A stretch of 52,534 nt of DNA from a virus (Duplodnaviria > Caudoviricetes), in the IMG/VR virus record IMGVR_UViG_3300034072_000552, positions 1-52,534 of that record; one strand, given 5' to 3'. The notes beneath the pieces are model-generated. The model did not search any database. It was given only the letters and a program-made list of their open reading frames with translations, and was not told where the DNA came from. Shown piece by piece: positions 1 through 52,534 of the stretch. The first letter of the stretch is position 1; each line of letters opens with the position of its first letter. The translations under genes and the position numbers were made by a program.

Positions 1-197
1 TCAAACATATCTGGTTTGCTCGCCGGAGCTTGACGTCAGCTTCACATTCAAGGGCGAATGATATGTCTCAGTGGTCGCCTCAACAGGAAAAGGCTTTAGC
101 CCGCGTCAGTCGCTGGCTTCGGGACCCTGAAGACAAGCAGCTGTTTCGCCTCTTTGGGTATGCGGGAACCGGGAAGACGACGCTGGCCAAGCACCTC
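1..197. repeat. Terminal direct repeat / circular overlap, copy 1 (copy 2 at 52338-52534)
   Basis: 197-bp identity with the window end except T128 vs G52465 (CCT/CCG, synonymous Pro). It falls inside coding sequence, so it most likely marks assembly circularity. Confidence 0.95.
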
Positions 198-1328
198 GCC
201 CAAGACGTGAACGGCTCCGTCATCTTCGCGGCCTTCACCGGCAAAGCCGCCTCCGTTCTCCGGCGCAACGGCGCGAGCAACGCCAGAACCCTTCACAGCC
301 TGATTTACACGCCCAAGGAGCGATCCAAGGAGCGTTACCGGGAGCTGAAAGACGAGCTGGAAGAAGTTGAGCAGATGATTCACGAGGATCGTCTTGAAGC
401 TCAGGGCGATCCAACCTATAAGCCCCGGCGCGATTTGATGGAGCGCATTTCGAAGCTTCAAGACGCGATCCGCGTGGAGGAGCGTAACAATCAGCGACCC
501 GCCTTCAACCTCAACGAGGAAAGCGAGCTGCGGGACGCCAAACTGCTGGTTGTTGACGAGTGCTCTATGGTTGACGAGGAAATGGCGATGGACATTATGT
601 CCTTCAACAAGCCGGTTCTCGTTCTCGGCGATCCTGGGCAGTTGCCCCCGGTGAAGGGGACCGGGTATTTCACCGACGCCGAACCGGACGTAATGTTGAC
701 GGAAATCCACCGGCAGGCTCGCGACAATCCAATAGTGGAGCTTGCGACGAGGGTGCGCAACGGGGAGTGGCTACGCACCGGCGTGTACGGTGAATCAGCC
801 GTTATCGCTCGCGCCACTCCTGAGCTGGCGCTTGCCAGCGACCAAGTGCTGGTCGGTCGCAACCGTACCCGGATTTCCACGAACCATCGTATGCGGAGCC
901 TGAAGGGTTACTCTCACGCCGATTTCCCGTTGACCGGCGAGAAGCTTGTTTGTCTCCGTAATGACAAGGAACACGGCTTGCTCAATGGAACGCTTCATAT
1001 CAGCGCTTCCGATAGCGAGGAGATAGGCGGCTACGTCAATTTGCGAGTACGCCCGGAGGAGAGCCCAGAGGCCGAACCGCTGTTGATCCCGGCCCATCCA
1101 GAGCATTTCAACGGCGATCCTGATTCAATCGGCTATTGGGATCGGCGGAATGCTCAGGAGTTCACATTCGGGTACGCTCTGACTGTTCACAAGTCTCAGG
1201 GCTCCCAATGGGGGCGCGTTCTTATCATCAATGAGGCCGATGCCTTCCGGGATCGGGACACCGCTAAGAAGTGGTTGTACACCGCCATCACACGCGCTCA
1301 GGACGCTGTGACCGTTGTCGGCGGGTGA
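63..1328 (+). CDS. RecD/Dda-like SF1 helicase (exonuclease V alpha-like)
   Basis: Walker A GYAGTGKT, Walker B VVDECSM, GDPGQLPPV, C-terminal YALTVHKSQGSQW and LYTAITRA. ATG at 63 follows the stop of the upstream gene. Confidence 0.9.
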   Translation: MSQWSPQQEKALARVSRWLRDPEDKQLFRLFGYAGTGKTTLAKHLAQDVNGSVIFAAFTGKAASVLRRNGASNARTLHSLIYTPKERSKERYRELKDELEEVEQMIHEDRLEAQGDPTYKPRRDLMERISKLQDAIRVEERNNQRPAFNLNEESELRDAKLLVVDECSMVDEEMAMDIMSFNKPVLVLGDPGQLPPVKGTGYFTDAEPDVMLTEIHRQARDNPIVELATRVRNGEWLRTGVYGESAVIARATPELALASDQVLVGRNRTRISTNHRMRSLKGYSHADFPLTGEKLVCLRNDKEHGLLNGTLHISASDSEEIGGYVNLRVRPEESPEAEPLLIPAHPEHFNGDPDSIGYWDRRNAQEFTFGYALTVHKSQGSQWGRVLIINEADAFRDRDTAKKWLYTAITRAQDAVTVVGG

Positions 1329-1560
1329 ACAGCTAGACGCGGCTCACAAAGCCGCCGCCCGCGCCGCCGGGTTGTTATCCCTGATGATTGAAAAACGTCA
1401 GGTGAAACGAAGCGTTCTTGAAGAGACGCTTCAACTCCTTGATGCTTCAACGAGCACCATAAGGAGAGTGTTGACCCCCAATTCCAGCGGGAATAGGGTA
1501 GGGGTCTTGACCCCGGAGAACCCAGGAGACGAAAATGGGACCGAAGACCAGAGTGGGTGA
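1315..1560 (+). CDS. Hypothetical protein
   Basis: Fills the gap between helicase and RNR and overlaps both; start uncertain. Confidence 0.45.
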   Translation: MSAGEQLDAAHKAAARAAGLLSLMIEKRQVKRSVLEETLQLLDASTSTIRRVLTPNSSGNRVGVLTPENPGDENGTEDQSG

Positions 1561-3289
1561 TTATTTCCACTCAATGAAATACCGTGGTGATGGCGAAGAT
1601 TTTCGCGAGGCGGTCAACCGCTTCAGCAGCGCCATGAAAGACAACGACGAGCATTTTCACGCCTTCCGTGATATCGCGATGGACATGCGCTTTATGCCGG
1701 CAGGCCGCGTTCAATCGGCTATGGGTTCGATACGAGCCACAACCCCTTACAACTGCTATGTCTCGGGGACGATTGAAGACAGCTTCGTTCACGGCGAAGG
1801 CAACATCATGCAGCGCGCTACCGAAGCGGCGGCAACGATGCGGATGGGCGGCGGGATCGGCTACGATTTCAGCAAGCTGCGGCCCAAGGGGGCTCTGATC
1901 AGGAAGCTTCAATCTCATTCCTCCGGCCCGGTCTCCTTCATGGAGGTCTTCGACGCGATTTGCCGTTGCGTCGCCTCCTCTGGGCATCGCCGGGGGGCTC
2001 AAATGGGCGTGTTGCGGGTAGATCACCCGGACATTGAAGAATTTCTCCACGCCAAGCAGAATACGGACAAGCTGACCGGGTTCAATATTTCCATCGCCGT
2101 CACTGACGAGTTCATGGAAGCCGTCCGGGACGGTCGCACCTTCCATCTGCGTTGGGGCGGCGAGGTCTACAAGGAAGTGGACGCCCGCAACCTGTGGGAA
2201 GCCATTATGCGCTCGACATGGGACTGGGCTGAGCCCGGTGTCTTGTTTATCGATACGATCAACAAGATGAACAACCTCTACTATTGCGAGACGCTCGCGG
2301 CGACCAATCCTTGCGGCGAGCAGCCCCTGCCCCCGTTCGGCGCTTGCCTCCTGGGCTCATTCAATCTGGTGAAGTACATCGTCCCCAAGACGGTACGGGC
2401 GCTGGATCAGGCTTCCTGGGACTTCGATTGGGAGCAGCTGCGCGCTGATATCCCGCACGTTGTTCGCGCCATGGACAACGTTGTGGACCGCGCCCGTTAC
2501 CCACTCCCTCAGCAGGAACGCGAGGCCAAGGAAAAGCGTCGCATGGGTCTCGGCGTCACCGGTCTGGCGAATGCCGGCGAAGCCCTTGGGCATGTTTATG
2601 GCTCCCCGGCGTTCCTCGCTTGGACTGAGGAAGTGTTCAAGACTATTGCTGAGGAGAGCTACCGGGCTTCGGCCTTGCTCGCAGCTGAAAAGGGACCGTT
2701 CCCCCTTTTCGATCACCGTTATATGGACGCGGCTTTCATCAAGCAGCTCCCGGACGATGTTCAGGCCCTGATCGAACGTCACGGCATTCGCAACTCCCAT
2801 CTCACGTCTGAAGCCCCGACTGGTACCATCAGTCTTTGCGCCGACAACGTAAGCTCGGGCTGTGAACCGGTCTTCGACTACATCACAGCCCGACCGGTCA
2901 ACACGCCCGCAGGTCAGGAGCTTGTCGAAATCGAAGACTACGGCGTTGCCAATTTCGGCGTCTACGGTCGGCGCGCTTCCGAGGTCACGGCTCAAGAGCA
3001 TATCGCCGTCCTGACGACCGTTCAGCGGTGGGTTGATTCTGCCGTCTCTAAGACCTGTAACATGGACGGGTCGATGAGCTGGGACGATTTCAAGGGGCTC
3101 TACTGGTCGGCGTGGGAAGGCGGCGCGAAGGGTTGCACCACGTTCAACATCGACGGGAAGCGCATGGCCCTCCTCACCGGAAAGAGCGACAAGCCCAAGG
3201 AGGAGGACGGCGGCACCAACTCATACGCCGATCCGGTCCAGACCTCTTGTACAATAGACCCTGAATCAGGGCGGCGGGAATGCGCCTGA
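1535..3289 (+). CDS. nrdJ: Ribonucleotide reductase, class II (adenosylcobalamin-dependent) type
   Basis: PAGR, NCYV, GGGIG, RRGAQM, TNPCGEQPL (thiyl-radical Cys), APTGTIS, C-terminal Cys pair. No beta-subunit gene nearby. Confidence 0.85.
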   Translation: MGPKTRVGDYFHSMKYRGDGEDFREAVNRFSSAMKDNDEHFHAFRDIAMDMRFMPAGRVQSAMGSIRATTPYNCYVSGTIEDSFVHGEGNIMQRATEAAATMRMGGGIGYDFSKLRPKGALIRKLQSHSSGPVSFMEVFDAICRCVASSGHRRGAQMGVLRVDHPDIEEFLHAKQNTDKLTGFNISIAVTDEFMEAVRDGRTFHLRWGGEVYKEVDARNLWEAIMRSTWDWAEPGVLFIDTINKMNNLYYCETLAATNPCGEQPLPPFGACLLGSFNLVKYIVPKTVRALDQASWDFDWEQLRADIPHVVRAMDNVVDRARYPLPQQEREAKEKRRMGLGVTGLANAGEALGHVYGSPAFLAWTEEVFKTIAEESYRASALLAAEKGPFPLFDHRYMDAAFIKQLPDDVQALIERHGIRNSHLTSEAPTGTISLCADNVSSGCEPVFDYITARPVNTPAGQELVEIEDYGVANFGVYGRRASEVTAQEHIAVLTTVQRWVDSAVSKTCNMDGSMSWDDFKGLYWSAWEGGAKGCTTFNIDGKRMALLTGKSDKPKEEDGGTNSYADPVQTSCTIDPESGRRECA

Positions 3290-3299
3290 CGTAAAATTT

Positions 3300-3340
3300 T
3301 GGCCCGGGGCGAATTATTTTGCCCCGGGCCACTTTACTTA
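3300..3340 (+). terminator. Intrinsic terminator-like hairpin after RNR
   Basis: TGGCCCGGGGC-N10-GCCCCGGGCCA stem followed by CTTTACTT. Confidence 0.7.
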
Positions 3341-3405
3341 TGCGGCGATTTGTTTTAAGTTGTTCTTATCCCCGGTACAGACCGGCCTAGAAATGGAGCA
3401 ACAAA
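3333..3405 (+). promoter_or_regulatory. Sigma70-like early promoter with CGGGGATAA box (reverse) and conserved leader
   Basis: TTTACT-N17-TAAGTT, then TTATCCCCG (3366-3374) and AGAAATGGAGCA RBS. Closely matches the leader at 19264-19334. Confidence 0.7.
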
Positions 3406-4392
3406 ATGGTTAGCACTTTCGTAAAAGGTTCCACGACTTTCATCTGCTCTTGCTGTGGCCACAACACGCGTTGGACCGGCGAGCAGGGTACTGATTCCCG
3501 GACTTGCCCCGTATGTTGGGACCTTGCTGGCTTCGAAAATGCTGAACAAGACGATCAGATGACCGAAGCCTATATTGAAGAAGTCCGCAGCCAGTTCAAG
3601 TACCTCAAAGCCAATCGCACCCCTGAGCAGTACGCAAAGGCCCTCCGGTCTTTCGATCTCATCGCTCATTACGTCACCGAAGAAAAGGAGAACACAGAAA
3701 TGACACAGTTCGTAATCATCAACATCGCTGATCTCAAGGTAGACTTCGCCTCCACGCCGGTCGGCAACGAAGGCTTCATTTGCGCTCAGATCGGCGACGA
3801 AGCCGAAGCCCAGCAGCTCTCCGAACTCACCGGCCCGCAGATGGTCGCACTTTATAACACGACTGCAAAGGAGTTGGACACCGGCATCGCCGAAGTCACG
3901 CGCTTCGCCACGAAGGAAGCAGGTGTCAAGCGCCTTTGGGCAAACCTGACCGACCTGGCTGAAGCCCGCAAGGAGAGACTCAAGGAAGTCGTCAAGAAGT
4001 CGATTGTTGAAACCGACACCAAAAACAAGTCGCCTGTACCTCCTTCGTCCATCAAGAAAGCTTCCCCGATTGCCCCCCGTCGCGGCACCGGCATCAATCT
4101 CCCGGCGATGAAGAAGGCGTATCCCTGCCGCGCCGGTTCCAAGCAGGCTATTCTGGTCGATATGCTTTCCCGTCCTCAGGGTGCGACTATGGGTGAGCTC
4201 CTGGAAGCTCTTTCCGGCGGCAAGACCCCCTGGAAGGAAGTCAGCGTCAAGTCCGGTATGAACTGGGATATGAACAAGATTAAGGGCTACGGCATCCGCA
4301 CTGCTAAGCGCGGCGAGGAAGATTGCTATCACCTCGTGCTCCCCGCCGGTTTGTTGGCCCCGATCCCGCACACGGTAAAGACGGGGGCTTGA
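3406..4392 (+). CDS. Early protein: N-terminal Cys-rich Zn-finger-like region plus C-terminal DUF3489-like winged-helix; internal in-frame start at 3700
   Basis: CSCC..H / CPVC at the N-terminus. RAGSKQAILVDMLSRPQGATMGEL..W resembles DUF3489. Second RBS AGAAAAGGAGAAC before ATG 3700. Confidence 0.65.
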   Translation: MVSTFVKGSTTFICSCCGHNTRWTGEQGTDSRTCPVCWDLAGFENAEQDDQMTEAYIEEVRSQFKYLKANRTPEQYAKALRSFDLIAHYVTEEKENTEMTQFVIINIADLKVDFASTPVGNEGFICAQIGDEAEAQQLSELTGPQMVALYNTTAKELDTGIAEVTRFATKEAGVKRLWANLTDLAEARKERLKEVVKKSIVETDTKNKSPVPPSSIKKASPIAPRRGTGINLPAMKKAYPCRAGSKQAILVDMLSRPQGATMGELLEALSGGKTPWKEVSVKSGMNWDMNKIKGYGIRTAKRGEEDCYHLVLPAGLLAPIPHTVKTGA

Positions 4393-4579
4393 TGTCCCAT
4401 AGTCTGAAGCTTGCCCGGGGGCCTCTCCCGGGTTAGCCTAATTCACTGATGGGGCTTTCCCCGTCTCAAGCTTGACAGAAAGTTAGGAGGACGACATGTA
4501 AACGGCAGCTCAGCGCGAGCTTCTAAAGACTGACAAGAGAGTTTGGACCAGAGTGAAATCAATAACCCAGGAGGCCAGT

Positions 4580-4801
4580 ATGCTTCGCCGTTACACCCAC
4601 AGTTATTTCGTCATCTCCATTCTGAGCGTCGTCGCGTTCAGCTTGAGCCTGATTACCTTCAAGCCGACCGCTGAAACCGTCTTTCTCGCTGCCGCCGTCG
4701 CCTCCCTGATCACCGTCGCCCGTGCCTCCCCGGCCCCGGCCCGGTCGTTCCTGAAGCGTCTCCTTGCGCGCATTGATGAGCCGGTTCCGAGTACCATCTG
4801 A
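4580..4801 (+). CDS. Small membrane protein (2 predicted TM segments)
   Basis: AGGAGG RBS, ATG 4580, two hydrophobic stretches. Confidence 0.6.
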   Translation: MLRRYTHSYFVISILSVVAFSLSLITFKPTAETVFLAAAVASLITVARASPAPARSFLKRLLARIDEPVPSTI

Positions 4802-4877
4802 CTGACGCCTGAATGACGAAACCCAGCCCCCGGCTCCCTGAGTGCGGGGGCTGGGGCAGTAGAAAAGGAGCACCAGA

Positions 4878-5228
4878 ATGATCGAAGCCACTGAAGCCGA
4901 TATCGCCCGTTTTTTGAAGATGGTTGACAAGCTTCCTTGCGGTTGCTGGTTCTGGACCGGTGCCCGGTCTCGGGGTAAAGGGAACAAAAAATGGTATGGC
5001 ACTTTCTACGTCAACCGCAAAGTGGGTCGCGTCCGCGCTCACCGGTTCGCGTGTGAAGTGATCGGGAAAAAGGGACCCCTGCCCAGAGGGCACGACCGTG
5101 ACCACAATTGCTTTTTCAGCCTGTGCGTCAACCCGGATTGCCTTGAGTACGTCCCGAAGGAAATCAATCAGCAGCGCCGGATCGACCGGGCGCGCAGAGA
5201 AAAGGAGAACCAATCATGTGTGACTTGA
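4878..5228 (+). CDS. HNH-family endonuclease-like protein
   Basis: CWFWTG..YG.F..RAHRF..DHNC..CVNPDCL pattern typical of phage HNH proteins; AGAAAAGGAGCA RBS. Confidence 0.75.
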   Translation: MIEATEADIARFLKMVDKLPCGCWFWTGARSRGKGNKKWYGTFYVNRKVGRVRAHRFACEVIGKKGPLPRGHDRDHNCFFSLCVNPDCLEYVPKEINQQRRIDRARREKENQSCVT

Positions 5229-5428
5229 GAGCGGGAGACACCGTCACAGCCGTCGCCGGGACAACTTCAGCCTTGTGGGCTGAAGGACGGACAGGAGTGA
5301 TCGCTGAAGTCCGGGACCCGAAACCCTATTCCGGTAACGACTCAAAGAATTTGGTGCGTTGGGGTGATGAGACAATCCTGGTGGGTTTCCGCCCTGATGA
5401 AGTTGAGAAGGTTTATCACAATGCGTGA
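5216..5428 (+). CDS. Hypothetical protein (small SH3/KOW-like beta protein)
   Basis: AAGGAG RBS; GDTV...GRTGVI...VRW pattern. Confidence 0.6.
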   Translation: MCDLRAGDTVTAVAGTTSALWAEGRTGVIAEVRDPKPYSGNDSKNLVRWGDETILVGFRPDEVEKVYHNA

Positions 5429-6239
5429 CGTCATCATAGTAGGCGGGGGCCTCTTCGGCTCCATCGCCGGGGCGGCGCTCCGGGACGCAGGAATGGACGT
5501 GCTGATCATTGACGATGGTCGCCCTCGCTCCGGGTCCCGCGCCGCCGGTTGCCTCATGAAGCCGTCCTGGCTCCAGAAGATGGGCAAGGACAACGTGGAG
5601 CAGTCCTTCAGGCTCCTTGACAGGCTGTACGGCCTTCGCACCGTCTCGCTCAAGGCGGGGCCGGTTACGGTGGGGGCGGAATGGATCAACCCTGACGAGG
5701 TGCTAAATGGTCGCCTCGTTGAATGTTTTCCATATCGGGTCGCAAAGGTCTCTTCCTTTCCCGGAGGAAATCGGGTTCGTCTTAATCCAGACCTAAAACC
5801 GATTGACGCAAAACACGTCATCGTCGCATGCGGCGCGTGGACCCGTCAGCTCATTCACGGCGTCCCGGTCGTCGGCAAGGTTGGCTTGAGCCTGCGTCTC
5901 TTCAAGGAAGTGGAGGACAACCGGATATCTGTTTGGGCTCCGTACAAGCAGCTTGTTCGGTTCTCTCAGGATGGCTTCCATTGGGCCGGGGACGGCACTG
6001 CTATCCTTGAGAAGAATTGGGACGGTCTCCGGGAAGAGCAATCTACTAAGCGCATATCCGATTTCGCCGGTCAAGGTGGCGGTGAGGTTCGGGTCGGCAT
6101 ACGTCCCTTCGCCCAGACAAGCGATCCGGCGGCGCTGGAAGAGGTTGCCCCGGGGCTCTGGAGCCTGACGGGCGGCGGCAAGAATGGAACCGCAGCCGCC
6201 GGATGGGCTGCTGCTAAATTGTTGGAGAGACTGACGTGA
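5421..6239 (+). CDS. FAD-dependent oxidoreductase (DAO/glycine-oxidase-like) of the DNA hypermodification cluster
   Basis: N-terminal Rossmann DVIIVGGGLFG, SRAAGCL, VIVACGAW, GIRP, GGGKNG; adjacent to amino acid:DNA transferase. Confidence 0.8.
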   Translation: MRDVIIVGGGLFGSIAGAALRDAGMDVLIIDDGRPRSGSRAAGCLMKPSWLQKMGKDNVEQSFRLLDRLYGLRTVSLKAGPVTVGAEWINPDEVLNGRLVECFPYRVAKVSSFPGGNRVRLNPDLKPIDAKHVIVACGAWTRQLIHGVPVVGKVGLSLRLFKEVEDNRISVWAPYKQLVRFSQDGFHWAGDGTAILEKNWDGLREEQSTKRISDFAGQGGGEVRVGIRPFAQTSDPAALEEVAPGLWSLTGGGKNGTAAAGWAAAKLLERLT

Positions 6240-6466
6240 GCGAAAAGCACACGCGCATCCGCGTCAAGAGGACTGACGCAACCGGCTATTGGGGATATCT
6301 AGACTTTGGAGAGCTGACCCGGGAAGAAATGGTGAAGACGATCCGCGCCCGCGCTGATTGGCTTCGCAAGGAAGTCGCCGACATCGACGCGACCCGCGAC
6401 GAAGATTTTGAAGTGGACGTGGTGCGCGGTCGCTACGTTCAGAAACACATCAGGAGCGTACCATGA
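6236..6466 (+). CDS. Hypothetical protein
   Basis: Translationally coupled (GTGA / ATGA overlaps) within the modification cluster. Confidence 0.65.
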   Translation: MSEKHTRIRVKRTDATGYWGYLDFGELTREEMVKTIRARADWLRKEVADIDATRDEDFEVDVVRGRYVQKHIRSVP

Positions 6467-7260
6467 GGGACGTCAGTTTAGATAACCCTGTTGAGTGGGG
6501 CCGGCAGCTTATCACCACCAACGACCACGACCCGCTCTATGTCGGCCTGACGGAGTGGGACGTCAAGGGCTCGCGCCTCCGTCGCTTCATGCTTGCCTAC
6601 TGGTGTTGCTATTCGGTCGGCGCGAGCTGGTTTATCTCGCAGCAGTCGGGGTCCCGGTTCTGGGACACGCTCAAGACGGCGGCTGAGAACGTAGAGCCCG
6701 CTCCAATCGGGGGGCGTTGGCCCAGAGCACACGAGCGTCGGCACTGGCGGGGGTCGAAATGCGTGGACAGCGTCCTGTGGCTCCGTGAATCCTACCGCCA
6801 CCCGGAAGAAGCCGTTGTCAGCTTGGAGCGAGCCCGGCACCTCAGTGCTATGTCTGAGCTGATGGACTGGCCTCAGTTCGGCCCTTGGATCGCGTTCAAG
6901 GCCGCCGACATGTTAGAGCGCGTCTTGGGCGTCCCGGTTGAGTTTGAGGATAGCATCCTGACGATGTACAAGGACCCCAAAGAAGGCGCTGAGATGGCGG
7001 CTCCTCTTCTCGGGGTCTCTCATCCTCAAGAGGTTGCCGACCTGATGTGCCGCGCTTATCAGGATATATGGGCCCCGGGGATCGGCGGGGAAGCGGAACG
7101 CGCCTGTAACATCCAGGAGGTTGAGACGGTTTTGTGCAAATGGAAATCAGCCCGGAAGGGCCACTATTTCATCGGCAAGGACACTCAAGATCACCGCCGC
7201 GAGTTGACGGCTTGGGGAGCCCAAGACCTTCTCGCCGTTTACCCAACCGGCAAGGCTTGA
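6463..7260 (+). CDS. Amino acid:DNA transferase (aGPT-Pplase2 / ADDT-like, HhH-glycosylase fold)
   Basis: DHDPLY, ERRHWRG, FGPWIAFKAADMLERV and QEVETVLCKWKS motifs; genomic context. Confidence 0.75.
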   Translation: MRDVSLDNPVEWGRQLITTNDHDPLYVGLTEWDVKGSRLRRFMLAYWCCYSVGASWFISQQSGSRFWDTLKTAAENVEPAPIGGRWPRAHERRHWRGSKCVDSVLWLRESYRHPEEAVVSLERARHLSAMSELMDWPQFGPWIAFKAADMLERVLGVPVEFEDSILTMYKDPKEGAEMAAPLLGVSHPQEVADLMCRAYQDIWAPGIGGEAERACNIQEVETVLCKWKSARKGHYFIGKDTQDHRRELTAWGAQDLLAVYPTGKA

Positions 7261-7285
7261 CTGTTATCCCCGGCGGGGATAAGGT
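7257..7285 (+). promoter_or_regulatory. Promoter with palindromic TTATCCCCG-g-CGGGGATAA box
   Basis: TTGACT-N17-TAAGGT; the perfect 9-bp inverted repeat 7264-7282 fills the spacer. Confidence 0.75.
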
Positions 7286-7310
7286 CTGATTTCAGAAAAG
7301 GAGAACCAAC

Positions 7311-7919
7311 GTGATCATCAACATTCGTGGAACAAACGGGTCTGGTAAGACCCACCTTGCCCGTCAAATGATCGGCGACAATCCGAGCCCGGTTGATCTC
7401 AACAGCTACGACGCCCCGACCAAGAAGGACCCGCAGCGCCGCCTCCGGGTCGAAGGTTACGCTGGCAACGGCGTGGTGGCTATCGGGTCCTACCGTCAAG
7501 GCTGTGGCGGCATGGACACAATCCCGTCTTTCGCGATCCAACAGGGCGCTATACAATACGCTTTGGAACTGGGGTGTGCGGTTGAGCACGTCCTGTGCGA
7601 AGGGGTTCTGGCCTCCACCGTCGCCGGGAGCTGGCTTGAGTTCTTTCAGGACAAGAGCCGGATTCATCACGAGCAGGTCCTCATCGCCTATCTCGACACC
7701 CCGCTGGAGCTGTGCCTTGAGCGCATCCGGGCTCGCCAGATTGCGGCGAAGGGAGAGACCCGGGAAATCAAGGTCGATCTGGTGCGAGACAAGATCAAGG
7801 CGATCAACGCGACCCGTGCCAAGTTCGATGCTGCCGGCATCGACACCGTCAACCTGCGCCACGACCGGGCCTTTGAGGACCTCAAGGCTTACGTTGAGTT
7901 CAAGTCGGGGGAGGTGTGA
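7311..7919 (+). CDS. P-loop nucleotide kinase associated with thymidine hypermodification
   Basis: IINIRGTNGSGKT Walker A, GGMD, LCEG, LDTPLELCLERIRAR lid. Confidence 0.8.
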   Translation: MIINIRGTNGSGKTHLARQMIGDNPSPVDLNSYDAPTKKDPQRRLRVEGYAGNGVVAIGSYRQGCGGMDTIPSFAIQQGAIQYALELGCAVEHVLCEGVLASTVAGSWLEFFQDKSRIHHEQVLIAYLDTPLELCLERIRARQIAAKGETREIKVDLVRDKIKAINATRAKFDAAGIDTVNLRHDRAFEDLKAYVEFKSGEV

Positions 7920-8209
7920 TGTTCAAGGCCGAAGACTTCAGCGCCAAGACCAATTCACAGGTTGCCAAGATCATTTTGCCGCTTGGCGACAAAGTCATCA
8001 AAATGATCTGCGATCTGTCAGAAGACCAGACCGTTATCGAATTGGCTGCTGTATCAGAAATGAGCCCGCTGACCATTGCGGAACGTTTGTTTTGTTCTGC
8101 GACCGGGTACGCTTTGTCAACCCGCCCCGGAGTTACCCAGCCGGAAAAAGCGGGGCACGCAAGCTGCTTCATGACCGGCTTGGGTTACGAGGTAGAAATC
8201 CATGGCTGA
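7919..8209 (+). CDS. Hypothetical protein
   Basis: GGAGG RBS; coupled to both neighbours. Confidence 0.55.
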   Translation: MFKAEDFSAKTNSQVAKIILPLGDKVIKMICDLSEDQTVIELAAVSEMSPLTIAERLFCSATGYALSTRPGVTQPEKAGHASCFMTGLGYEVEIHG

Positions 8210-9179
8210 CCTCAACACAGAACCCCTCTGGAAATGGGTCAACGAGCGCCATGCGATCTATCTGCGCAAGGCGAAACGGGAGAACCCTGAAGCCTTCCTT
8301 CATCAACGCGACACCGGATTTGATCCATTTGGTTTGGGAGACCGACCTAGTGGAAGGTTGACTGAAGACGATATACTTGATGCGTTCCGCTTCTGTAACG
8401 TCTTCCGCGAGCTGGACCGGGTCACGAAGTGGATCAAGGAGCATATCCGGGAGCCCTACGCCGACCACCGGCACCTCTGGTTGATGCTCGCTATCGCCCG
8501 CTACATCAACTGGCCTGAGACGCTTCAATTTCTGAAGCAATCCGGCTACCCTTGGCCAGATTCATCGATCTTCAGCCCGTCAAATCTGGGACGGGCTCTT
8601 GATTGGTGGTCCAAGCAAGGCAAGAAGGTCTACACAGGCGCTTACATGATCCGCGCTGAAAGCAACCCGAAGGCGGAATGGTATAGCTGGACCAAGCAGC
8701 AGTACATCGCCCGGATTGTGATTGGGCGTCTGTGGGAGGATCGCCACGAGTGGGAAGCGATCCTTGAAGACCAACCGGAAGGCGGTCTGACCATGGAAGC
8801 CGTCTGGACCAGGTTCCAGCACCCCCGCTATATCGGTTGGGGACCGTTTATGGCCTATCAGGTCTGTGTTGATTTACGCCACACACATTACCTTCGTAAT
8901 GCGCCTGACATAAATACGTGGGCGGCGGTCGGCCCCGGCTCGCGGCGCGGCCTCAACCGTCTCGCTGGGCGTCCGGTCGATTTCAACCTGTCCCAGGAGC
9001 AGGGGCTGGACGAGATGCGGGCGATCTACGAAGCCCAGGACGCATACCGGGCTCCGTGGTTGCCCCGTGTCGATCTGAGCGACATTCAGAATTGTCTCTG
9101 CGAGACTGACAAATATCTCCGGGTAAAACTCGGGGAGGGAAGGCCCAGAGCGCAATATGTTCCGGGTCGCGGTTACTAA
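8202..9179 (+). CDS. aGPT-Pplase1 / 5-hmdU DNA kinase helical-domain family protein
   Basis: WVNERH, FRFCNVFRELDRVT, GPFMAYQVCVD, GPGSRRGL, DIQNCLCETDKY motifs. Confidence 0.8.
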   Translation: MADLNTEPLWKWVNERHAIYLRKAKRENPEAFLHQRDTGFDPFGLGDRPSGRLTEDDILDAFRFCNVFRELDRVTKWIKEHIREPYADHRHLWLMLAIARYINWPETLQFLKQSGYPWPDSSIFSPSNLGRALDWWSKQGKKVYTGAYMIRAESNPKAEWYSWTKQQYIARIVIGRLWEDRHEWEAILEDQPEGGLTMEAVWTRFQHPRYIGWGPFMAYQVCVDLRHTHYLRNAPDINTWAAVGPGSRRGLNRLAGRPVDFNLSQEQGLDEMRAIYEAQDAYRAPWLPRVDLSDIQNCLCETDKYLRVKLGEGRPRAQYVPGRGY

Positions 9180-9205
9180 AACAACAAGTCCAAGGAGGAC
9201 AATAA

Positions 9206-10306
9206 GTGATCACTATTCAAGCACGCAACGTCAACGACGCCCTCTGGGCCGGGGCTTCGATGATCCGGGAGCACGGCGTTGTCGGCGAAAGCCGTAACGG
9301 CCCGGTTCTGCGGGCTCCCTGCCCCGTCACGACCGTCTATCAGGCCCCTATGGAACGGGTGATGTTCCACCCGGAGCGCGACGCAAACCCGTTCTTCCAT
9401 CTGGTCGAAGCCCTGTGGATGATCGCCGGTCGTAACGACCTCAAGACGCTGACACCTTACGTCTCGAATATGACCAACTTCAGCGATGACGGCGGCAAGA
9501 CACAGCCCGGAGCCTATGGCCACCGGTGGCGGGAGCATTTCCAGCTTGATCAGCTGAATTGGGCTGTGCGTCGCCTGAAGGCCGATCCGAATGACCGGCG
9601 CGTTGTCATCCAGATGTACGACGCCGAAGTGGACCAGTACGCAGCTGACAATGGCGGCAAGGACATACCGTGTAACCTGATGGCCTTGCCGGCTATCAAC
9701 GTCTACGGCTCGCTGGACCTGACGGTGTTCAACCGGTCCAATGATATGGTCTGGGGAGCCTACGGCGCCAACGCGGTTCACTTCTCTGTGCTTCAGGAGT
9801 ATCTGGCGGCTCAGATTGGCGTTCCGGTCGGCACCTACTTCCAGGTATCGAACAATTTCCATGCCTACTTGTCCACGCTCGGGAAGGCCGGTATGGATTG
9901 GCCTTGGGGCAAGTTTGCCCTCGGCGAAGTCGCCGGCACGTTCCGGCCCGACCACTACGGCGCAGGCCGGGTGAAGCCCTTCCCTATGTTCGAGCCCGGT
10001 GAAGACCCGCTCTACATCCTCAACGATATCCAGATGTTTCTGGACGATCCGGCCCGGGTCGACATCCGGTCCCCGTTCCTGCGCAAGATCGCCTGCCCGA
10101 TGGTGATGGCGCATCGCGCCTACAAGGCCGGGAAGAATACAACCGGTATCCAGGACGCCCTGGAAATACTGGAACAGATGCCAGCCGACAACGACTGGAG
10201 AGCGGGGGCCACGCTATGGCTCAAGAACCGGGCGGCGGCGCGCTCCCGGGCAGCAGACGATGGAGTGTCGCATGACGCTGCAAATCAAGATGGAGCTTCT
10301 GGCTGA
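9206..10306 (+). CDS. Thymidylate synthase-family dUMP hydroxymethylase (5-hmdUMP synthesis)
   Basis: NPFFHLVEALW, GAYGHRWR, RRVVI, catalytic DIPCN, RSNDMVWGAYGAN (Asn at the U/C specificity position), NNFHAY. Confidence 0.85.
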   Translation: MITIQARNVNDALWAGASMIREHGVVGESRNGPVLRAPCPVTTVYQAPMERVMFHPERDANPFFHLVEALWMIAGRNDLKTLTPYVSNMTNFSDDGGKTQPGAYGHRWREHFQLDQLNWAVRRLKADPNDRRVVIQMYDAEVDQYAADNGGKDIPCNLMALPAINVYGSLDLTVFNRSNDMVWGAYGANAVHFSVLQEYLAAQIGVPVGTYFQVSNNFHAYLSTLGKAGMDWPWGKFALGEVAGTFRPDHYGAGRVKPFPMFEPGEDPLYILNDIQMFLDDPARVDIRSPFLRKIACPMVMAHRAYKAGKNTTGIQDALEILEQMPADNDWRAGATLWLKNRAAARSRAADDGVSHDAANQDGASG

Positions 10307-10445
10307 GGATCGTCAGCCGAAGAACAGCTTTCGCTATGGGTTCAAGTCCGGTGACGCCGGGGTTGAATCCGTCTACATCAAACGGACGGCCTTCAAGTCG
10401 AAGCCGCCGGAAACCATCACGGTGATCATCAATGAAGACACATAA
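10272..10445 (+). CDS. Small hypothetical protein
   Basis: GGAG RBS before ATG 10272; fills the gap. Confidence 0.55.
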   Translation: MTLQIKMELLAEDRQPKNSFRYGFKSGDAGVESVYIKRTAFKSKPPETITVIINEDT

Positions 10446-10863
10446 GATTTACATTGCGGCGAAATATGCCCAGCGGTTTGCGCTGCGAGAAGTCGCTGCG
10501 AAGCTCCAAGCTGCTGGTTACGAAATCACCGGCGGCTGGATTTGGGATGATGAAGCCGCTGGCGACAACATCCAATATCACGCGATCCGCGACGTGGAAG
10601 ACGTTCGCCGCGCTGACACGCTCGTCTTCATCGGCGAGCCGCAGGCCTCCGAGAACCGGGGCGGGGGGCGCTGGTTTGAGTTCGGCTACGCCCACGCTCT
10701 GGGCCACCGCACCATCGCCGTCTTGAACCTGGACCCGACGAAGGGCGGTCACGATCACCTCCCCCCGGGGCACGAGACGGTCTTCACGGCACTTCCGAAC
10801 GTGGAGCTGGTCACCTCCTGGGATGAGCTGGTTGATCATCTCACGCTGGAGGCCAGCCAATGA
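10432..10863 (+). CDS. Nucleoside 2-deoxyribosyltransferase-like protein
   Basis: KIYIA..., DVEDVRRADTLV, GGGRWFEFGYAHALG motif. Confidence 0.75.
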   Translation: MKTHKIYIAAKYAQRFALREVAAKLQAAGYEITGGWIWDDEAAGDNIQYHAIRDVEDVRRADTLVFIGEPQASENRGGGRWFEFGYAHALGHRTIAVLNLDPTKGGHDHLPPGHETVFTALPNVELVTSWDELVDHLTLEASQ

Positions 10864-11255
10864 ACGCTCACGTTGAACAGGTCGGCGGGGATCACTACGA
10901 GGCGGTTTACCAGCATTGGGATTGGGCTGCTGAAACCGGTCTCGGGTATCTGGAAGGTTGCGCCACCAAATACGTCACCCGCTGGCGCAAGAAGGACGGC
11001 GTTCAGGGCCTCAAGAAGGCAATCACCTATCTCCAGAAGGTAAAAGCATTGGGGATTACTTATTGCCCTCCGGCCTTCCGTCGCCCGATGCGCTCTGATC
11101 ATCGCCGGCACCAGTTTCTGCTGTCCAACGGTATTGACTTGGGCTCCACTGACTCGGTCGTCATCACAATGATCGACTGCTGGATGGACCACGACGATAT
11201 TGACCGGGCGATCCATTATCTGGAAAAGATGATTGATGAGGGCCCAGATGCTTGA
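10860..11255 (+). CDS. DUF3310 (T7 gp1.7/SaV-like) putative nucleotide kinase
   Basis: QVGGDHY...GYLEGCATKYVTRWRKKDGVQGLKKAITYL. Confidence 0.75.
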   Translation: MNAHVEQVGGDHYEAVYQHWDWAAETGLGYLEGCATKYVTRWRKKDGVQGLKKAITYLQKVKALGITYCPPAFRRPMRSDHRRHQFLLSNGIDLGSTDSVVITMIDCWMDHDDIDRAIHYLEKMIDEGPDA

Positions 11256-11529
11256 GAATGTCCTCAAGGTCGTCGGCGCTGAGTTCGGGGTTTCCCGGGC
11301 TCAGCTTCTTTCTGCCACCCGGTCGTCACCGGACGTGGCTTGGGCTCGTCAGGTCGCGATGTGGCTCTACTTCCAAGCCGGGGCTCCGTGTAACTACAGC
11401 CTGGTGGGTCGGGAATTTAACCGGGATCGCACAACCGTTCGCCACGCTGTGGCGAAGGCAAACCGCCTCTTGTCCGATCAGGACGCAGATAGACTGGTGA
11501 CCAATGTTCGCGCAATTACCTCTGTTTGA
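11248..11529 (+). CDS. DnaA domain IV-like helix-turn-helix protein
   Basis: EFGVSRAQLLS..RS..VAWARQVAMWL...SLVGREFNRDRTTVRHAV matches the DnaA C-terminal pattern. Confidence 0.75.
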   Translation: MLENVLKVVGAEFGVSRAQLLSATRSSPDVAWARQVAMWLYFQAGAPCNYSLVGREFNRDRTTVRHAVAKANRLLSDQDADRLVTNVRAITSV

Positions 11530-13555
11530 GCCTGAAAGCTCGTGGACCGCCCCGAACCTGAGAGACCTTCCGACCTCCTGGGGCTCGGGGCGTGTCGCGA
11601 TTGATACGGAAAACCGCGACGAGCTTCTGACCAAACTAGGCCCAGGGGTTCGGCGCGGGGCCTACATTGCCGGCATTTCCGTCGCGATTGAAGACGGTCC
11701 GTGCTTTTACCTCCCGATCCGGCACGCCGGGGGCGGCAACCTTCCTCCTGAGCAAGTGCTTGCCTATCTCCGGGATTGCGCCGCGAAGTTTGACGGCATA
11801 CTGGTCGGGGCCAATCTCGGCTATGATCTTGACTTCCTTGAAGAGGAGGGGATCACCTTTCCGAACGTGAAGTGGTTCCGGGATGTTCAGGTGGCCGACC
11901 CGCTCATCAATGAGCTTCACTACAGCTACAGCCTTGAGTCAATCAGCGAGCGCTGGAACCTTCCCGGCAAGGATGAGACCCTATTGCGCGAATCACTCGC
12001 CGCATACGGTTACACAGGCAAGGCCGCTAAAGGCGGTATCTGGGCACTCCCTGCCAAGCTGGTCGGCCCCTACGGCGAGCAGGACACCCGTCTGCCGCTC
12101 CAAATCCTCCGGCGTCAGGAACGCGAGATTGAAAATCAGGACCTCTGGAAGGTCTTCAATCTCGAAAGCCGAGTGCTCCCGGTTCTCGTCAAGATGCGTC
12201 GCCGGGGCGTGAAGGTCAATCAGGACAAACTGGAGCAGGTTGACGCTTGGTCTCGGGCTGAACAGCAGAAGGCGATTGACGCGGCCAACGCGGTTCATTC
12301 CGGTCGGCGTCTCACCTTTCACGACATTACAAACACTGCTGTCCTCGCCTCCGTCCTCCGTGAGCTAGGGATCGACTTGCCAAAGACTGCGAAGTCAGGC
12401 AAAGACAGCGTCACCGCCAAGGTCCTTGATTCACTCAGTCACCCTATCGGTGATCACCTCCGGCGCGCTAAGAAGATGAGCACACTGCGCTCCACCTTCT
12501 GTGATAGCGTCAAGGAGCACTTAACCAACGGTCGGGCTCACTGTACTTTCAATCAGCTGCGCCGTCAGAAGGACGATGAGAGCGGCGAGACGGAAGGCGC
12601 TGCTTTTGGGCGTTTGAGCTCCGCCAACTTCAACTTCCAAAACCAGCCAGCACGCGACCCGGAGATTGGACCCCTGTGGCGGTCGATCTACGAGCCCGAT
12701 CACGACAAGCCTTGGGCTGCACTCGACTACTCACAGCAGGAGCCCAGACAGGCGGTCAACTCGGCGATAGAGACAGGACCGGCGGCAATCGGACAGGCCG
12801 CGTATGAGAGCGCTTGCGAGGCGGCGCGTCGGTATCGGGAAGACCCCACAATGGACTTCCACGATATGATGACCCGTATGATCAACGGCGACGACTACAA
12901 GGAGCGGGAGGGCGAGAAAGCCTTCAGTCAGAAACGCAAGTATGCCAAAAACATATTTCTGGGGCTATCCTACGGTATGGGCGGCGCGAAGCTCTGCGGT
13001 GATTTGGGTCTGCCGTCCGCTTGGCGTCTGACGTGGAAGGAAGGCCGAGTCAGAAAGCAGAAGGACTTTGAAACCTACGGCGAGGTTGTTGCCAAGGCGA
13101 ACGCGGGCCGGGAAGCCGGTTATGATGTGCGCTATTGGGAATGCGCTGGAACGGAAGGTCAAGCCCTGATCGATATGTTCGACCGTCAGGTGCCGTTCGT
13201 CCGCAAGATGGCCAACTATATGCAGAAGCTCGCTGAGAAGCAGGGCTACATCGAAACAATCGGCGGTCGGCGGTGCCGGTTCCCGACGAAAGATGACGGC
13301 AGCTTCGATTGGCTCCACAAGGCGTTCAACCGCCGCATTCAGGGTGGATCGGCTGACCAGACCAAAATGGCGCTCGTTGAGATGGACGCCGCTGGGCTTT
13401 ATGTCCAACTCCAGGTCCACGATGAAATCGACGGGTCAATGACGCCGGAGGAAGCGCGCTTTGGGGCTGAGATCATGGAGAACGTCCTTCAAACCCACGT
13501 ACCATTTAAGGTCGATGTTGAGCTGGGTGAGAGCTGGGGCGCATCAATGGGATGA
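11504..13555 (+). CDS. polA: DNA polymerase, family A, with 3'-5' exonuclease
   Basis: Exo AIDTE / NLGYD; motif A LDYSQQEPR; motif B KNIFLGLSYGMG; motif C QVHDE. Confidence 0.93.
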   Translation: MFAQLPLFEPESSWTAPNLRDLPTSWGSGRVAIDTENRDELLTKLGPGVRRGAYIAGISVAIEDGPCFYLPIRHAGGGNLPPEQVLAYLRDCAAKFDGILVGANLGYDLDFLEEEGITFPNVKWFRDVQVADPLINELHYSYSLESISERWNLPGKDETLLRESLAAYGYTGKAAKGGIWALPAKLVGPYGEQDTRLPLQILRRQEREIENQDLWKVFNLESRVLPVLVKMRRRGVKVNQDKLEQVDAWSRAEQQKAIDAANAVHSGRRLTFHDITNTAVLASVLRELGIDLPKTAKSGKDSVTAKVLDSLSHPIGDHLRRAKKMSTLRSTFCDSVKEHLTNGRAHCTFNQLRRQKDDESGETEGAAFGRLSSANFNFQNQPARDPEIGPLWRSIYEPDHDKPWAALDYSQQEPRQAVNSAIETGPAAIGQAAYESACEAARRYREDPTMDFHDMMTRMINGDDYKEREGEKAFSQKRKYAKNIFLGLSYGMGGAKLCGDLGLPSAWRLTWKEGRVRKQKDFETYGEVVAKANAGREAGYDVRYWECAGTEGQALIDMFDRQVPFVRKMANYMQKLAEKQGYIETIGGRRCRFPTKDDGSFDWLHKAFNRRIQGGSADQTKMALVEMDAAGLYVQLQVHDEIDGSMTPEEARFGAEIMENVLQTHVPFKVDVELGESWGASMG

Positions 13556-13558
13556 GGC

Positions 13559-13587
13559 TAGACCCCGGGCCTAAGCGGGGATAATCT
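13559..13587 (+). promoter_or_regulatory. Promoter with CGGGGATAA box overlapping -10
   Basis: TAGACC-N17-TAATCT; box at 13576-13584. Confidence 0.65.
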
Positions 13588-13609
13588 GAAATCCCAGAAA
13601 GGGAGAACT

Positions 13610-14026
13610 ATGGATATATTCTTCAGAGAAGCCCAAGAGGCGGCTAAATACAGCAGGGACCCGTCCACCAAGGTCGGCGCAGTCGTTCACGACAGAGTGG
13701 GTGTAGTTGGCGTTGGTTGGAACCGGTTCCCGAAGGGCGTGCCAGCGGACTGGTGGCACGACCGCGATAAGAAATATCAGGCGGTCGTTCACGCTGAAGC
13801 CGCAGCCTTGATTTCAGCTGGAAGGCTCGCTGCTGGATCAACGCTCACCGTCACGGCGCACCCCTGTAAAGAATGCGCCAAGCTCATTATCGGGTTCGGC
13901 ATCAAATGCGTCGTGTGTCCGCCGGGACCGTGGCGGGACGATCCGGCGGTGATCGAAACCGTGGAAAAGGCGGCTGAGCTGTTCAAGCTCTGTGGCGTTG
14001 AAGTGAGGGCTCCCGATGCCGAGTGA
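13610..14026 (+). CDS. dCMP deaminase
   Basis: SRDPSTKVGAV, GWN, HAE, PCKECAK Zn motif. Confidence 0.9.
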   Translation: MDIFFREAQEAAKYSRDPSTKVGAVVHDRVGVVGVGWNRFPKGVPADWWHDRDKKYQAVVHAEAAALISAGRLAAGSTLTVTAHPCKECAKLIIGFGIKCVVCPPGPWRDDPAVIETVEKAAELFKLCGVEVRAPDAE

Positions 14027-14441
14027 ATCACAGCAGTGGGACGCGCTGCGAGCCCCGATGCTTCATTATAAGCTGGACCCGGTGCGCGTGGAAAACCCCG
14101 CGTTCCCGGGGACCCCGGACGTCAATTTCAAGGAAGGCTGGTTTGAGCTGAAACACGCCGACCGCTGGCCGCCCCGGGGCGGTCCCCTCCGGCTCAAACA
14201 CCCCCCGACCCCTCAGCAGAAGGCGTGGCTGTATCGCCGGTGGCATTCCGGCGGCTTCGTCTTCCTTGTATTGCGGGTCGGCAAGGAATGGTTCGTGTTC
14301 GAAGGCTGGAAGGTTCGGCTGGTCTGGGTCCACGGAACCGACGCGCCGACTGAAGAAACGATAAGGCGCGAATGTTACCGCGTCTTTCAAAACCCGACCG
14401 ATCTTGCCTTCTGGGCTTCTTGTTACAAGAGAACAAAATGA
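14016..14441 (+). CDS. PD-(D/E)xK nuclease (VRR-NUC / Holliday junction resolvase-like)
   Basis: RVEN..PGTPDV....WFELK; Q..W..RR...GG. Confidence 0.75.
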   Translation: MPSESQQWDALRAPMLHYKLDPVRVENPAFPGTPDVNFKEGWFELKHADRWPPRGGPLRLKHPPTPQQKAWLYRRWHSGGFVFLVLRVGKEWFVFEGWKVRLVWVHGTDAPTEETIRRECYRVFQNPTDLAFWASCYKRTK

Positions 14442-16831
14442 CTATCAAGGGGAATACATCCGAATCAATCCAGTTTCTTCAGGCCTGGGCTCCAGAAGAC
14501 AACTGGCAGCTGACCGCTATTGTGCCGGACGGTAAAATCATCACCCAGACGTTCGCCCCCGGCGACGAACGCGCCAAGAACGCTCGTAAATGGATTGACG
14601 ACCGACAAGGCCGTGAAAACATATATTTCACGGTCAACCCGCTGATCCGGGCAATGAACGCGAAGCCCAAGAAGGAAGATATGCGCGGCATGTCGGCCTT
14701 GCACGTCGATATCGACCCACGCCCCGGTGAGGATATGGAGAGCGAGCGCAAGCGCGCCCTCAAGCTGCTGCGCGAGTTCAAGCCTGCCCCGACCGTCATC
14801 ATTGACTCAGGCGGCGGCTATCAGGGCTTCTGGCTGCTGGATCAGGAGCACAAGACTGATGGAGACCTTGACCGGTCGGCTGAGCTGGAGGCATACAATC
14901 TCCAGATCGAAGTGCTGACTCAGGCTGATTCGTGTCACAACATCGACCGCATCATGCGCCTCCCCGGCACGTTGAACGTCCCCAACGCCAAGAAGCGCAA
15001 GAAGGGGCGCGAGGTCTACCTTGCCCGGGTCGTGGAGGCTGAGTGGGATCGGGTCTATTCCCTGAAGCAGTTCACGCCTGCCGCTCGCGTCCAATCCCCC
15101 GGGGGCGGCTCCACTGGCGGCGGTCAGCAGGTGCGGATCAGCGGCAACCTGCCGTCAATCGACCTTGAAGACCTACCCATAACCGTTTCAGCCCGCACAA
15201 AGGCTCTGATTGTCAATGGCGACGATCCCGACGACCCGACGCGGTGGGGCTCCCGATCCGAAGCGACTTGGCACGTGATGTGCGAGCTGGTGCGCAACGG
15301 CTGCTCTGATGATCAGATTGCGGCTATCTTCCTGGACCCGGACTATGGGATCAGTGGACACGTTCTAGATCAGCCCCGGCCCCAGCAATATCTGGGTCGT
15401 CAACTCCAGCGCGCCAAGGAAGACGCAATTGACCCTTGGCTGCGTAAACTCAACGAGGAGCACGCCGTCATTGAGGATATCGGCGGTAAATGCCGCGTGG
15501 TGTCTGAGGTCTTCGACCCGGCCTTGAAGCGGCCCCGGCTTTCGCGTCAATCGTTCGATGACTTCCGCAATCGCTATATGCATATACAGGTTGTTGTGGG
15601 TCAGGATAAGGACGGCAATGACGTGCGCAAGCCCTTGGGCAAGTGGTGGCTCGAAAACCCGAACCGGCGGCAGTACAAGTCAATCGTCTTCGCCCCCGGC
15701 AAGGAGGTTTCTGACAGCTACAACTTGTGGCAGGGCTTCTCGTGCGAGGCCAAGCCGGGGGACTGTGAATTGCTATTGACGCACATCAAGGAGAACGTTT
15801 GCCGGGGCAACGAGGTTCACAGCGAATACATCTTGAACTGGATGGCTCGCGCCGTTCAGACGCCAGATAGCCCCGGCCAAGTTGCGCTCGTGTTGCGAGG
15901 CCGAATGGGTACGGGTAAAGGCGTCGTCTTCAAGCATTTCGGATCGCTCTGGGGCCGGCACTATCTTCACGTGTCCGATCCGAAGCACCTTGTGGGTTCG
16001 TTCAACGCCCACCTTCGGGATTGCGTCGTGTTATTTGCTGACGAAGCCTTCTATGCCGGCGACAAGAAGCACGAAAGCATTATGAAGACGCTGGTCACTG
16101 AAGAAATGATAATGACCGAAAGCAAGGGCGTGGACGCTGAAGCCGCCCCCAACTACGTCCACCTTGGGATGGCATCAAACGATACGTGGGTTGTCCCCGC
16201 CGGGGCCGACGAGCGGCGGTATTGCTTGATTGATGTCGGCGACGGCGCTATGCAGAACGGGGCTTACTTCGCCGCGATCCAGAAGCAGATGGACAATGGG
16301 GGCCGGGAAGCCTTCTTACACTTCCTCGTCACCCGAGACCTGAGCGGCTTCGACGTTCGAAAATTCCCGAAGACCGAAGCCCTTCAGGAGCAGAAGGTGC
16401 TGTCCATGAGCCCAGAGGAGCAGTGGTGGTTCGAAAAGCTCAACGAAGGGCACCTGACTGGCGACGACTGGAAATCTGAAGTCCCTAAGCTGGACCTCCA
16501 GAAGGATTATCTGGCCTATTGCGACCGTCAGAAGATCAACCGCCGCGTTTCCCCGACCGCTCTGGGCAAGTTTCTCAAGCGCGTCCTCCCGGACATCTTC
16601 CCGCAGACCTTCCAGAAGGTAGCTGAGGTGGAGGTTATGGACCGCTTTGGACACCCAGTCTACCGGAAGTCCAAGATTTGGTTCTACGGCTTCCCGGCGC
16701 TGGACAGGGCTCGCGCTCACTTTGATGAGCGGTTCGGTGGTCCATATCAGTGGCCGAACGTGAATGAGGCCATGGACGAGACGGAAATGCAGGGTCAGCT
16801 CGGGGAGACCGAAAGTGACACGCCGTTTTGA
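14438..16831 (+). CDS. Primase-helicase (RepB/prim-pol-like N-terminus, D5/SF3-like helicase C-terminus)
   Basis: HVDID, SGGGYQGFW, RIMRLPGT; helicase GRMGTGKG, FADE, ASN, ERRY. Confidence 0.85.
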   Translation: MTIKGNTSESIQFLQAWAPEDNWQLTAIVPDGKIITQTFAPGDERAKNARKWIDDRQGRENIYFTVNPLIRAMNAKPKKEDMRGMSALHVDIDPRPGEDMESERKRALKLLREFKPAPTVIIDSGGGYQGFWLLDQEHKTDGDLDRSAELEAYNLQIEVLTQADSCHNIDRIMRLPGTLNVPNAKKRKKGREVYLARVVEAEWDRVYSLKQFTPAARVQSPGGGSTGGGQQVRISGNLPSIDLEDLPITVSARTKALIVNGDDPDDPTRWGSRSEATWHVMCELVRNGCSDDQIAAIFLDPDYGISGHVLDQPRPQQYLGRQLQRAKEDAIDPWLRKLNEEHAVIEDIGGKCRVVSEVFDPALKRPRLSRQSFDDFRNRYMHIQVVVGQDKDGNDVRKPLGKWWLENPNRRQYKSIVFAPGKEVSDSYNLWQGFSCEAKPGDCELLLTHIKENVCRGNEVHSEYILNWMARAVQTPDSPGQVALVLRGRMGTGKGVVFKHFGSLWGRHYLHVSDPKHLVGSFNAHLRDCVVLFADEAFYAGDKKHESIMKTLVTEEMIMTESKGVDAEAAPNYVHLGMASNDTWVVPAGADERRYCLIDVGDGAMQNGAYFAAIQKQMDNGGREAFLHFLVTRDLSGFDVRKFPKTEALQEQKVLSMSPEEQWWFEKLNEGHLTGDDWKSEVPKLDLQKDYLAYCDRQKINRRVSPTALGKFLKRVLPDIFPQTFQKVAEVEVMDRFGHPVYRKSKIWFYGFPALDRARAHFDERFGGPYQWPNVNEAMDETEMQGQLGETESDTPF

Positions 16832-17057
16832 TTGCGTCGATATCTTGAAAAAGGAATTGGAGGCTGTTGGGGCCTCCTATCGGATCGAAGTGAAGAAACA
16901 CGCGAAGGTGTGGATCAATCACAACGGCAAAGACCATCTGTATTGTTGCGGCATCACGACCGGGGCGACAAACAGATCAATGGAAAACACGCGAGCGGGG
17001 ATAAGACGCTTGCTCCGTCAACTCGGGTTGCTTGCCTCCAAGCAGAACCGGGGATAA
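16815..17057 (+). CDS. Small basic protein, possibly HicA-like fold
   Basis: GGGGAG RBS and GTG; KKHAKV beta-hairpin and terminal IRRLLRQLG helix. Confidence 0.5.
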   Translation: MTRRFDCVDILKKELEAVGASYRIEVKKHAKVWINHNGKDHLYCCGITTGATNRSMENTRAGIRRLLRQLGLLASKQNRG

Positions 17058-17060
17058 GGT
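17032..17060 (+). promoter_or_regulatory. Promoter with CGGGGATAA box overlapping -10
   Basis: TTGCCT-N17-TAAGGT; box at 17049-17057, second box at 16996-17004. Confidence 0.65.
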
Positions 17061-17082
17061 AGCGCCAGAAAAGGAGAACTAA

Positions 17083-17871
17083 ATGGCACCTTCTATTAAA
17101 CTCACAGACAAAGCGCACCAGAGGGTGCGTGAATTCATCGAAGCGGGTTTTGCGGTCGGCGAAGACCGTCAACTTGCTTCCGACCTCCAAGCCCTGCTTC
17201 AGCTCCACGACGAGGTTCACGAAGTCAAGGGCAAGGAGACGGCCCAGGGGCGCGTCAACCGTCTGACGCAGGCACTGAACTGCGCTCTGACCCTGACGCC
17301 TGATCTGCGGATCGCGTCTATTGGGACGCGGGTTGAAGTGCGACCCGCTAAGGGTCACTATTACGACCCGGGTCTGGATCACGTCGCCGAATTTGCGGAG
17401 GCGTTCGGGGCTTACGTGAGCCCTGAGACGGTCGTGCCGGATTACGGACCCGTGGCGGCTGTACACCTTCGGGGGTATTGCTCGGTAGCTAAAGCTCTGG
17501 GCGAAGACCTCAAGGCTTACGCGGCTGAATGCCTTGAGTACAACGATGAGGGCGGGGCTCTTGCTTTGATCCGCCTTCAGCTCTGCCAGGAGGAGCTTGC
17601 TGAGCTGGCGCAGGGCATTATCAACCGGGATATCGTGGAGTGCCTTGACGCTCTGACTGATATGTCCTACGTCTGTGACGGCACCTACCTGACCCTGGGT
17701 CTCGGCCACTACAAGCTCGCGGCCTATGCGGAGGTTCACGCCTCCAATATGTCGAAGCTGGGGCCGGACGGCAAGCCGATATTTTGCGACGCGGGCCGGG
17801 TCGTCAAGGGGCCGAACTATGTGAAACCGGACCTGAGCGGCGTGCTCGGGATGAACGAGGAGGAACGGTGA
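17083..17871 (+). CDS. MazG-like / PRA-PH family NTP pyrophosphohydrolase (candidate dUTPase/dTTPase) with large insertion
   Basis: QEELAEL...ECLDALTDMSYV...EVHASNMSKL..DGKP....GRVVKGPNY..PDL. Confidence 0.8.
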   Translation: MAPSIKLTDKAHQRVREFIEAGFAVGEDRQLASDLQALLQLHDEVHEVKGKETAQGRVNRLTQALNCALTLTPDLRIASIGTRVEVRPAKGHYYDPGLDHVAEFAEAFGAYVSPETVVPDYGPVAAVHLRGYCSVAKALGEDLKAYAAECLEYNDEGGALALIRLQLCQEELAELAQGIINRDIVECLDALTDMSYVCDGTYLTLGLGHYKLAAYAEVHASNMSKLGPDGKPIFCDAGRVVKGPNYVKPDLSGVLGMNEEER

Positions 17872-18206
17872 TGGGCGACCATTATGGAAGACACGAGATT
17901 GAGGCCGACCGGCGGAAAGACGCCGGGAAGCCAGAGGCCCCGGCTAATGAAGCTTTCTTCAGATATCCGAAATCTGAAAAACGGGTATCGCTCCGGGAGC
18001 GCGCTGCCCGGGCTCAGCTCACGGAATTTCAGAACGATCTGCGCGGTATGTCGTTCAAGAAGATGAAGACGGAGCTGGACGGCGTCACCCGTCAGATCGA
18101 AGAACTGGAACCTTGGCAGGAGGCTCTGACCTTTGCCCTGGAGTTCCCCGACCTGCTGCGAGAAATCGTGGACGGGGTTACGGTGAGCGGGGAGGAGCAG
18201 AAATGA
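17871..18206 (+). CDS. Hypothetical protein
   Basis: GAGGAGG RBS; TGATG coupling. Confidence 0.65.
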   Translation: MGDHYGRHEIEADRRKDAGKPEAPANEAFFRYPKSEKRVSLRERAARAQLTEFQNDLRGMSFKKMKTELDGVTRQIEELEPWQEALTFALEFPDLLREIVDGVTVSGEEQK

Positions 18207-18415
18207 AGATCGCCTTCTGGGCTTACATCTACATGTGCGTTGGTCTCGGGATCACGGTTGTCGTTGACAAGCGCAACGGCGGAACGTTCGGCAACCGTGA
18301 CTACATCATCGGCGTCGCAAGCTGGCCTGCGCTCGTTTCCGGCCAGCTCTTTATCAACCTGACGCAACCGGCGGCGAAGACCGTCAAGCGCGGTTTCAGC
18401 ATTGGAGACGTGTGA
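18203..18415 (+). CDS. Small membrane protein
   Basis: GGAGGAG RBS; two hydrophobic segments, WP motif. Confidence 0.6.
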   Translation: MKIAFWAYIYMCVGLGITVVVDKRNGGTFGNRDYIIGVASWPALVSGQLFINLTQPAAKTVKRGFSIGDV

Positions 18416-19245
18416 TGGCCCAGCACATTATGATCGATCTGGAGACGCTTTCGACGGCTCCTGACGCGGGTATCATCCAAATCGGGGCCCAAGTCTTCGA
18501 CCCGACCGCAGATGACGAGGGGGTGTTGATCGGCGACGGGATTTGCCTCAACGTCGATCCTCAAGCCGTGATGGACGCGGGAATGCGGATCGAATGGCCG
18601 ACCCTCTACTGGTGGATGCGACAGCCGGATGCGTTTGCGACGCTTGCTGAACCTGGGGAAGGTTTTCTGCTCAGCAAGTCTCTTGTAGAGCTTTCCGCTT
18701 TCGTGAAGGCCAACGGCGGCTCTTGGGCGAAGATTTGGGCCAACGGGGCGTCTTTTGATCCGCCGGTGCTGGAAATGTCCTATCGGCGTTGCCGACTGGA
18801 CGTGCCCTGGAGCTACAATAATGTGCTCGACATGCGCACGATGAAGTGGCTCGCTCCTTCGGTCGCTCGGGTAGAACCGGAGCTGGCTCATAATGCTCTT
18901 TCGGATTGCCGGGCTCAAGCCATCTATGTGGCGAGATGCTATCGCGCTTTGAAAGGGTCCCCCGCCGGGGAGGAGGGACGGCAGGAGACCCGCGCTGCAG
19001 CGGTTGAAAAGGTATCTGAGACTGTTGGCGGCGAGAAGTCGGAATTGCTGTTGTTCTACGAGAAGCTGGAGCGACACGATTGGTGGTACATGATGTCGGA
19101 TGACGGTTCGGTGTACGAGCGGGGTGAAAAGGCCGACCGCGAACTGCGACGGGAAGCCGCGTCAAGCGGTGAGAAAGCCCAGCTCCACAAGGCTTATTCC
19201 GAGTTCAAAGCTGGGAAGGGGCCGAAACCAGAACAACCCGCATAA
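18415..19245 (+). CDS. DEDDh 3'-5' exonuclease (exonuclease VIII/RNase T-like) with extra C-terminal domain
   Basis: HIMIDLETL, WANGASFD, DMRT, HNALSDC; C-terminal HDWWYMMSDD domain. Confidence 0.85.
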   Translation: MAQHIMIDLETLSTAPDAGIIQIGAQVFDPTADDEGVLIGDGICLNVDPQAVMDAGMRIEWPTLYWWMRQPDAFATLAEPGEGFLLSKSLVELSAFVKANGGSWAKIWANGASFDPPVLEMSYRRCRLDVPWSYNNVLDMRTMKWLAPSVARVEPELAHNALSDCRAQAIYVARCYRALKGSPAGEEGRQETRAAAVEKVSETVGGEKSELLLFYEKLERHDWWYMMSDDGSVYERGEKADRELRREAASSGEKAQLHKAYSEFKAGKGPKPEQPA

Positions 19246-19263
19246 AAAGTTGCTCGGTTGGTA

Positions 19264-19334
19264 TTGACTTCACCGGGGATAAGGTCTAAGTTGTCCTTAT
19301 CCCCGGTTGACGGGCTTAGAAATGGAGCACAACA
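19264..19334 (+). promoter_or_regulatory. Early promoter flanked by 13-bp inverted repeat (operator-like)
   Basis: TTGACT-N17-TAAGTT; ACCGGGGATAAGG (19272-19284) / CCTTATCCCCGGT (19295-19307); AGAAATGGAGCA RBS. Confidence 0.8.
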
Positions 19335-19607
19335 ATGATCGTTCTTTCTTCCACTGTTCTCAACGTTCTGAATGAGGACACCCTGCGCGCTATTCAGACC
19401 GATCTGATCAAGCACGTTGAAGCCCTCCGCGCAGACGATATCCGACCGGCTCGCGGTCAGGTTGTAGCGATCACTGAGATCAATGACGAGCTGAACCGCC
19501 GGGAGCGTCGTAAGGTAGAATTGTTTGAGATTGATCTGGAGCGTCAGCTTTCTGAAGGCCATATCACACTCGGCGAGTATACCACGCGGAAAATTGAGGG
19601 GAAGTGA
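19335..19607 (+). CDS. Early hypothetical protein
   Basis: First gene after the strong promoter and RBS. Confidence 0.7.
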   Translation: MIVLSSTVLNVLNEDTLRAIQTDLIKHVEALRADDIRPARGQVVAITEINDELNRRERRKVELFEIDLERQLSEGHITLGEYTTRKIEGK

Positions 19608-19608
19608 G

Positions 19609-19776
19609 ATGAGCGACAAGGCGTATAGGATCGCGATAACGACCGGCGGTATGGAGAACAAGGAAGTACATAACTTTGTTATTGCCGCCGATAATCTTGA
19701 TAAAGCGCTGGCTGAAGCAAAATCTCAACTGCCGAAGGACTCTCGTGTCCTTTGGTCTGAATCTCAGAGGGTGTGA
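19609..19776 (+). CDS. Hypothetical protein
   Basis: GAGGGG RBS; ATG right after the previous stop. Confidence 0.6.
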   Translation: MSDKAYRIAITTGGMENKEVHNFVIAADNLDKALAEAKSQLPKDSRVLWSESQRV

Positions 19777-19777
19777 T

Positions 19778-20005
19778 ATGAGCGACAAGGTTATCGTGGG
19801 GACGGTTCCGAACGGGATGAAGTTTTTCTCGGTTGAGAGGAACAATCGTAAGATACCGGTCCTGAACCAGACCGGCGACGTTGATTTCTGGGACCTGAAG
19901 GCCGACAAGTTGTCGGACTTCCGCCGGATGCTATACGTTATGGACAACCCGGAGAAGCTGAAGGACGTGACGCCGGGGCCAGGGTGGGGCTATGGTGAAT
20001 TTTGA
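19778..20005 (+). CDS. Hypothetical protein
   Basis: GAGGG RBS; ATG right after the previous stop. Confidence 0.6.
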   Translation: MSDKVIVGTVPNGMKFFSVERNNRKIPVLNQTGDVDFWDLKADKLSDFRRMLYVMDNPEKLKDVTPGPGWGYGEF

Positions 20006-20076
20006 TCACTGCTCGGAATTGTCGTTGTTGGAGCTATCCCGCTGGCAGCGGGAAGCGTGGAGAAGGATGTACGGCC

Positions 20077-20217
20077 TTGAAGAATTTGATAGCGTGGATG
20101 GCGGTCGGGGCGGCAGTGTCGCTGATCATCTGGATAGTGGCGTCCTCGCACGCGAAAGCGATGGAAATCTGCCAGCAGAGCGCGAGCTATGCGACGTGCG
20201 TGAGGACGATCCAATGA
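20077..20217 (+). CDS. Small membrane/secreted peptide
   Basis: TTG start, hydrophobic segment, C..C tail; ATGA coupling to the next gene. Confidence 0.45.
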   Translation: MKNLIAWMAVGAAVSLIIWIVASSHAKAMEICQQSASYATCVRTIQ

Positions 20218-20507
20218 CGGAGCGGCGCACGCCTACGGTGGCGCTCGTCGGGGCTGGTCTCTCGGGAGCCGGCAAGGCTCTTGCGGTCGCATTGCGTCAG
20301 GCTGAGGAACGCCAGATGTTGGTCTTGACCTCTGCTATGAACCCTGACGAAGTGAACAAGTATCAGGAGCTGTACATGGATGAGTCGTATATGTACGACG
20401 AGCCCTATGATGGCTCCGGGCTGAAGGTCGTCCCCGATCCTTCGAAGAACCGGAAACAACGCCGCAAGGAAGCGGCTCTCAAATATCGGAAGTGGAGATT
20501 GAGATGA
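20214..20507 (+). CDS. Hypothetical protein with NRKQRR basic tail
   Basis: GAGG RBS; ATGA overlaps on both sides. Confidence 0.6.
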   Translation: MTERRTPTVALVGAGLSGAGKALAVALRQAEERQMLVLTSAMNPDEVNKYQELYMDESYMYDEPYDGSGLKVVPDPSKNRKQRRKEAALKYRKWRLR

Positions 20508-20614
20508 AGTGGATCGCCTTGCTTCTTTTGCTGTCGGGGTGCTGTACTTCGACCTTGGACCCGGGCTGTGACCCCATGCCGAAATGGACCGGCTATAAAG
20601 TGGAGAGACTGTGA
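20504..20614 (+). CDS. 36-aa lipoprotein (not in ORF track)
   Basis: MKWIALLLLLSGC|CTSTLDPGCDPMPKWTGYKVERL*; GGAG RBS; coupled to both neighbours; lipobox LSGC. Confidence 0.7.
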   Translation: MKWIALLLLLSGCCTSTLDPGCDPMPKWTGYKVERL

Positions 20615-20970
20615 TGGACAAAGTCAGAATGAACGTTGCCGGCGTCGAATTTCAAGTTGACGATGTTGAGCAGGCGAAGAAGCTCATGGAGCTCACGCTG
20701 GCGACGGAGACCGGAATGAGCCCGGACAGGGCTAAGCAATTCATACAAGCCGTCTATCAGGTTTTCATGAAACTGAACCCGGACACCCAGCGGATTGAAA
20801 AGCTGAGGGCGGCTTGCGGGTATGTTGAGAATGGGACCTCTGGTTCAGTCCAAATATCCCAGGATGATGCGACCAAGAATTGGTCTGTCGTCGGATCAAA
20901 CGCAAAAACGTATACCTGGGGCGACGGGCTCCGGGACGCTATCGACAAATTGGAGATTTGTGATGACTAA
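20614..20970 (+). CDS. Hypothetical protein
   Basis: GGAG RBS; TGATG coupling. Confidence 0.65.
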   Translation: MDKVRMNVAGVEFQVDDVEQAKKLMELTLATETGMSPDRAKQFIQAVYQVFMKLNPDTQRIEKLRAACGYVENGTSGSVQISQDDATKNWSVVGSNAKTYTWGDGLRDAIDKLEICDD

Positions 20971-21109
20971 ATCTCAGCTCAACGCCCTCGTGAAGAAACA
21001 CGGCGGATGGTGGGAGAAAGGAAACGAGGAGCGTGTTGCCCGTTTCCCGACCCCCTATAACAAGGAACAATTCCTTACTGAACTCAAGACCTTGGAGAGC
21101 AAAGAATGA
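20963..21109 (+). CDS. Small hypothetical protein
   Basis: GGAG RBS, ATG 20963. Confidence 0.55.
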   Translation: MTKSQLNALVKKHGGWWEKGNEERVARFPTPYNKEQFLTELKTLESKE

Positions 21110-21312
21110 TACACCATGAGCTCAGGACGTGCCCCAAGTGCGGGCAGATCGTATCGGTGAAGGTTCGCCGTCCCAACCACGTGCTTCACGCCATTATGTC
21201 GCTGCTGACTTGCGGCATCTGGATCGTCGTGTGGCTCCTCGCGATCCTGGAAGCGTCGTTTCACCGGGGGCGGATCAAGTGCCCGAGACGGTGCGGAGGG
21301 TCGGGGCTGTGA
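21106..21312 (+). CDS. Zn-ribbon membrane protein (LITAF-like architecture)
   Basis: CPKC - NHVLH..TCGIWIVVWL hydrophobic segment - CPRRCG. Confidence 0.7.
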   Translation: MIHHELRTCPKCGQIVSVKVRRPNHVLHAIMSLLTCGIWIVVWLLAILEASFHRGRIKCPRRCGGSGL

Positions 21313-21404
21313 CCGGGTTCTGGCTTGGGCTTCTCCTTGGATGCTTCATCGGGCTGATCGCCGGTTGCTTGATCTTACTGGTTTTTGCGGAGGATGTGAG
21401 ATGA
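21309..21404 (+). CDS. Single-TM micropeptide
   Basis: GGAGG RBS; GTGA/ATGA coupling; GFWLGLLLGCFIGLIAGCLILLVF. Confidence 0.55.
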   Translation: MTGFWLGLLLGCFIGLIAGCLILLVFAEDVR

Positions 21405-21586
21405 GTAACGTTGTCGATCTCAAGAAGCCGGGGAAACAACCCCTGGAGATAATCGGCGGTGACGCCCCGGGTAAACCCGTGGTGTCGATTCAGTTCAATA
21501 GGGCTCTGACCCCGGCTGAGTGGGATTTCTTCTACGAAACCTGCCAGCGGACGGCCTTTCTTATGAGGGGGCTGAAGGATGAGTAG
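21401..21586 (+). CDS. Hypothetical protein
   Basis: GGAGG RBS; MSNVVDL start. Confidence 0.65.
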   Translation: MSNVVDLKKPGKQPLEIIGGDAPGKPVVSIQFNRALTPAEWDFFYETCQRTAFLMRGLKDE

Positions 21587-21794
21587 CGGCGCTATCGTCT
21601 TATTCAAGATTGAACCTACCTCGCATGCTGACATCTATGCCCGTCTTCAAGAATTGGGACCGGAGTACATTCGGGATTACGTTACATGGCATCGTCAGCA
21701 CGGGCCGGTTATCGTGTTCGGGGAGGTCGGGCTGGTGGCTGACCAACCTACGATTTCTGAGATTGTAGAGGGGAAGCCTGATGAAAAACCCTAA
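21579..21794 (+). CDS. Hypothetical protein
   Basis: Overlapping operon arrangement. Confidence 0.55.
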   Translation: MSSGAIVLFKIEPTSHADIYARLQELGPEYIRDYVTWHRQHGPVIVFGEVGLVADQPTISEIVEGKPDEKP

Positions 21795-22014
21795 GAGGAT
21801 TGTGGCGGGGCTCCGGGGAGCAGCGAAAGGGTTCCAGAGGTCGAGCCGCGCTAATTATGCTGATCTGGCTCTGGCTCATCAAGGATCGATTGACCTGGAC
21901 CCCTTCTATTATGACTGGGCTCTCACCTTTCAAGAGCTTCAGAGGGCATCTAGCCGGAAGGCCCGGGCGGCTCTTTTCCGTCTTATGAGAGTGGAGCGAA
22001 CGTTAAGAAAATGA
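21781..22014 (+). CDS. Hypothetical basic protein, last gene of the early block
   Basis: GAGGGG RBS; followed by a terminator. Confidence 0.55.
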   Translation: MKNPKRIVAGLRGAAKGFQRSSRANYADLALAHQGSIDLDPFYYDWALTFQELQRASSRKARAALFRLMRVERTLRK

Positions 22015-22064
22015 ATCTTGACGTGTCGCCTCCTAAGCGATTTGCGTGATTTTTCGGGTTGTGG

Positions 22065-22100
22065 ATCGGGGGTCTTTAAAAGAGGTCCCCGATTTTCTTG
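22065..22100 (+). terminator. Intrinsic terminator ending the early block
   Basis: ATCGGGG...CCCCGAT stem followed by TTTCTTG. Confidence 0.6.
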
Positions 22101-22106
22101 TTGAGC

Positions 22107-22375
22107 CGTCTTAACTTCAGATCGTGCCCAAAGGTGCGGAAAGTTAAGAACGTTAAGACGAAGTTAAGACGATGAATGCCCAGCAGGCGTGGGGACGTCT
22201 TAACTTTCTTAACGTTCTCGGGTAGTTTTATATTCGCTAGTGTAACGTCATTTACATATACCCCTTATTTAAAGTTAAGAAACATAAGAAAGTTAAGACG
22301 TTGCCAATATTGCTGGAGGTTTGGCGTCTTAACTTAGTGGTGACACGAAGTGGGAAGTTAAGAACGTTAAGACGC
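22107..22375. repeat. GTTAAGA-array / AT-rich element, copy A (origin-like)
   Basis: 11 perfect GTTAAGA/TCTTAAC heptamers in both orientations, mostly 9 bp apart within clusters; 54-bp core 22245-22298 identical to 48471-48524. Confidence 0.9.
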
Positions 22376-22377
22376 CG

Positions 22378-22406
22378 TTGCCGCGCCTGTGCTTTGGGCA
22401 TATATT
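22378..22406 (+). promoter_or_regulatory. Sigma70-like promoter for the packaging/structural operon
   Basis: TTGCCG-N17-TATATT immediately after element A. Confidence 0.6.
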
Positions 22407-22434
22407 GGCCTCACACGTGACACGGAGGTAGAAA

Positions 22435-22941
22435 GTGATCCCGGGCAATCAATTCTGGAAGGCGAGAAGCCGTCACGGGGCAAAGCCGGTCTTCCCGGTC
22501 GGCGAGGAGGGAGCCGCGAAGCTCCGCGAGGCTTGTGAGGATTATTTCCAGTGGTGTGAGGATAACCCGCTCTTTGAGGAGAAGGCTTTCGCCTATGAGG
22601 GTTGTATCACAACGCACGATAGCCCCCGGGTTCGCGCTTTCACAATCGGCGGGCTTTGCCTCTTCATCGATATCGACGGCGAAACGTGGCGCACGTGGCG
22701 TCATACTCGCCAAGACTTATCTGCGGTCATTTCGTGGGCTGAGGAAACCATCAAACAACAAAAGTTCGCAGCCGCAGCAGCGGGCCTCCTCAACGCTAAC
22801 ATCATCAGCCGCGATCTTGGTTTGGCCGACAAGAGTGAGATCAGCGGTCCCGGCGGCGGTCCTATCGAATCAATCAACAAGGACATGTCGCCTGAAGAGG
22901 CCGCAGACCTATACGCACGCACGAGGGACGGCAACAAGTGA
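22435..22941 (+). CDS. terS: Terminase small subunit (P22 gp3-like DNA packaging protein)
   Basis: GNQFWKARSRHG, YFQWCEDNPL, TIGGLCLFI, AAAGLLNANIISRDLGLADK. Confidence 0.9.
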   Translation: MIPGNQFWKARSRHGAKPVFPVGEEGAAKLREACEDYFQWCEDNPLFEEKAFAYEGCITTHDSPRVRAFTIGGLCLFIDIDGETWRTWRHTRQDLSAVISWAEETIKQQKFAAAAAGLLNANIISRDLGLADKSEISGPGGGPIESINKDMSPEEAADLYARTRDGNK

Positions 22942-23174
22942 AGACCGTTGAGGAGATTGCCGAGGAATTGAGGGGTACGTCTCAAACGCTTTGTCTGGTT
23001 CTTGAGCACAACGACATGGACGGTGCAGATAATGACCCGGCATTTTGCGCTTCCCTAGACGCTCTTGTTTTCTGTTGCGAGCAATGCGAATGGTGGTGTG
23101 AGCAATCCGAGATGGGCGCTCGTGATGATGAACGCTGGATATGCGAAGAATGTACAGCTGAGGAAAATGAATAG
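22938..23174 (+). CDS. Small acidic Zn-finger protein between terS and terL
   Basis: CCEQCEWWC...ICEEC; coupled to both terminase genes. Confidence 0.65.
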   Translation: MKTVEEIAEELRGTSQTLCLVLEHNDMDGADNDPAFCASLDALVFCCEQCEWWCEQSEMGARDDERWICEECTAEENE

Positions 23175-24874
23175 TGAACGCCCACGTAGCCGACCTCAAG
23201 GCTGAAACCGCAGCTTGGCCCCCGAACTACACCAAGTTGTTCATGTGGCGTCAGAAGCAGCTGCTCATGTTCCGGTCGAAGCCGGAGATGATCAAGGCCG
23301 CGAAGCTCTACTACACGACCCACCCAGTTGAGTTCATCAACGACTGGGTTGACACCTACGACCCCCGTAACGCGGGCGTGCCGGGGAAGATCACCCGCAT
23401 GCCCTTCATCATGTTCCCGCGTCAGGTCGATCTGACCAACTTCCTTTACGCATGCCTCCACGGCGAAGCGGACGGCTTGATTGAGAAGTGTCGTGACGCC
23501 GGGGCAACGTGGCTATCCGTCGCCGTCTCGGTCCACCTTTGGTTGTTCTATGACGGCATCTCCATCGGCTGGGGCTCCCGCAAGGAGCAGCTGGTGGATA
23601 AGATCGGGGACATGGACAGCATCTTCGAAAAGATCAGGGCTGTCATCCGCAATCTGCCGCCGGATTTCCTCCCTTTGGGCTTCAGTGAGAAGGACCACAT
23701 GACCTACATGAGGGTGCTCAACCCCGAGAACGGGGCGAGCATCACCGGGGAGGCAGGCAACAGCATCGGGCGCGGCGGTCGTAAGCGTATTTACTTCAAG
23801 GACGAAAGCGCGCACTACGAGCGGCCTGACCTGATCGAAGCCGCCTTGGGCGATAACACCCGCGTTCAGATCGATATCAGCTCAGTCAACGGCACAGGCA
23901 ACGTGTTTCACCGCCGCCGGGAGAACGGCGTGGATTGGGAGCCGGGGCAACCGGTCGTCAAGGGCAAGGCCAACGTCTTCGTGTTTGACTGGCGTCATCA
24001 CCCCGAGAAGACGCAAGAGTGGTATGATGAACGCCGACAAAAGGCTGAGGATGAGGGCCTGCTTCACATCTTCGCCCAAGAGGTGGACCGCGACTACAAC
24101 AGCTCCGTCGAAGGCATCATCATCCCGGCGGCTTGGGTTCAGGCCGCTGTAGACGCTCACAAGAAGCTCCAATTCACCGACGATGGCAAGTGGATGGCGG
24201 GGCTAGACGTAGCGGACGGCGGCGGGGACCGGAATGCCCTAGCCCAGCGCAAGGGCGTCGTGCTGAAGGGCGTCAAGGTCTGGGGGCAGGTTGATACCGG
24301 CGTCACGGCGCGGCGCGCTATCCAGTATCTTCATCGCCCCAACGAGACCTCGCTGATGTATGACTGCATCGGGGTCGGCGCTGGGTGTAAGGCTGAGTTC
24401 AACCGCCTCCGGGGTCTGGAGGATAGCGGCGAGACCAACACCACCAAGACGCAGTGGCCGACCGGCTTGCGGGTAGAGCCCTGGAACGCCGGGTTGCCGC
24501 CGCTCTACCCCGAGAAGCGGTTGATCAAGGGTGACAAGGGTTCGCCCCTCATCAAGGATCATTACCTCAATCTCAAGGCCCAAGCTTGGTGGGAGCTGCG
24601 TGCCCGGTTTTGGAAGACATGGCGAGCGATCAACGAGGGCCTGGACATCGACACTGAGGACTTGATCAGCATCGATAGCGCAAGCTTCTCCACGACCGAA
24701 TTGGCGCAGCTCATCAAAGAGTTGAGTCAGGCCACTTCCTCCTTGAGCCCGGGTCGGCTAAAGTTGATGGTGAACAAGACACCGGAGGGGACGCGATCCC
24801 CGAACATGGCAGACGCGGTTGTGATGGCTTACTGGCCGGTCATGAGCCGCTATTCGCTCGACAACGTGGGATGA
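23174..24874 (+). CDS. terL: Terminase large subunit
   Basis: EKCRDAGATW (Walker A-like), GRGGR, FKDESAH (Walker B), nuclease GLDVADGGGD, SPNMADA. Confidence 0.92.
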   Translation: MNAHVADLKAETAAWPPNYTKLFMWRQKQLLMFRSKPEMIKAAKLYYTTHPVEFINDWVDTYDPRNAGVPGKITRMPFIMFPRQVDLTNFLYACLHGEADGLIEKCRDAGATWLSVAVSVHLWLFYDGISIGWGSRKEQLVDKIGDMDSIFEKIRAVIRNLPPDFLPLGFSEKDHMTYMRVLNPENGASITGEAGNSIGRGGRKRIYFKDESAHYERPDLIEAALGDNTRVQIDISSVNGTGNVFHRRRENGVDWEPGQPVVKGKANVFVFDWRHHPEKTQEWYDERRQKAEDEGLLHIFAQEVDRDYNSSVEGIIIPAAWVQAAVDAHKKLQFTDDGKWMAGLDVADGGGDRNALAQRKGVVLKGVKVWGQVDTGVTARRAIQYLHRPNETSLMYDCIGVGAGCKAEFNRLRGLEDSGETNTTKTQWPTGLRVEPWNAGLPPLYPEKRLIKGDKGSPLIKDHYLNLKAQAWWELRARFWKTWRAINEGLDIDTEDLISIDSASFSTTELAQLIKELSQATSSLSPGRLKLMVNKTPEGTRSPNMADAVVMAYWPVMSRYSLDNVG

Positions 24875-24878
24875 CCGC

Positions 24879-26729
24879 ATGACAACCCTTCCGACCTCTG
24901 ACAGCCTTCGCTCACTCATAACCGGGATGGGTGATCCGAATGTCGACAAGTCCGCAGCCGTGTTCTACGGAAACCTGATCCTCAGCGACAACCAGCTTCA
25001 CAACGCCTACCGCAACACGTGGTTGGCGAAGAAGATTGTCAATATCCCGGCGCTGGACGCTCTGCGCAAGTGGAGGGATTGGCAGGCTGAGCAGACCCAG
25101 ATCACGCTGATCGAAAAGGAGGAGCAGAGGCTTGGCCTCAAGCAGAAGCTGCTCCAGTGTAAGACGTTGGCCCGTCTTTGGGGCGGCGCGGTTATCTTCA
25201 TCGGCGACGGCACGAACGCTTCCCAGCCCTTCTATCCCGAGAAGGTAGGGAAGGGGGGCCTGAAGTATCTCACCGTGATGAGCCGCCGGGAAATGATCGC
25301 CAATGAGCTTCAGATCGATCCCGAAAGCGAGCAATACGGCTGGCCGATTGACTACACCATCAGCAACGGACGGCAGTTCACGACCATTCACCCCTCCCGC
25401 TTGGTGATCCAGATCGGCGATCCGCTCCCCGATCCGTGGAACCCTATCGGCTCGGTCACTTCGACCGGCTGGGGCGATAGCGTGCTTCAGTCCGTCTACA
25501 CTGCCGTGTCGAATGCCGATAGCACAGCAGCGAACGTCGCAAGTCTTGTATTCGAAGCCAACGTGGACGTGTACAAGATCGATGAGCTCATGGAGCACAT
25601 GTCCTCCGCTCCGTATCGCCAAAAGCTGCTTGATCGCTTCTCGCTCGCCAATATCGGCAAGTCGGTCAGCAAGGCCCTCATCGTGGACAAGGACGAGGAG
25701 TATGACCGCAAGCAGATCAACTTCTCCAATCTCCCAGACGTCATTCAGCAGTTCTTGATACTGGTGTCAGGTGCGTCGGATATCCCACTCACCCGGCTCA
25801 TCGGTCAGTCGCCCTCAGGTCTGAACTCGACCGGCGAGCACGACATGAAGAACTACTTCGACCGGATCACATCAGCCCAGACGCTCGAAATCCAGCCTGC
25901 CCTGTTCAAGCTCGATGAGGCCCTCATCCGGTCTGCTTTGGGCTCGCGTCCCGATGAGATTTTCTACTCTTGGGCTCCTCTGGAGCAGATGAGCGAGAAG
26001 GAGAAGGCCGAAATCGGCAAGATCAAGGTGGAGGCCGCTGCCGCGATTGTCAACACCGGGCTCTTCATGCAGGAGGAGCTTCGCAAGGTTGTCGGCAACC
26101 AGCTCGTGGAAGATGGCTTTTACCCCGGCTTGGCCGACCTCCTCAAGGAGAATGGAGACAAGCTGCCTGAATTCGACCTTGAACGCCGGTCGCAGGAAGC
26201 CTCAGTCAAGGCTCTTGAGAACCCCCAGCCCAAGACGCCGGTCACTGACGCTACCCCGCGCACTCTCTACCTGCGCCGTGATGTCGTCAACGCCGACGAG
26301 ATCATCAAATGGTACAAGGATCAGGGTGTTCAGGACGTTTACGCCCCGGAGAGCATGCACGTCACTATCGTCTACACCAAGACGCCGGTTGACTGGATGA
26401 AGATGGGCCAGCCTTGGGAAGCGCGCCTTGAAATACCGGACGGAGGCCCAAGGATCAACGAGAAGTTTGGTGATCAGGGCGACGTTCTGGTGCTGTTGTT
26501 CGCCTCCAACGAGCTTCAGTGGCGTCATATGTGCGCCAAGGAGCTTGGGGCAACGAGCGATTATCCAGAATACCAGCCGCACATCTCAATCAGCCTGCGC
26601 GGGGGCGAGCTTGACCTGATCAACCTCAAGCCGTGGCAGGGACCGATTGTCCTGGGTCCCGAAATCTATGAGGAAATCGCAACCGGCGACTGGCGCGAGA
26701 AGGTGACGACCGATGGCAGTGATGCGTAA
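24879..26729 (+). CDS. Portal protein (DUF1073-type) fused to C-terminal Acb1-like 2H phosphoesterase
   Basis: Follows terL. Portal motifs YRNTWLAKKIVNIPA.D, ARLWGG, IHPSRL, GWGDSVL, IPLTRLIGQSPSGLNSTGEHD. After residue ~460 there are H494-V-T and H568-I-S. Confidence 0.9.
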   Translation: MTTLPTSDSLRSLITGMGDPNVDKSAAVFYGNLILSDNQLHNAYRNTWLAKKIVNIPALDALRKWRDWQAEQTQITLIEKEEQRLGLKQKLLQCKTLARLWGGAVIFIGDGTNASQPFYPEKVGKGGLKYLTVMSRREMIANELQIDPESEQYGWPIDYTISNGRQFTTIHPSRLVIQIGDPLPDPWNPIGSVTSTGWGDSVLQSVYTAVSNADSTAANVASLVFEANVDVYKIDELMEHMSSAPYRQKLLDRFSLANIGKSVSKALIVDKDEEYDRKQINFSNLPDVIQQFLILVSGASDIPLTRLIGQSPSGLNSTGEHDMKNYFDRITSAQTLEIQPALFKLDEALIRSALGSRPDEIFYSWAPLEQMSEKEKAEIGKIKVEAAAAIVNTGLFMQEELRKVVGNQLVEDGFYPGLADLLKENGDKLPEFDLERRSQEASVKALENPQPKTPVTDATPRTLYLRRDVVNADEIIKWYKDQGVQDVYAPESMHVTIVYTKTPVDWMKMGQPWEARLEIPDGGPRINEKFGDQGDVLVLLFASNELQWRHMCAKELGATSDYPEYQPHISISLRGGELDLINLKPWQGPIVLGPEIYEEIATGDWREKVTTDGSDA

Positions 26730-26898
26730 GAGGCCCTTGGATCAGGCAGTGCTGGAGAACGCCCCGGAGGTAATCCGCCGGGACTTCGCCAAGCTGCGCT
26801 CTCCTTCCGTCCCACCAGAAAAGCCTTTCCCTCGTGATGTTTTCAACCCTATGGATATTCATTGGAGCGCGGTCGGCGATCCGACCCCGAGACACTAG
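26713..26898 (+). CDS. Small hypothetical protein
   Basis: Fills the gap after the portal; start uncertain. Confidence 0.4.
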   Translation: MAVMRKRPLDQAVLENAPEVIRRDFAKLRSPSVPPEKPFPRDVFNPMDIHWSAVGDPTPRH

Positions 26899-26907
26899 GA
26901 GCCAGCA

Positions 26908-27321
26908 ATGTCTTATGCCAAGAAAAACGACACTCTTGTTTATACGGATAGCGCCGGCAACCCTCGCGCTGCGGCTGTTACGGTAGCCCTGACGCCCGAT
27001 GGAGGCTCTATCGGGGAAAAGAAGCAGTACACCATGCTCGCAAATGCTACCGAGACGGGCGCTCAAGTCGGTCCAATCGCCGGAGGGGACTATGTCTGGC
27101 GTTGCGAGGCTTCGAATTGGAATGGGGCGACGGCTACCCTTCAGTATCTTGGCCTTGACGGCGTCACTTGGTTCCCGGTTCGGAACGCAGCCAACACGGC
27201 TGACGTCGCCCTGACAGCCAACGGTCAGGTCTCGCTTGGAGTGGCTCAAGGGTCTATCCTGCGAGTTGCGATCAGCGTTGCCGCGCCGGTCGCAATGAAC
27301 TCTGTCTTGGGCGGTCTGTGA
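26908..27321 (+). CDS. Putative virion accessory protein (beta-rich)
   Basis: AGGAG RBS; Ala/Thr/Gly/Val-rich; in the head module. Confidence 0.65.
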   Translation: MSYAKKNDTLVYTDSAGNPRAAAVTVALTPDGGSIGEKKQYTMLANATETGAQVGPIAGGDYVWRCEASNWNGATATLQYLGLDGVTWFPVRNAANTADVALTANGQVSLGVAQGSILRVAISVAAPVAMNSVLGGL

Positions 27322-27322
27322 T

Positions 27323-28699
27323 ATGGTTTCACGAGCTATTCTCAATAACTGGCCTTTGGTGCCGCCGTCCGGGTTCAACATGTTGTTGAACGGCTTCAGT
27401 CGCCTGAAAGCTAAGCTTGCCGTTGGAGCGAATGCCGTTATCTTCGTTAATGGGGACAGCACGGCGTATTCCGAATACGGACCTTATTACAAGTTTGCCG
27501 TGATGCTCGGCAACTTGTACAACGCCACTGTGATCGTTCATCGCTGGGCTGAGTGGACCGGTGCTGCGGCAAACGGCCCAAAGGAATATAGCGCGCCGGT
27601 CGTGCTACGTGCTGGTAGTTCTCAGGTTGTTGAGTTGTTTCTTGCTGCTCTCCCGGGGCAGGTCATCGGCTGTATGTTTGAATCGTCTCGCAAGCAGAAG
27701 GCGATTGACGCTATCCCGACCCCAGACGTGGCGATCACTCACCACGGTCATAACATGATCTCGTTCGAAACGCCGGGTTCTGACATTTCTATCGGTCGCG
27801 GTCTGTTTTGGGCCGGTATCGGGATGATCAGCTGGCAGTGGGAGGGCGTGGCGCAAGTAATCACGACCCAGAACCCGCTGAGAGACGACACGACATACAG
27901 CAAGTTGTACAATTCGATCACGGGTGTTGCTGCTGTATTTCCGTCTATCACGATGGTTGATACCAACAAGAAGTTTACTGACGCAAATAAAAATGCAAGT
28001 CTTTACAGGGATAACGTTCACCCCTCAGACACATCTGGAAATTCGTCCGGGGCTCAGCTTCAAGCTGACGCCCTCATGGTCGAATTTAATCGTGCCCGGG
28101 TAGGAGAATTTTCAACTGAAAGCTGGATGGAGCTTCCGATTGGCTCTAATCTGTTTGTTAACGGAGACTTGTCGAATTGGACAGGTTCCACTCCGGCAAA
28201 CTTCTCGAATGTTGCTGGCAACGTGACTTCGAAGGATTTCGACCCCGCCAACATATTCCCCGGTTCAGGGGCCTCGTATTCTGCGAAAGTCGCCCCACCG
28301 GCGGCTAACGGTCAATTTGCGAAGTTGAGCAACTCATTCGACGCCACTGAAAGAGCGTCTATGTCTGGCAAGTCTGTGACGGCAATCATGTTGGTTAAAG
28401 CTAACCCCCTTCAGAAGATGCCAGTTACCTCTTTCGTGACGCTATCGCTAGGAAGCCTGAGAACGTTCACAGGCGGTGGTCTTTTGTGGGATCAGCAATC
28501 GGGGAAGAACGTTGGCGGTTGGATGCCAATCGTTTACGCGGGATTACCTTGCGACGCTAACAACTCTGACGCCAATTCAAAGTTTGCGCTGAGCCCAGCG
28601 TTCGGGGGCGCGGCTCCTCCAACTTTGGACCCGGCGTGGCTTCAGAGGGCGGTCATCATTGAAGGCTCGGTTCCTCGCCTCGGTTTGGTTCGTCCTTGA
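27323..28699 (+). CDS. SGNH/GDSL hydrolase plus carbohydrate-binding-like domain (putative virion esterase/head fibre)
   Basis: Block I FVNGDST, block III HGHN, block V DNVHP; NLFVNGDLSNW starts a CBM-like beta domain. Confidence 0.7.
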   Translation: MVSRAILNNWPLVPPSGFNMLLNGFSRLKAKLAVGANAVIFVNGDSTAYSEYGPYYKFAVMLGNLYNATVIVHRWAEWTGAAANGPKEYSAPVVLRAGSSQVVELFLAALPGQVIGCMFESSRKQKAIDAIPTPDVAITHHGHNMISFETPGSDISIGRGLFWAGIGMISWQWEGVAQVITTQNPLRDDTTYSKLYNSITGVAAVFPSITMVDTNKKFTDANKNASLYRDNVHPSDTSGNSSGAQLQADALMVEFNRARVGEFSTESWMELPIGSNLFVNGDLSNWTGSTPANFSNVAGNVTSKDFDPANIFPGSGASYSAKVAPPAANGQFAKLSNSFDATERASMSGKSVTAIMLVKANPLQKMPVTSFVTLSLGSLRTFTGGGLLWDQQSGKNVGGWMPIVYAGLPCDANNSDANSKFALSPAFGGAAPPTLDPAWLQRAVIIEGSVPRLGLVRP

Positions 28700-28715
28700 A
28701 ATTGAAAGTCTTCGA

Positions 28716-29528
28716 ATGTTCAGCTGCGACGCGATCCAACCACAGTCCTACCGACTGGCCAGCATGGTCCGGGGTCGTCGCCCCGGGTCCGTGGCGTTGG
28801 TCCCCGTCATTCCGGTCCCTCTGGGCTTTGAACGGAGCTACCTTGCCCAATTGCGGGCTCTTGAGCAGACCATAGCCCAAGGCATCCGGGATATCATCGT
28901 TCCGAAATATGAGACCAAGTTGGTGACCGACGCCGACGAAGACAGCTTCAACGCCTTCCGTCTTCTTGTTGGGGCTATGGTTCGCAGCGTCTCGCAGCAG
29001 GTCGGCGAGCTTTTGAAGCTGGAAGGCCGTCGCCACACCAAGGCGTGGATGGGATCGGCGCGGCGCGCTTTCAGCGTAGACCTGAGCAGCGTTATCGCGG
29101 ATGAGGACCTTGAGTCATACCTTGAAGCGGCGGCTCTGCGCAACGCCTCCCTGATCCGGGGCTTGGCAGACGATATCATGAAGCGGGTCGCCACCGAGAC
29201 GACTAACGCTCTGATTGGCGGCAAGTCGGCGGCAGAGCTCAAGACGATCCTAAAGCGCCAGCTTGAAATTGGGGACGCCCGGGCTCGCCTCATAGCCTGG
29301 GATCAGACGGGCAAGCTCACGGCTGATCTCAACCGCATTCGACATGAACAGGCCGGGATTGACGAATACATCTGGCGCACCAGTCAAGATGAGCGTGTGC
29401 GCCCCCGGCACCGCGATTTGGAAGGCAAGCAATACAAATACGGGGAGCCGACCGGCGCAGAGGAGGGATTGCCCCCTGGGCAACCCATTCAGTGTCGTTG
29501 TATTGCTCAAGGCGTAGTGAGGTTTTGA
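28716..29528 (+). CDS. Head morphogenesis / minor head protein (Mu gpF / SPP1 gp7 family)
   Basis: RARLIAWDQTGKL, YIWRTSQDERVRPRH, PGQPIQCRC; start uncertain. Confidence 0.88.
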   Translation: MFSCDAIQPQSYRLASMVRGRRPGSVALVPVIPVPLGFERSYLAQLRALEQTIAQGIRDIIVPKYETKLVTDADEDSFNAFRLLVGAMVRSVSQQVGELLKLEGRRHTKAWMGSARRAFSVDLSSVIADEDLESYLEAAALRNASLIRGLADDIMKRVATETTNALIGGKSAAELKTILKRQLEIGDARARLIAWDQTGKLTADLNRIRHEQAGIDEYIWRTSQDERVRPRHRDLEGKQYKYGEPTGAEEGLPPGQPIQCRCIAQGVVRF

Positions 29529-29707
29529 TGGCTTGTAGATGCGCAGAACGCAAAGCAGCAATTGTTGAAGCAGTCAAGAGGCCATCAACAGCCTTGACCG
29601 CCGCCACGTTTGTCGCTAAAACAGGAGCCCAAGACGTTGTCGCCGTTACCGCTCAAGGAACGAAACGTGTTTTGGATTACCTCCAGAGAAGGGGGCTGAG
29701 GAGCTGA
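29528..29707 (+). CDS. Small hypothetical protein (MACRC...)
   Basis: TGATG coupling on both sides. Confidence 0.6.
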   Translation: MACRCAERKAAIVEAVKRPSTALTAATFVAKTGAQDVVAVTAQGTKRVLDYLQRRGLRS

Positions 29708-30873
29708 TGCAGTTTACGGACTCAGTTGCGATTTTAGGCACGCGCCGCCGGGAAGACGGCTATCTGGTTGCTGACGCACGGGTCGCCCGCACCGGCATTC
29801 AACAGTATCTCGGCAGTGAGCTGGGCCGCCCCGATCTCAAGGTTGTTGACGTCTATCGCCCCGCTGAGGAAGTCTTCAGCGAAGACACCATGAAGTCCTT
29901 CGCCTTCCGACCCATCACTGACGACCATCCGCCCGTCGCCGTTACGGCTGACAACTGGAAGGATTACGCCCGGGGCAACACGGACGGCGAAATCAAGCGT
30001 GACGGCGAGTTTGTCCGCGTCGGCCTAATGGTGGCTGACGGCGCTTCAATTCAGAAGGTGGAAGGCAACAAGCGAGAGCTGAGCGCCGGTTACACCTGCG
30101 ATTTGGTCTGGGAAGACGGCGTGACGCCGGAGGGCAAGCCCTATCAGGCCAAGCAAACCAAAATCAGAGCCAACCATGTCGCTATTGTTCAACGCGGTCG
30201 TGCTGGTTCGGATGTACGCATTGGAGACAGTGCGTCTCACTGGGGCACAGCCCCGATCATCGCGCAATACAAGGAGACACCCATGGGTACGCGCAATGTG
30301 ATGGTGGATGGGCTTTCCGTGGAAACCACGGATCAGGGTGCCCAGGCCATTGAAAAGCTGATCGGCGACCGCAAGCGGCTCGAAGACCAGCTGAACGAAA
30401 AGGACGGCAAGAACAAGAAGGACATGGAGGCCAAGGATGCGGCGATTTCCGCTCTTCAAGCCAAGCTTGACGATGCCACGTCCAAGGTTCTCACGTCTGA
30501 CGCTATCAGCAAGCTGGTGGCTGACCGCGTTGCCCTGGAAGCGAAGGCGGCGAAGATCACCCCGGACGTGAAGCCCGCCGGTCTTTCTGACGCTGACCTC
30601 AAGACGGCAGTTGTCAAGGCCAAGCTCGGCGACAAGCTCCCGTCTGAACGGATCGGCGATCAGGCGTACATTGACGCCCGCTTCGATATCCTTGCCGATG
30701 AGTCCGCTCAGACGCAGGACACCTTCCGTCAGGCCCGTCTGGGCGACGGTCGCCCGCATTCTCCCGCCGCCGGCAGTCCCATCGCCATGAACGACGCCCA
30801 GCGCGCTCGTCAGCAGGCGTTTGACGAGCTGCTCCACTTCGACCAGACCGGCGTTGAACGCGCCGCCAACTGA
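29707..30873 (+). CDS. Prohead protease/scaffold (DUF2213-type)
   Basis: ARTGIQQY, VYRPAEEVF, PITDDHP, ELSAGY, NHVAIVQRGRAG; coiled-coil C-terminal half. Confidence 0.88.
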   Translation: MQFTDSVAILGTRRREDGYLVADARVARTGIQQYLGSELGRPDLKVVDVYRPAEEVFSEDTMKSFAFRPITDDHPPVAVTADNWKDYARGNTDGEIKRDGEFVRVGLMVADGASIQKVEGNKRELSAGYTCDLVWEDGVTPEGKPYQAKQTKIRANHVAIVQRGRAGSDVRIGDSASHWGTAPIIAQYKETPMGTRNVMVDGLSVETTDQGAQAIEKLIGDRKRLEDQLNEKDGKNKKDMEAKDAAISALQAKLDDATSKVLTSDAISKLVADRVALEAKAAKITPDVKPAGLSDADLKTAVVKAKLGDKLPSERIGDQAYIDARFDILADESAQTQDTFRQARLGDGRPHSPAAGSPIAMNDAQRARQQAFDELLHFDQTGVERAAN

Positions 30874-30883
30874 GGGTTGTGAA

Positions 30884-31336
30884 ATGCCGTATACTGAAAA
30901 CTACAACATCGACCCGGATGTGGCGCAGGAAGGTCAGGTTGCTGACACGTCTCCGGCCACGATCCTTTCGCGCACCGTTGACGCCGAAATCGGTTTCGGC
31001 AAGGCGGTCCAGAAGGGTGCCAAGCAGCACTCTGTGAAGGCTGCTCTTGACGCCGTTCACGGCATCACTGTCCGGTCTCAGGCCACTGGCGCTCGCGCCG
31101 CTTCGCCTGATGTTTATCCGGTCAACGATACGGCAGCAATTCTCACCCAAGGCCCGATCTGGGTCAAGGTGGACAGCACCGTGGTCGAAGGCGACGATGT
31201 CACCGTTACGGTGGCGACTGGTCTTTTCGGCACCAAGGCCGTCGATGCCGGCGTCATCGCGGTTCCCGGGGCAGTCTTCGACACCGGTGCCGCAGCGAAC
31301 GGGCTTGCCCGCATCCGCGTCAACCTGCCGCAGTAA
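30884..31336 (+). CDS. Head decoration/cement protein
   Basis: Between protease and MCP; IGFGKAV, GPIWV pattern. Confidence 0.75.
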   Translation: MPYTENYNIDPDVAQEGQVADTSPATILSRTVDAEIGFGKAVQKGAKQHSVKAALDAVHGITVRSQATGARAASPDVYPVNDTAAILTQGPIWVKVDSTVVEGDDVTVTVATGLFGTKAVDAGVIAVPGAVFDTGAAANGLARIRVNLPQ

Positions 31337-31348
31337 GGAGCGCAGAAC

Positions 31349-32287
31349 ATGTTCCAGCAGAACCAGCTTCAGATCGGCGATGCGATGCAGGCCAACCTTG
31401 GCTTCGTTGAATCGCAGACCGCCCACGTCGAAGCGGGCGTGTATCGCACCCGCTTCCCGGGCATCCGCTATCCGGGTCTGATCCCGGTTGACTACTCGGC
31501 CCCCGAGTGGATCAAAACAATCACCTACTACAGCATGGACATCAGCGGTCGCGCTGACTGGATCGCCGACCGCTCCAGCGATATCCCGGTTGTGGGCACC
31601 CGTCTGGCGCAGGATGAAACTGCGATCCAGATGGCGGGTATTGGCTATGATTACGGCCTTGAAGAGGTCAATCAGGCCCAGATGCTTGGCATGAACCTTC
31701 CCGGCGAAAAGGCCGCTGCGGCTCGTCTCATCTATGAGCGCACCGTGGACAATATCGCCTTCACCGGCGATACTGAAAAGGGCTGGAAGGGTCTCTATAA
31801 CAACACGTCAGTCACGGCAGTTGCCGCCGGATTTGATTGGGACACGGCCACGGAAGACCAGATTTTGCAGACTGTCAACGAGCTTCTGGGCGGGGTCTTC
31901 ACGGCCACCAACGAGATTGCCATGGCTGACACGCTGCTGCTGCCTTCTCTCAAGCTCCAGCAGATCGCTTCCAAGCGTCTGGGCGACGGCAACGGCTCGT
32001 TGACCATCCTCCAGTTCCTCCAGCAGGCAAACGTCTACACGGCGGAAACCGGCCAGCAGCTCCGTATTCGCGGCGCACGCGGCCTGAACACGGCAGGTGC
32101 CGGCGGCACAGCCCGCATGGTGGCCTACCGCAACAGCCCGGAAGTGCTCAAGATGCACATTCCGATGCGTCACCGGTTCCTCCCGGTCCAGGTTGTCGGC
32201 CTGACCTACAAGGTCCCCGGCATCTTCCGTCTGGGTCCGCTCGACATTCGACTGCCCAAGGAAGTGCGTTACAGCGACGGCATCTGA
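31349..32287 (+). CDS. Major capsid protein (DUF2184 / HK97 fold)
   Basis: Position; AAGGAG RBS; YGLEE, AFTGD...GLYN, RMVAY motifs. Confidence 0.9.
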   Translation: MFQQNQLQIGDAMQANLGFVESQTAHVEAGVYRTRFPGIRYPGLIPVDYSAPEWIKTITYYSMDISGRADWIADRSSDIPVVGTRLAQDETAIQMAGIGYDYGLEEVNQAQMLGMNLPGEKAAAARLIYERTVDNIAFTGDTEKGWKGLYNNTSVTAVAAGFDWDTATEDQILQTVNELLGGVFTATNEIAMADTLLLPSLKLQQIASKRLGDGNGSLTILQFLQQANVYTAETGQQLRIRGARGLNTAGAGGTARMVAYRNSPEVLKMHIPMRHRFLPVQVVGLTYKVPGIFRLGPLDIRLPKEVRYSDGI

Positions 32288-32381
32288 GCGGCCTGAAAAG
32301 GCGCGCTGACCCTCTGCCCCGGCGTCAAACCCGGGGCTGAGGCAGCAGAAGTAAGCGGAACCCCTTAACGGAGGAATACCA

Positions 32382-32810
32382 GTGACCAAAGTTACCAACA
32401 AGCATGACGGCCTCATCAACATCCTGGGTGTCGACATCGCCCCCGGCAAGTCAGTCGAAATCGACACCAAGAAGTTTGATATGTGGGCCAAGGGCGGTCC
32501 CGCCAAGCAGTGGCTGAAGGCCGGTGTCGTCATCACTGACGCCAAGGTCGATCTGAAGGATGTCAAGGAACCGGAGACCGACCGCCAGAAGCTGGAGGCC
32601 CGTGCCACTGAGCTCGGCATCAGCTTCGACGCCGAAACGTCTGACGAAGACCTCACCAACGCCGTCGCCGAACAGGAAGAAAACAGCGCCGCCAATGAGC
32701 GAGAAAATCTCCTGAAGGAAGCTCGCGATTTGGGCCTCAACCCGAACGCCAACACCGGCACCGAGAAGCTCAAGAAGCTGATCGCTGACAAGAAGGCTCA
32801 GACCGCCTAA
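32382..32810 (+). CDS. Hypothetical protein with two tandem HeH/Rho-N-like helical motifs
   Basis: LEARATELGI...DEDL and LLKEARDLGL...TEKL repeats. Confidence 0.7.
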   Translation: MTKVTNKHDGLINILGVDIAPGKSVEIDTKKFDMWAKGGPAKQWLKAGVVITDAKVDLKDVKEPETDRQKLEARATELGISFDAETSDEDLTNAVAEQEENSAANERENLLKEARDLGLNPNANTGTEKLKKLIADKKAQTA

Positions 32811-33199
32811 TGGTTCAAGTGCCCACGGCATCGGAAGTCAAGGCCCGCTACCCCGAGTTTTCCGGGGTAGCGGACGCGCTTGTCACATCAGTGATTGCGG
32901 AAGCCTCGCCGATGGTCGATGACGATTGGGTGGAGACCGACCAGAAGCCGGCAATCATGGCCTTCACGGCCCACCTTCTCTCCATGGAAGGCTACCCGAA
33001 GCGCACTGACGGAGCCCCGCTGCCCCCGTCCGCTGGGCGGGAAGTCCTCATGCGCAAGGTCGGCGACGTTACCACGCAATACGCCCAAACAGCGGGCGCA
33101 ACCGGCTCCGGTTTGCTTTCGTCCCTGAGCCTAACGGTGTATGGCCGCAGGTTCGCTCAGCTGCTCAAGCTGAATGCCCCGGCTATCGGGCTGGTGTGA
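32810..33199 (+). CDS. Head-tail adaptor (DUF4054-like)
   Basis: RYPEF, AHLL, VGDVTTQY, TVYGRRF. Confidence 0.8.
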   Translation: MVQVPTASEVKARYPEFSGVADALVTSVIAEASPMVDDDWVETDQKPAIMAFTAHLLSMEGYPKRTDGAPLPPSAGREVLMRKVGDVTTQYAQTAGATGSGLLSSLSLTVYGRRFAQLLKLNAPAIGLV

Positions 33200-33200
33200 T

Positions 33201-33635
33201 GTGGTATCGGTTACGATCCGACGCAATCGCAACATCGAAATTCCCAAGACAATTTCAGGTCCCCGGCAAGTAAAGGTCGGCTTTCCCGCTGGGAAGGTCT
33301 CCACGGCTGTGGTTGATCGGGCTATCTGGAACCATTACGGCACCTCCCGGGGCATTCCTCCTCGCCCCTTCCTTCTGAACGCAATCCGCAACAATCGGGG
33401 TGAGTACCTCCGGTTTCTCAAGTCCTCCGGCGCGAAAATCCTGCGCGGGGAGATGACGCTGGAGACGGCGATGCGTCAGTTGGGCATCCTAGCCCAAGGG
33501 GACATTCAGGAGGAAATCACCAATCTGCGCGATCCGCCGAACGCGCCTAGCACGATCAAGCAGAAGGGTTCCGACAATCCCCTGATCGACACCGGGGAGA
33601 TGCGCAGCAAGGTAACTTGGCAGGTGAAACGCTGA
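33201..33635 (+). CDS. Neck / tail-completion protein
   Basis: VKVGF, NHYGT..IPPRPFL, PPNAPSTIKQKGSDNPLIDTG. Confidence 0.8.
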   Translation: MVSVTIRRNRNIEIPKTISGPRQVKVGFPAGKVSTAVVDRAIWNHYGTSRGIPPRPFLLNAIRNNRGEYLRFLKSSGAKILRGEMTLETAMRQLGILAQGDIQEEITNLRDPPNAPSTIKQKGSDNPLIDTGEMRSKVTWQVKR

Positions 33636-33967
33636 TGGACGTAGCCGAAGCAATTGACGACGAGGCCGTACCGGTCACTTTCAAGCCCCCGGCTGGGGCG
33701 ACCTACACCAAGGGAGGAGACGCCGTGCCCGGCGCTGCCCCTGCCCCAGTTCCCGGCATGGCCGCCATTCAGCCCTCCTCTGGGCGTATGCTCCAGGACC
33801 TTCCCGAAGGGCTCCGGGCTGAGGTTTCAATGGTTGGTTGGTCAAGAACCATGGTTGCCGTCAAGTGGGAAGTCGTTTATGGTGGCGAGACATTCCGGGT
33901 TGTCCACGTTTGGCCTCGCCCGGGAGACGGCTTTTGTAAGTTCGCCATGAAGAGGGTCGAAGGTTGA
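33635..33967 (+). CDS. Head-closure/stopper-like protein
   Basis: Position; IQP....LQDLPEGLR motif. Confidence 0.7.
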   Translation: MDVAEAIDDEAVPVTFKPPAGATYTKGGDAVPGAAPAPVPGMAAIQPSSGRMLQDLPEGLRAEVSMVGWSRTMVAVKWEVVYGGETFRVVHVWPRPGDGFCKFAMKRVEG

Positions 33968-34449
33968 ATAACAACGAGGTCCATACCCGCTTGAATGAGT
34001 GGCTGGTTGACCTTCTTGGTGTGACCATGATCAAGGACCGTCAGCAGGCTGACCGGCCTCCCAAGACCTACGGCATGACCGACCTCGCGAATTGGCGCAA
34101 TATTCACGACAACGTTGACGATATCGCCTATGCGGGGGAGGAGGAAGTTGTTGCCACCCCGATTTTCGAGATTGAGTGGACGTTCTTGTTGTTTCTTTAC
34201 GGTGCCCAAGGAGAGAACCTTGTGCGCCGCCTCCAGTCGGCGGTTCACTTGACCCAACTCCAGGAGCCCCTGCGGCCTGATCTCATTATTCATGAGGTCA
34301 GCGCCGCTAACAGTATTCCTGAGCTCGTGGGTGAAGATTGGGAACCCCGGACTCAGGTGAACATAGTCGTGCGCGGCAAGTCCAGCGATGGCTTCGTTAT
34401 CGATGTCATTGAGGAGTACGACTTCAACATCACAGGAGAAAGGGCCTGA
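33964..34449 (+). CDS. Tail terminator-like protein
   Basis: Immediately upstream of the sheath gene; typical size. Confidence 0.65.
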   Translation: MNNNEVHTRLNEWLVDLLGVTMIKDRQQADRPPKTYGMTDLANWRNIHDNVDDIAYAGEEEVVATPIFEIEWTFLLFLYGAQGENLVRRLQSAVHLTQLQEPLRPDLIIHEVSAANSIPELVGEDWEPRTQVNIVVRGKSSDGFVIDVIEEYDFNITGERA

Positions 34450-34451
34450 AC

Positions 34452-35606
34452 ATGGCAAAGCTTCCATACAGCCGTGTTGTGAACGTAAGCTTGTCGCGCA
34501 ACGACAACTTCCCGACGCGACGTGGTTTTGGCACGCAGCTCATCCTCACTCACACCTCTGTCGCCGGAGTGGTGGACGCAACTCACCGCACCAAGCTGTA
34601 CGCTTCCCTTGAGGAAGTTAAGACGGATTACCCCTCCAACACGACTGTTTACGCAGCGGCGCTTGCGGCCTTCTCGCAGAACCCGCGCCCCCCGCGCATT
34701 AAGGTCGGCTTCGCTGCCACCCCGACCGGCGCTGACGACGCGGCGAAGAAGGCTAACTTCATCGCCTCTCTGGACGCGATCCTGGACTATGACCAGAGCT
34801 GGTATATGGGCACGGTTGACAAGCCCATGCGCGATCAGCCCTACCTTGACGGCCTCGTTGAGTGGACTGAAGCTCAGCAGAAGATTGCTATGATCGATAG
34901 CAATGACGTCAAGCTTCAGGACCCGGCTGACACTACCAACATCGCCGCTCGCCACAAGGGTACGGTGGAGCGCACGGCGGTTTTCTATCACACCGACCCC
35001 GACGCTTATCTGGCCGGGTCTATGGCCGCTTACATGGCAACCCGCGTCTTTGATGACGCCGACAGCGCCTACACTCTGAAGTTCAGGAAGGCCCCCGGCA
35101 TCAACAACGTGAACATCGGTTCCGCTGCTGTGACCGCCGTCACCGGCTTTATTGAAGGGGTCGGACAAAGCGAAAGCTCGGGTCACTGCGCCAACACCTA
35201 CGTCGATATTGGCGATCAGAATTTCCTGGTTGAAGGTTCGATGCTGACGCAGAACGTCTTCGTGGATGAAGTCCACGCGACGGACTGGATCATTGCGCGC
35301 ACTGAAGAAGAGGCTCTGGCCTTGTTCCTCAACAACGCCCGCATTCCTTACACTGACCAGGGCATGCAGCAGCTTGCTTCCGTCCCCCGGGCTATCATGG
35401 CCCAGGCAGTTCGCGCCGGTCTCGTGGCCAAGGACCTCAACCCGGAAACGGGTGCTTACGAGGCTGCGGTTGAAATCACCGTGCCGTCTGTCTTCGACGT
35501 GCCGGAAAGCCAGCGCAAGGCTCGCATCGCCCCGGCTATCTCCGTCCGGTTCCGGTACGCTGGAGCCGTCCATTACACCACCATCAACTACACGATGACG
35601 TTCTAA
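34452..35606 (+). CDS. Contractile tail sheath protein (DUF3383-like)
   Basis: SRVVNVSL, FSQNPRP, TLKF, DEVHATDW, IPYTDQG, AGAVH. Confidence 0.88.
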   Translation: MAKLPYSRVVNVSLSRNDNFPTRRGFGTQLILTHTSVAGVVDATHRTKLYASLEEVKTDYPSNTTVYAAALAAFSQNPRPPRIKVGFAATPTGADDAAKKANFIASLDAILDYDQSWYMGTVDKPMRDQPYLDGLVEWTEAQQKIAMIDSNDVKLQDPADTTNIAARHKGTVERTAVFYHTDPDAYLAGSMAAYMATRVFDDADSAYTLKFRKAPGINNVNIGSAAVTAVTGFIEGVGQSESSGHCANTYVDIGDQNFLVEGSMLTQNVFVDEVHATDWIIARTEEEALALFLNNARIPYTDQGMQQLASVPRAIMAQAVRAGLVAKDLNPETGAYEAAVEITVPSVFDVPESQRKARIAPAISVRFRYAGAVHYTTINYTMTF

Positions 35607-35619
35607 GGGAGCCCCGAAC

Positions 35620-36045
35620 ATGACCACCATCGCATATTCGATGCTCAATGTGGTGGCGACACTTGATGGTCGTCGCGTCATTGGGCTTATGGACGGCGAC
35701 AACGCAATTCAGGTGTCTCCGGGCGCAGATGTCGGTACTATGCTCATTGGAGCGGACGGCACGCCTCTGTTCAGCCAATCGGCTGATCGGTCGGCAACCA
35801 TCACCCTGCGTCTCAAGCCCAACAGCCCGACCCATCGTCAGCTGTTGGAAAAGTGGAGGGCGCAGCGGGCCGGCATCCTCCGTGGGTTCCCGTTCGATAT
35901 CATCGACAACGGGAACAACGAAGGCGGCACCGGCACTGATTGCTTTGTGCGTACCGCTCCTGATGACGCAAAGGGCACCAATGCGACGGTGCGTGAATGG
36001 GTTATCGTGACCGGCAACTGGACGCCCAACGTCACGACCCCGTAA
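35620..36045 (+). CDS. Tail tube protein (DUF3277-like)
   Basis: Follows sheath; GADG, TITLRLKPNSP, REW. Confidence 0.82.
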   Translation: MTTIAYSMLNVVATLDGRRVIGLMDGDNAIQVSPGADVGTMLIGADGTPLFSQSADRSATITLRLKPNSPTHRQLLEKWRAQRAGILRGFPFDIIDNGNNEGGTGTDCFVRTAPDDAKGTNATVREWVIVTGNWTPNVTTP

Positions 36046-36059
36046 AGCGAGGAGCGACA

Positions 36060-36509
36060 ATGGCTGAGAAGAAGATCAACGGCAAGACGTTTCGGGTTTC
36101 CCACGTCCTTGCCCGGGACGCAATCAAACTTCAGGTGCGACTGCTGAAGGTTATCGGGGGCGGCGTGGATCGTCTCCCGACGATCATGGCAGGCATGGGA
36201 AAGAAGGGCAAGGACGACCCGGAAGCCAAGGCCGCGTCCGACGCGGCTCTGGTCGCCGCGCTGGCCGATATCTTTGCCAAGTGCGATCCTGACGGTGTCG
36301 TTGATCTTCTCGACAACATTGCTGCCTTCGCTCAGGTCAACACCTCAAGCGGAGCTTGGAACGCGGTCGATATCGACCAGGATTTCACGTCCAGCAAGAA
36401 AGACCTGTATCCCTTCATCGGTTGGGTTTTGAAAGAGGTGCTCGGGGATTTTTTCTCAGACGTGCCGGGAGCTGGAGACCTTCGGAAGGCAGTGGGGCTG
36501 ACGGGCTAA
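36060..36509 (+). CDS. Tail assembly chaperone (gpG-like)
   Basis: GAGGAG RBS; between tube and tape measure; slippery T-TTT-TTC at 36449-36455. Confidence 0.8.
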   Translation: MAEKKINGKTFRVSHVLARDAIKLQVRLLKVIGGGVDRLPTIMAGMGKKGKDDPEAKAASDAALVAALADIFAKCDPDGVVDLLDNIAAFAQVNTSSGAWNAVDIDQDFTSSKKDLYPFIGWVLKEVLGDFFSDVPGAGDLRKAVGLTG

Positions 36510-36715
36510 CCCCGGAGGAGGTCCGGGCAGTAGCTCCGAACCTCAATTTTTGGTTGCTGAGGCCGGTACTGGCTGAGCCCCAGCTTTATACGCTACGTGA
36601 CCTTAGAGAGTGGGTCACCATCGCTGATGTTCTGGACGCCCACGAGATGCTTGATCTGAAGGCGGCTGAAGCAGAGAAGGTGAGAAAGGCCCGCGACAAA
36701 AATGGCAATCGCTGA
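36449..36715 (+). CDS. -1 frameshift extension of the tail chaperone (gpGT-like)
   Basis: Open -1 frame from the slippery heptamer to 36715 (YTLRDLREWVTIADVLDAHEMLD), with no convincing start of its own. Confidence 0.7.
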   Translation, partial: FFLRRAGSWRPSEGSGADGLTPEEVRAVAPNLNFWLLRPVLAEPQLYTLRDLREWVTIADVLDAHEMLDLKAAEAEKVRKARDKNGNR

Positions 36716-38603
36716 TGAGTTGATCGCCCTCCTGGGCTTTGAGTTGACCGGCGAGGACGCTGCGAAGCGTTACGAAAACACGTTGAAGCGTGTTGAGAAG
36801 ACTGCTGAAAAGGTCGGTGCGGCAATCGGAACCGGTATCAAGATCGCCGCTGCGGCCTCCGCAGCGGCTTTCACGTTTCTCGGCAAGTCGGTCATTGAGA
36901 CCTCAGCCCAATTCGAGACCTACCAAGCGACCCTGGAGACAATTGAGGGTAGCTCTGAGAAGGCGCGCCAGTCTCTGGACTGGATCGCCGATTTCGGCAA
37001 GAAGACCCCCTACGATGTCGCCCAAGTAACAGAGGCGTTCGTCAAGCTCAAGGCTTACGGCATCGATCCAATTGCCAACGACACGTTGCGCATCCTCGGT
37101 GACACCTCCTCTGCTATGGGGAAAGACCTCAACGCGGCTGTTGAGATGTTCGCTGACGCCTCCACCGGCGAGTTTGAGCGTCTGAAGGAATTTGGTATCA
37201 AGGCCAAGCAGGAAGGCGATAGCGTCACCTTCAACTGGACGAAGAACGGCAAGGAGCTCAGCAAGACCGTCAAGAAGAACGCAACCGAAATCCGTTCTTT
37301 CTTGCTGGAAACCATGGGAGACCGCTTCAACGGCGCGATGGATCGTCAGTCCAAGACCTTTAAGGGTATGACCTCCAATATCGGCGACAGCTGGATTGAC
37401 TTTCAGCGCCGGATCGGCGAAGCCGGTTTCTTCGAAAGCGTCAACAAGAAGCTTGAAGGTCTGATCAACACCATCGACCGGCTTGACAAGGAGGGCAAGC
37501 TTGACGAGTGGGCCAACGCCCTGAGCAAGACCCTGACTTGGTTCGCTAACGTGTTCTGGGCGGTCGGCGAACGGGTGGCTTCTGTCACCGGCTGGTTGAT
37601 TGACAACTTCGAAGCCTTGAAACCAGTTCTCACCGCTCTGGGGGTAGCGCTCGGCGCGCTTCTGGTCTGGGCCTTCCCGATCCTCTCAGCGTTCGTCGCT
37701 ATCGGGCTCGCGGTTGACGACCTCATCGCCTACCTTCAGGGCGGTGAAAGCGTTATTGGCGATTTCATCGAGTGGTGTAAGCAGCTCCCCAGCGTCTTGA
37801 TGGAGGCCGCATCGGCCTTTGGAACGTGGTTGTCCAACATCAACTGGGGTGACTTGGGTCGCCAAGCCGGTCAGTTGCTTGTGGACGGGATTGTGGGGCT
37901 CGTGGTCGGGTCCGTCTCGCTTCTCGGCATGTGGAAGCAGACCGTTCAGAGCGTCGATTGGGACGCCGTTAGCAACGTGATCACTGACGGCATCAAGGCG
38001 GGCTTCCTCGCGTGGGCTGATTGGGTTTACGGCTTCTGGGCAGGGGTCGGCCAGCGTATCAATGAATACGTGAAGCAGGGCTTCAACATTGATTTGATCG
38101 CCGAAGGAACCCGGCTCGGCAACGACCTTCTTGCTGGTCTTCAGTCCGTTGGTCAGGCGATCAAGGATTGGTTCCTGGGTCTCTTTCAGCTTCCAGAATG
38201 GGTTCAAAATCTTGGCTTCGGTCCTACCGATCCGAAGGTGGTCCCCGGGGCTCCCGTTACCGGAACCGGGGAAGCGACCCCGGCTGGACCCGAGACGCCT
38301 ATCAAGTTTGATCAGGACGCTTGGGACGCGAAAATGGAGCTTCAGCGTCAAGAGTGGGAGAACATGCTCAAAAACGCAAATGACAACATTCAAAAGTTGG
38401 CACCAGATACAGCCGTGGATGCTACGATCACGGACGCTCGCGCCGACAACCGGAGCTTCCCGCAGACGAACAACGTGACCGTCAACCAGACCGTTACACA
38501 GGCCACAGACGCGCCCAAGCAGGCGGCGCAAGCGACGGCAGGAGCCGTTCAGGGTGCCGTTGCTCAGCAGCGGTCTCAGATCGAAACGGAGCCGTCATTC
38601 TGA
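36702..38603 (+). CDS. Tape measure protein
   Basis: Ala-rich helical protein; tape-measure domain (KTPYDVAQVTEAFVKLKAYG); Trp-periodic repeats; position. Confidence 0.9.
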   Translation: MAIADELIALLGFELTGEDAAKRYENTLKRVEKTAEKVGAAIGTGIKIAAAASAAAFTFLGKSVIETSAQFETYQATLETIEGSSEKARQSLDWIADFGKKTPYDVAQVTEAFVKLKAYGIDPIANDTLRILGDTSSAMGKDLNAAVEMFADASTGEFERLKEFGIKAKQEGDSVTFNWTKNGKELSKTVKKNATEIRSFLLETMGDRFNGAMDRQSKTFKGMTSNIGDSWIDFQRRIGEAGFFESVNKKLEGLINTIDRLDKEGKLDEWANALSKTLTWFANVFWAVGERVASVTGWLIDNFEALKPVLTALGVALGALLVWAFPILSAFVAIGLAVDDLIAYLQGGESVIGDFIEWCKQLPSVLMEAASAFGTWLSNINWGDLGRQAGQLLVDGIVGLVVGSVSLLGMWKQTVQSVDWDAVSNVITDGIKAGFLAWADWVYGFWAGVGQRINEYVKQGFNIDLIAEGTRLGNDLLAGLQSVGQAIKDWFLGLFQLPEWVQNLGFGPTDPKVVPGAPVTGTGEATPAGPETPIKFDQDAWDAKMELQRQEWENMLKNANDNIQKLAPDTAVDATITDARADNRSFPQTNNVTVNQTVTQATDAPKQAAQATAGAVQGAVAQQRSQIETEPSF

Positions 38604-39166
38604 TGAGCATTATCGCCTTTTCCCGCGCTATCGGCCCTATGACAATTGATTGTATCCTCAGCGAGGATCACACGTCTGAAATTGAAATCACGGCTAACCC
38701 GATTGAAACAGGGGCTGAAGTCAACGACCATGCCTACATCAAGCCCAAGCAGGTCGTCCTGGAAATTGCTGACAGCAAAGCAGCCCTCACCTACAATGCT
38801 CTGGTGAGGTTTCAGGAAAGCCGGGTGCCTTTCTACATGGTAACGGGCCTCAGCGTGTATAATGACATGCTGATTGCGTCTATTGACGCTACCCGGGATA
38901 AGTCTAACTCCACTATCCTGCGGGCTACTGTTATGTGCCGGCAAGTGTTAATCGTTTCTACTGGATCGACTACAGACGGCAACGAGACGCAATCTAAGGG
39001 CAAGCCGGGAGGAAAGAAAAGCACCGCTTCGTCTAAGCCCACGGCGAAGAATGCGAAGGACGCGGCGACAGCGGATAAAGCAGCTTCAACTGTCCAGACC
39101 GGAGACAATCCGACCTCTACAGTCGCCCCGGCCAAAACGCAGTCCATCTTGAAGAGTATGTTCTGA
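38603..39166 (+). CDS. Baseplate hub / tail-tube initiator (Dit-like)
   Basis: EITANPIETGAEVNDHAYIKP, VTGLSVYNDMLI. Confidence 0.75.
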   Translation: MSIIAFSRAIGPMTIDCILSEDHTSEIEITANPIETGAEVNDHAYIKPKQVVLEIADSKAALTYNALVRFQESRVPFYMVTGLSVYNDMLIASIDATRDKSNSTILRATVMCRQVLIVSTGSTTDGNETQSKGKPGGKKSTASSKPTAKNAKDAATADKAASTVQTGDNPTSTVAPAKTQSILKSMF

Positions 39167-39486
39167 TGATTGAGTTTAAAATCGTAGACGAACCCAAGCA
39201 GAAATTCTCTCTTGTACTAAACGGTCGGCGTGTCACGTTCTTGCTGTGGTATAGCCGGATTTCTGGACGCTGGTCGTTTGACTTGTCGATTGACAACGGG
39301 CCGGTTATCCGGGGTCGTCGGATCGTCACAGGTGTAGATTTGCTTGCGCCGTTCAATCTTGGGATCGGAATTTTGTTCGCCTTTTCTGAAACTGGCGCAG
39401 AACCGACGCGGGAGAACCTGCCCTTGGGCATAGTGAAGCTATACCACACGACGCAGGAGGAAGTTGATGCGGCAGTGGCTGCGTAA
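39166..39486 (+). CDS. Baseplate protein
   Basis: Position; GRRIVTGVDLL motif. Confidence 0.7.
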   Translation: MIEFKIVDEPKQKFSLVLNGRRVTFLLWYSRISGRWSFDLSIDNGPVIRGRRIVTGVDLLAPFNLGIGILFAFSETGAEPTRENLPLGIVKLYHTTQEEVDAAVAA

Positions 39487-40351
39487 GGTTCGGGTTACGT
39501 TCCCCGGCGGTTTTATCATCAACCCCAGCGATGCGGTTGAGGAGCAAGAATTGCGCGTGATTTTTGATGTGAGCCGGGGCATCTCCGGTTCACCTAACAC
39601 GTTTAATATCAAGTTGTATAATCTCAACAAAGATCACCGCAACGCAGTCGGACGCGAACTGGAAACTGTTCAAATTGAGGCTGGTTACGTTCCGCCGGAG
39701 GGGGGCGGCAATCTCGGCATCATCGCTAAGGGTCGCATTCGCGATTTTCAACACGACCGAGAAGGGCCGGATATCATCACCACTGTGAGCTGCGGCGATG
39801 GTGACTTGGCTTATCGACGGGCAACAATCAGCAAGACGCTCCCCAAGGGAGCGTCAGTCCCTGAAGTCGTTGACGAGCTTTACAAGGAGCTTGAGAAACA
39901 AGGGATCGCGAAGGGAGAGCTTAAATTCCCGGAGGGGGTCAAGACTTTTAAGAGGCCCTACAGCATGTGCGGCGCTTGTACTCGCGAACTCGACACCTTA
40001 GGCAGGGGTAATAACTTTTATTGGTCTATTCAAAATGAGACGTTTGAAATCATACCTGGAGACGGCTACCTTGAGGGGAAGATTTTGGTGAGCCCAGAAA
40101 CCGGTATGGTGGGTGCCCCGACCATCACAGATAATGGAGTGAAGGTCAAAGCATTGCTCAACCCCGGAGCACGTCCAAATCGTCTGGTTGAGGTTCGAAG
40201 CGAGGTGTTGGAGATGAATGCCCAGGACAACACGTATCGCATCAGCCAGATCGATTTCAGTGGAGACAACCGTGACGGGGATTTCCTGATGAGCATCACA
40301 GGGGAGGCCATGAGCGGCGGGAAGATAGATGAGGGAGCTGCTTCAAAATGA
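39467..40351 (+). CDS. Baseplate hub protein
   Basis: IKLYNLN, IEAGY, WSIQNE, TGMVGAP, LLNP. Confidence 0.8.
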   Translation: MRQWLRKVRVTFPGGFIINPSDAVEEQELRVIFDVSRGISGSPNTFNIKLYNLNKDHRNAVGRELETVQIEAGYVPPEGGGNLGIIAKGRIRDFQHDREGPDIITTVSCGDGDLAYRRATISKTLPKGASVPEVVDELYKELEKQGIAKGELKFPEGVKTFKRPYSMCGACTRELDTLGRGNNFYWSIQNETFEIIPGDGYLEGKILVSPETGMVGAPTITDNGVKVKALLNPGARPNRLVEVRSEVLEMNAQDNTYRISQIDFSGDNRDGDFLMSITGEAMSGGKIDEGAASK

Positions 40352-41010
40352 GCATGGGGAAGCGCGGAAAGACGACTAACGCCCCCCGGGAGAACGTAGC
40401 TGTTCAGGCTCAATCTGAGCGTGAATCCATGTGGGGCGAAATGCCTGGAACCATCGTATCATTCGATCCGACAACCCAGACGGCTACCGTTCAGCCCAAC
40501 TATAAGCCACGTCATAACGGTCAACCGGTGGACATGCCTCAGCTTTTGGAGGTGCCTGTTAGGTTCGCTCGCGCCGGGGGGTTCGTTATCACGAGCCCTG
40601 TCAGGGCAGGGGACAAAGTAACGCTTCGCCCTCAGATGCGCTCCAGCGAGGAGTTTCATACAGGCGGCGACTATACTGCTAACCAGGACGCCCGGAGCTT
40701 CTCCTTGAGCGACATGGAGGCATTTCTGGACGGAGGCGAGGCCCTCACCGATCCTATACCGAATTTCAACTCCAACAACATGGAAATCAGGACGGCTGAC
40801 GGATCGTTCAAGATGGAGATGAGCGAGGACGGAAAATTCAAGTTTCAAGGCGCAACGGGGAATTTCTTTGAAATGCTCGCTCGCCTTGCTGAGATTGTCG
40901 CGCAACACGAAACTCAGGTGACTCACGGCTCCTCTACCGGTCAATACTCGCATACAATGGCGGGGGAGGCAACCGAAATCGCCGCGAAATTGAGGAGCAT
41001 GGAGCTATGA
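40348..41010 (+). CDS. Baseplate central spike (Gp138/gpV-like)
   Basis: PGTIVSFDPTTQTATVQP, VPVRF, SLSD; His residues near the C-terminus. Confidence 0.82.
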   Translation: MSMGKRGKTTNAPRENVAVQAQSERESMWGEMPGTIVSFDPTTQTATVQPNYKPRHNGQPVDMPQLLEVPVRFARAGGFVITSPVRAGDKVTLRPQMRSSEEFHTGGDYTANQDARSFSLSDMEAFLDGGEALTDPIPNFNSNNMEIRTADGSFKMEMSEDGKFKFQGATGNFFEMLARLAEIVAQHETQVTHGSSTGQYSHTMAGEATEIAAKLRSMEL

Positions 41011-41381
41011 CTTTGAGCCGCGTTGGACTCAGCTTGAAACGTGATGGGTCGGCCCCGGCGGATGTTCATCTTGATGCTAACGGCAACCTTGCTCTTGTAT
41101 TCAACGCTGAAGCGGTCGGTCAGCACGTGGAACAACGTCTGATGGCCTATCGCGGTGAATGGTTTCTTGATACAGAAGTCGGCGTGCCTTGGGTTCGGGA
41201 CATTCTCGGCGGCCAATACGATCCGGTGTTGGCCGAAAGTGTTTTGAAGGCGGAAATCCTGGATACTGACGGAGTTGTGGAAATCACTTCGTTTAGCGTG
41301 AGGTTTGATCGATCTGTGAGAGGGCTCGGCGCATCTGACATTACGGTTCTGACCGAATATGACGAGGAAGCGAACGTATGA
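41007..41381 (+). CDS. Baseplate wedge / sheath initiator (gp25-like)
   Basis: RL...RGEWFLDTEVGVPW, ILDTDGV. Confidence 0.8.
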   Translation: MTLSRVGLSLKRDGSAPADVHLDANGNLALVFNAEAVGQHVEQRLMAYRGEWFLDTEVGVPWVRDILGGQYDPVLAESVLKAEILDTDGVVEITSFSVRFDRSVRGLGASDITVLTEYDEEANV

Positions 41382-42262
41382 GTGAATATGGTATCTTGCC
41401 AGAAGGATACGTGCGCAAGCCGCTAAGTGTTACGCTTGCCGAAATCGAAGCGGCTATGGCAACTGAATTTGGTCCAGGCGTCGTTCAAACCGCTGTCAGC
41501 CCCTTTGGGCAGCTTAACGGGTTGATGGCCGATCTTATTGCGGAAATTGATGAACGCAATTTGGACCTGTATCAATCGTATGATCCAGACCAAGCCGAAG
41601 CGACCAGGTTGGAAACTTTAGCGGCGCTTCGCCTTATCCGCCGGGGGTCTAGAACTGACGCTGAACTCAGGCAATCTCTGACCAACAAAGGTGAAGCACG
41701 GATCGATATCCAAGACTTGGCCAATGCTTTGAAAAGTCTTCCCGGCGTCACTTATGCTCAAGTATTCGTGAATGATTCCGGGGAGACCGAAAATCCAGAG
41801 CTTGAGCGCGGCTTTGTAGCGGTTGCTGTAATTGGCGGCAGCGACGACGAGATTGCCGAAGTTGTTCGGTCATACGTGGTGCCCGGGGTCAGCACCTACG
41901 GGAATGTATCCATCAGCACTAGCATAAATGGTTATTGCCGATCCGTGAGCATCATTCGACCCGTTCCGGTAGACGTGACGGCTATCGTGCAAGTGAGGCT
42001 CCATAAGGATAGAAACGGTTGCCCTCCCCCGTCTTTGTTCGCAATTGAGTCAGCTGCGGAAGCCGCTTGGTTGTCGAAGCGACAAAACGGGCTCGATGTG
42101 AACGCTTACCAACTTCGGGGTCTCACGGAAGGTGCTTTCGAAACTGTGGAATTTGTCTCGTTCAGCGCAGGTCGGAATGGAGCCGATCCACAGCTAAATA
42201 CGCCGGCAGTCGTCGCCTTTACGGAAATCGCAAACTTGAACGTTGAGGTAGTTCTCGCATGA
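41378..42262 (+). CDS. Baseplate J-like wedge protein
   Basis: YGILPEGY, SPFGQLNG, DPDQA, LPGVTYAQVFVN. Confidence 0.8.
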   Translation: MSEYGILPEGYVRKPLSVTLAEIEAAMATEFGPGVVQTAVSPFGQLNGLMADLIAEIDERNLDLYQSYDPDQAEATRLETLAALRLIRRGSRTDAELRQSLTNKGEARIDIQDLANALKSLPGVTYAQVFVNDSGETENPELERGFVAVAVIGGSDDEIAEVVRSYVVPGVSTYGNVSISTSINGYCRSVSIIRPVPVDVTAIVQVRLHKDRNGCPPPSLFAIESAAEAAWLSKRQNGLDVNAYQLRGLTEGAFETVEFVSFSAGRNGADPQLNTPAVVAFTEIANLNVEVVLA

Positions 42263-43191
42263 GTTGCCCGACTGAAACTGAATTGGTGGAGGCAAGAATT
42301 GACGAGGTGCTTACTCGGTATCGGGAAAGCCCGAAGTTTCTGTTCATGCTCCGCACCTACTTGGGCCTTGCTGCCCAAGCACATCTTCAGGTGTGCGATC
42401 TTCCCAGTTTCTTCGATATCGACAATGCCGTGGGAGACCAACTTACTCTCATCGGAAAGCGTCTCGGTTGGCCGCGATGCCATTGCGTTTGTGATGTTCA
42501 ACCGGTTTTCGGTTTCGAATGCCCAGAGGAAATCACCCTTAGACCGGTTTCCGGGTTCGGCGGTTCTTGCGATCCGTCAGCTGAAGACGTTACTTGGGAA
42601 GATTGTGCCAGCGGTCTGTCCGAAATTTGCCTGGTGGACGATGAGGTCTACCGCTCTTTTCTGAGGGTTCGGCGTTACCAATTCAACCGCCAATACGATC
42701 TCAAGAGCCTTGAAACTTGTCTTGAAGAGTTTTTTGGACCTCAAGCCACCGTTTTGTATTCAGGTCAGGGTCGAATTGTAATCGCCCCGGGGCGCGATTT
42801 GACCACTGGTGAAATACTATTGCTCCAGCTTTATCCTCGTGTGTTGCCTATTGCGCTAGGCATAAAAGTCCTGTTTCATTTCGGCGAAACTCGTGTCTTT
42901 GGGTTCGGCGAAGGTTGGGGAGGATTTTGTGAGGATCGGCTTGATTTAACTCAAGCGCACCCCGCTTACGCCAGAACCAATAAGGTGTTTGGGTTTTGCG
43001 AAGGCTGGGGCGGATTTTGCGAAGGTTGGCTTATGGAAGGTTTGCCGATTGTGACCGAGAACGGCACCCCCATACTAGACGAAACTGGACAAATGCTTTA
43101 CACTGGCCCCTTGACGGAACATGCTATGTGGCTGTGCCGTGAGGGAGCCCCTTGGATGTGTGAAGTGGATGTTCACCCCTATGATTGTTAA
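42259..43191 (+). CDS. Baseplate wedge protein (DUF2612-like), Cys-rich
   Basis: YRESPK, FDIDNAVGDQLTLIGKRLG, VFGF repeats. Confidence 0.75.
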   Translation: MSCPTETELVEARIDEVLTRYRESPKFLFMLRTYLGLAAQAHLQVCDLPSFFDIDNAVGDQLTLIGKRLGWPRCHCVCDVQPVFGFECPEEITLRPVSGFGGSCDPSAEDVTWEDCASGLSEICLVDDEVYRSFLRVRRYQFNRQYDLKSLETCLEEFFGPQATVLYSGQGRIVIAPGRDLTTGEILLLQLYPRVLPIALGIKVLFHFGETRVFGFGEGWGGFCEDRLDLTQAHPAYARTNKVFGFCEGWGGFCEGWLMEGLPIVTENGTPILDETGQMLYTGPLTEHAMWLCREGAPWMCEVDVHPYDC

Positions 43192-43205
43192 CGTGGAGAG
43201 CGTGA

Positions 43206-44138
43206 ATGGCTGACTTCAGCACCCCCTTTGCTAATCAGGCTGGTCGCCGTGTGCCGACCGCAGACGAAAAAATCAACGGCTTTCCGTGTGGACCGGCAGA
43301 CCAGACGTTGTTCAACGGTTTGTTCAACCGGCTCGAAGCGGAGCTTGGGAACCTTATCAGCTATGCCGGTCTCGTTGGCAGTGACGCCGACTTTGCGCAA
43401 GTGAGAAAAGCCATTGTGGCTCTTATCGACGCGGCGACTGGCGGCGGCGACACCAGCAGCTATTTGCTTATGAGCCAGGCATCGTCTCGCCTTCCGATTT
43501 ACCCTCAGATGCTCACGGAAGATTTCAGGATCAACATCACGGCTCCGGCGACGGGAATTGTGCGTGTTCCCGGAGGCATCAATTTTCTCCATCGCGGCAT
43601 CAATCAGGTCACGACTGCCCAGACCGACTTTAACACTCAGGCAAACAAGACCTACCATTTGCGCTGGAACCCCAGCGATGGTTTCGCTCTGAAGGACTTG
43701 TCAAACGCTGGTTACAACCCGGCTGCGGCGGCGGAAACAGTCGAAGCCTTTGACAGCACTTACGATGACATGCTGCTGGCAAGAATTGTCACTAATTCGT
43801 CTAACGTGGCGACGATTACCAATCTTGCCAACGCTCACGACCTGCGGGCAACAGGTCAGAACAACGATCCACGGGGAGCGTTTTCTGGCAACGGCAATCC
43901 GTCCGCCGGTTTCCAAGACGGGGTTTCGCCATCTGCTATCACAAATTACACGGCGGTCACTCTCAACTGGGCCCGCATGCCGCAAGCTTACTTGTCGTCC
44001 ATCAACGACATGAAGCCACAAGGTGGTTCTGACAACAGTGAATTCAATTCAGGCGTTAAGCCGCTTTCTCGCTATCAGATCGGCGTTTGGGCTCAAGGCG
44101 ACATTGACGCTTGGGTTGGCTGGGTAGCGAGGACTTAA
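43206..44138 (+). CDS. Tail fibre / baseplate-attached structural protein
   Basis: NGF.CGPA....FNGLF N-terminal fibre-attachment pattern; position. Confidence 0.65.
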   Translation: MADFSTPFANQAGRRVPTADEKINGFPCGPADQTLFNGLFNRLEAELGNLISYAGLVGSDADFAQVRKAIVALIDAATGGGDTSSYLLMSQASSRLPIYPQMLTEDFRINITAPATGIVRVPGGINFLHRGINQVTTAQTDFNTQANKTYHLRWNPSDGFALKDLSNAGYNPAAAAETVEAFDSTYDDMLLARIVTNSSNVATITNLANAHDLRATGQNNDPRGAFSGNGNPSAGFQDGVSPSAITNYTAVTLNWARMPQAYLSSINDMKPQGGSDNSEFNSGVKPLSRYQIGVWAQGDIDAWVGWVART

Positions 44139-44139
44139 C

Positions 44140-44952
44140 ATGGTAGACGGAATCAAGATCAACGAGCTTCCACTTGCCATGACGCCCGGGCTTGATTTCG
44201 AATTTCCGGCGATAAGGGACAATGTTACGCAGAAACTGACCGTTCAACAAGTCGCCGATTTGGTCACGGCAATTATCATTGATGGATCGCCGGAAGCTCT
44301 TGACACGCTCAATGAGCTCGCTGCCGCTTTGGGCGATGATGCCAATTTCGCGACGACTGTCAACACAGCTCTGGCTGCTCGTCTTAAAAGAGATGGCACC
44401 ACAGCTATGACCGGTCCTCTCAACCTCGGCGGCAACGATATTCAGAACGCCGCGAATTTGGTTGGCATGGTTGCGGCGTTCCCGGCTACGTCACCGCCTC
44501 CCGGTTGGTTGAAGCTGAACGGAGCATTGCTTACACGTGCATCTTACCCTGCCCTTTGGGCTTACGCACAGTCGTCTGGGGCGCTCGTAAGCGAAGCGAC
44601 TTGGACGGCTTCCGCTTGGGGCTCTTTTTCCTCTGGAGACGGTTCCACTACTTTCCGCTTGCCGGATGCTCGTGGGGAATTTCTCCGTTACTTCAACGAT
44701 GGTCATGCGTCTAAGGACGTTGGACGTGTGATTGGCTCGGGGCAACTTGACGCTTTCCAGGGGCATAACCATAGCGTGTTACAGACCGCCAACACAACCG
44801 GTTCCAATTCCTTATCAAAAACTGGTTCAGACGTATTCACAAGTGGAACGCTCGTGGCGTCCCCGACAACTGACTTTGTAAACGGAACGCCCAGAACAGC
44901 GTCTGAAACGAGGCCGCGTAACGTGGCTTGGTTGGCTTGTGTAAAATATTAG
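44140..44952 (+). CDS. Tail fibre protein with tail-collar domain
   Basis: SPEALDTLNELAAALGDDANFATT, PPGWLKLNG, GDGSTTFRLPDARGEF, ETRPRNVAWLACVKY. Confidence 0.88.
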   Translation: MVDGIKINELPLAMTPGLDFEFPAIRDNVTQKLTVQQVADLVTAIIIDGSPEALDTLNELAAALGDDANFATTVNTALAARLKRDGTTAMTGPLNLGGNDIQNAANLVGMVAAFPATSPPPGWLKLNGALLTRASYPALWAYAQSSGALVSEATWTASAWGSFSSGDGSTTFRLPDARGEFLRYFNDGHASKDVGRVIGSGQLDAFQGHNHSVLQTANTTGSNSLSKTGSDVFTSGTLVASPTTDFVNGTPRTASETRPRNVAWLACVKY

Positions 44953-44960
44953 GGGAAGCC

Positions 44961-45566
44961 ATGGACATTTATCATTTCCGACCCGAGAACGGGGAGTTCA
45001 TTGGCCAAGGTCTGGCTGACCCCGATCCGATGAACGAAGGAGAATTTTTGTATCCGGCGTTCTGCGTTACGGTTGAACCCCCGGCGAGCCAGAACGGATT
45101 TGCCCGGGTTTGGAATGGCGAGGACTGGACGCAAGTTCAAGACCATCGGGGCGAAATCTGGTGGACAACGAACGGCGAACCCGTCCAAATCGAAAATCTT
45201 GGCAATCCTTCTCAAGACGGCTATCTTGAAGAACGACCTGAGCAACCTTCGCCTCCAATGGCACCGCTTCCGAAGCTGATTGCCGTTTCGCTTCTTCAGG
45301 TCGTAGACGATGAAGTATTCACGGTTGGGGTTTCCGCCGGTATAGCGTTTGCTATGAGGATCGACACCGGACTGATCTGGGTTTTCTTTTCTGAAGAAAT
45401 GTCGGATTTGAACTACAGTTACAGTTACACGGTAACGCCTTCAAACGGTCGGGCAACGGTGACTGACCGTCAGTTGAGCTATATGGAAATCACCGTGGTA
45501 GACGGCAGTGACCAGCCGGTTGACCCGGCTGAAATATCGATACAAATTTACAGGGCAACACTATGA
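44961..45566 (+). CDS. Tail fibre assembly chaperone-like protein with C-terminal extension
   Basis: IYHF....GEFIG...AD.DP, PP, W..VQDHRGE. Confidence 0.75.
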   Translation: MDIYHFRPENGEFIGQGLADPDPMNEGEFLYPAFCVTVEPPASQNGFARVWNGEDWTQVQDHRGEIWWTTNGEPVQIENLGNPSQDGYLEERPEQPSPPMAPLPKLIAVSLLQVVDDEVFTVGVSAGIAFAMRIDTGLIWVFFSEEMSDLNYSYSYTVTPSNGRATVTDRQLSYMEITVVDGSDQPVDPAEISIQIYRATL

Positions 45567-45862
45567 CTGGAGAAACCATGAAGATGATCTGTGAATTCCC
45601 CGTGGGCACCCTTCGCACGCTCACGGCAACCACCAATCTCGCCTTGTCGGCTCAGGGTCTTATGAACGTCCCCGGTGTTGGCCAGCCCTTCCTCTTTTTC
45701 AACTCGCTCCCGGCTAAGGTCGCCGCAGCCGATTTCGAGCTTCACGACGATTGGGCCGGTCACGGCAACAAGGTCACCAACGATCTGGCCAAGAACGTGG
45801 AGATGCTTCAGGCCATGCTTGACAACCCGCCTCTTGACGCGGTGGTGTTCGTCACACCCTGA
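45563..45862 (+). CDS. Hypothetical protein
   Basis: Coupled ORF before the endolysin. Confidence 0.6.
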   Translation: MTGETMKMICEFPVGTLRTLTATTNLALSAQGLMNVPGVGQPFLFFNSLPAKVAAADFELHDDWAGHGNKVTNDLAKNVEMLQAMLDNPPLDAVVFVTP

Positions 45863-45873
45863 AAGGAACTAAC

Positions 45874-46683
45874 ATGGATAACCGCTCAATTCAGCGGCTC
45901 CTCAAAGCCGCCGGTTACTATGCCGGCGGTCTTGACGGGGACTTCGGCCCCAAGTCCAAGGAAGCCGTTTCCAAGGTTCTTCAACGCAATAAGCCAGAAG
46001 CTCTCAAGTGGTCTCAATCACGTCAGAACGTGGCTGCGGCTCAGGTCATTCTCAAGGCGGCGGGGTACGAGCCTGGGAACGTAGACGGTTACTCCGGGCA
46101 CAACACCCAGGAAGCCTTCAACGCCTGGGATCACTACATCACGACCGGCAAGCAGGAAGTGCTCCCGGGGCGGTCGCCTGATCTTCCCTCCAAGGCTCCC
46201 CCGAAGAACACGCGCTGGCCCACCCAGAAGAACGTTCCGTCATTCTTCGGGAAGGCCGGGAACCCGGACTGTACAGCCGGCAAAGCCGTCTTTCCCTTCC
46301 CCTTTCGGATCGCATGGAACAAGGCCCAGAAGGTCTCCAGCTTCAGTTGCCACAAGCTCGTGGCCGCGTCCTTCACAACCATCTTCGCTGAGACGGTAAA
46401 GCACTACGGCGAGGAAGAATGCCGGAAGCTCGGCTTGGACCTCTTTGGGGGTTGTTACAACCTGCGCAAGATGCGTGGCGGCGAGACAATCAGCATGCAC
46501 GGCTACGGGATCGCCTACGATCTGGACCCGGAGCGGAATCAACTTCGTTGGGGACGCGACCGCGCAGAATTGGCGAAACCTGTTTACGACCCCTTCTGGG
46601 CTATCGTTGAGGCGCAAGGCGCGTTATCTTTGGGCCGCGCACGAAATTATGATTGGATGCATTTCCAATTCGCTAATCTCTAA
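45874..46683 (+). CDS. Endolysin: two peptidoglycan-binding domains plus M15-family Zn peptidase
   Basis: IQRLLKAAGYY.G.LDGDFGPKS and a second DGYSG repeat; R..RGG..SMHGYGIAYD and DWMHFQ. Confidence 0.9.
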   Translation: MDNRSIQRLLKAAGYYAGGLDGDFGPKSKEAVSKVLQRNKPEALKWSQSRQNVAAAQVILKAAGYEPGNVDGYSGHNTQEAFNAWDHYITTGKQEVLPGRSPDLPSKAPPKNTRWPTQKNVPSFFGKAGNPDCTAGKAVFPFPFRIAWNKAQKVSSFSCHKLVAASFTTIFAETVKHYGEEECRKLGLDLFGGCYNLRKMRGGETISMHGYGIAYDLDPERNQLRWGRDRAELAKPVYDPFWAIVEAQGALSLGRARNYDWMHFQFANL

Positions 46684-46695
46684 AGGAGGCCCTGC

Positions 46696-46929
46696 ATGTC
46701 GAAATACAATAAGCTGATCGGGGCTCTGCTCGGCAATCTCGTATCCATTCTGGTGGCTTGGCTTGCTGTTCAGTTCCCATCCATCGCCACCTGTGTTCCC
46801 GGCGTCGATCCGTCCGTGGGCGAAGTTTGCTCTGTGCTCGGTTTCGATCAGGCTCAGATCACGGCAACCCTTATGGTGTTGTTCAACTCTGCGTTCGTCT
46901 ACTTCTTCCCACCGAACAAGCCGGCATGA
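46696..46929 (+). CDS. Holin candidate (2 TM)
   Basis: AAGGAGG RBS; two hydrophobic helices; follows the endolysin. Confidence 0.6.
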   Translation: MSKYNKLIGALLGNLVSILVAWLAVQFPSIATCVPGVDPSVGEVCSVLGFDQAQITATLMVLFNSAFVYFFPPNKPA

Positions 46930-47132
46930 CTTGGCTTTCGGTCCTCAAGATCGTTCTTCAGCTCGCCGCGTTTATCGCTCGGCGAGCTGAGAAGTCTGAG
47001 ATTGAAAGGAACCTGATCAATGAACTCAAGGTCCTTCAAGGTCAAAGGGTTGAGCGCGCTGACGCTGCTCGCGATGACGTTCTCAATGGTCGGGTGCATT
47101 CCGACCCTAACGACCCATTCCGCCGGGATTGA
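46926..47132 (+). CDS. i-spanin (Rz-like) candidate
   Basis: N-terminal hydrophobic anchor plus charged helical region ending DPFRRD; overlaps the lipoprotein gene. Confidence 0.65.
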   Translation: MTWLSVLKIVLQLAAFIARRAEKSEIERNLINELKVLQGQRVERADAARDDVLNGRVHSDPNDPFRRD

Positions 47133-47262
47133 AGCGGACAAAGAAGCAGCAGGCGCAGCTTGTAGAGCTTGGAAGCCTCTGACCTATTCAAGCAAGGACA
47201 CGGAACAAACGCAACTTGAAGTGCGCGGTAACAACGCAGCCCGGGGAGCGTATTGTGACTGA
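47020..47262 (+). CDS. o-spanin (Rz1-like) lipoprotein
   Basis: Signal LSALTLLAMTFSMVG|C; CRAWKPLTYS..DT..T...V..NNAA...YC; start may be TTG 47050. Confidence 0.7.
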   Translation: MNSRSFKVKGLSALTLLAMTFSMVGCIPTLTTHSAGIEADKEAAGAACRAWKPLTYSSKDTEQTQLEVRGNNAARGAYCD

Positions 47263-47494
47263 TCTAACCGGCTTTCTCGAAAAGGGCCGTTTGGACCTCT
47301 TCATCATAGTCGGCTTGATGGCGGCGCTTGTTTGGGTCGTCAAGCAATGGCGGGCCGCTGAGAAGTATAAAGATGATCTTCATGACGGCAGACGCGAAGA
47401 TATGATGAAGATCGTTGAACTTGCGGTGGAAGTGAAGAACAGCGTTGAGACCCTTGTGGAGCTTATCAAAAGCGACAACCGGAGGTCCAGATGA
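47255..47494 (+). CDS. Single-TM membrane protein
   Basis: GGGGAG RBS, GTG start; LFIIVGLMAALVWVV followed by coiled coil. Confidence 0.6.
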   Translation: MTDLTGFLEKGRLDLFIIVGLMAALVWVVKQWRAAEKYKDDLHDGRREDMMKIVELAVEVKNSVETLVELIKSDNRRSR

Positions 47495-47676
47495 TTAGCT
47501 TGTCTAAATACCTTCGCCCGGGTCGCCCCGAAAAGGAACGCAAGGAGCGTGAAAAAGAACTCACGCAGCTCCAGCACGAAATCAACCAAACTATACAGGC
47601 TGTTCAGTCTGGAAATCGTATTCTACAATCCATGGCGGGGGTTGTAGAATTGAACCGCCGGAGCAAGACCCGATGA
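47491..47676 (+). CDS. Small coiled-coil protein
   Basis: GGAGG RBS; ATGA coupling. Confidence 0.6.
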   Translation: MISLSKYLRPGRPEKERKEREKELTQLQHEINQTIQAVQSGNRILQSMAGVVELNRRSKTR

Positions 47677-48389
47677 ACATCACGAGAAATCAGCTACTGA
47701 TCAATATCTGTGTCGCGCTCGCGGCTTACTGGACTTTGGGATGGTACATTCCAGGCCCGATCCTTTCTGTGACGCTTTCTGTGTTCGCCGTCCTTGTCGG
47801 GCTGGCAATCATTTTCAAATATTTCCAAGGCTGGTACGGCGTCCTTTGGAAGGGTGAGCGATCCCCGGAGCACAAGAGAGCTCATCTCGGGGCTATCGGC
47901 ATTCCCGGCGTGGCGGCCTCCGTTGTATACGGAGGCGTTTTTACGCTGCTGTGGAACCTTTTCGGACAGCCCCCGGATTGGCTCGGCACTCCAGCATCTA
48001 ACTTCAGCCGTCTGGTTCTGGTAGCAAGTTGCGTGGCGCTCTATATGACCCCGGACGATTTGAGAGGGAAATACAGCCTGCCTTCGCAGGTGTGGCTTAT
48101 TATTCTTTTCGTCACTGCGACTGTTACCGCGTACCTTCTGGGCGCATACGTGGAAGACCGGCCCCAGTTCTCGGTTATCCGCCCCGCTCACTGGGCGGAG
48201 TGTACGCGGGAAAAGCCAGTTTGGATCGCTTCCGGGTCGAAATATTACCACGGCCCAGACAGCCCCTGGAGGGAGTTGATAAGGGCTCGCGGGTGCTTCG
48301 CTACGGTTGAAGAGGCTCGTGTTGCTGGTTTTCTCCCGCCTCCCGTCTTAACGTCAAAAACCGAAAAACCTAAGAAAGTCGTTCCCTAG
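47673..48389 (+). CDS. Multi-pass membrane protein with C-terminal Ada-metal-binding-like domain
   Basis: About 5 hydrophobic segments; SGSKYYH.PD........CFATVEEARVAGF. Confidence 0.7.
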   Translation: MNITRNQLLINICVALAAYWTLGWYIPGPILSVTLSVFAVLVGLAIIFKYFQGWYGVLWKGERSPEHKRAHLGAIGIPGVAASVVYGGVFTLLWNLFGQPPDWLGTPASNFSRLVLVASCVALYMTPDDLRGKYSLPSQVWLIILFVTATVTAYLLGAYVEDRPQFSVIRPAHWAECTREKPVWIASGSKYYHGPDSPWRELIRARGCFATVEEARVAGFLPPPVLTSKTEKPKKVVP

Positions 48390-48601
48390 CTAAGACGAAA
48401 AAAGCCCAGAAGGCGTGGGGGTATCTTAACGTTCTTAACGTTCTCTAGTGACTTTATATTCGCCGGTGATACGTCATTTACATATACCCCTTATTTAAAG
48501 TTAAGAAACATAAGAAAGTTAAGATTTCCCCAGCCTGACTGGAGATTGAGCGTCTTAACTTCGCGGTAACCGGCTCGGCGAAGTTAAGAACGTTAAGACG
48601 C
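48344..48601. repeat. GTTAAGA-array / AT-rich element, copy B (origin-like)
   Basis: 8 perfect heptamers plus degenerate ones; constant 26,226-bp offset from copy A over ~200 bp. Confidence 0.9.
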
Positions 48602-48619
48602 CTCCCCACCCCTCTGGGC

Positions 48620-48672
48620 TAGACTGCCGCGCCCCGGCTCGCTATCTTCCGGGATAAGAAATGGAGCATTCA
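48620..48672 (+). promoter_or_regulatory. Promoter and leader for the helicase/replication operon
   Basis: TAGACT-N17-TATCTT, CCGGGATAAG box variant, AGAAATGGAGCA RBS. Confidence 0.65.
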
Positions 48673-50154
48673 ATGTACGTACCTTACACGAAGCCCTTCC
48701 AGCATCAGGCCGATCACTTCGACCAGCACAAGGCGTCGGAAAACTATGCCTTGTTTTGGGAGCAGGGTTGCGGCAAGACGAAGCCCAATATTGATACTAT
48801 CGCACACCTGTGGACCGAAGGTGAAATCCAGGGGGCCATTATTGTCGCCCCGAATGGCGTTCACCGCAACTGGATCACCGACGAGCTGCCCACGCACCTC
48901 CCGCCGGAGCTTCTCGAAGGTATGGAGCTTCACGCCTACCACCCCGATACCCCGGGGGTGAAGTATCGGCAGGAGCAGGTGCGCGACCTTCTCAACACCA
49001 ACCGCTTCCCGCTCCTCGCCATCAGCTATGAAGCGTGGCAGACGGATATGGGGAAGAAAGCCGTTTGGCAGATGATGAAGAAGCGCCGCGTGTTCTGCGG
49101 GCTCGATGAATCCCACCGCGTCAAGACGCCTTCGGCGAAGTCCACAATGTCGATCCTCGCCGGGGGCAAGCATGCCGCCTATCGCCGGATCATGTCCGGC
49201 ACGCCGGTCCCTAACGGTCCCTTTGACATATACAGCCAAGTCAAGTTTCTTGACCCGGACTTCTGGAAGCGCGAGCTTGATATTGACAGCTTCACTGCTT
49301 TCAAGGCGTATTTCGGCGTTTGGGATGTGGGTTACACCAAGCAGATGGTGAAGGGTCGTCTCAAGACGATTGAATATCCAATCCTTGATTGCTACAACAA
49401 TCTTGAGGAGCTGTATACAGCACTGAAGTTGATCAGTAGCCGCGTGACTAAGGATGAGGTCTTGGACCTCCCTCAGAAGCTCTTCAGCAAGCGTTACTAC
49501 GACATGACGCCGACGCAGGCGCGCATGTACAGGGAGCTTGACGAGGAGTTCATGACGTTCATGGATAGCGGAGAGCTTGTGGCTGCTCCACTGGCAATCG
49601 TTCGCCTCCTTCGCATGCAGCAGGTCCTGTGTGGCTATCTCCCAGTGGAGGCCGGTCAGGAGCCGGTGGAGCTTATCGACCGCGACCGCAACCCCCGTTT
49701 GAGGGCCTATCAGGAGAAGATCGAAGACACCCCCGGAAAGGCGATCACTTGGGCCGTGTGGACCCGGGATTTGGACATGATTATGGAGAGCCTCGTAAAG
49801 ATGGGTCGCAAGCCCGTCCGTTATGACGGCACCCGTTCCTCAGACGAGCTTCAGCGCGCTAAGGACGCCTTCAAGAAGGGTGACGCAACCGACTTCGTGG
49901 CGAACGTCTCTATGTGCGAGGGCTTGACCTTGAATGAGGCCAAGTCTACGATCTATTTCAACAATAATTACAATCTCCGCATGCGTCTCCAGAGCGAAGA
50001 CCGTAATCACCGCATCGGACAGGTCGATCACGTGGATTACACCGATCTGGTATGCGCCAGCACCCGAGATGAGCACGCGATTGAAGCGCTAGTCAAGAAA
50101 CTTGAAGTTGCCAGCGTGATTCTCGGGGACAAAATGAAGGACTGGATCAGATGA
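48673..50154 (+). CDS. SNF2-family (SF2) helicase
   Basis: EQGCGKT, DESH, SGTP, EGLTL, QSEDRNHRIGQ. Confidence 0.92.
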   Translation: MYVPYTKPFQHQADHFDQHKASENYALFWEQGCGKTKPNIDTIAHLWTEGEIQGAIIVAPNGVHRNWITDELPTHLPPELLEGMELHAYHPDTPGVKYRQEQVRDLLNTNRFPLLAISYEAWQTDMGKKAVWQMMKKRRVFCGLDESHRVKTPSAKSTMSILAGGKHAAYRRIMSGTPVPNGPFDIYSQVKFLDPDFWKRELDIDSFTAFKAYFGVWDVGYTKQMVKGRLKTIEYPILDCYNNLEELYTALKLISSRVTKDEVLDLPQKLFSKRYYDMTPTQARMYRELDEEFMTFMDSGELVAAPLAIVRLLRMQQVLCGYLPVEAGQEPVELIDRDRNPRLRAYQEKIEDTPGKAITWAVWTRDLDMIMESLVKMGRKPVRYDGTRSSDELQRAKDAFKKGDATDFVANVSMCEGLTLNEAKSTIYFNNNYNLRMRLQSEDRNHRIGQVDHVDYTDLVCASTRDEHAIEALVKKLEVASVILGDKMKDWIR

Positions 50155-50513
50155 CTGTATTTGTTGTACAAGACCATCGCCGCTACGATAAGGACACGGG
50201 ACAGCTTGTCGCTGTCTACGATCTGACCCCGGCTGAGGAATTTGGCCCCCTCAAATTTTTGCTGACGCCGACCGCTGCCCCTTGGGCAACTGAATCGATC
50301 ATCAATGATCTCTGGGACGGTCTTGAGGATTTCGGCGATGATGACTATCTGCTGATGATCGGTAATCCGGTTCTCTGCGGGCTCGCGGCGGCGGTCGCTT
50401 GCGATGTGAACCGTGGACGCATCCGGTTTCTTCAGTGGAACGGTCGGATGAAAGCATATACCCCTGTTGAAGCCCAAGTCTTCGAAGTAGCGAACGCCCC
50501 GAAGCGGGGATAA
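50151..50513 (+). CDS. Hypothetical protein
   Basis: ATGA coupling; DYLLMIGNPV motif. Confidence 0.7.
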   Translation: MTVFVVQDHRRYDKDTGQLVAVYDLTPAEEFGPLKFLLTPTAAPWATESIINDLWDGLEDFGDDDYLLMIGNPVLCGLAAAVACDVNRGRIRFLQWNGRMKAYTPVEAQVFEVANAPKRG

Positions 50514-50540
50514 CCTTTGACTGTAGAAAAGGAGCACCAA

Positions 50541-51089
50541 ATGACCAGTTACGAACAACTTGCCCAAGCACCTCTCAAGACCGACAATATTCTGGCGCAG
50601 ATCGCGGGCGTGGCCCGGGATATAGTCGCCGCTGCTGACGCCGTCGCTGCGGCTGAGGAGGCCCTGAAGGACGCCCAGAAGCATCTGAAGGTCCTCAGAG
50701 AGGAAGTGATGCCGGAGCTTATGGCGGCGGCGGGACAGGAAGAATTGACCACGATTGACGGTTATGTGGTGTCGATCAAGGATATGGTACGCGGCCAGCC
50801 GACGAAGGACAAGGAGCGCGAAGCGTTCAAGTGGCTCCGGGACGGCGGCAACGGCGGGATTATCAAGAGTGAGATCAATGTTGATCTCGGCAAGGCGAAG
50901 GAAGACGAAATCCAGAAGGCCGTTGAGGCTCTCAAAGCCGCCGGTCTGACCAAGGCGTTTCACAAGCAGTCCGTTCACTGGCAGACACTCGGGTCGCTCG
51001 TGCGCGAGAAGCTTTCGAAGGGCGAAGATGTTCCTCTGGAGCTTCTTGGCGTCCATATGTGGAAGCAGGCTGATGTGAAGCCGAAGTAA
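50541..51089 (+). CDS. Conserved phage replication-module protein (coiled coil, AFKWLR..G.G.IIK, VHWQTL)
   Basis: AGAAAAGGAGCA RBS; typical neighbour of phage SSB/helicase genes. Confidence 0.75.
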   Translation: MTSYEQLAQAPLKTDNILAQIAGVARDIVAAADAVAAAEEALKDAQKHLKVLREEVMPELMAAAGQEELTTIDGYVVSIKDMVRGQPTKDKEREAFKWLRDGGNGGIIKSEINVDLGKAKEDEIQKAVEALKAAGLTKAFHKQSVHWQTLGSLVREKLSKGEDVPLELLGVHMWKQADVKPK

Positions 51090-51203
51090 GACGCGACAGC
51101 GTCTGTCAGTTCCCGTCACCTGGGTGAGTGGTGAGGGTCAACCGCTGGTTGAGCAGGGCTAGAGCCGGTGCCCGGAAACCGCCTCATTTTAGGAGAAGCC
51201 AAA

Positions 51204-52076
51204 ATGGCAAAGCAGACCACAGCAGTCACCAAGCAGCAGGCCCAGCTCCCGGCAGAATATGCCGGTCTGGAAGAATACGCCGGTCAGGGCCTTGAGGATA
51301 TTGACAGTTCTGATCGTTCGATCCCGTTCATCAAGGTTCTGGAAAAGAACAGCCCCGAAATCGAAACCGTGGACGGCGCGAAAGCCGGCATGTTCATCAA
51401 CACGGCGACGCAGAAGCTCTACCCGTCCATTCGCTTCGTTCCGGCTTGCCGTGACCACATGTTCGTTGAATGGGTTCCCATCGACAACGGCGGCGGTCTG
51501 GTTGCTTCCTACGGCCTGAACGAACCCATCTCACAGTGGGCCAAGTCTCAGCGTGGCAAGATCAGCCTGAAGAACGGCAACGACCTCGTGGAAACGTTCT
51601 ACTTGTTCGGCATCGTGGTGCCCGAAGAAGACGATGATGAATCCGAAGCCTACCCGGCTGTCATCTCGTTCACTTCGACCCGCATCAAGGCGTACAAGTC
51701 CATCGTCAATCGCTCGGACAGCATCATGCTTCCCGGCGCGAATGGACGCAAGTTCAAGGCTCCGTGGTTCTGCCACGTCTGGCGTATTACTTCTGAAAAG
51801 AAGGTGGACGGCAACCAGTCGTGGTATGTCTTCAACGCGGCCTTCGACAGCGAAACGAAGGATGCTGCCGGCGCACGCCTCCCTGCTGATCACCCGGTCG
51901 TCCAGATGGGTGCCGAAATGGTCAAGCAGAAGAACAGCGGCGAGCTGAAGATGTCCCAGGAAGGCGCGGCTGGCGAACAGCCTGATGTTCCCGAACGCGA
52001 AGCTTCCGGCGGCTCCAACTACGGCAAGTCCGGGGGCGGTCGCTCCAAGGAAGACATGGACGATCCTCCGTTCTGA
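51204..52076 (+). CDS. Single-stranded DNA-binding-like protein
   Basis: IPFIKVL...SPE..GAKAG, EW, Gly-rich linker and acidic DMDDPPF C-terminal tail. Confidence 0.7.
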   Translation: MAKQTTAVTKQQAQLPAEYAGLEEYAGQGLEDIDSSDRSIPFIKVLEKNSPEIETVDGAKAGMFINTATQKLYPSIRFVPACRDHMFVEWVPIDNGGGLVASYGLNEPISQWAKSQRGKISLKNGNDLVETFYLFGIVVPEEDDDESEAYPAVISFTSTRIKAYKSIVNRSDSIMLPGANGRKFKAPWFCHVWRITSEKKVDGNQSWYVFNAAFDSETKDAAGARLPADHPVVQMGAEMVKQKNSGELKMSQEGAAGEQPDVPEREASGGSNYGKSGGGRSKEDMDDPPF

Positions 52077-52093
52077 TCGCCCCGGTCAGAACC

Positions 52094-52132
52094 GCCCCGG
52101 GAGGTCTGCTTCACTCCCGGGGCATTTTGTTT
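52094..52132 (+). terminator. Intrinsic terminator after the SSB-like gene
   Basis: GCCCCGGGAG-N10-CTCCCGGGGC followed by ATTTTGTTT. Confidence 0.75.
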
Positions 52133-52149
52133 CAGAAATGGAGAATCAA

Positions 52150-52398
52150 ATGTTCCCGCCGCTTTCAGAGAAAATGGTTTACGTTTACCGCCTTCCGAAG
52201 GACCTGTCCAACGGGTTCTGCTTTGGGCAGGGGGTGCCGATCACGTTCACCAATGTGGATTGGTTTATGGTTTTCGACGGCGCAACCCGGGAAGACCTTC
52301 AGCAGTTCATCAAGCAGAAGCGATACGTTGGCGCTGATCAAACATATCTGGTTTGCTCGCCGGAGCTTGACGTCAGCTTCACATTCAAGGGCGAATGA
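52150..52398 (+). CDS. Hypothetical protein
   Basis: AGAAATGGAG RBS; its stop precedes the helicase ATG across the circular junction. Confidence 0.65.
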   Translation: MFPPLSEKMVYVYRLPKDLSNGFCFGQGVPITFTNVDWFMVFDGATREDLQQFIKQKRYVGADQTYLVCSPELDVSFTFKGE

Positions 52399-52534
52399 TA
52401 TGTCTCAGTGGTCGCCTCAACAGGAAAAGGCTTTAGCCCGCGTCAGTCGCTGGCTTCGGGACCCGGAAGACAAGCAGCTGTTTCGCCTCTTTGGGTATGC
52501 GGGAACCGGGAAGACGACGCTGGCCAAGCACCTC
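52338..52534. repeat. Terminal direct repeat / circular overlap, copy 2
   Basis: Matches 1-197 with one mismatch. Confidence 0.95.

Follow-up and report, generated by a model that had tools for sequence, protein, structure and literature searches.

A PaMx11-type thymidine hypermodification cluster without a recognizable acetyltransferase, predicted to end at 5-aminomethyl-2'-deoxyuridine

The 52,534-nucleotide stretch of phage DNA analyzed here (IMG/VR record IMGVR_UViG_3300034072_000552, positions 1 to 52,534; hereafter, the window) contains, on the + strand at 5421-10306, a hypermodification cluster with the gene content of the PaMx11 cluster minus the GNAT gene gp48. Judged by homology and conserved residues, the cluster probably, if by no means certainly, specifies a PaMx11-type post-replicative thymidine hypermodification without the capping step, which would end at 5-aminomethyl-2'-deoxyuridine (5-aminomethyl-dU; 5-NmdU). 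The genes code for an FAD oxidase resembling gp47, a glycine:DNA transferase resembling gp46, a P-loop 5-hmdU DNA kinase, a TS-family hydroxymethylase, and a protein of the aGPT-Pplase1/HMUDK_hel type. Their grouping is not fortuitous, as they recur in this order in PaMx11 and in the majority of the 37 IMG/VR loci that were fetched. In PaMx11, gp46-gp51 constitute the 5-AcNmdU pathway (Lee et al. 2021, PMC8989533), and structures are available (Wen et al. 2024, PMC11472151). The record contains no N and represents a closed genome, its first 197 nucleotides being repeated at the end. All of the genes named in an earlier sequence-only reading of this DNA were recovered on the + strand, at or near where it had placed them, through Pfam, PHROG, and PDB matches; all enzyme functions were assigned from homologs in PaMx11, to which identities were 33-48%. 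The features are as follows.

5421-6239, + strand: predicted FAD-dependent Nα-glycinylthymidine oxidase, homolog of PaMx11 gp47/NGTO (PF01266, PDB 8z2o)
6236-6466, + strand: orf76, small conserved protein directly upstream of the transferase (no Pfam or PHROG family)
6463-7260, + strand: amino acid:DNA transferase (aGPT-Pplase2), predicted to be glycine specific (PF18724, PDB 8z2m)
7264-7282, + strand: GC-rich hairpin (8 bp) with a T-rich tail after it, in the transferase-kinase gap (consensus scan)
7311-7919, + strand: P-loop 5-hmdU DNA kinase (5-HMUDK; PF18748)
7916/7919-8209, + strand: orf97, small lineage-specific protein between kinase and Pplase1 (no family)
8202-9179, + strand: aGPT-Pplase1, now HMUDK_hel (PF18723, E 1.9e-43)
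9206-10306, + strand: TS-family pyrimidine hydroxymethylase, predicted dUMP hydroxymethylase (PF00303, phrog_5131)
10432-10863, + strand: NDT-like/DUF4406-like protein (PF05014, 21.4 bits, under the 28.8 cut-off)
10860-11255, + strand: DUF3310 protein (PF11753, 22.4 bits, slightly under the cut-off of 24)
13610-14026, + strand: dCMP deaminase, dUMP supply (PF00383, E 7.6e-18)
17083-17871, + strand: MazG-like all-alpha NTP pyrophosphohydrolase (PRA-PH, E 5.1e-5)
52338-52534, no strand: terminal repeat, 197 nt repeating window 1-197 (blastn, 196/197 identical)

The FAD oxidoreductase belongs to the Pfam family DAO (PF01266; E 2.2e-12), matched PDB 8z2o, the PaMx11 "flavin-dependent lyase," over its full length (residues 2-271; E 3e-63), and was 42% identical to PaMx11 gp47 (blastp). 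The substrate cage of the oxidase is formed by W51, Y180, Q182, and K268, with R242 as the proposed carboxylate contact (PMC11472151). These five residues are retained in the window protein and in 29 of the 31 aligned sequences overall, which include gp47 and the window protein themselves. Positions K48, P179, N205, and R210 of gp47 are also retained, and changes from gp47 were found at four DNA-contact residues (F52L, R181K, K202L, and Y244F). According to the published reaction scheme, the oxidase requires O2 for recycling of FADH2 (PMC11472151).

The transferase was likewise readily recognized (PF18724, E 2.1e-20; PDB 8z2m, which is PaMx11 gp46, E 1.5e-53; 25qc, E 2.1e-52), with 38-39% identity to characterized glycine transferases (tblastn), PaMx11 being at 38%. 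The roles of residues in this family have been described, among them the Cys of the catalytic center and the Lys and Tyr that determine glycine use (PMC11472151, PMC13458397). In YuA, K248 and Y257 grip the glycine carboxylate, and the changes G227K/D238Y switch a diamine-using transferase to glycine (PMC13458397). The window transferase retains C247, K248, Y257, D24, E96, K159, and D262 (YuA numbering, alignment A2). Both K248 and Y257 were present in 9/9 glycine-set sequences of that alignment (YuA, M6, PaMx11, the window, L004, L005, TM26, I65, and Pam3), whereas the diamine enzymes of PhiW-14 and SH-Ab 15599 both differ at 248 and 257.

The P-loop kinase matched PF18748 (E 8.1e-9; 35.7 bits, cut-off 27) and PaMx11 gp49 (33% identity, E 4.6e-20), which is listed as the 5-hmdU DNA kinase (PMC8989533, Table 1). 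The Pplase1 protein was 33% identical to PaMx11 gp50. M6 gp55 appears, from gene order, to be a homolog of Pplase1, and Nα-GlyT was still formed in reactions from which M6 gp52, gp53, and gp55 were omitted. The TS-family enzyme (PF00303, E 5.8e-17; phrog_5131, E 6.7e-118), whose translation contains NRSNDMVWGAYGAN, was 48% identical to PaMx11 gp51. Its best PDB match was the CMP 5-hydroxymethylase MilA (E 8.8e-18), with true thymidylate synthases at ~1e-7. In the alignment with the PDB match the Cys is retained and an Asn occupies the position of the Asp of cytosine-specific MilA, which supports the earlier suggestion that this Asn favors dUMP. All three elements by which 5-PmdU-dependent thymidine hypermodification is generally recognized (Lee et al. 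2018, 2021) were found within 6463-10306.

Several neighboring genes may serve the nucleotide pool. We infer such a role for the NDT-like protein, which was 67% identical to a homolog annotated as DUF4406 in the cultured Rhizobium phage RHph_TM26 and had no match in a PDB sequence search; its gene is missing from two of the relatives described below, G002 and RHph_I65. The DUF3310 protein (phrog_5839, E 3.5e-28), found in 4/4 relatives, is possibly a nucleotide kinase, as it had weaker matches to PHROGs with that label. The MazG-like protein, which matched the NTP pyrophosphohydrolase of PDB 3nl9 (E 1.3e-5), would be a candidate for clearing dTTP and dUTP by analogy with gp18 of phage SH-Ab 15599, a dTTPase/dUTPase (PMC13458397).

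The window and PaMx11 have a matching enzyme set for each step through 5-NmdU. The window set consists of a predicted TS-family hydroxymethylase, a predicted 5-hmdU kinase, a transferase of aGPT-Pplase clade 2 with the Cys, Lys, and Tyr, and a putative FAD oxidase with the cage and R242, so that the functional residues of both crystallized PaMx11 enzymes are retained. PolA and dCMP deaminase genes lie downstream of the cluster in both phages. The two differ in gene order (FAD-orf76-transferase in the window versus transferase-FAD-GNAT in PaMx11), in the additional orf97 between kinase and Pplase1, in the NDT-like gene at the place of the PaMx11 HD-domain gene gp52, and in phage backbone, which is Pam3-like/Rhizobium-phage-like in the window and that of the Mesyanzhinovviridae in PaMx11. 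For PaMx11 itself, the native base was never verified in virion DNA (PMC8989533).

A GNAT such as gp48 was not found anywhere in the window genome. A whole-genome six-frame search with PaMx11 gp48, run without a control set and so carrying no weight by itself, gave no matches at E <= 10, and neither did the GNAT profiles PF00583 and PF13508 at the same threshold, for which the controls were 14/14 each. When a profile of the gp48 family was compared by hhalign with 267 six-frame ORFs (>= 60 amino acids), the top probability was 6.2%; left-out GNATs used as a control scored 100%. The sequence-only reading had seen neither an acetyltransferase nor a PLP or radical-SAM enzyme, and these absences hold in the closed genome. 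Radical SAM (PF04055) and PALP (PF00291) had no six-frame matches at E <= 10, with control genomes at 14/14 for each, and the PLP decarboxylase and radical-SAM isomerase that stand beside the transferase in the M6/YuA-type 5-NedU pathway were not found. Some uncharacterized IMG/VR clusters pair the FAD gene with amidoligase or LMWPc genes, but Amidoligase_2 (PF12224) also had no six-frame matches in the whole genome at E <= 10, and there is no room for Amidoligase_2-like or LMWPc-like genes in the cluster because its intergenic gaps are at most ~125 nt.

Three syntenic relatives have the FAD-type cluster and are likewise without a GNAT: the IMG/VR genomes G001 (98% complete) and G002 (100%, with terminal repeats) and RHph_TM26 (MN988465), none of which had a match to PF00583. 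Synteny with the window extends across the whole replication module, and identities to the window in TM26, G001, and G002 were 73%, 88%, and 70% for the FAD protein, 67%, 70%, and 72% for the transferase, and 71%, 94%, and 83% for PolA. The four FAD proteins form one clade (SH-aLRT 100). TM26 differs in having a 163-amino-acid AAA_33 P-loop protein at the place of orf76 and a gene of its own annotated "putative methyltransferase." No literature on DNA modification in these three phages was found.

Rhizobium phages RHph_I65 and I72 and Pseudanabaena phage Pam3 have the backbone of the window but the PLP and radical-SAM enzymes of the M6 type. They share the kinase, Pplase1, and TS-family genes with the window, and their transferases are 60-64% identical to that of the window and retain K248 and Y257. 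At the place of the FAD gene they have a 458- to 469-amino-acid CxxxCxxC protein, annotated as a DNA repair photolyase in Pam3, and they additionally carry a PLP-annotated enzyme. Neither of these two genes of the I65 type had a match in the window (tblastn), G001, G002, or TM26. By analogy with M6, the product in I65, I72, and Pam3 is predicted to be 5-NedU rather than 5-NmdU. When 48 window genes were compared with four relatives, only the FAD gene was present in G001, G002, and TM26 yet absent from I65.

This comparison also bears on orf76 and orf97, which are real genes and had been proposed as accessory factors in tailoring, a proposal that finds no support here. Neither tracks the FAD gene. 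Homologs of both occur in FAD-less I65, where a 75-amino-acid ORF at the same place is 61% identical to orf76, and orf76 is missing from G001, G002, and TM26. Homologs of orf97 at the same place were found in L004 (81%), TM26 (30%), and I65 (27%), but there is none in G002, which is of the FAD type. No family was found for either protein in Pfam or PHROG; orf76 homologs make up four database clusters and orf97 homologs no more than 5 representative clusters in a set of 1.84 billion proteins. The AF2 model of orf76 is a hairpin-helix-hairpin (pLDDT 63) and that of orf97 has three helices (pLDDT 63.5); fold searches gave no match at E <= 0.001 and no significant match, respectively. Both proteins are too small to be a GNAT, and their predicted helical or hairpin-like folds would not be compatible with one.

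A pathway can be proposed from these genes. Before replication, dCMP deaminase would supply dUMP, which the TS-family enzyme would convert to 5-hmdUMP, while the MazG-like pyrophosphohydrolase probably lowers dTTP and dUTP and the phage PolA would incorporate 5-hmdU into DNA. On DNA, as homology and conserved residues suggest, the P-loop kinase would convert 5-hmdU to 5-PmdU, the transferase would exchange the phosphate for glycine to give Nα-glycinylthymidine, and the FAD enzyme would oxidize the N-Cα bond of the latter. Imine hydrolysis would then release glyoxylate and leave 5-NmdU, with O2 reoxidizing FADH2. Since no acetyltransferase or other recognizable amine-modifying enzyme is encoded, free cationic 5-NmdU is the predicted mature base, on a fraction of the thymidines. 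The full-length homologs, the missing GNAT, and the three GNAT-less relatives thereby lend support to the initial suggestion that modification in this phage may end with 5-aminomethyl-dU or yield an uncharacterized base.

It is also conceivable, although we consider it rather unlikely, that 5-NmdU is an intermediate whose amine is extended by a host enzyme or by an unrecognized phage protein (an orphan early ORF, orf76, orf97, or Pplase1), in which case the virion base would be 5-AcNmdU or an uncharacterized derivative. Further processing of the amine is apparently always present in other FAD-bearing clusters, in which the FAD gene is followed by a GNAT like gp48 (8/37 IMG/VR loci) or separated from the kinase gene by Amidoligase_2-like (9 loci) or LMWPc-like (11 loci) genes. 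Orphan early ORFs, among which a novel amine-modifying enzyme could be hidden, are numerous in the window: ~20 have no family assignment in an ORF-by-ORF Pfam scan of the genes outside the structural region at 23-46 kb, and the larger ones at 17784-18206 and 19992-20507 are common to the closest relative only. However, the GNAT, amidoligase, PALP, radical-SAM, and Methyltransf_25 families were all without six-frame signal, the hhalign comparison with gp48 did not exceed the low value given above, and the FAD gene alone follows the FAD state when G001, G002, TM26, and I65 are compared. The distribution and small size of orf76 and orf97 argue against them as well. The conservation of Pplase1, for which no role has been assigned, would fit such an extension, but the protein is present in every other cluster type and therefore cannot explain a lineage-specific step.

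The pathway might instead stop effectively at Nα-glycinylthymidine, or yield a mixture dominated by it, if the FAD enzyme were inefficient, limited by O2 in the habitat of the host, or the catalyst of a reaction different from N-Cα cleavage. The O2 requirement of the oxidase (PMC11472151), the label "subsurface metagenome" on the public run that best matched the window DNA, and the four DNA-contact residues unlike those of gp47 are in line with such a stop. We nevertheless regard it as improbable, given the intact cage and carboxylate-binding residues and the retention of the FAD gene in G001, G002, and TM26, with identities of 70-88%. Furthermore, the FAD gene is exchanged as a unit for the PLP and radical-SAM genes in sibling phages, which argues for a working tailoring module. 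That glycine is not the donor for the transferase, and that the intermediate and possibly the product therefore depart from the PaMx11 scheme, seems very improbable. Identity to the characterized glycine transferases is modest, and the family probably recognizes many more donors (PMC13458397), but K248, Y257, and the pocket residues D24, E96, K159, and D262 are all retained, and the 60-64% identical transferases of I65 and Pam3 are paired with a radical-SAM-like and a PLP-annotated gene, as in M6, whose pathway passes through Nα-GlyT. Moreover, oxidative cleavage of any Nα-linked amino acid would likewise yield 5-NmdU.

The chemistry proposed for the preferred end product, 5-NmdU, has a counterpart in the FAD domain of MnmC, which converts cmnm5U to nm5U in tRNA. 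The MnmC reaction and the one proposed here are FAD-dependent cleavages of a glycine N-Cα bond on a 5-methyluracil substituent that leave an aminomethyl group, gp47 was related to MnmC1 by Lee et al. (PMC8989533), and the window protein falls in the same Pfam family, DAO, as the MnmC domain. The substrates differ, U34 of tRNA for MnmC and double-stranded DNA for the window enzyme, and an MnmC-type methyltransferase domain was not found in the window (Methyltransf_25, PF13649, the sole methyltransferase family searched in six frames; no matches at E <= 10). The DNA of the window phage probably carries a positively charged base that has so far been unreported in nature.

Every gene that the sequence-only reading had listed for the hypermodification cluster and its surroundings is present in the window. 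The ATG at 5421 is the correct start of the FAD gene because all FAD homologues open with MRDV or MKTDV at that point.

Genes of the predicted hypermodification cluster and its neighborhood in the window
5421-6239, + strand, FAD oxidoreductase (Pfam DAO)
6236-6466, + strand, small ORF orf76 (no family)
6463-7260, + strand, amino acid:DNA transferase (PF18724)
7311-7919, + strand, P-loop kinase (PF18748, above cut-off)
7916-8209, + strand, small ORF orf97 (no family)
8202-9179, + strand, Pplase1 / HMUDK_hel (PF18723)
9206-10306, + strand, TS-family enzyme (PF00303)
10432-10863, + strand, NDT-like protein (PF05014, below cut-off)
10860-11255, + strand, DUF3310 protein (just below cut-off; phrog_5839, E 3.5e-28)
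11233-11529, + strand, DnaA-C HTH protein (Bac_DnaA_C)
11504-13555, + strand, PolA (DNA_pol_A)
13610-14026, + strand, dCMP deaminase (PF00383)
17083-17871, + strand, MazG-like protein (PRA-PH)

The cluster is a variant of a known system: it corresponds to the PaMx11 pathway without the final enzyme and sits on another phage backbone. In the PaMx11 record, genes for the transferase (gp46), FAD enzyme (gp47), acetyltransferase (gp48), kinase (gp49), Pplase1 (gp50), and TS homologue (gp51) are followed by PolA and dCMP deaminase. As described by Lee et al. (PMC8989533), gp46 together with a 5-HMUDK generated Nalpha-glycinylthymidine (Nalpha-GlyT; 315 u), which gp47 turned into a 257 u nucleoside assigned as 5-aminomethyl-2'-deoxyuridine (5-NmdU), and gp48 acetylated the 257 u product to give 299 u. 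The window proteins were 38%, 42%, 33%, 33%, and 48% identical (blastp) to gp46, gp47, gp49, gp50, and gp51, respectively, and the transferase and FAD enzyme were full-length homologues of the crystallized proteins 8z2m (E 1.5e-53) and 8z2o (E 3e-63). PHROGs names the window kinase family 'terminase small subunit'; the same name is attached in the PaMx11 record to gp49, a demonstrated 5-hmdU DNA kinase (Table 1, PMC8989533).

By homology and conserved residues, 5-hmdU in the DNA would be phosphorylated, glycine would then be transferred, and FAD-dependent cleavage would release glyoxylate and leave 5-NmdU. In the nucleotide pool, the dCMP deaminase and the hydroxymethylase may act on precursors, and the MazG-like protein, like the analogous gp18 of phage 15599, may be a pyrophosphatase of dTTP and dUTP; the DUF3310 protein, with PHROG relatives that bear the label nucleotide kinase, may also contribute. 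No step would follow the oxidase. The pathway very probably runs as far as 5-NmdU, and we somewhat favor 5-NmdU as the mature base.

The hydroxymethylase assignment comes from the TS-family enzyme, the best solved relative of which was the hydroxymethylase MilA (E 8.8e-18), with true thymidylate synthases near 1e-7. The nucleophile Cys was kept in the MilA alignment, and the window enzyme had Asn at the position of the Asp in cytosine-specific MilA, in agreement with the earlier argument that this Asn favors dUMP.

Li et al. (PMC13458397) described the glycine pocket of YuA Pplase2 as D24, E96, K159, K248, Y257, and D262, with the donor set by K248 and Y257; swapping both equivalents made a diamine transferase use glycine. 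All six residues, and the catalytic C247, were kept in the window transferase when aligned with YuA as the reference. K248 and Y257 were present in all nine sequences of the glycine set (YuA, M6, PaMx11, the window, IMG/VR loci L004 and L005, Rhizobium phages RHph_TM26 and RHph_I65, and Pam3). This residue test discriminates, because two enzymes with other donors, that of PhiW-14 (putrescine) and that of SH-Ab 15599 (diaminopropane), differ at positions 248 and 257, and it is highly improbable that the window transferase uses a donor other than glycine. For the oxidase, Wen et al. (PMC11472151) reported that W51, Y180, Q182, and K268 cage the flipped base and that R242 probably contacts the carboxylate of the glycine. 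These five residues were all kept in the window oxidase, as in 29 of 31 aligned sequences; four backbone-contact residues differed (F52L, R181K, K202L, and Y244F). A pathway that stalls at Nalpha-GlyT is improbable.

PaMx11 gp48 is an ordinary GNAT (PF00583, E 7.5e-15). Six-frame searches of the window genome at E ≤ 10 gave no match to gp48, PF00583, or PF13508, or to radical SAM, PALP, Amidoligase_2, or Methyltransf_25; each Pfam family was detected in 14 of 14 control genomes, apart from Amidoligase_2 (only 3 of 14), and the gp48 protein search was run without a control. When the full set of 267 six-frame ORFs with a length of 60 aa or more was compared by hhalign with a profile of seven gp48-family GNATs, the best probability was 6.2%; two GNATs withheld from the profile as controls reached 100%, and as fairly close relatives they have little bearing on very divergent GNATs. 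The gaps within the cluster (∼50, 26, and 125 nt) leave no space for a further enzyme. The searches bear out the earlier observation that no acetyltransferase, PLP, or radical-SAM enzyme is visible. An unrecognized or host-encoded step beyond the oxidase is rather unlikely, and 5-NmdU remains the preferred end product.

Judging from their relatives, the two small ORFs within the cluster are real, conserved genes. A database relative of orf76 was 89% identical and the counterpart at the same position in RHph_I65 was 61% identical; counterparts of orf97 were found in L004 (81%), RHph_TM26 (30%), and RHph_I65 (27%). The proposal that these ORFs could be accessory factors was not supported, as neither tracks the FAD gene: orf76 was missing from RHph_TM26 and from G001 and G002, two uncultured IMG/VR relatives of the FAD type, and orf97 was missing from G002. 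It is not plausible that either is an acetyltransferase. Relationship to gp48 was rejected for orf97 and orf76 (BLASTP E 2.3 and 6.5, respectively), as was kinship of orf97 with Pam3 gp48 or with the positionally equivalent 90-aa ORF of locus L021 (hhalign probability, <1%). The orf97 family comprised five clusters in a profile search of 1.84 billion representative proteins, too tiny to be informative, and the best score of orf97 in the ESM Atlas (0.81) was within the range of shuffled proteins. Low-confidence AF2 models had orf97 as a three-helix bundle (pLDDT 63.5) and orf76 as a hairpin-helix-hairpin (63.0); Foldseek of both against the PDB returned nothing at E ≤ 0.001, and weak histone-like and protein-L-like rows are no evidence.

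The searches covered a nearly complete genome (CheckV estimate, 96%) with no N in the sequence. The window was treated as a closed genome of ∼52.3 kb because its ends overlap by 197 nt (1-197 and 52338-52534), with 196 of 197 positions identical. The record is classed 'linear' despite this overlap, and a RecD-like helicase gene (30-1328) begins within the terminal repeat. All credible genes are on the + strand. Pseudanabaena phage Pam3 and a group of Rhizobium phages have backbones related to that of the window: Pfam families like those of Pam3 gp32, gp33, and gp34 matched at 50151-52076, and PolA and TerL were 71% and 67% identical to those of cultured RHph_TM26 (MN988465). Megablast detected no close known phage at the DNA level; its top hit spanned 12% of the cluster query.

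Several other features of the window were noted. Promoter-like sites were no commoner than in shuffles. A consensus scan located an 8-bp GC-rich hairpin with a T-rich tail (7264-7282) directly after the transferase stop codon and before the kinase gene, which could be an internal attenuator. A 70-aa ORF (5216-5428) between an HNH gene and the FAD gene overlaps the FAD start by 8 nt; it matched no Pfam or PHROG family and, by tblastn, none of four related genomes, and could be an insertion or a spurious ORF. The 819-aa protein encoded at 14372-16831 matched DUF5906, RepB-primase, and VapE-like families and from its sequence looks like a primase-helicase. Its homologues in RHph_TM26 and RHph_I65 (68 to 69% identical) carry the annotation 'integrase protein' together with attL/attR features, apparently in error. 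The ESM Atlas gave no usable match for a 171-aa ORF at 19992-20507.

RHph_I65 has the same backbone as the window and lacks the FAD gene. In its place is a gene for a 469-aa protein (locus L041, 428-1837) with a CxxxCxxC motif, 67% identical to Pam3 gp46, which is annotated as a DNA repair photolyase; immediately before it, on the other side of the circular start, lies a gene whose product is annotated as pyridoxal-phosphate binding (L055, 41014-41898). The Pam3 transferase likewise adjoins genes annotated 'threonine dehydratase' and photolyase (L042, 3055-3888 and 4373-5749). I65 and Pam3 thus resemble M6 in having a PLP-annotated and radical-SAM-like enzyme set beside the transferase. A tblastn search detected neither I65 gene in the window, G001, G002, or RHph_TM26, and among 48 window genes only the FAD gene was present in G001, G002, and RHph_TM26 yet absent from RHph_I65. 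On this gene-content evidence, the tailoring module has been swapped as a unit between near relatives of the same host genus, and no other gene accompanies the FAD gene. Immediately ahead of the transferase, RHph_TM26 (L003, 1228-1719) and RHph_I65 (L041, 1834-2322) encode a 163-aa AAA_33 P-loop protein annotated as polynucleotide kinase/phosphatase; the window, G001, and G002 lack it. A 170-aa 'putative methyltransferase' found only in RHph_TM26 (L054, 1120-1632; TM26 51120-51632) lies a few kilobases upstream of the FAD gene; were the amine its substrate, RHph_TM26 would differ from the window, which matters for its use as a stand-in.

The neighborhoods of FAD homologues were compared in 37 IMG/VR loci retrieved with an alignment of these proteins. 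PF00583 matched in 13 of the 37 records (10 above the cut-off), including 6 of the 9 that were at least 90% complete, and in none of G001 (98% complete), G002 (100%, terminal repeats), and RHph_TM26 (complete, circular). A gp48-like GNAT followed the FAD gene in eight loci (L007, which is PaMx11 itself, L014, L015, L016, L024, L025, L026, and L037). Others had Amidoligase_2-like (9 loci) and LMWPc-like (11 loci) genes between the FAD and kinase genes. In L011, these encode a ∼330-aa Amidoligase_2-like protein (10798-11793; E 0.0015, below cut-off) and a ∼160-aa LMWPc phosphatase-like protein (12103-12585; E 4.9e-19), and families of the pair recur in L009, L017, L019, L020, L022, L023, L028, and L029. 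This partner set suggests an uncharacterized acylated aminomethyl-dU. Compact clusters with no extra enzyme were found in the window, RHph_TM26, L004, L005, L021, L027/L033, and L035, with L034 a possible further case. A borderline PF00583 match lies ∼3 kb away in the L034 record, and the 120-kb L021 record encodes a GNAT remote from its cluster. In L006, a complete IMG/VR genome of 73 kb that also has no GNAT match, three tandem P-loop kinase paralogues come after the transferase (14148-16028).

The FAD tree had 31 rows after near-duplicate or truncated rows (L012, L018, L025, L030, L032, L033, L038, and L040) were excluded. The proteins of the window, L004, RHph_TM26, and L005 formed one clade (SH-aLRT 100) adjoining the PaMx11/Epa5 pair with support of 93, under the threshold of 95. 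Partner types were scattered over the tree, with 14 changes versus a minimum of 4.

The discussion in PMC11472151 lists five thymidine hypermodifications made via 5-PmdU, and a sixth by this route, dapT, was added in 2026 (PMC13458397). In the literature searched, 5-NmdU was found only as the in vitro product of PaMx11 gp47 and not as a native base, and nothing on DNA modification in Pam3 or the RHph phages was found. Lee et al. (PMC8989533) described metagenomic contigs that pair flavin oxidoreductases with other genes, and sequences 17-21 of their Figure 2 and their contig lists may already include FAD contigs with no acetyltransferase. We consider the chances about even that 5-NmdU is native in virions of the window phage and relatives including RHph_TM26, with the near-identical siblings RHph_I65 and RHph_I72 making a different base, the FAD gene having been swapped for PLP and radical-SAM genes. 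RHph_TM26 and RHph_I65 are both cultured; the nucleosides predicted for them are 257 u (5-NmdU) and 271 u (5-NedU), respectively.

If the prediction is true, 5-NmdU would rank as the smallest of the cationic thymine hypermodifications and would be to DNA what nm5U is to tRNA. A phage ending at 5-NmdU would hold a short primary amine in the major groove, a charged and chemically reactive handle that bears on restriction and nuclease resistance, DNA packaging, and enzymatic or chemical DNA labelling. Tailoring would be modular, with the glycinylated intermediate passed on one backbone either to an FAD oxidase, paired elsewhere with GNATs or amidoligase-like genes, or to PLP and radical-SAM enzymes, and the phage group would represent a natural polymorphism of DNA chemistry on a single backbone.
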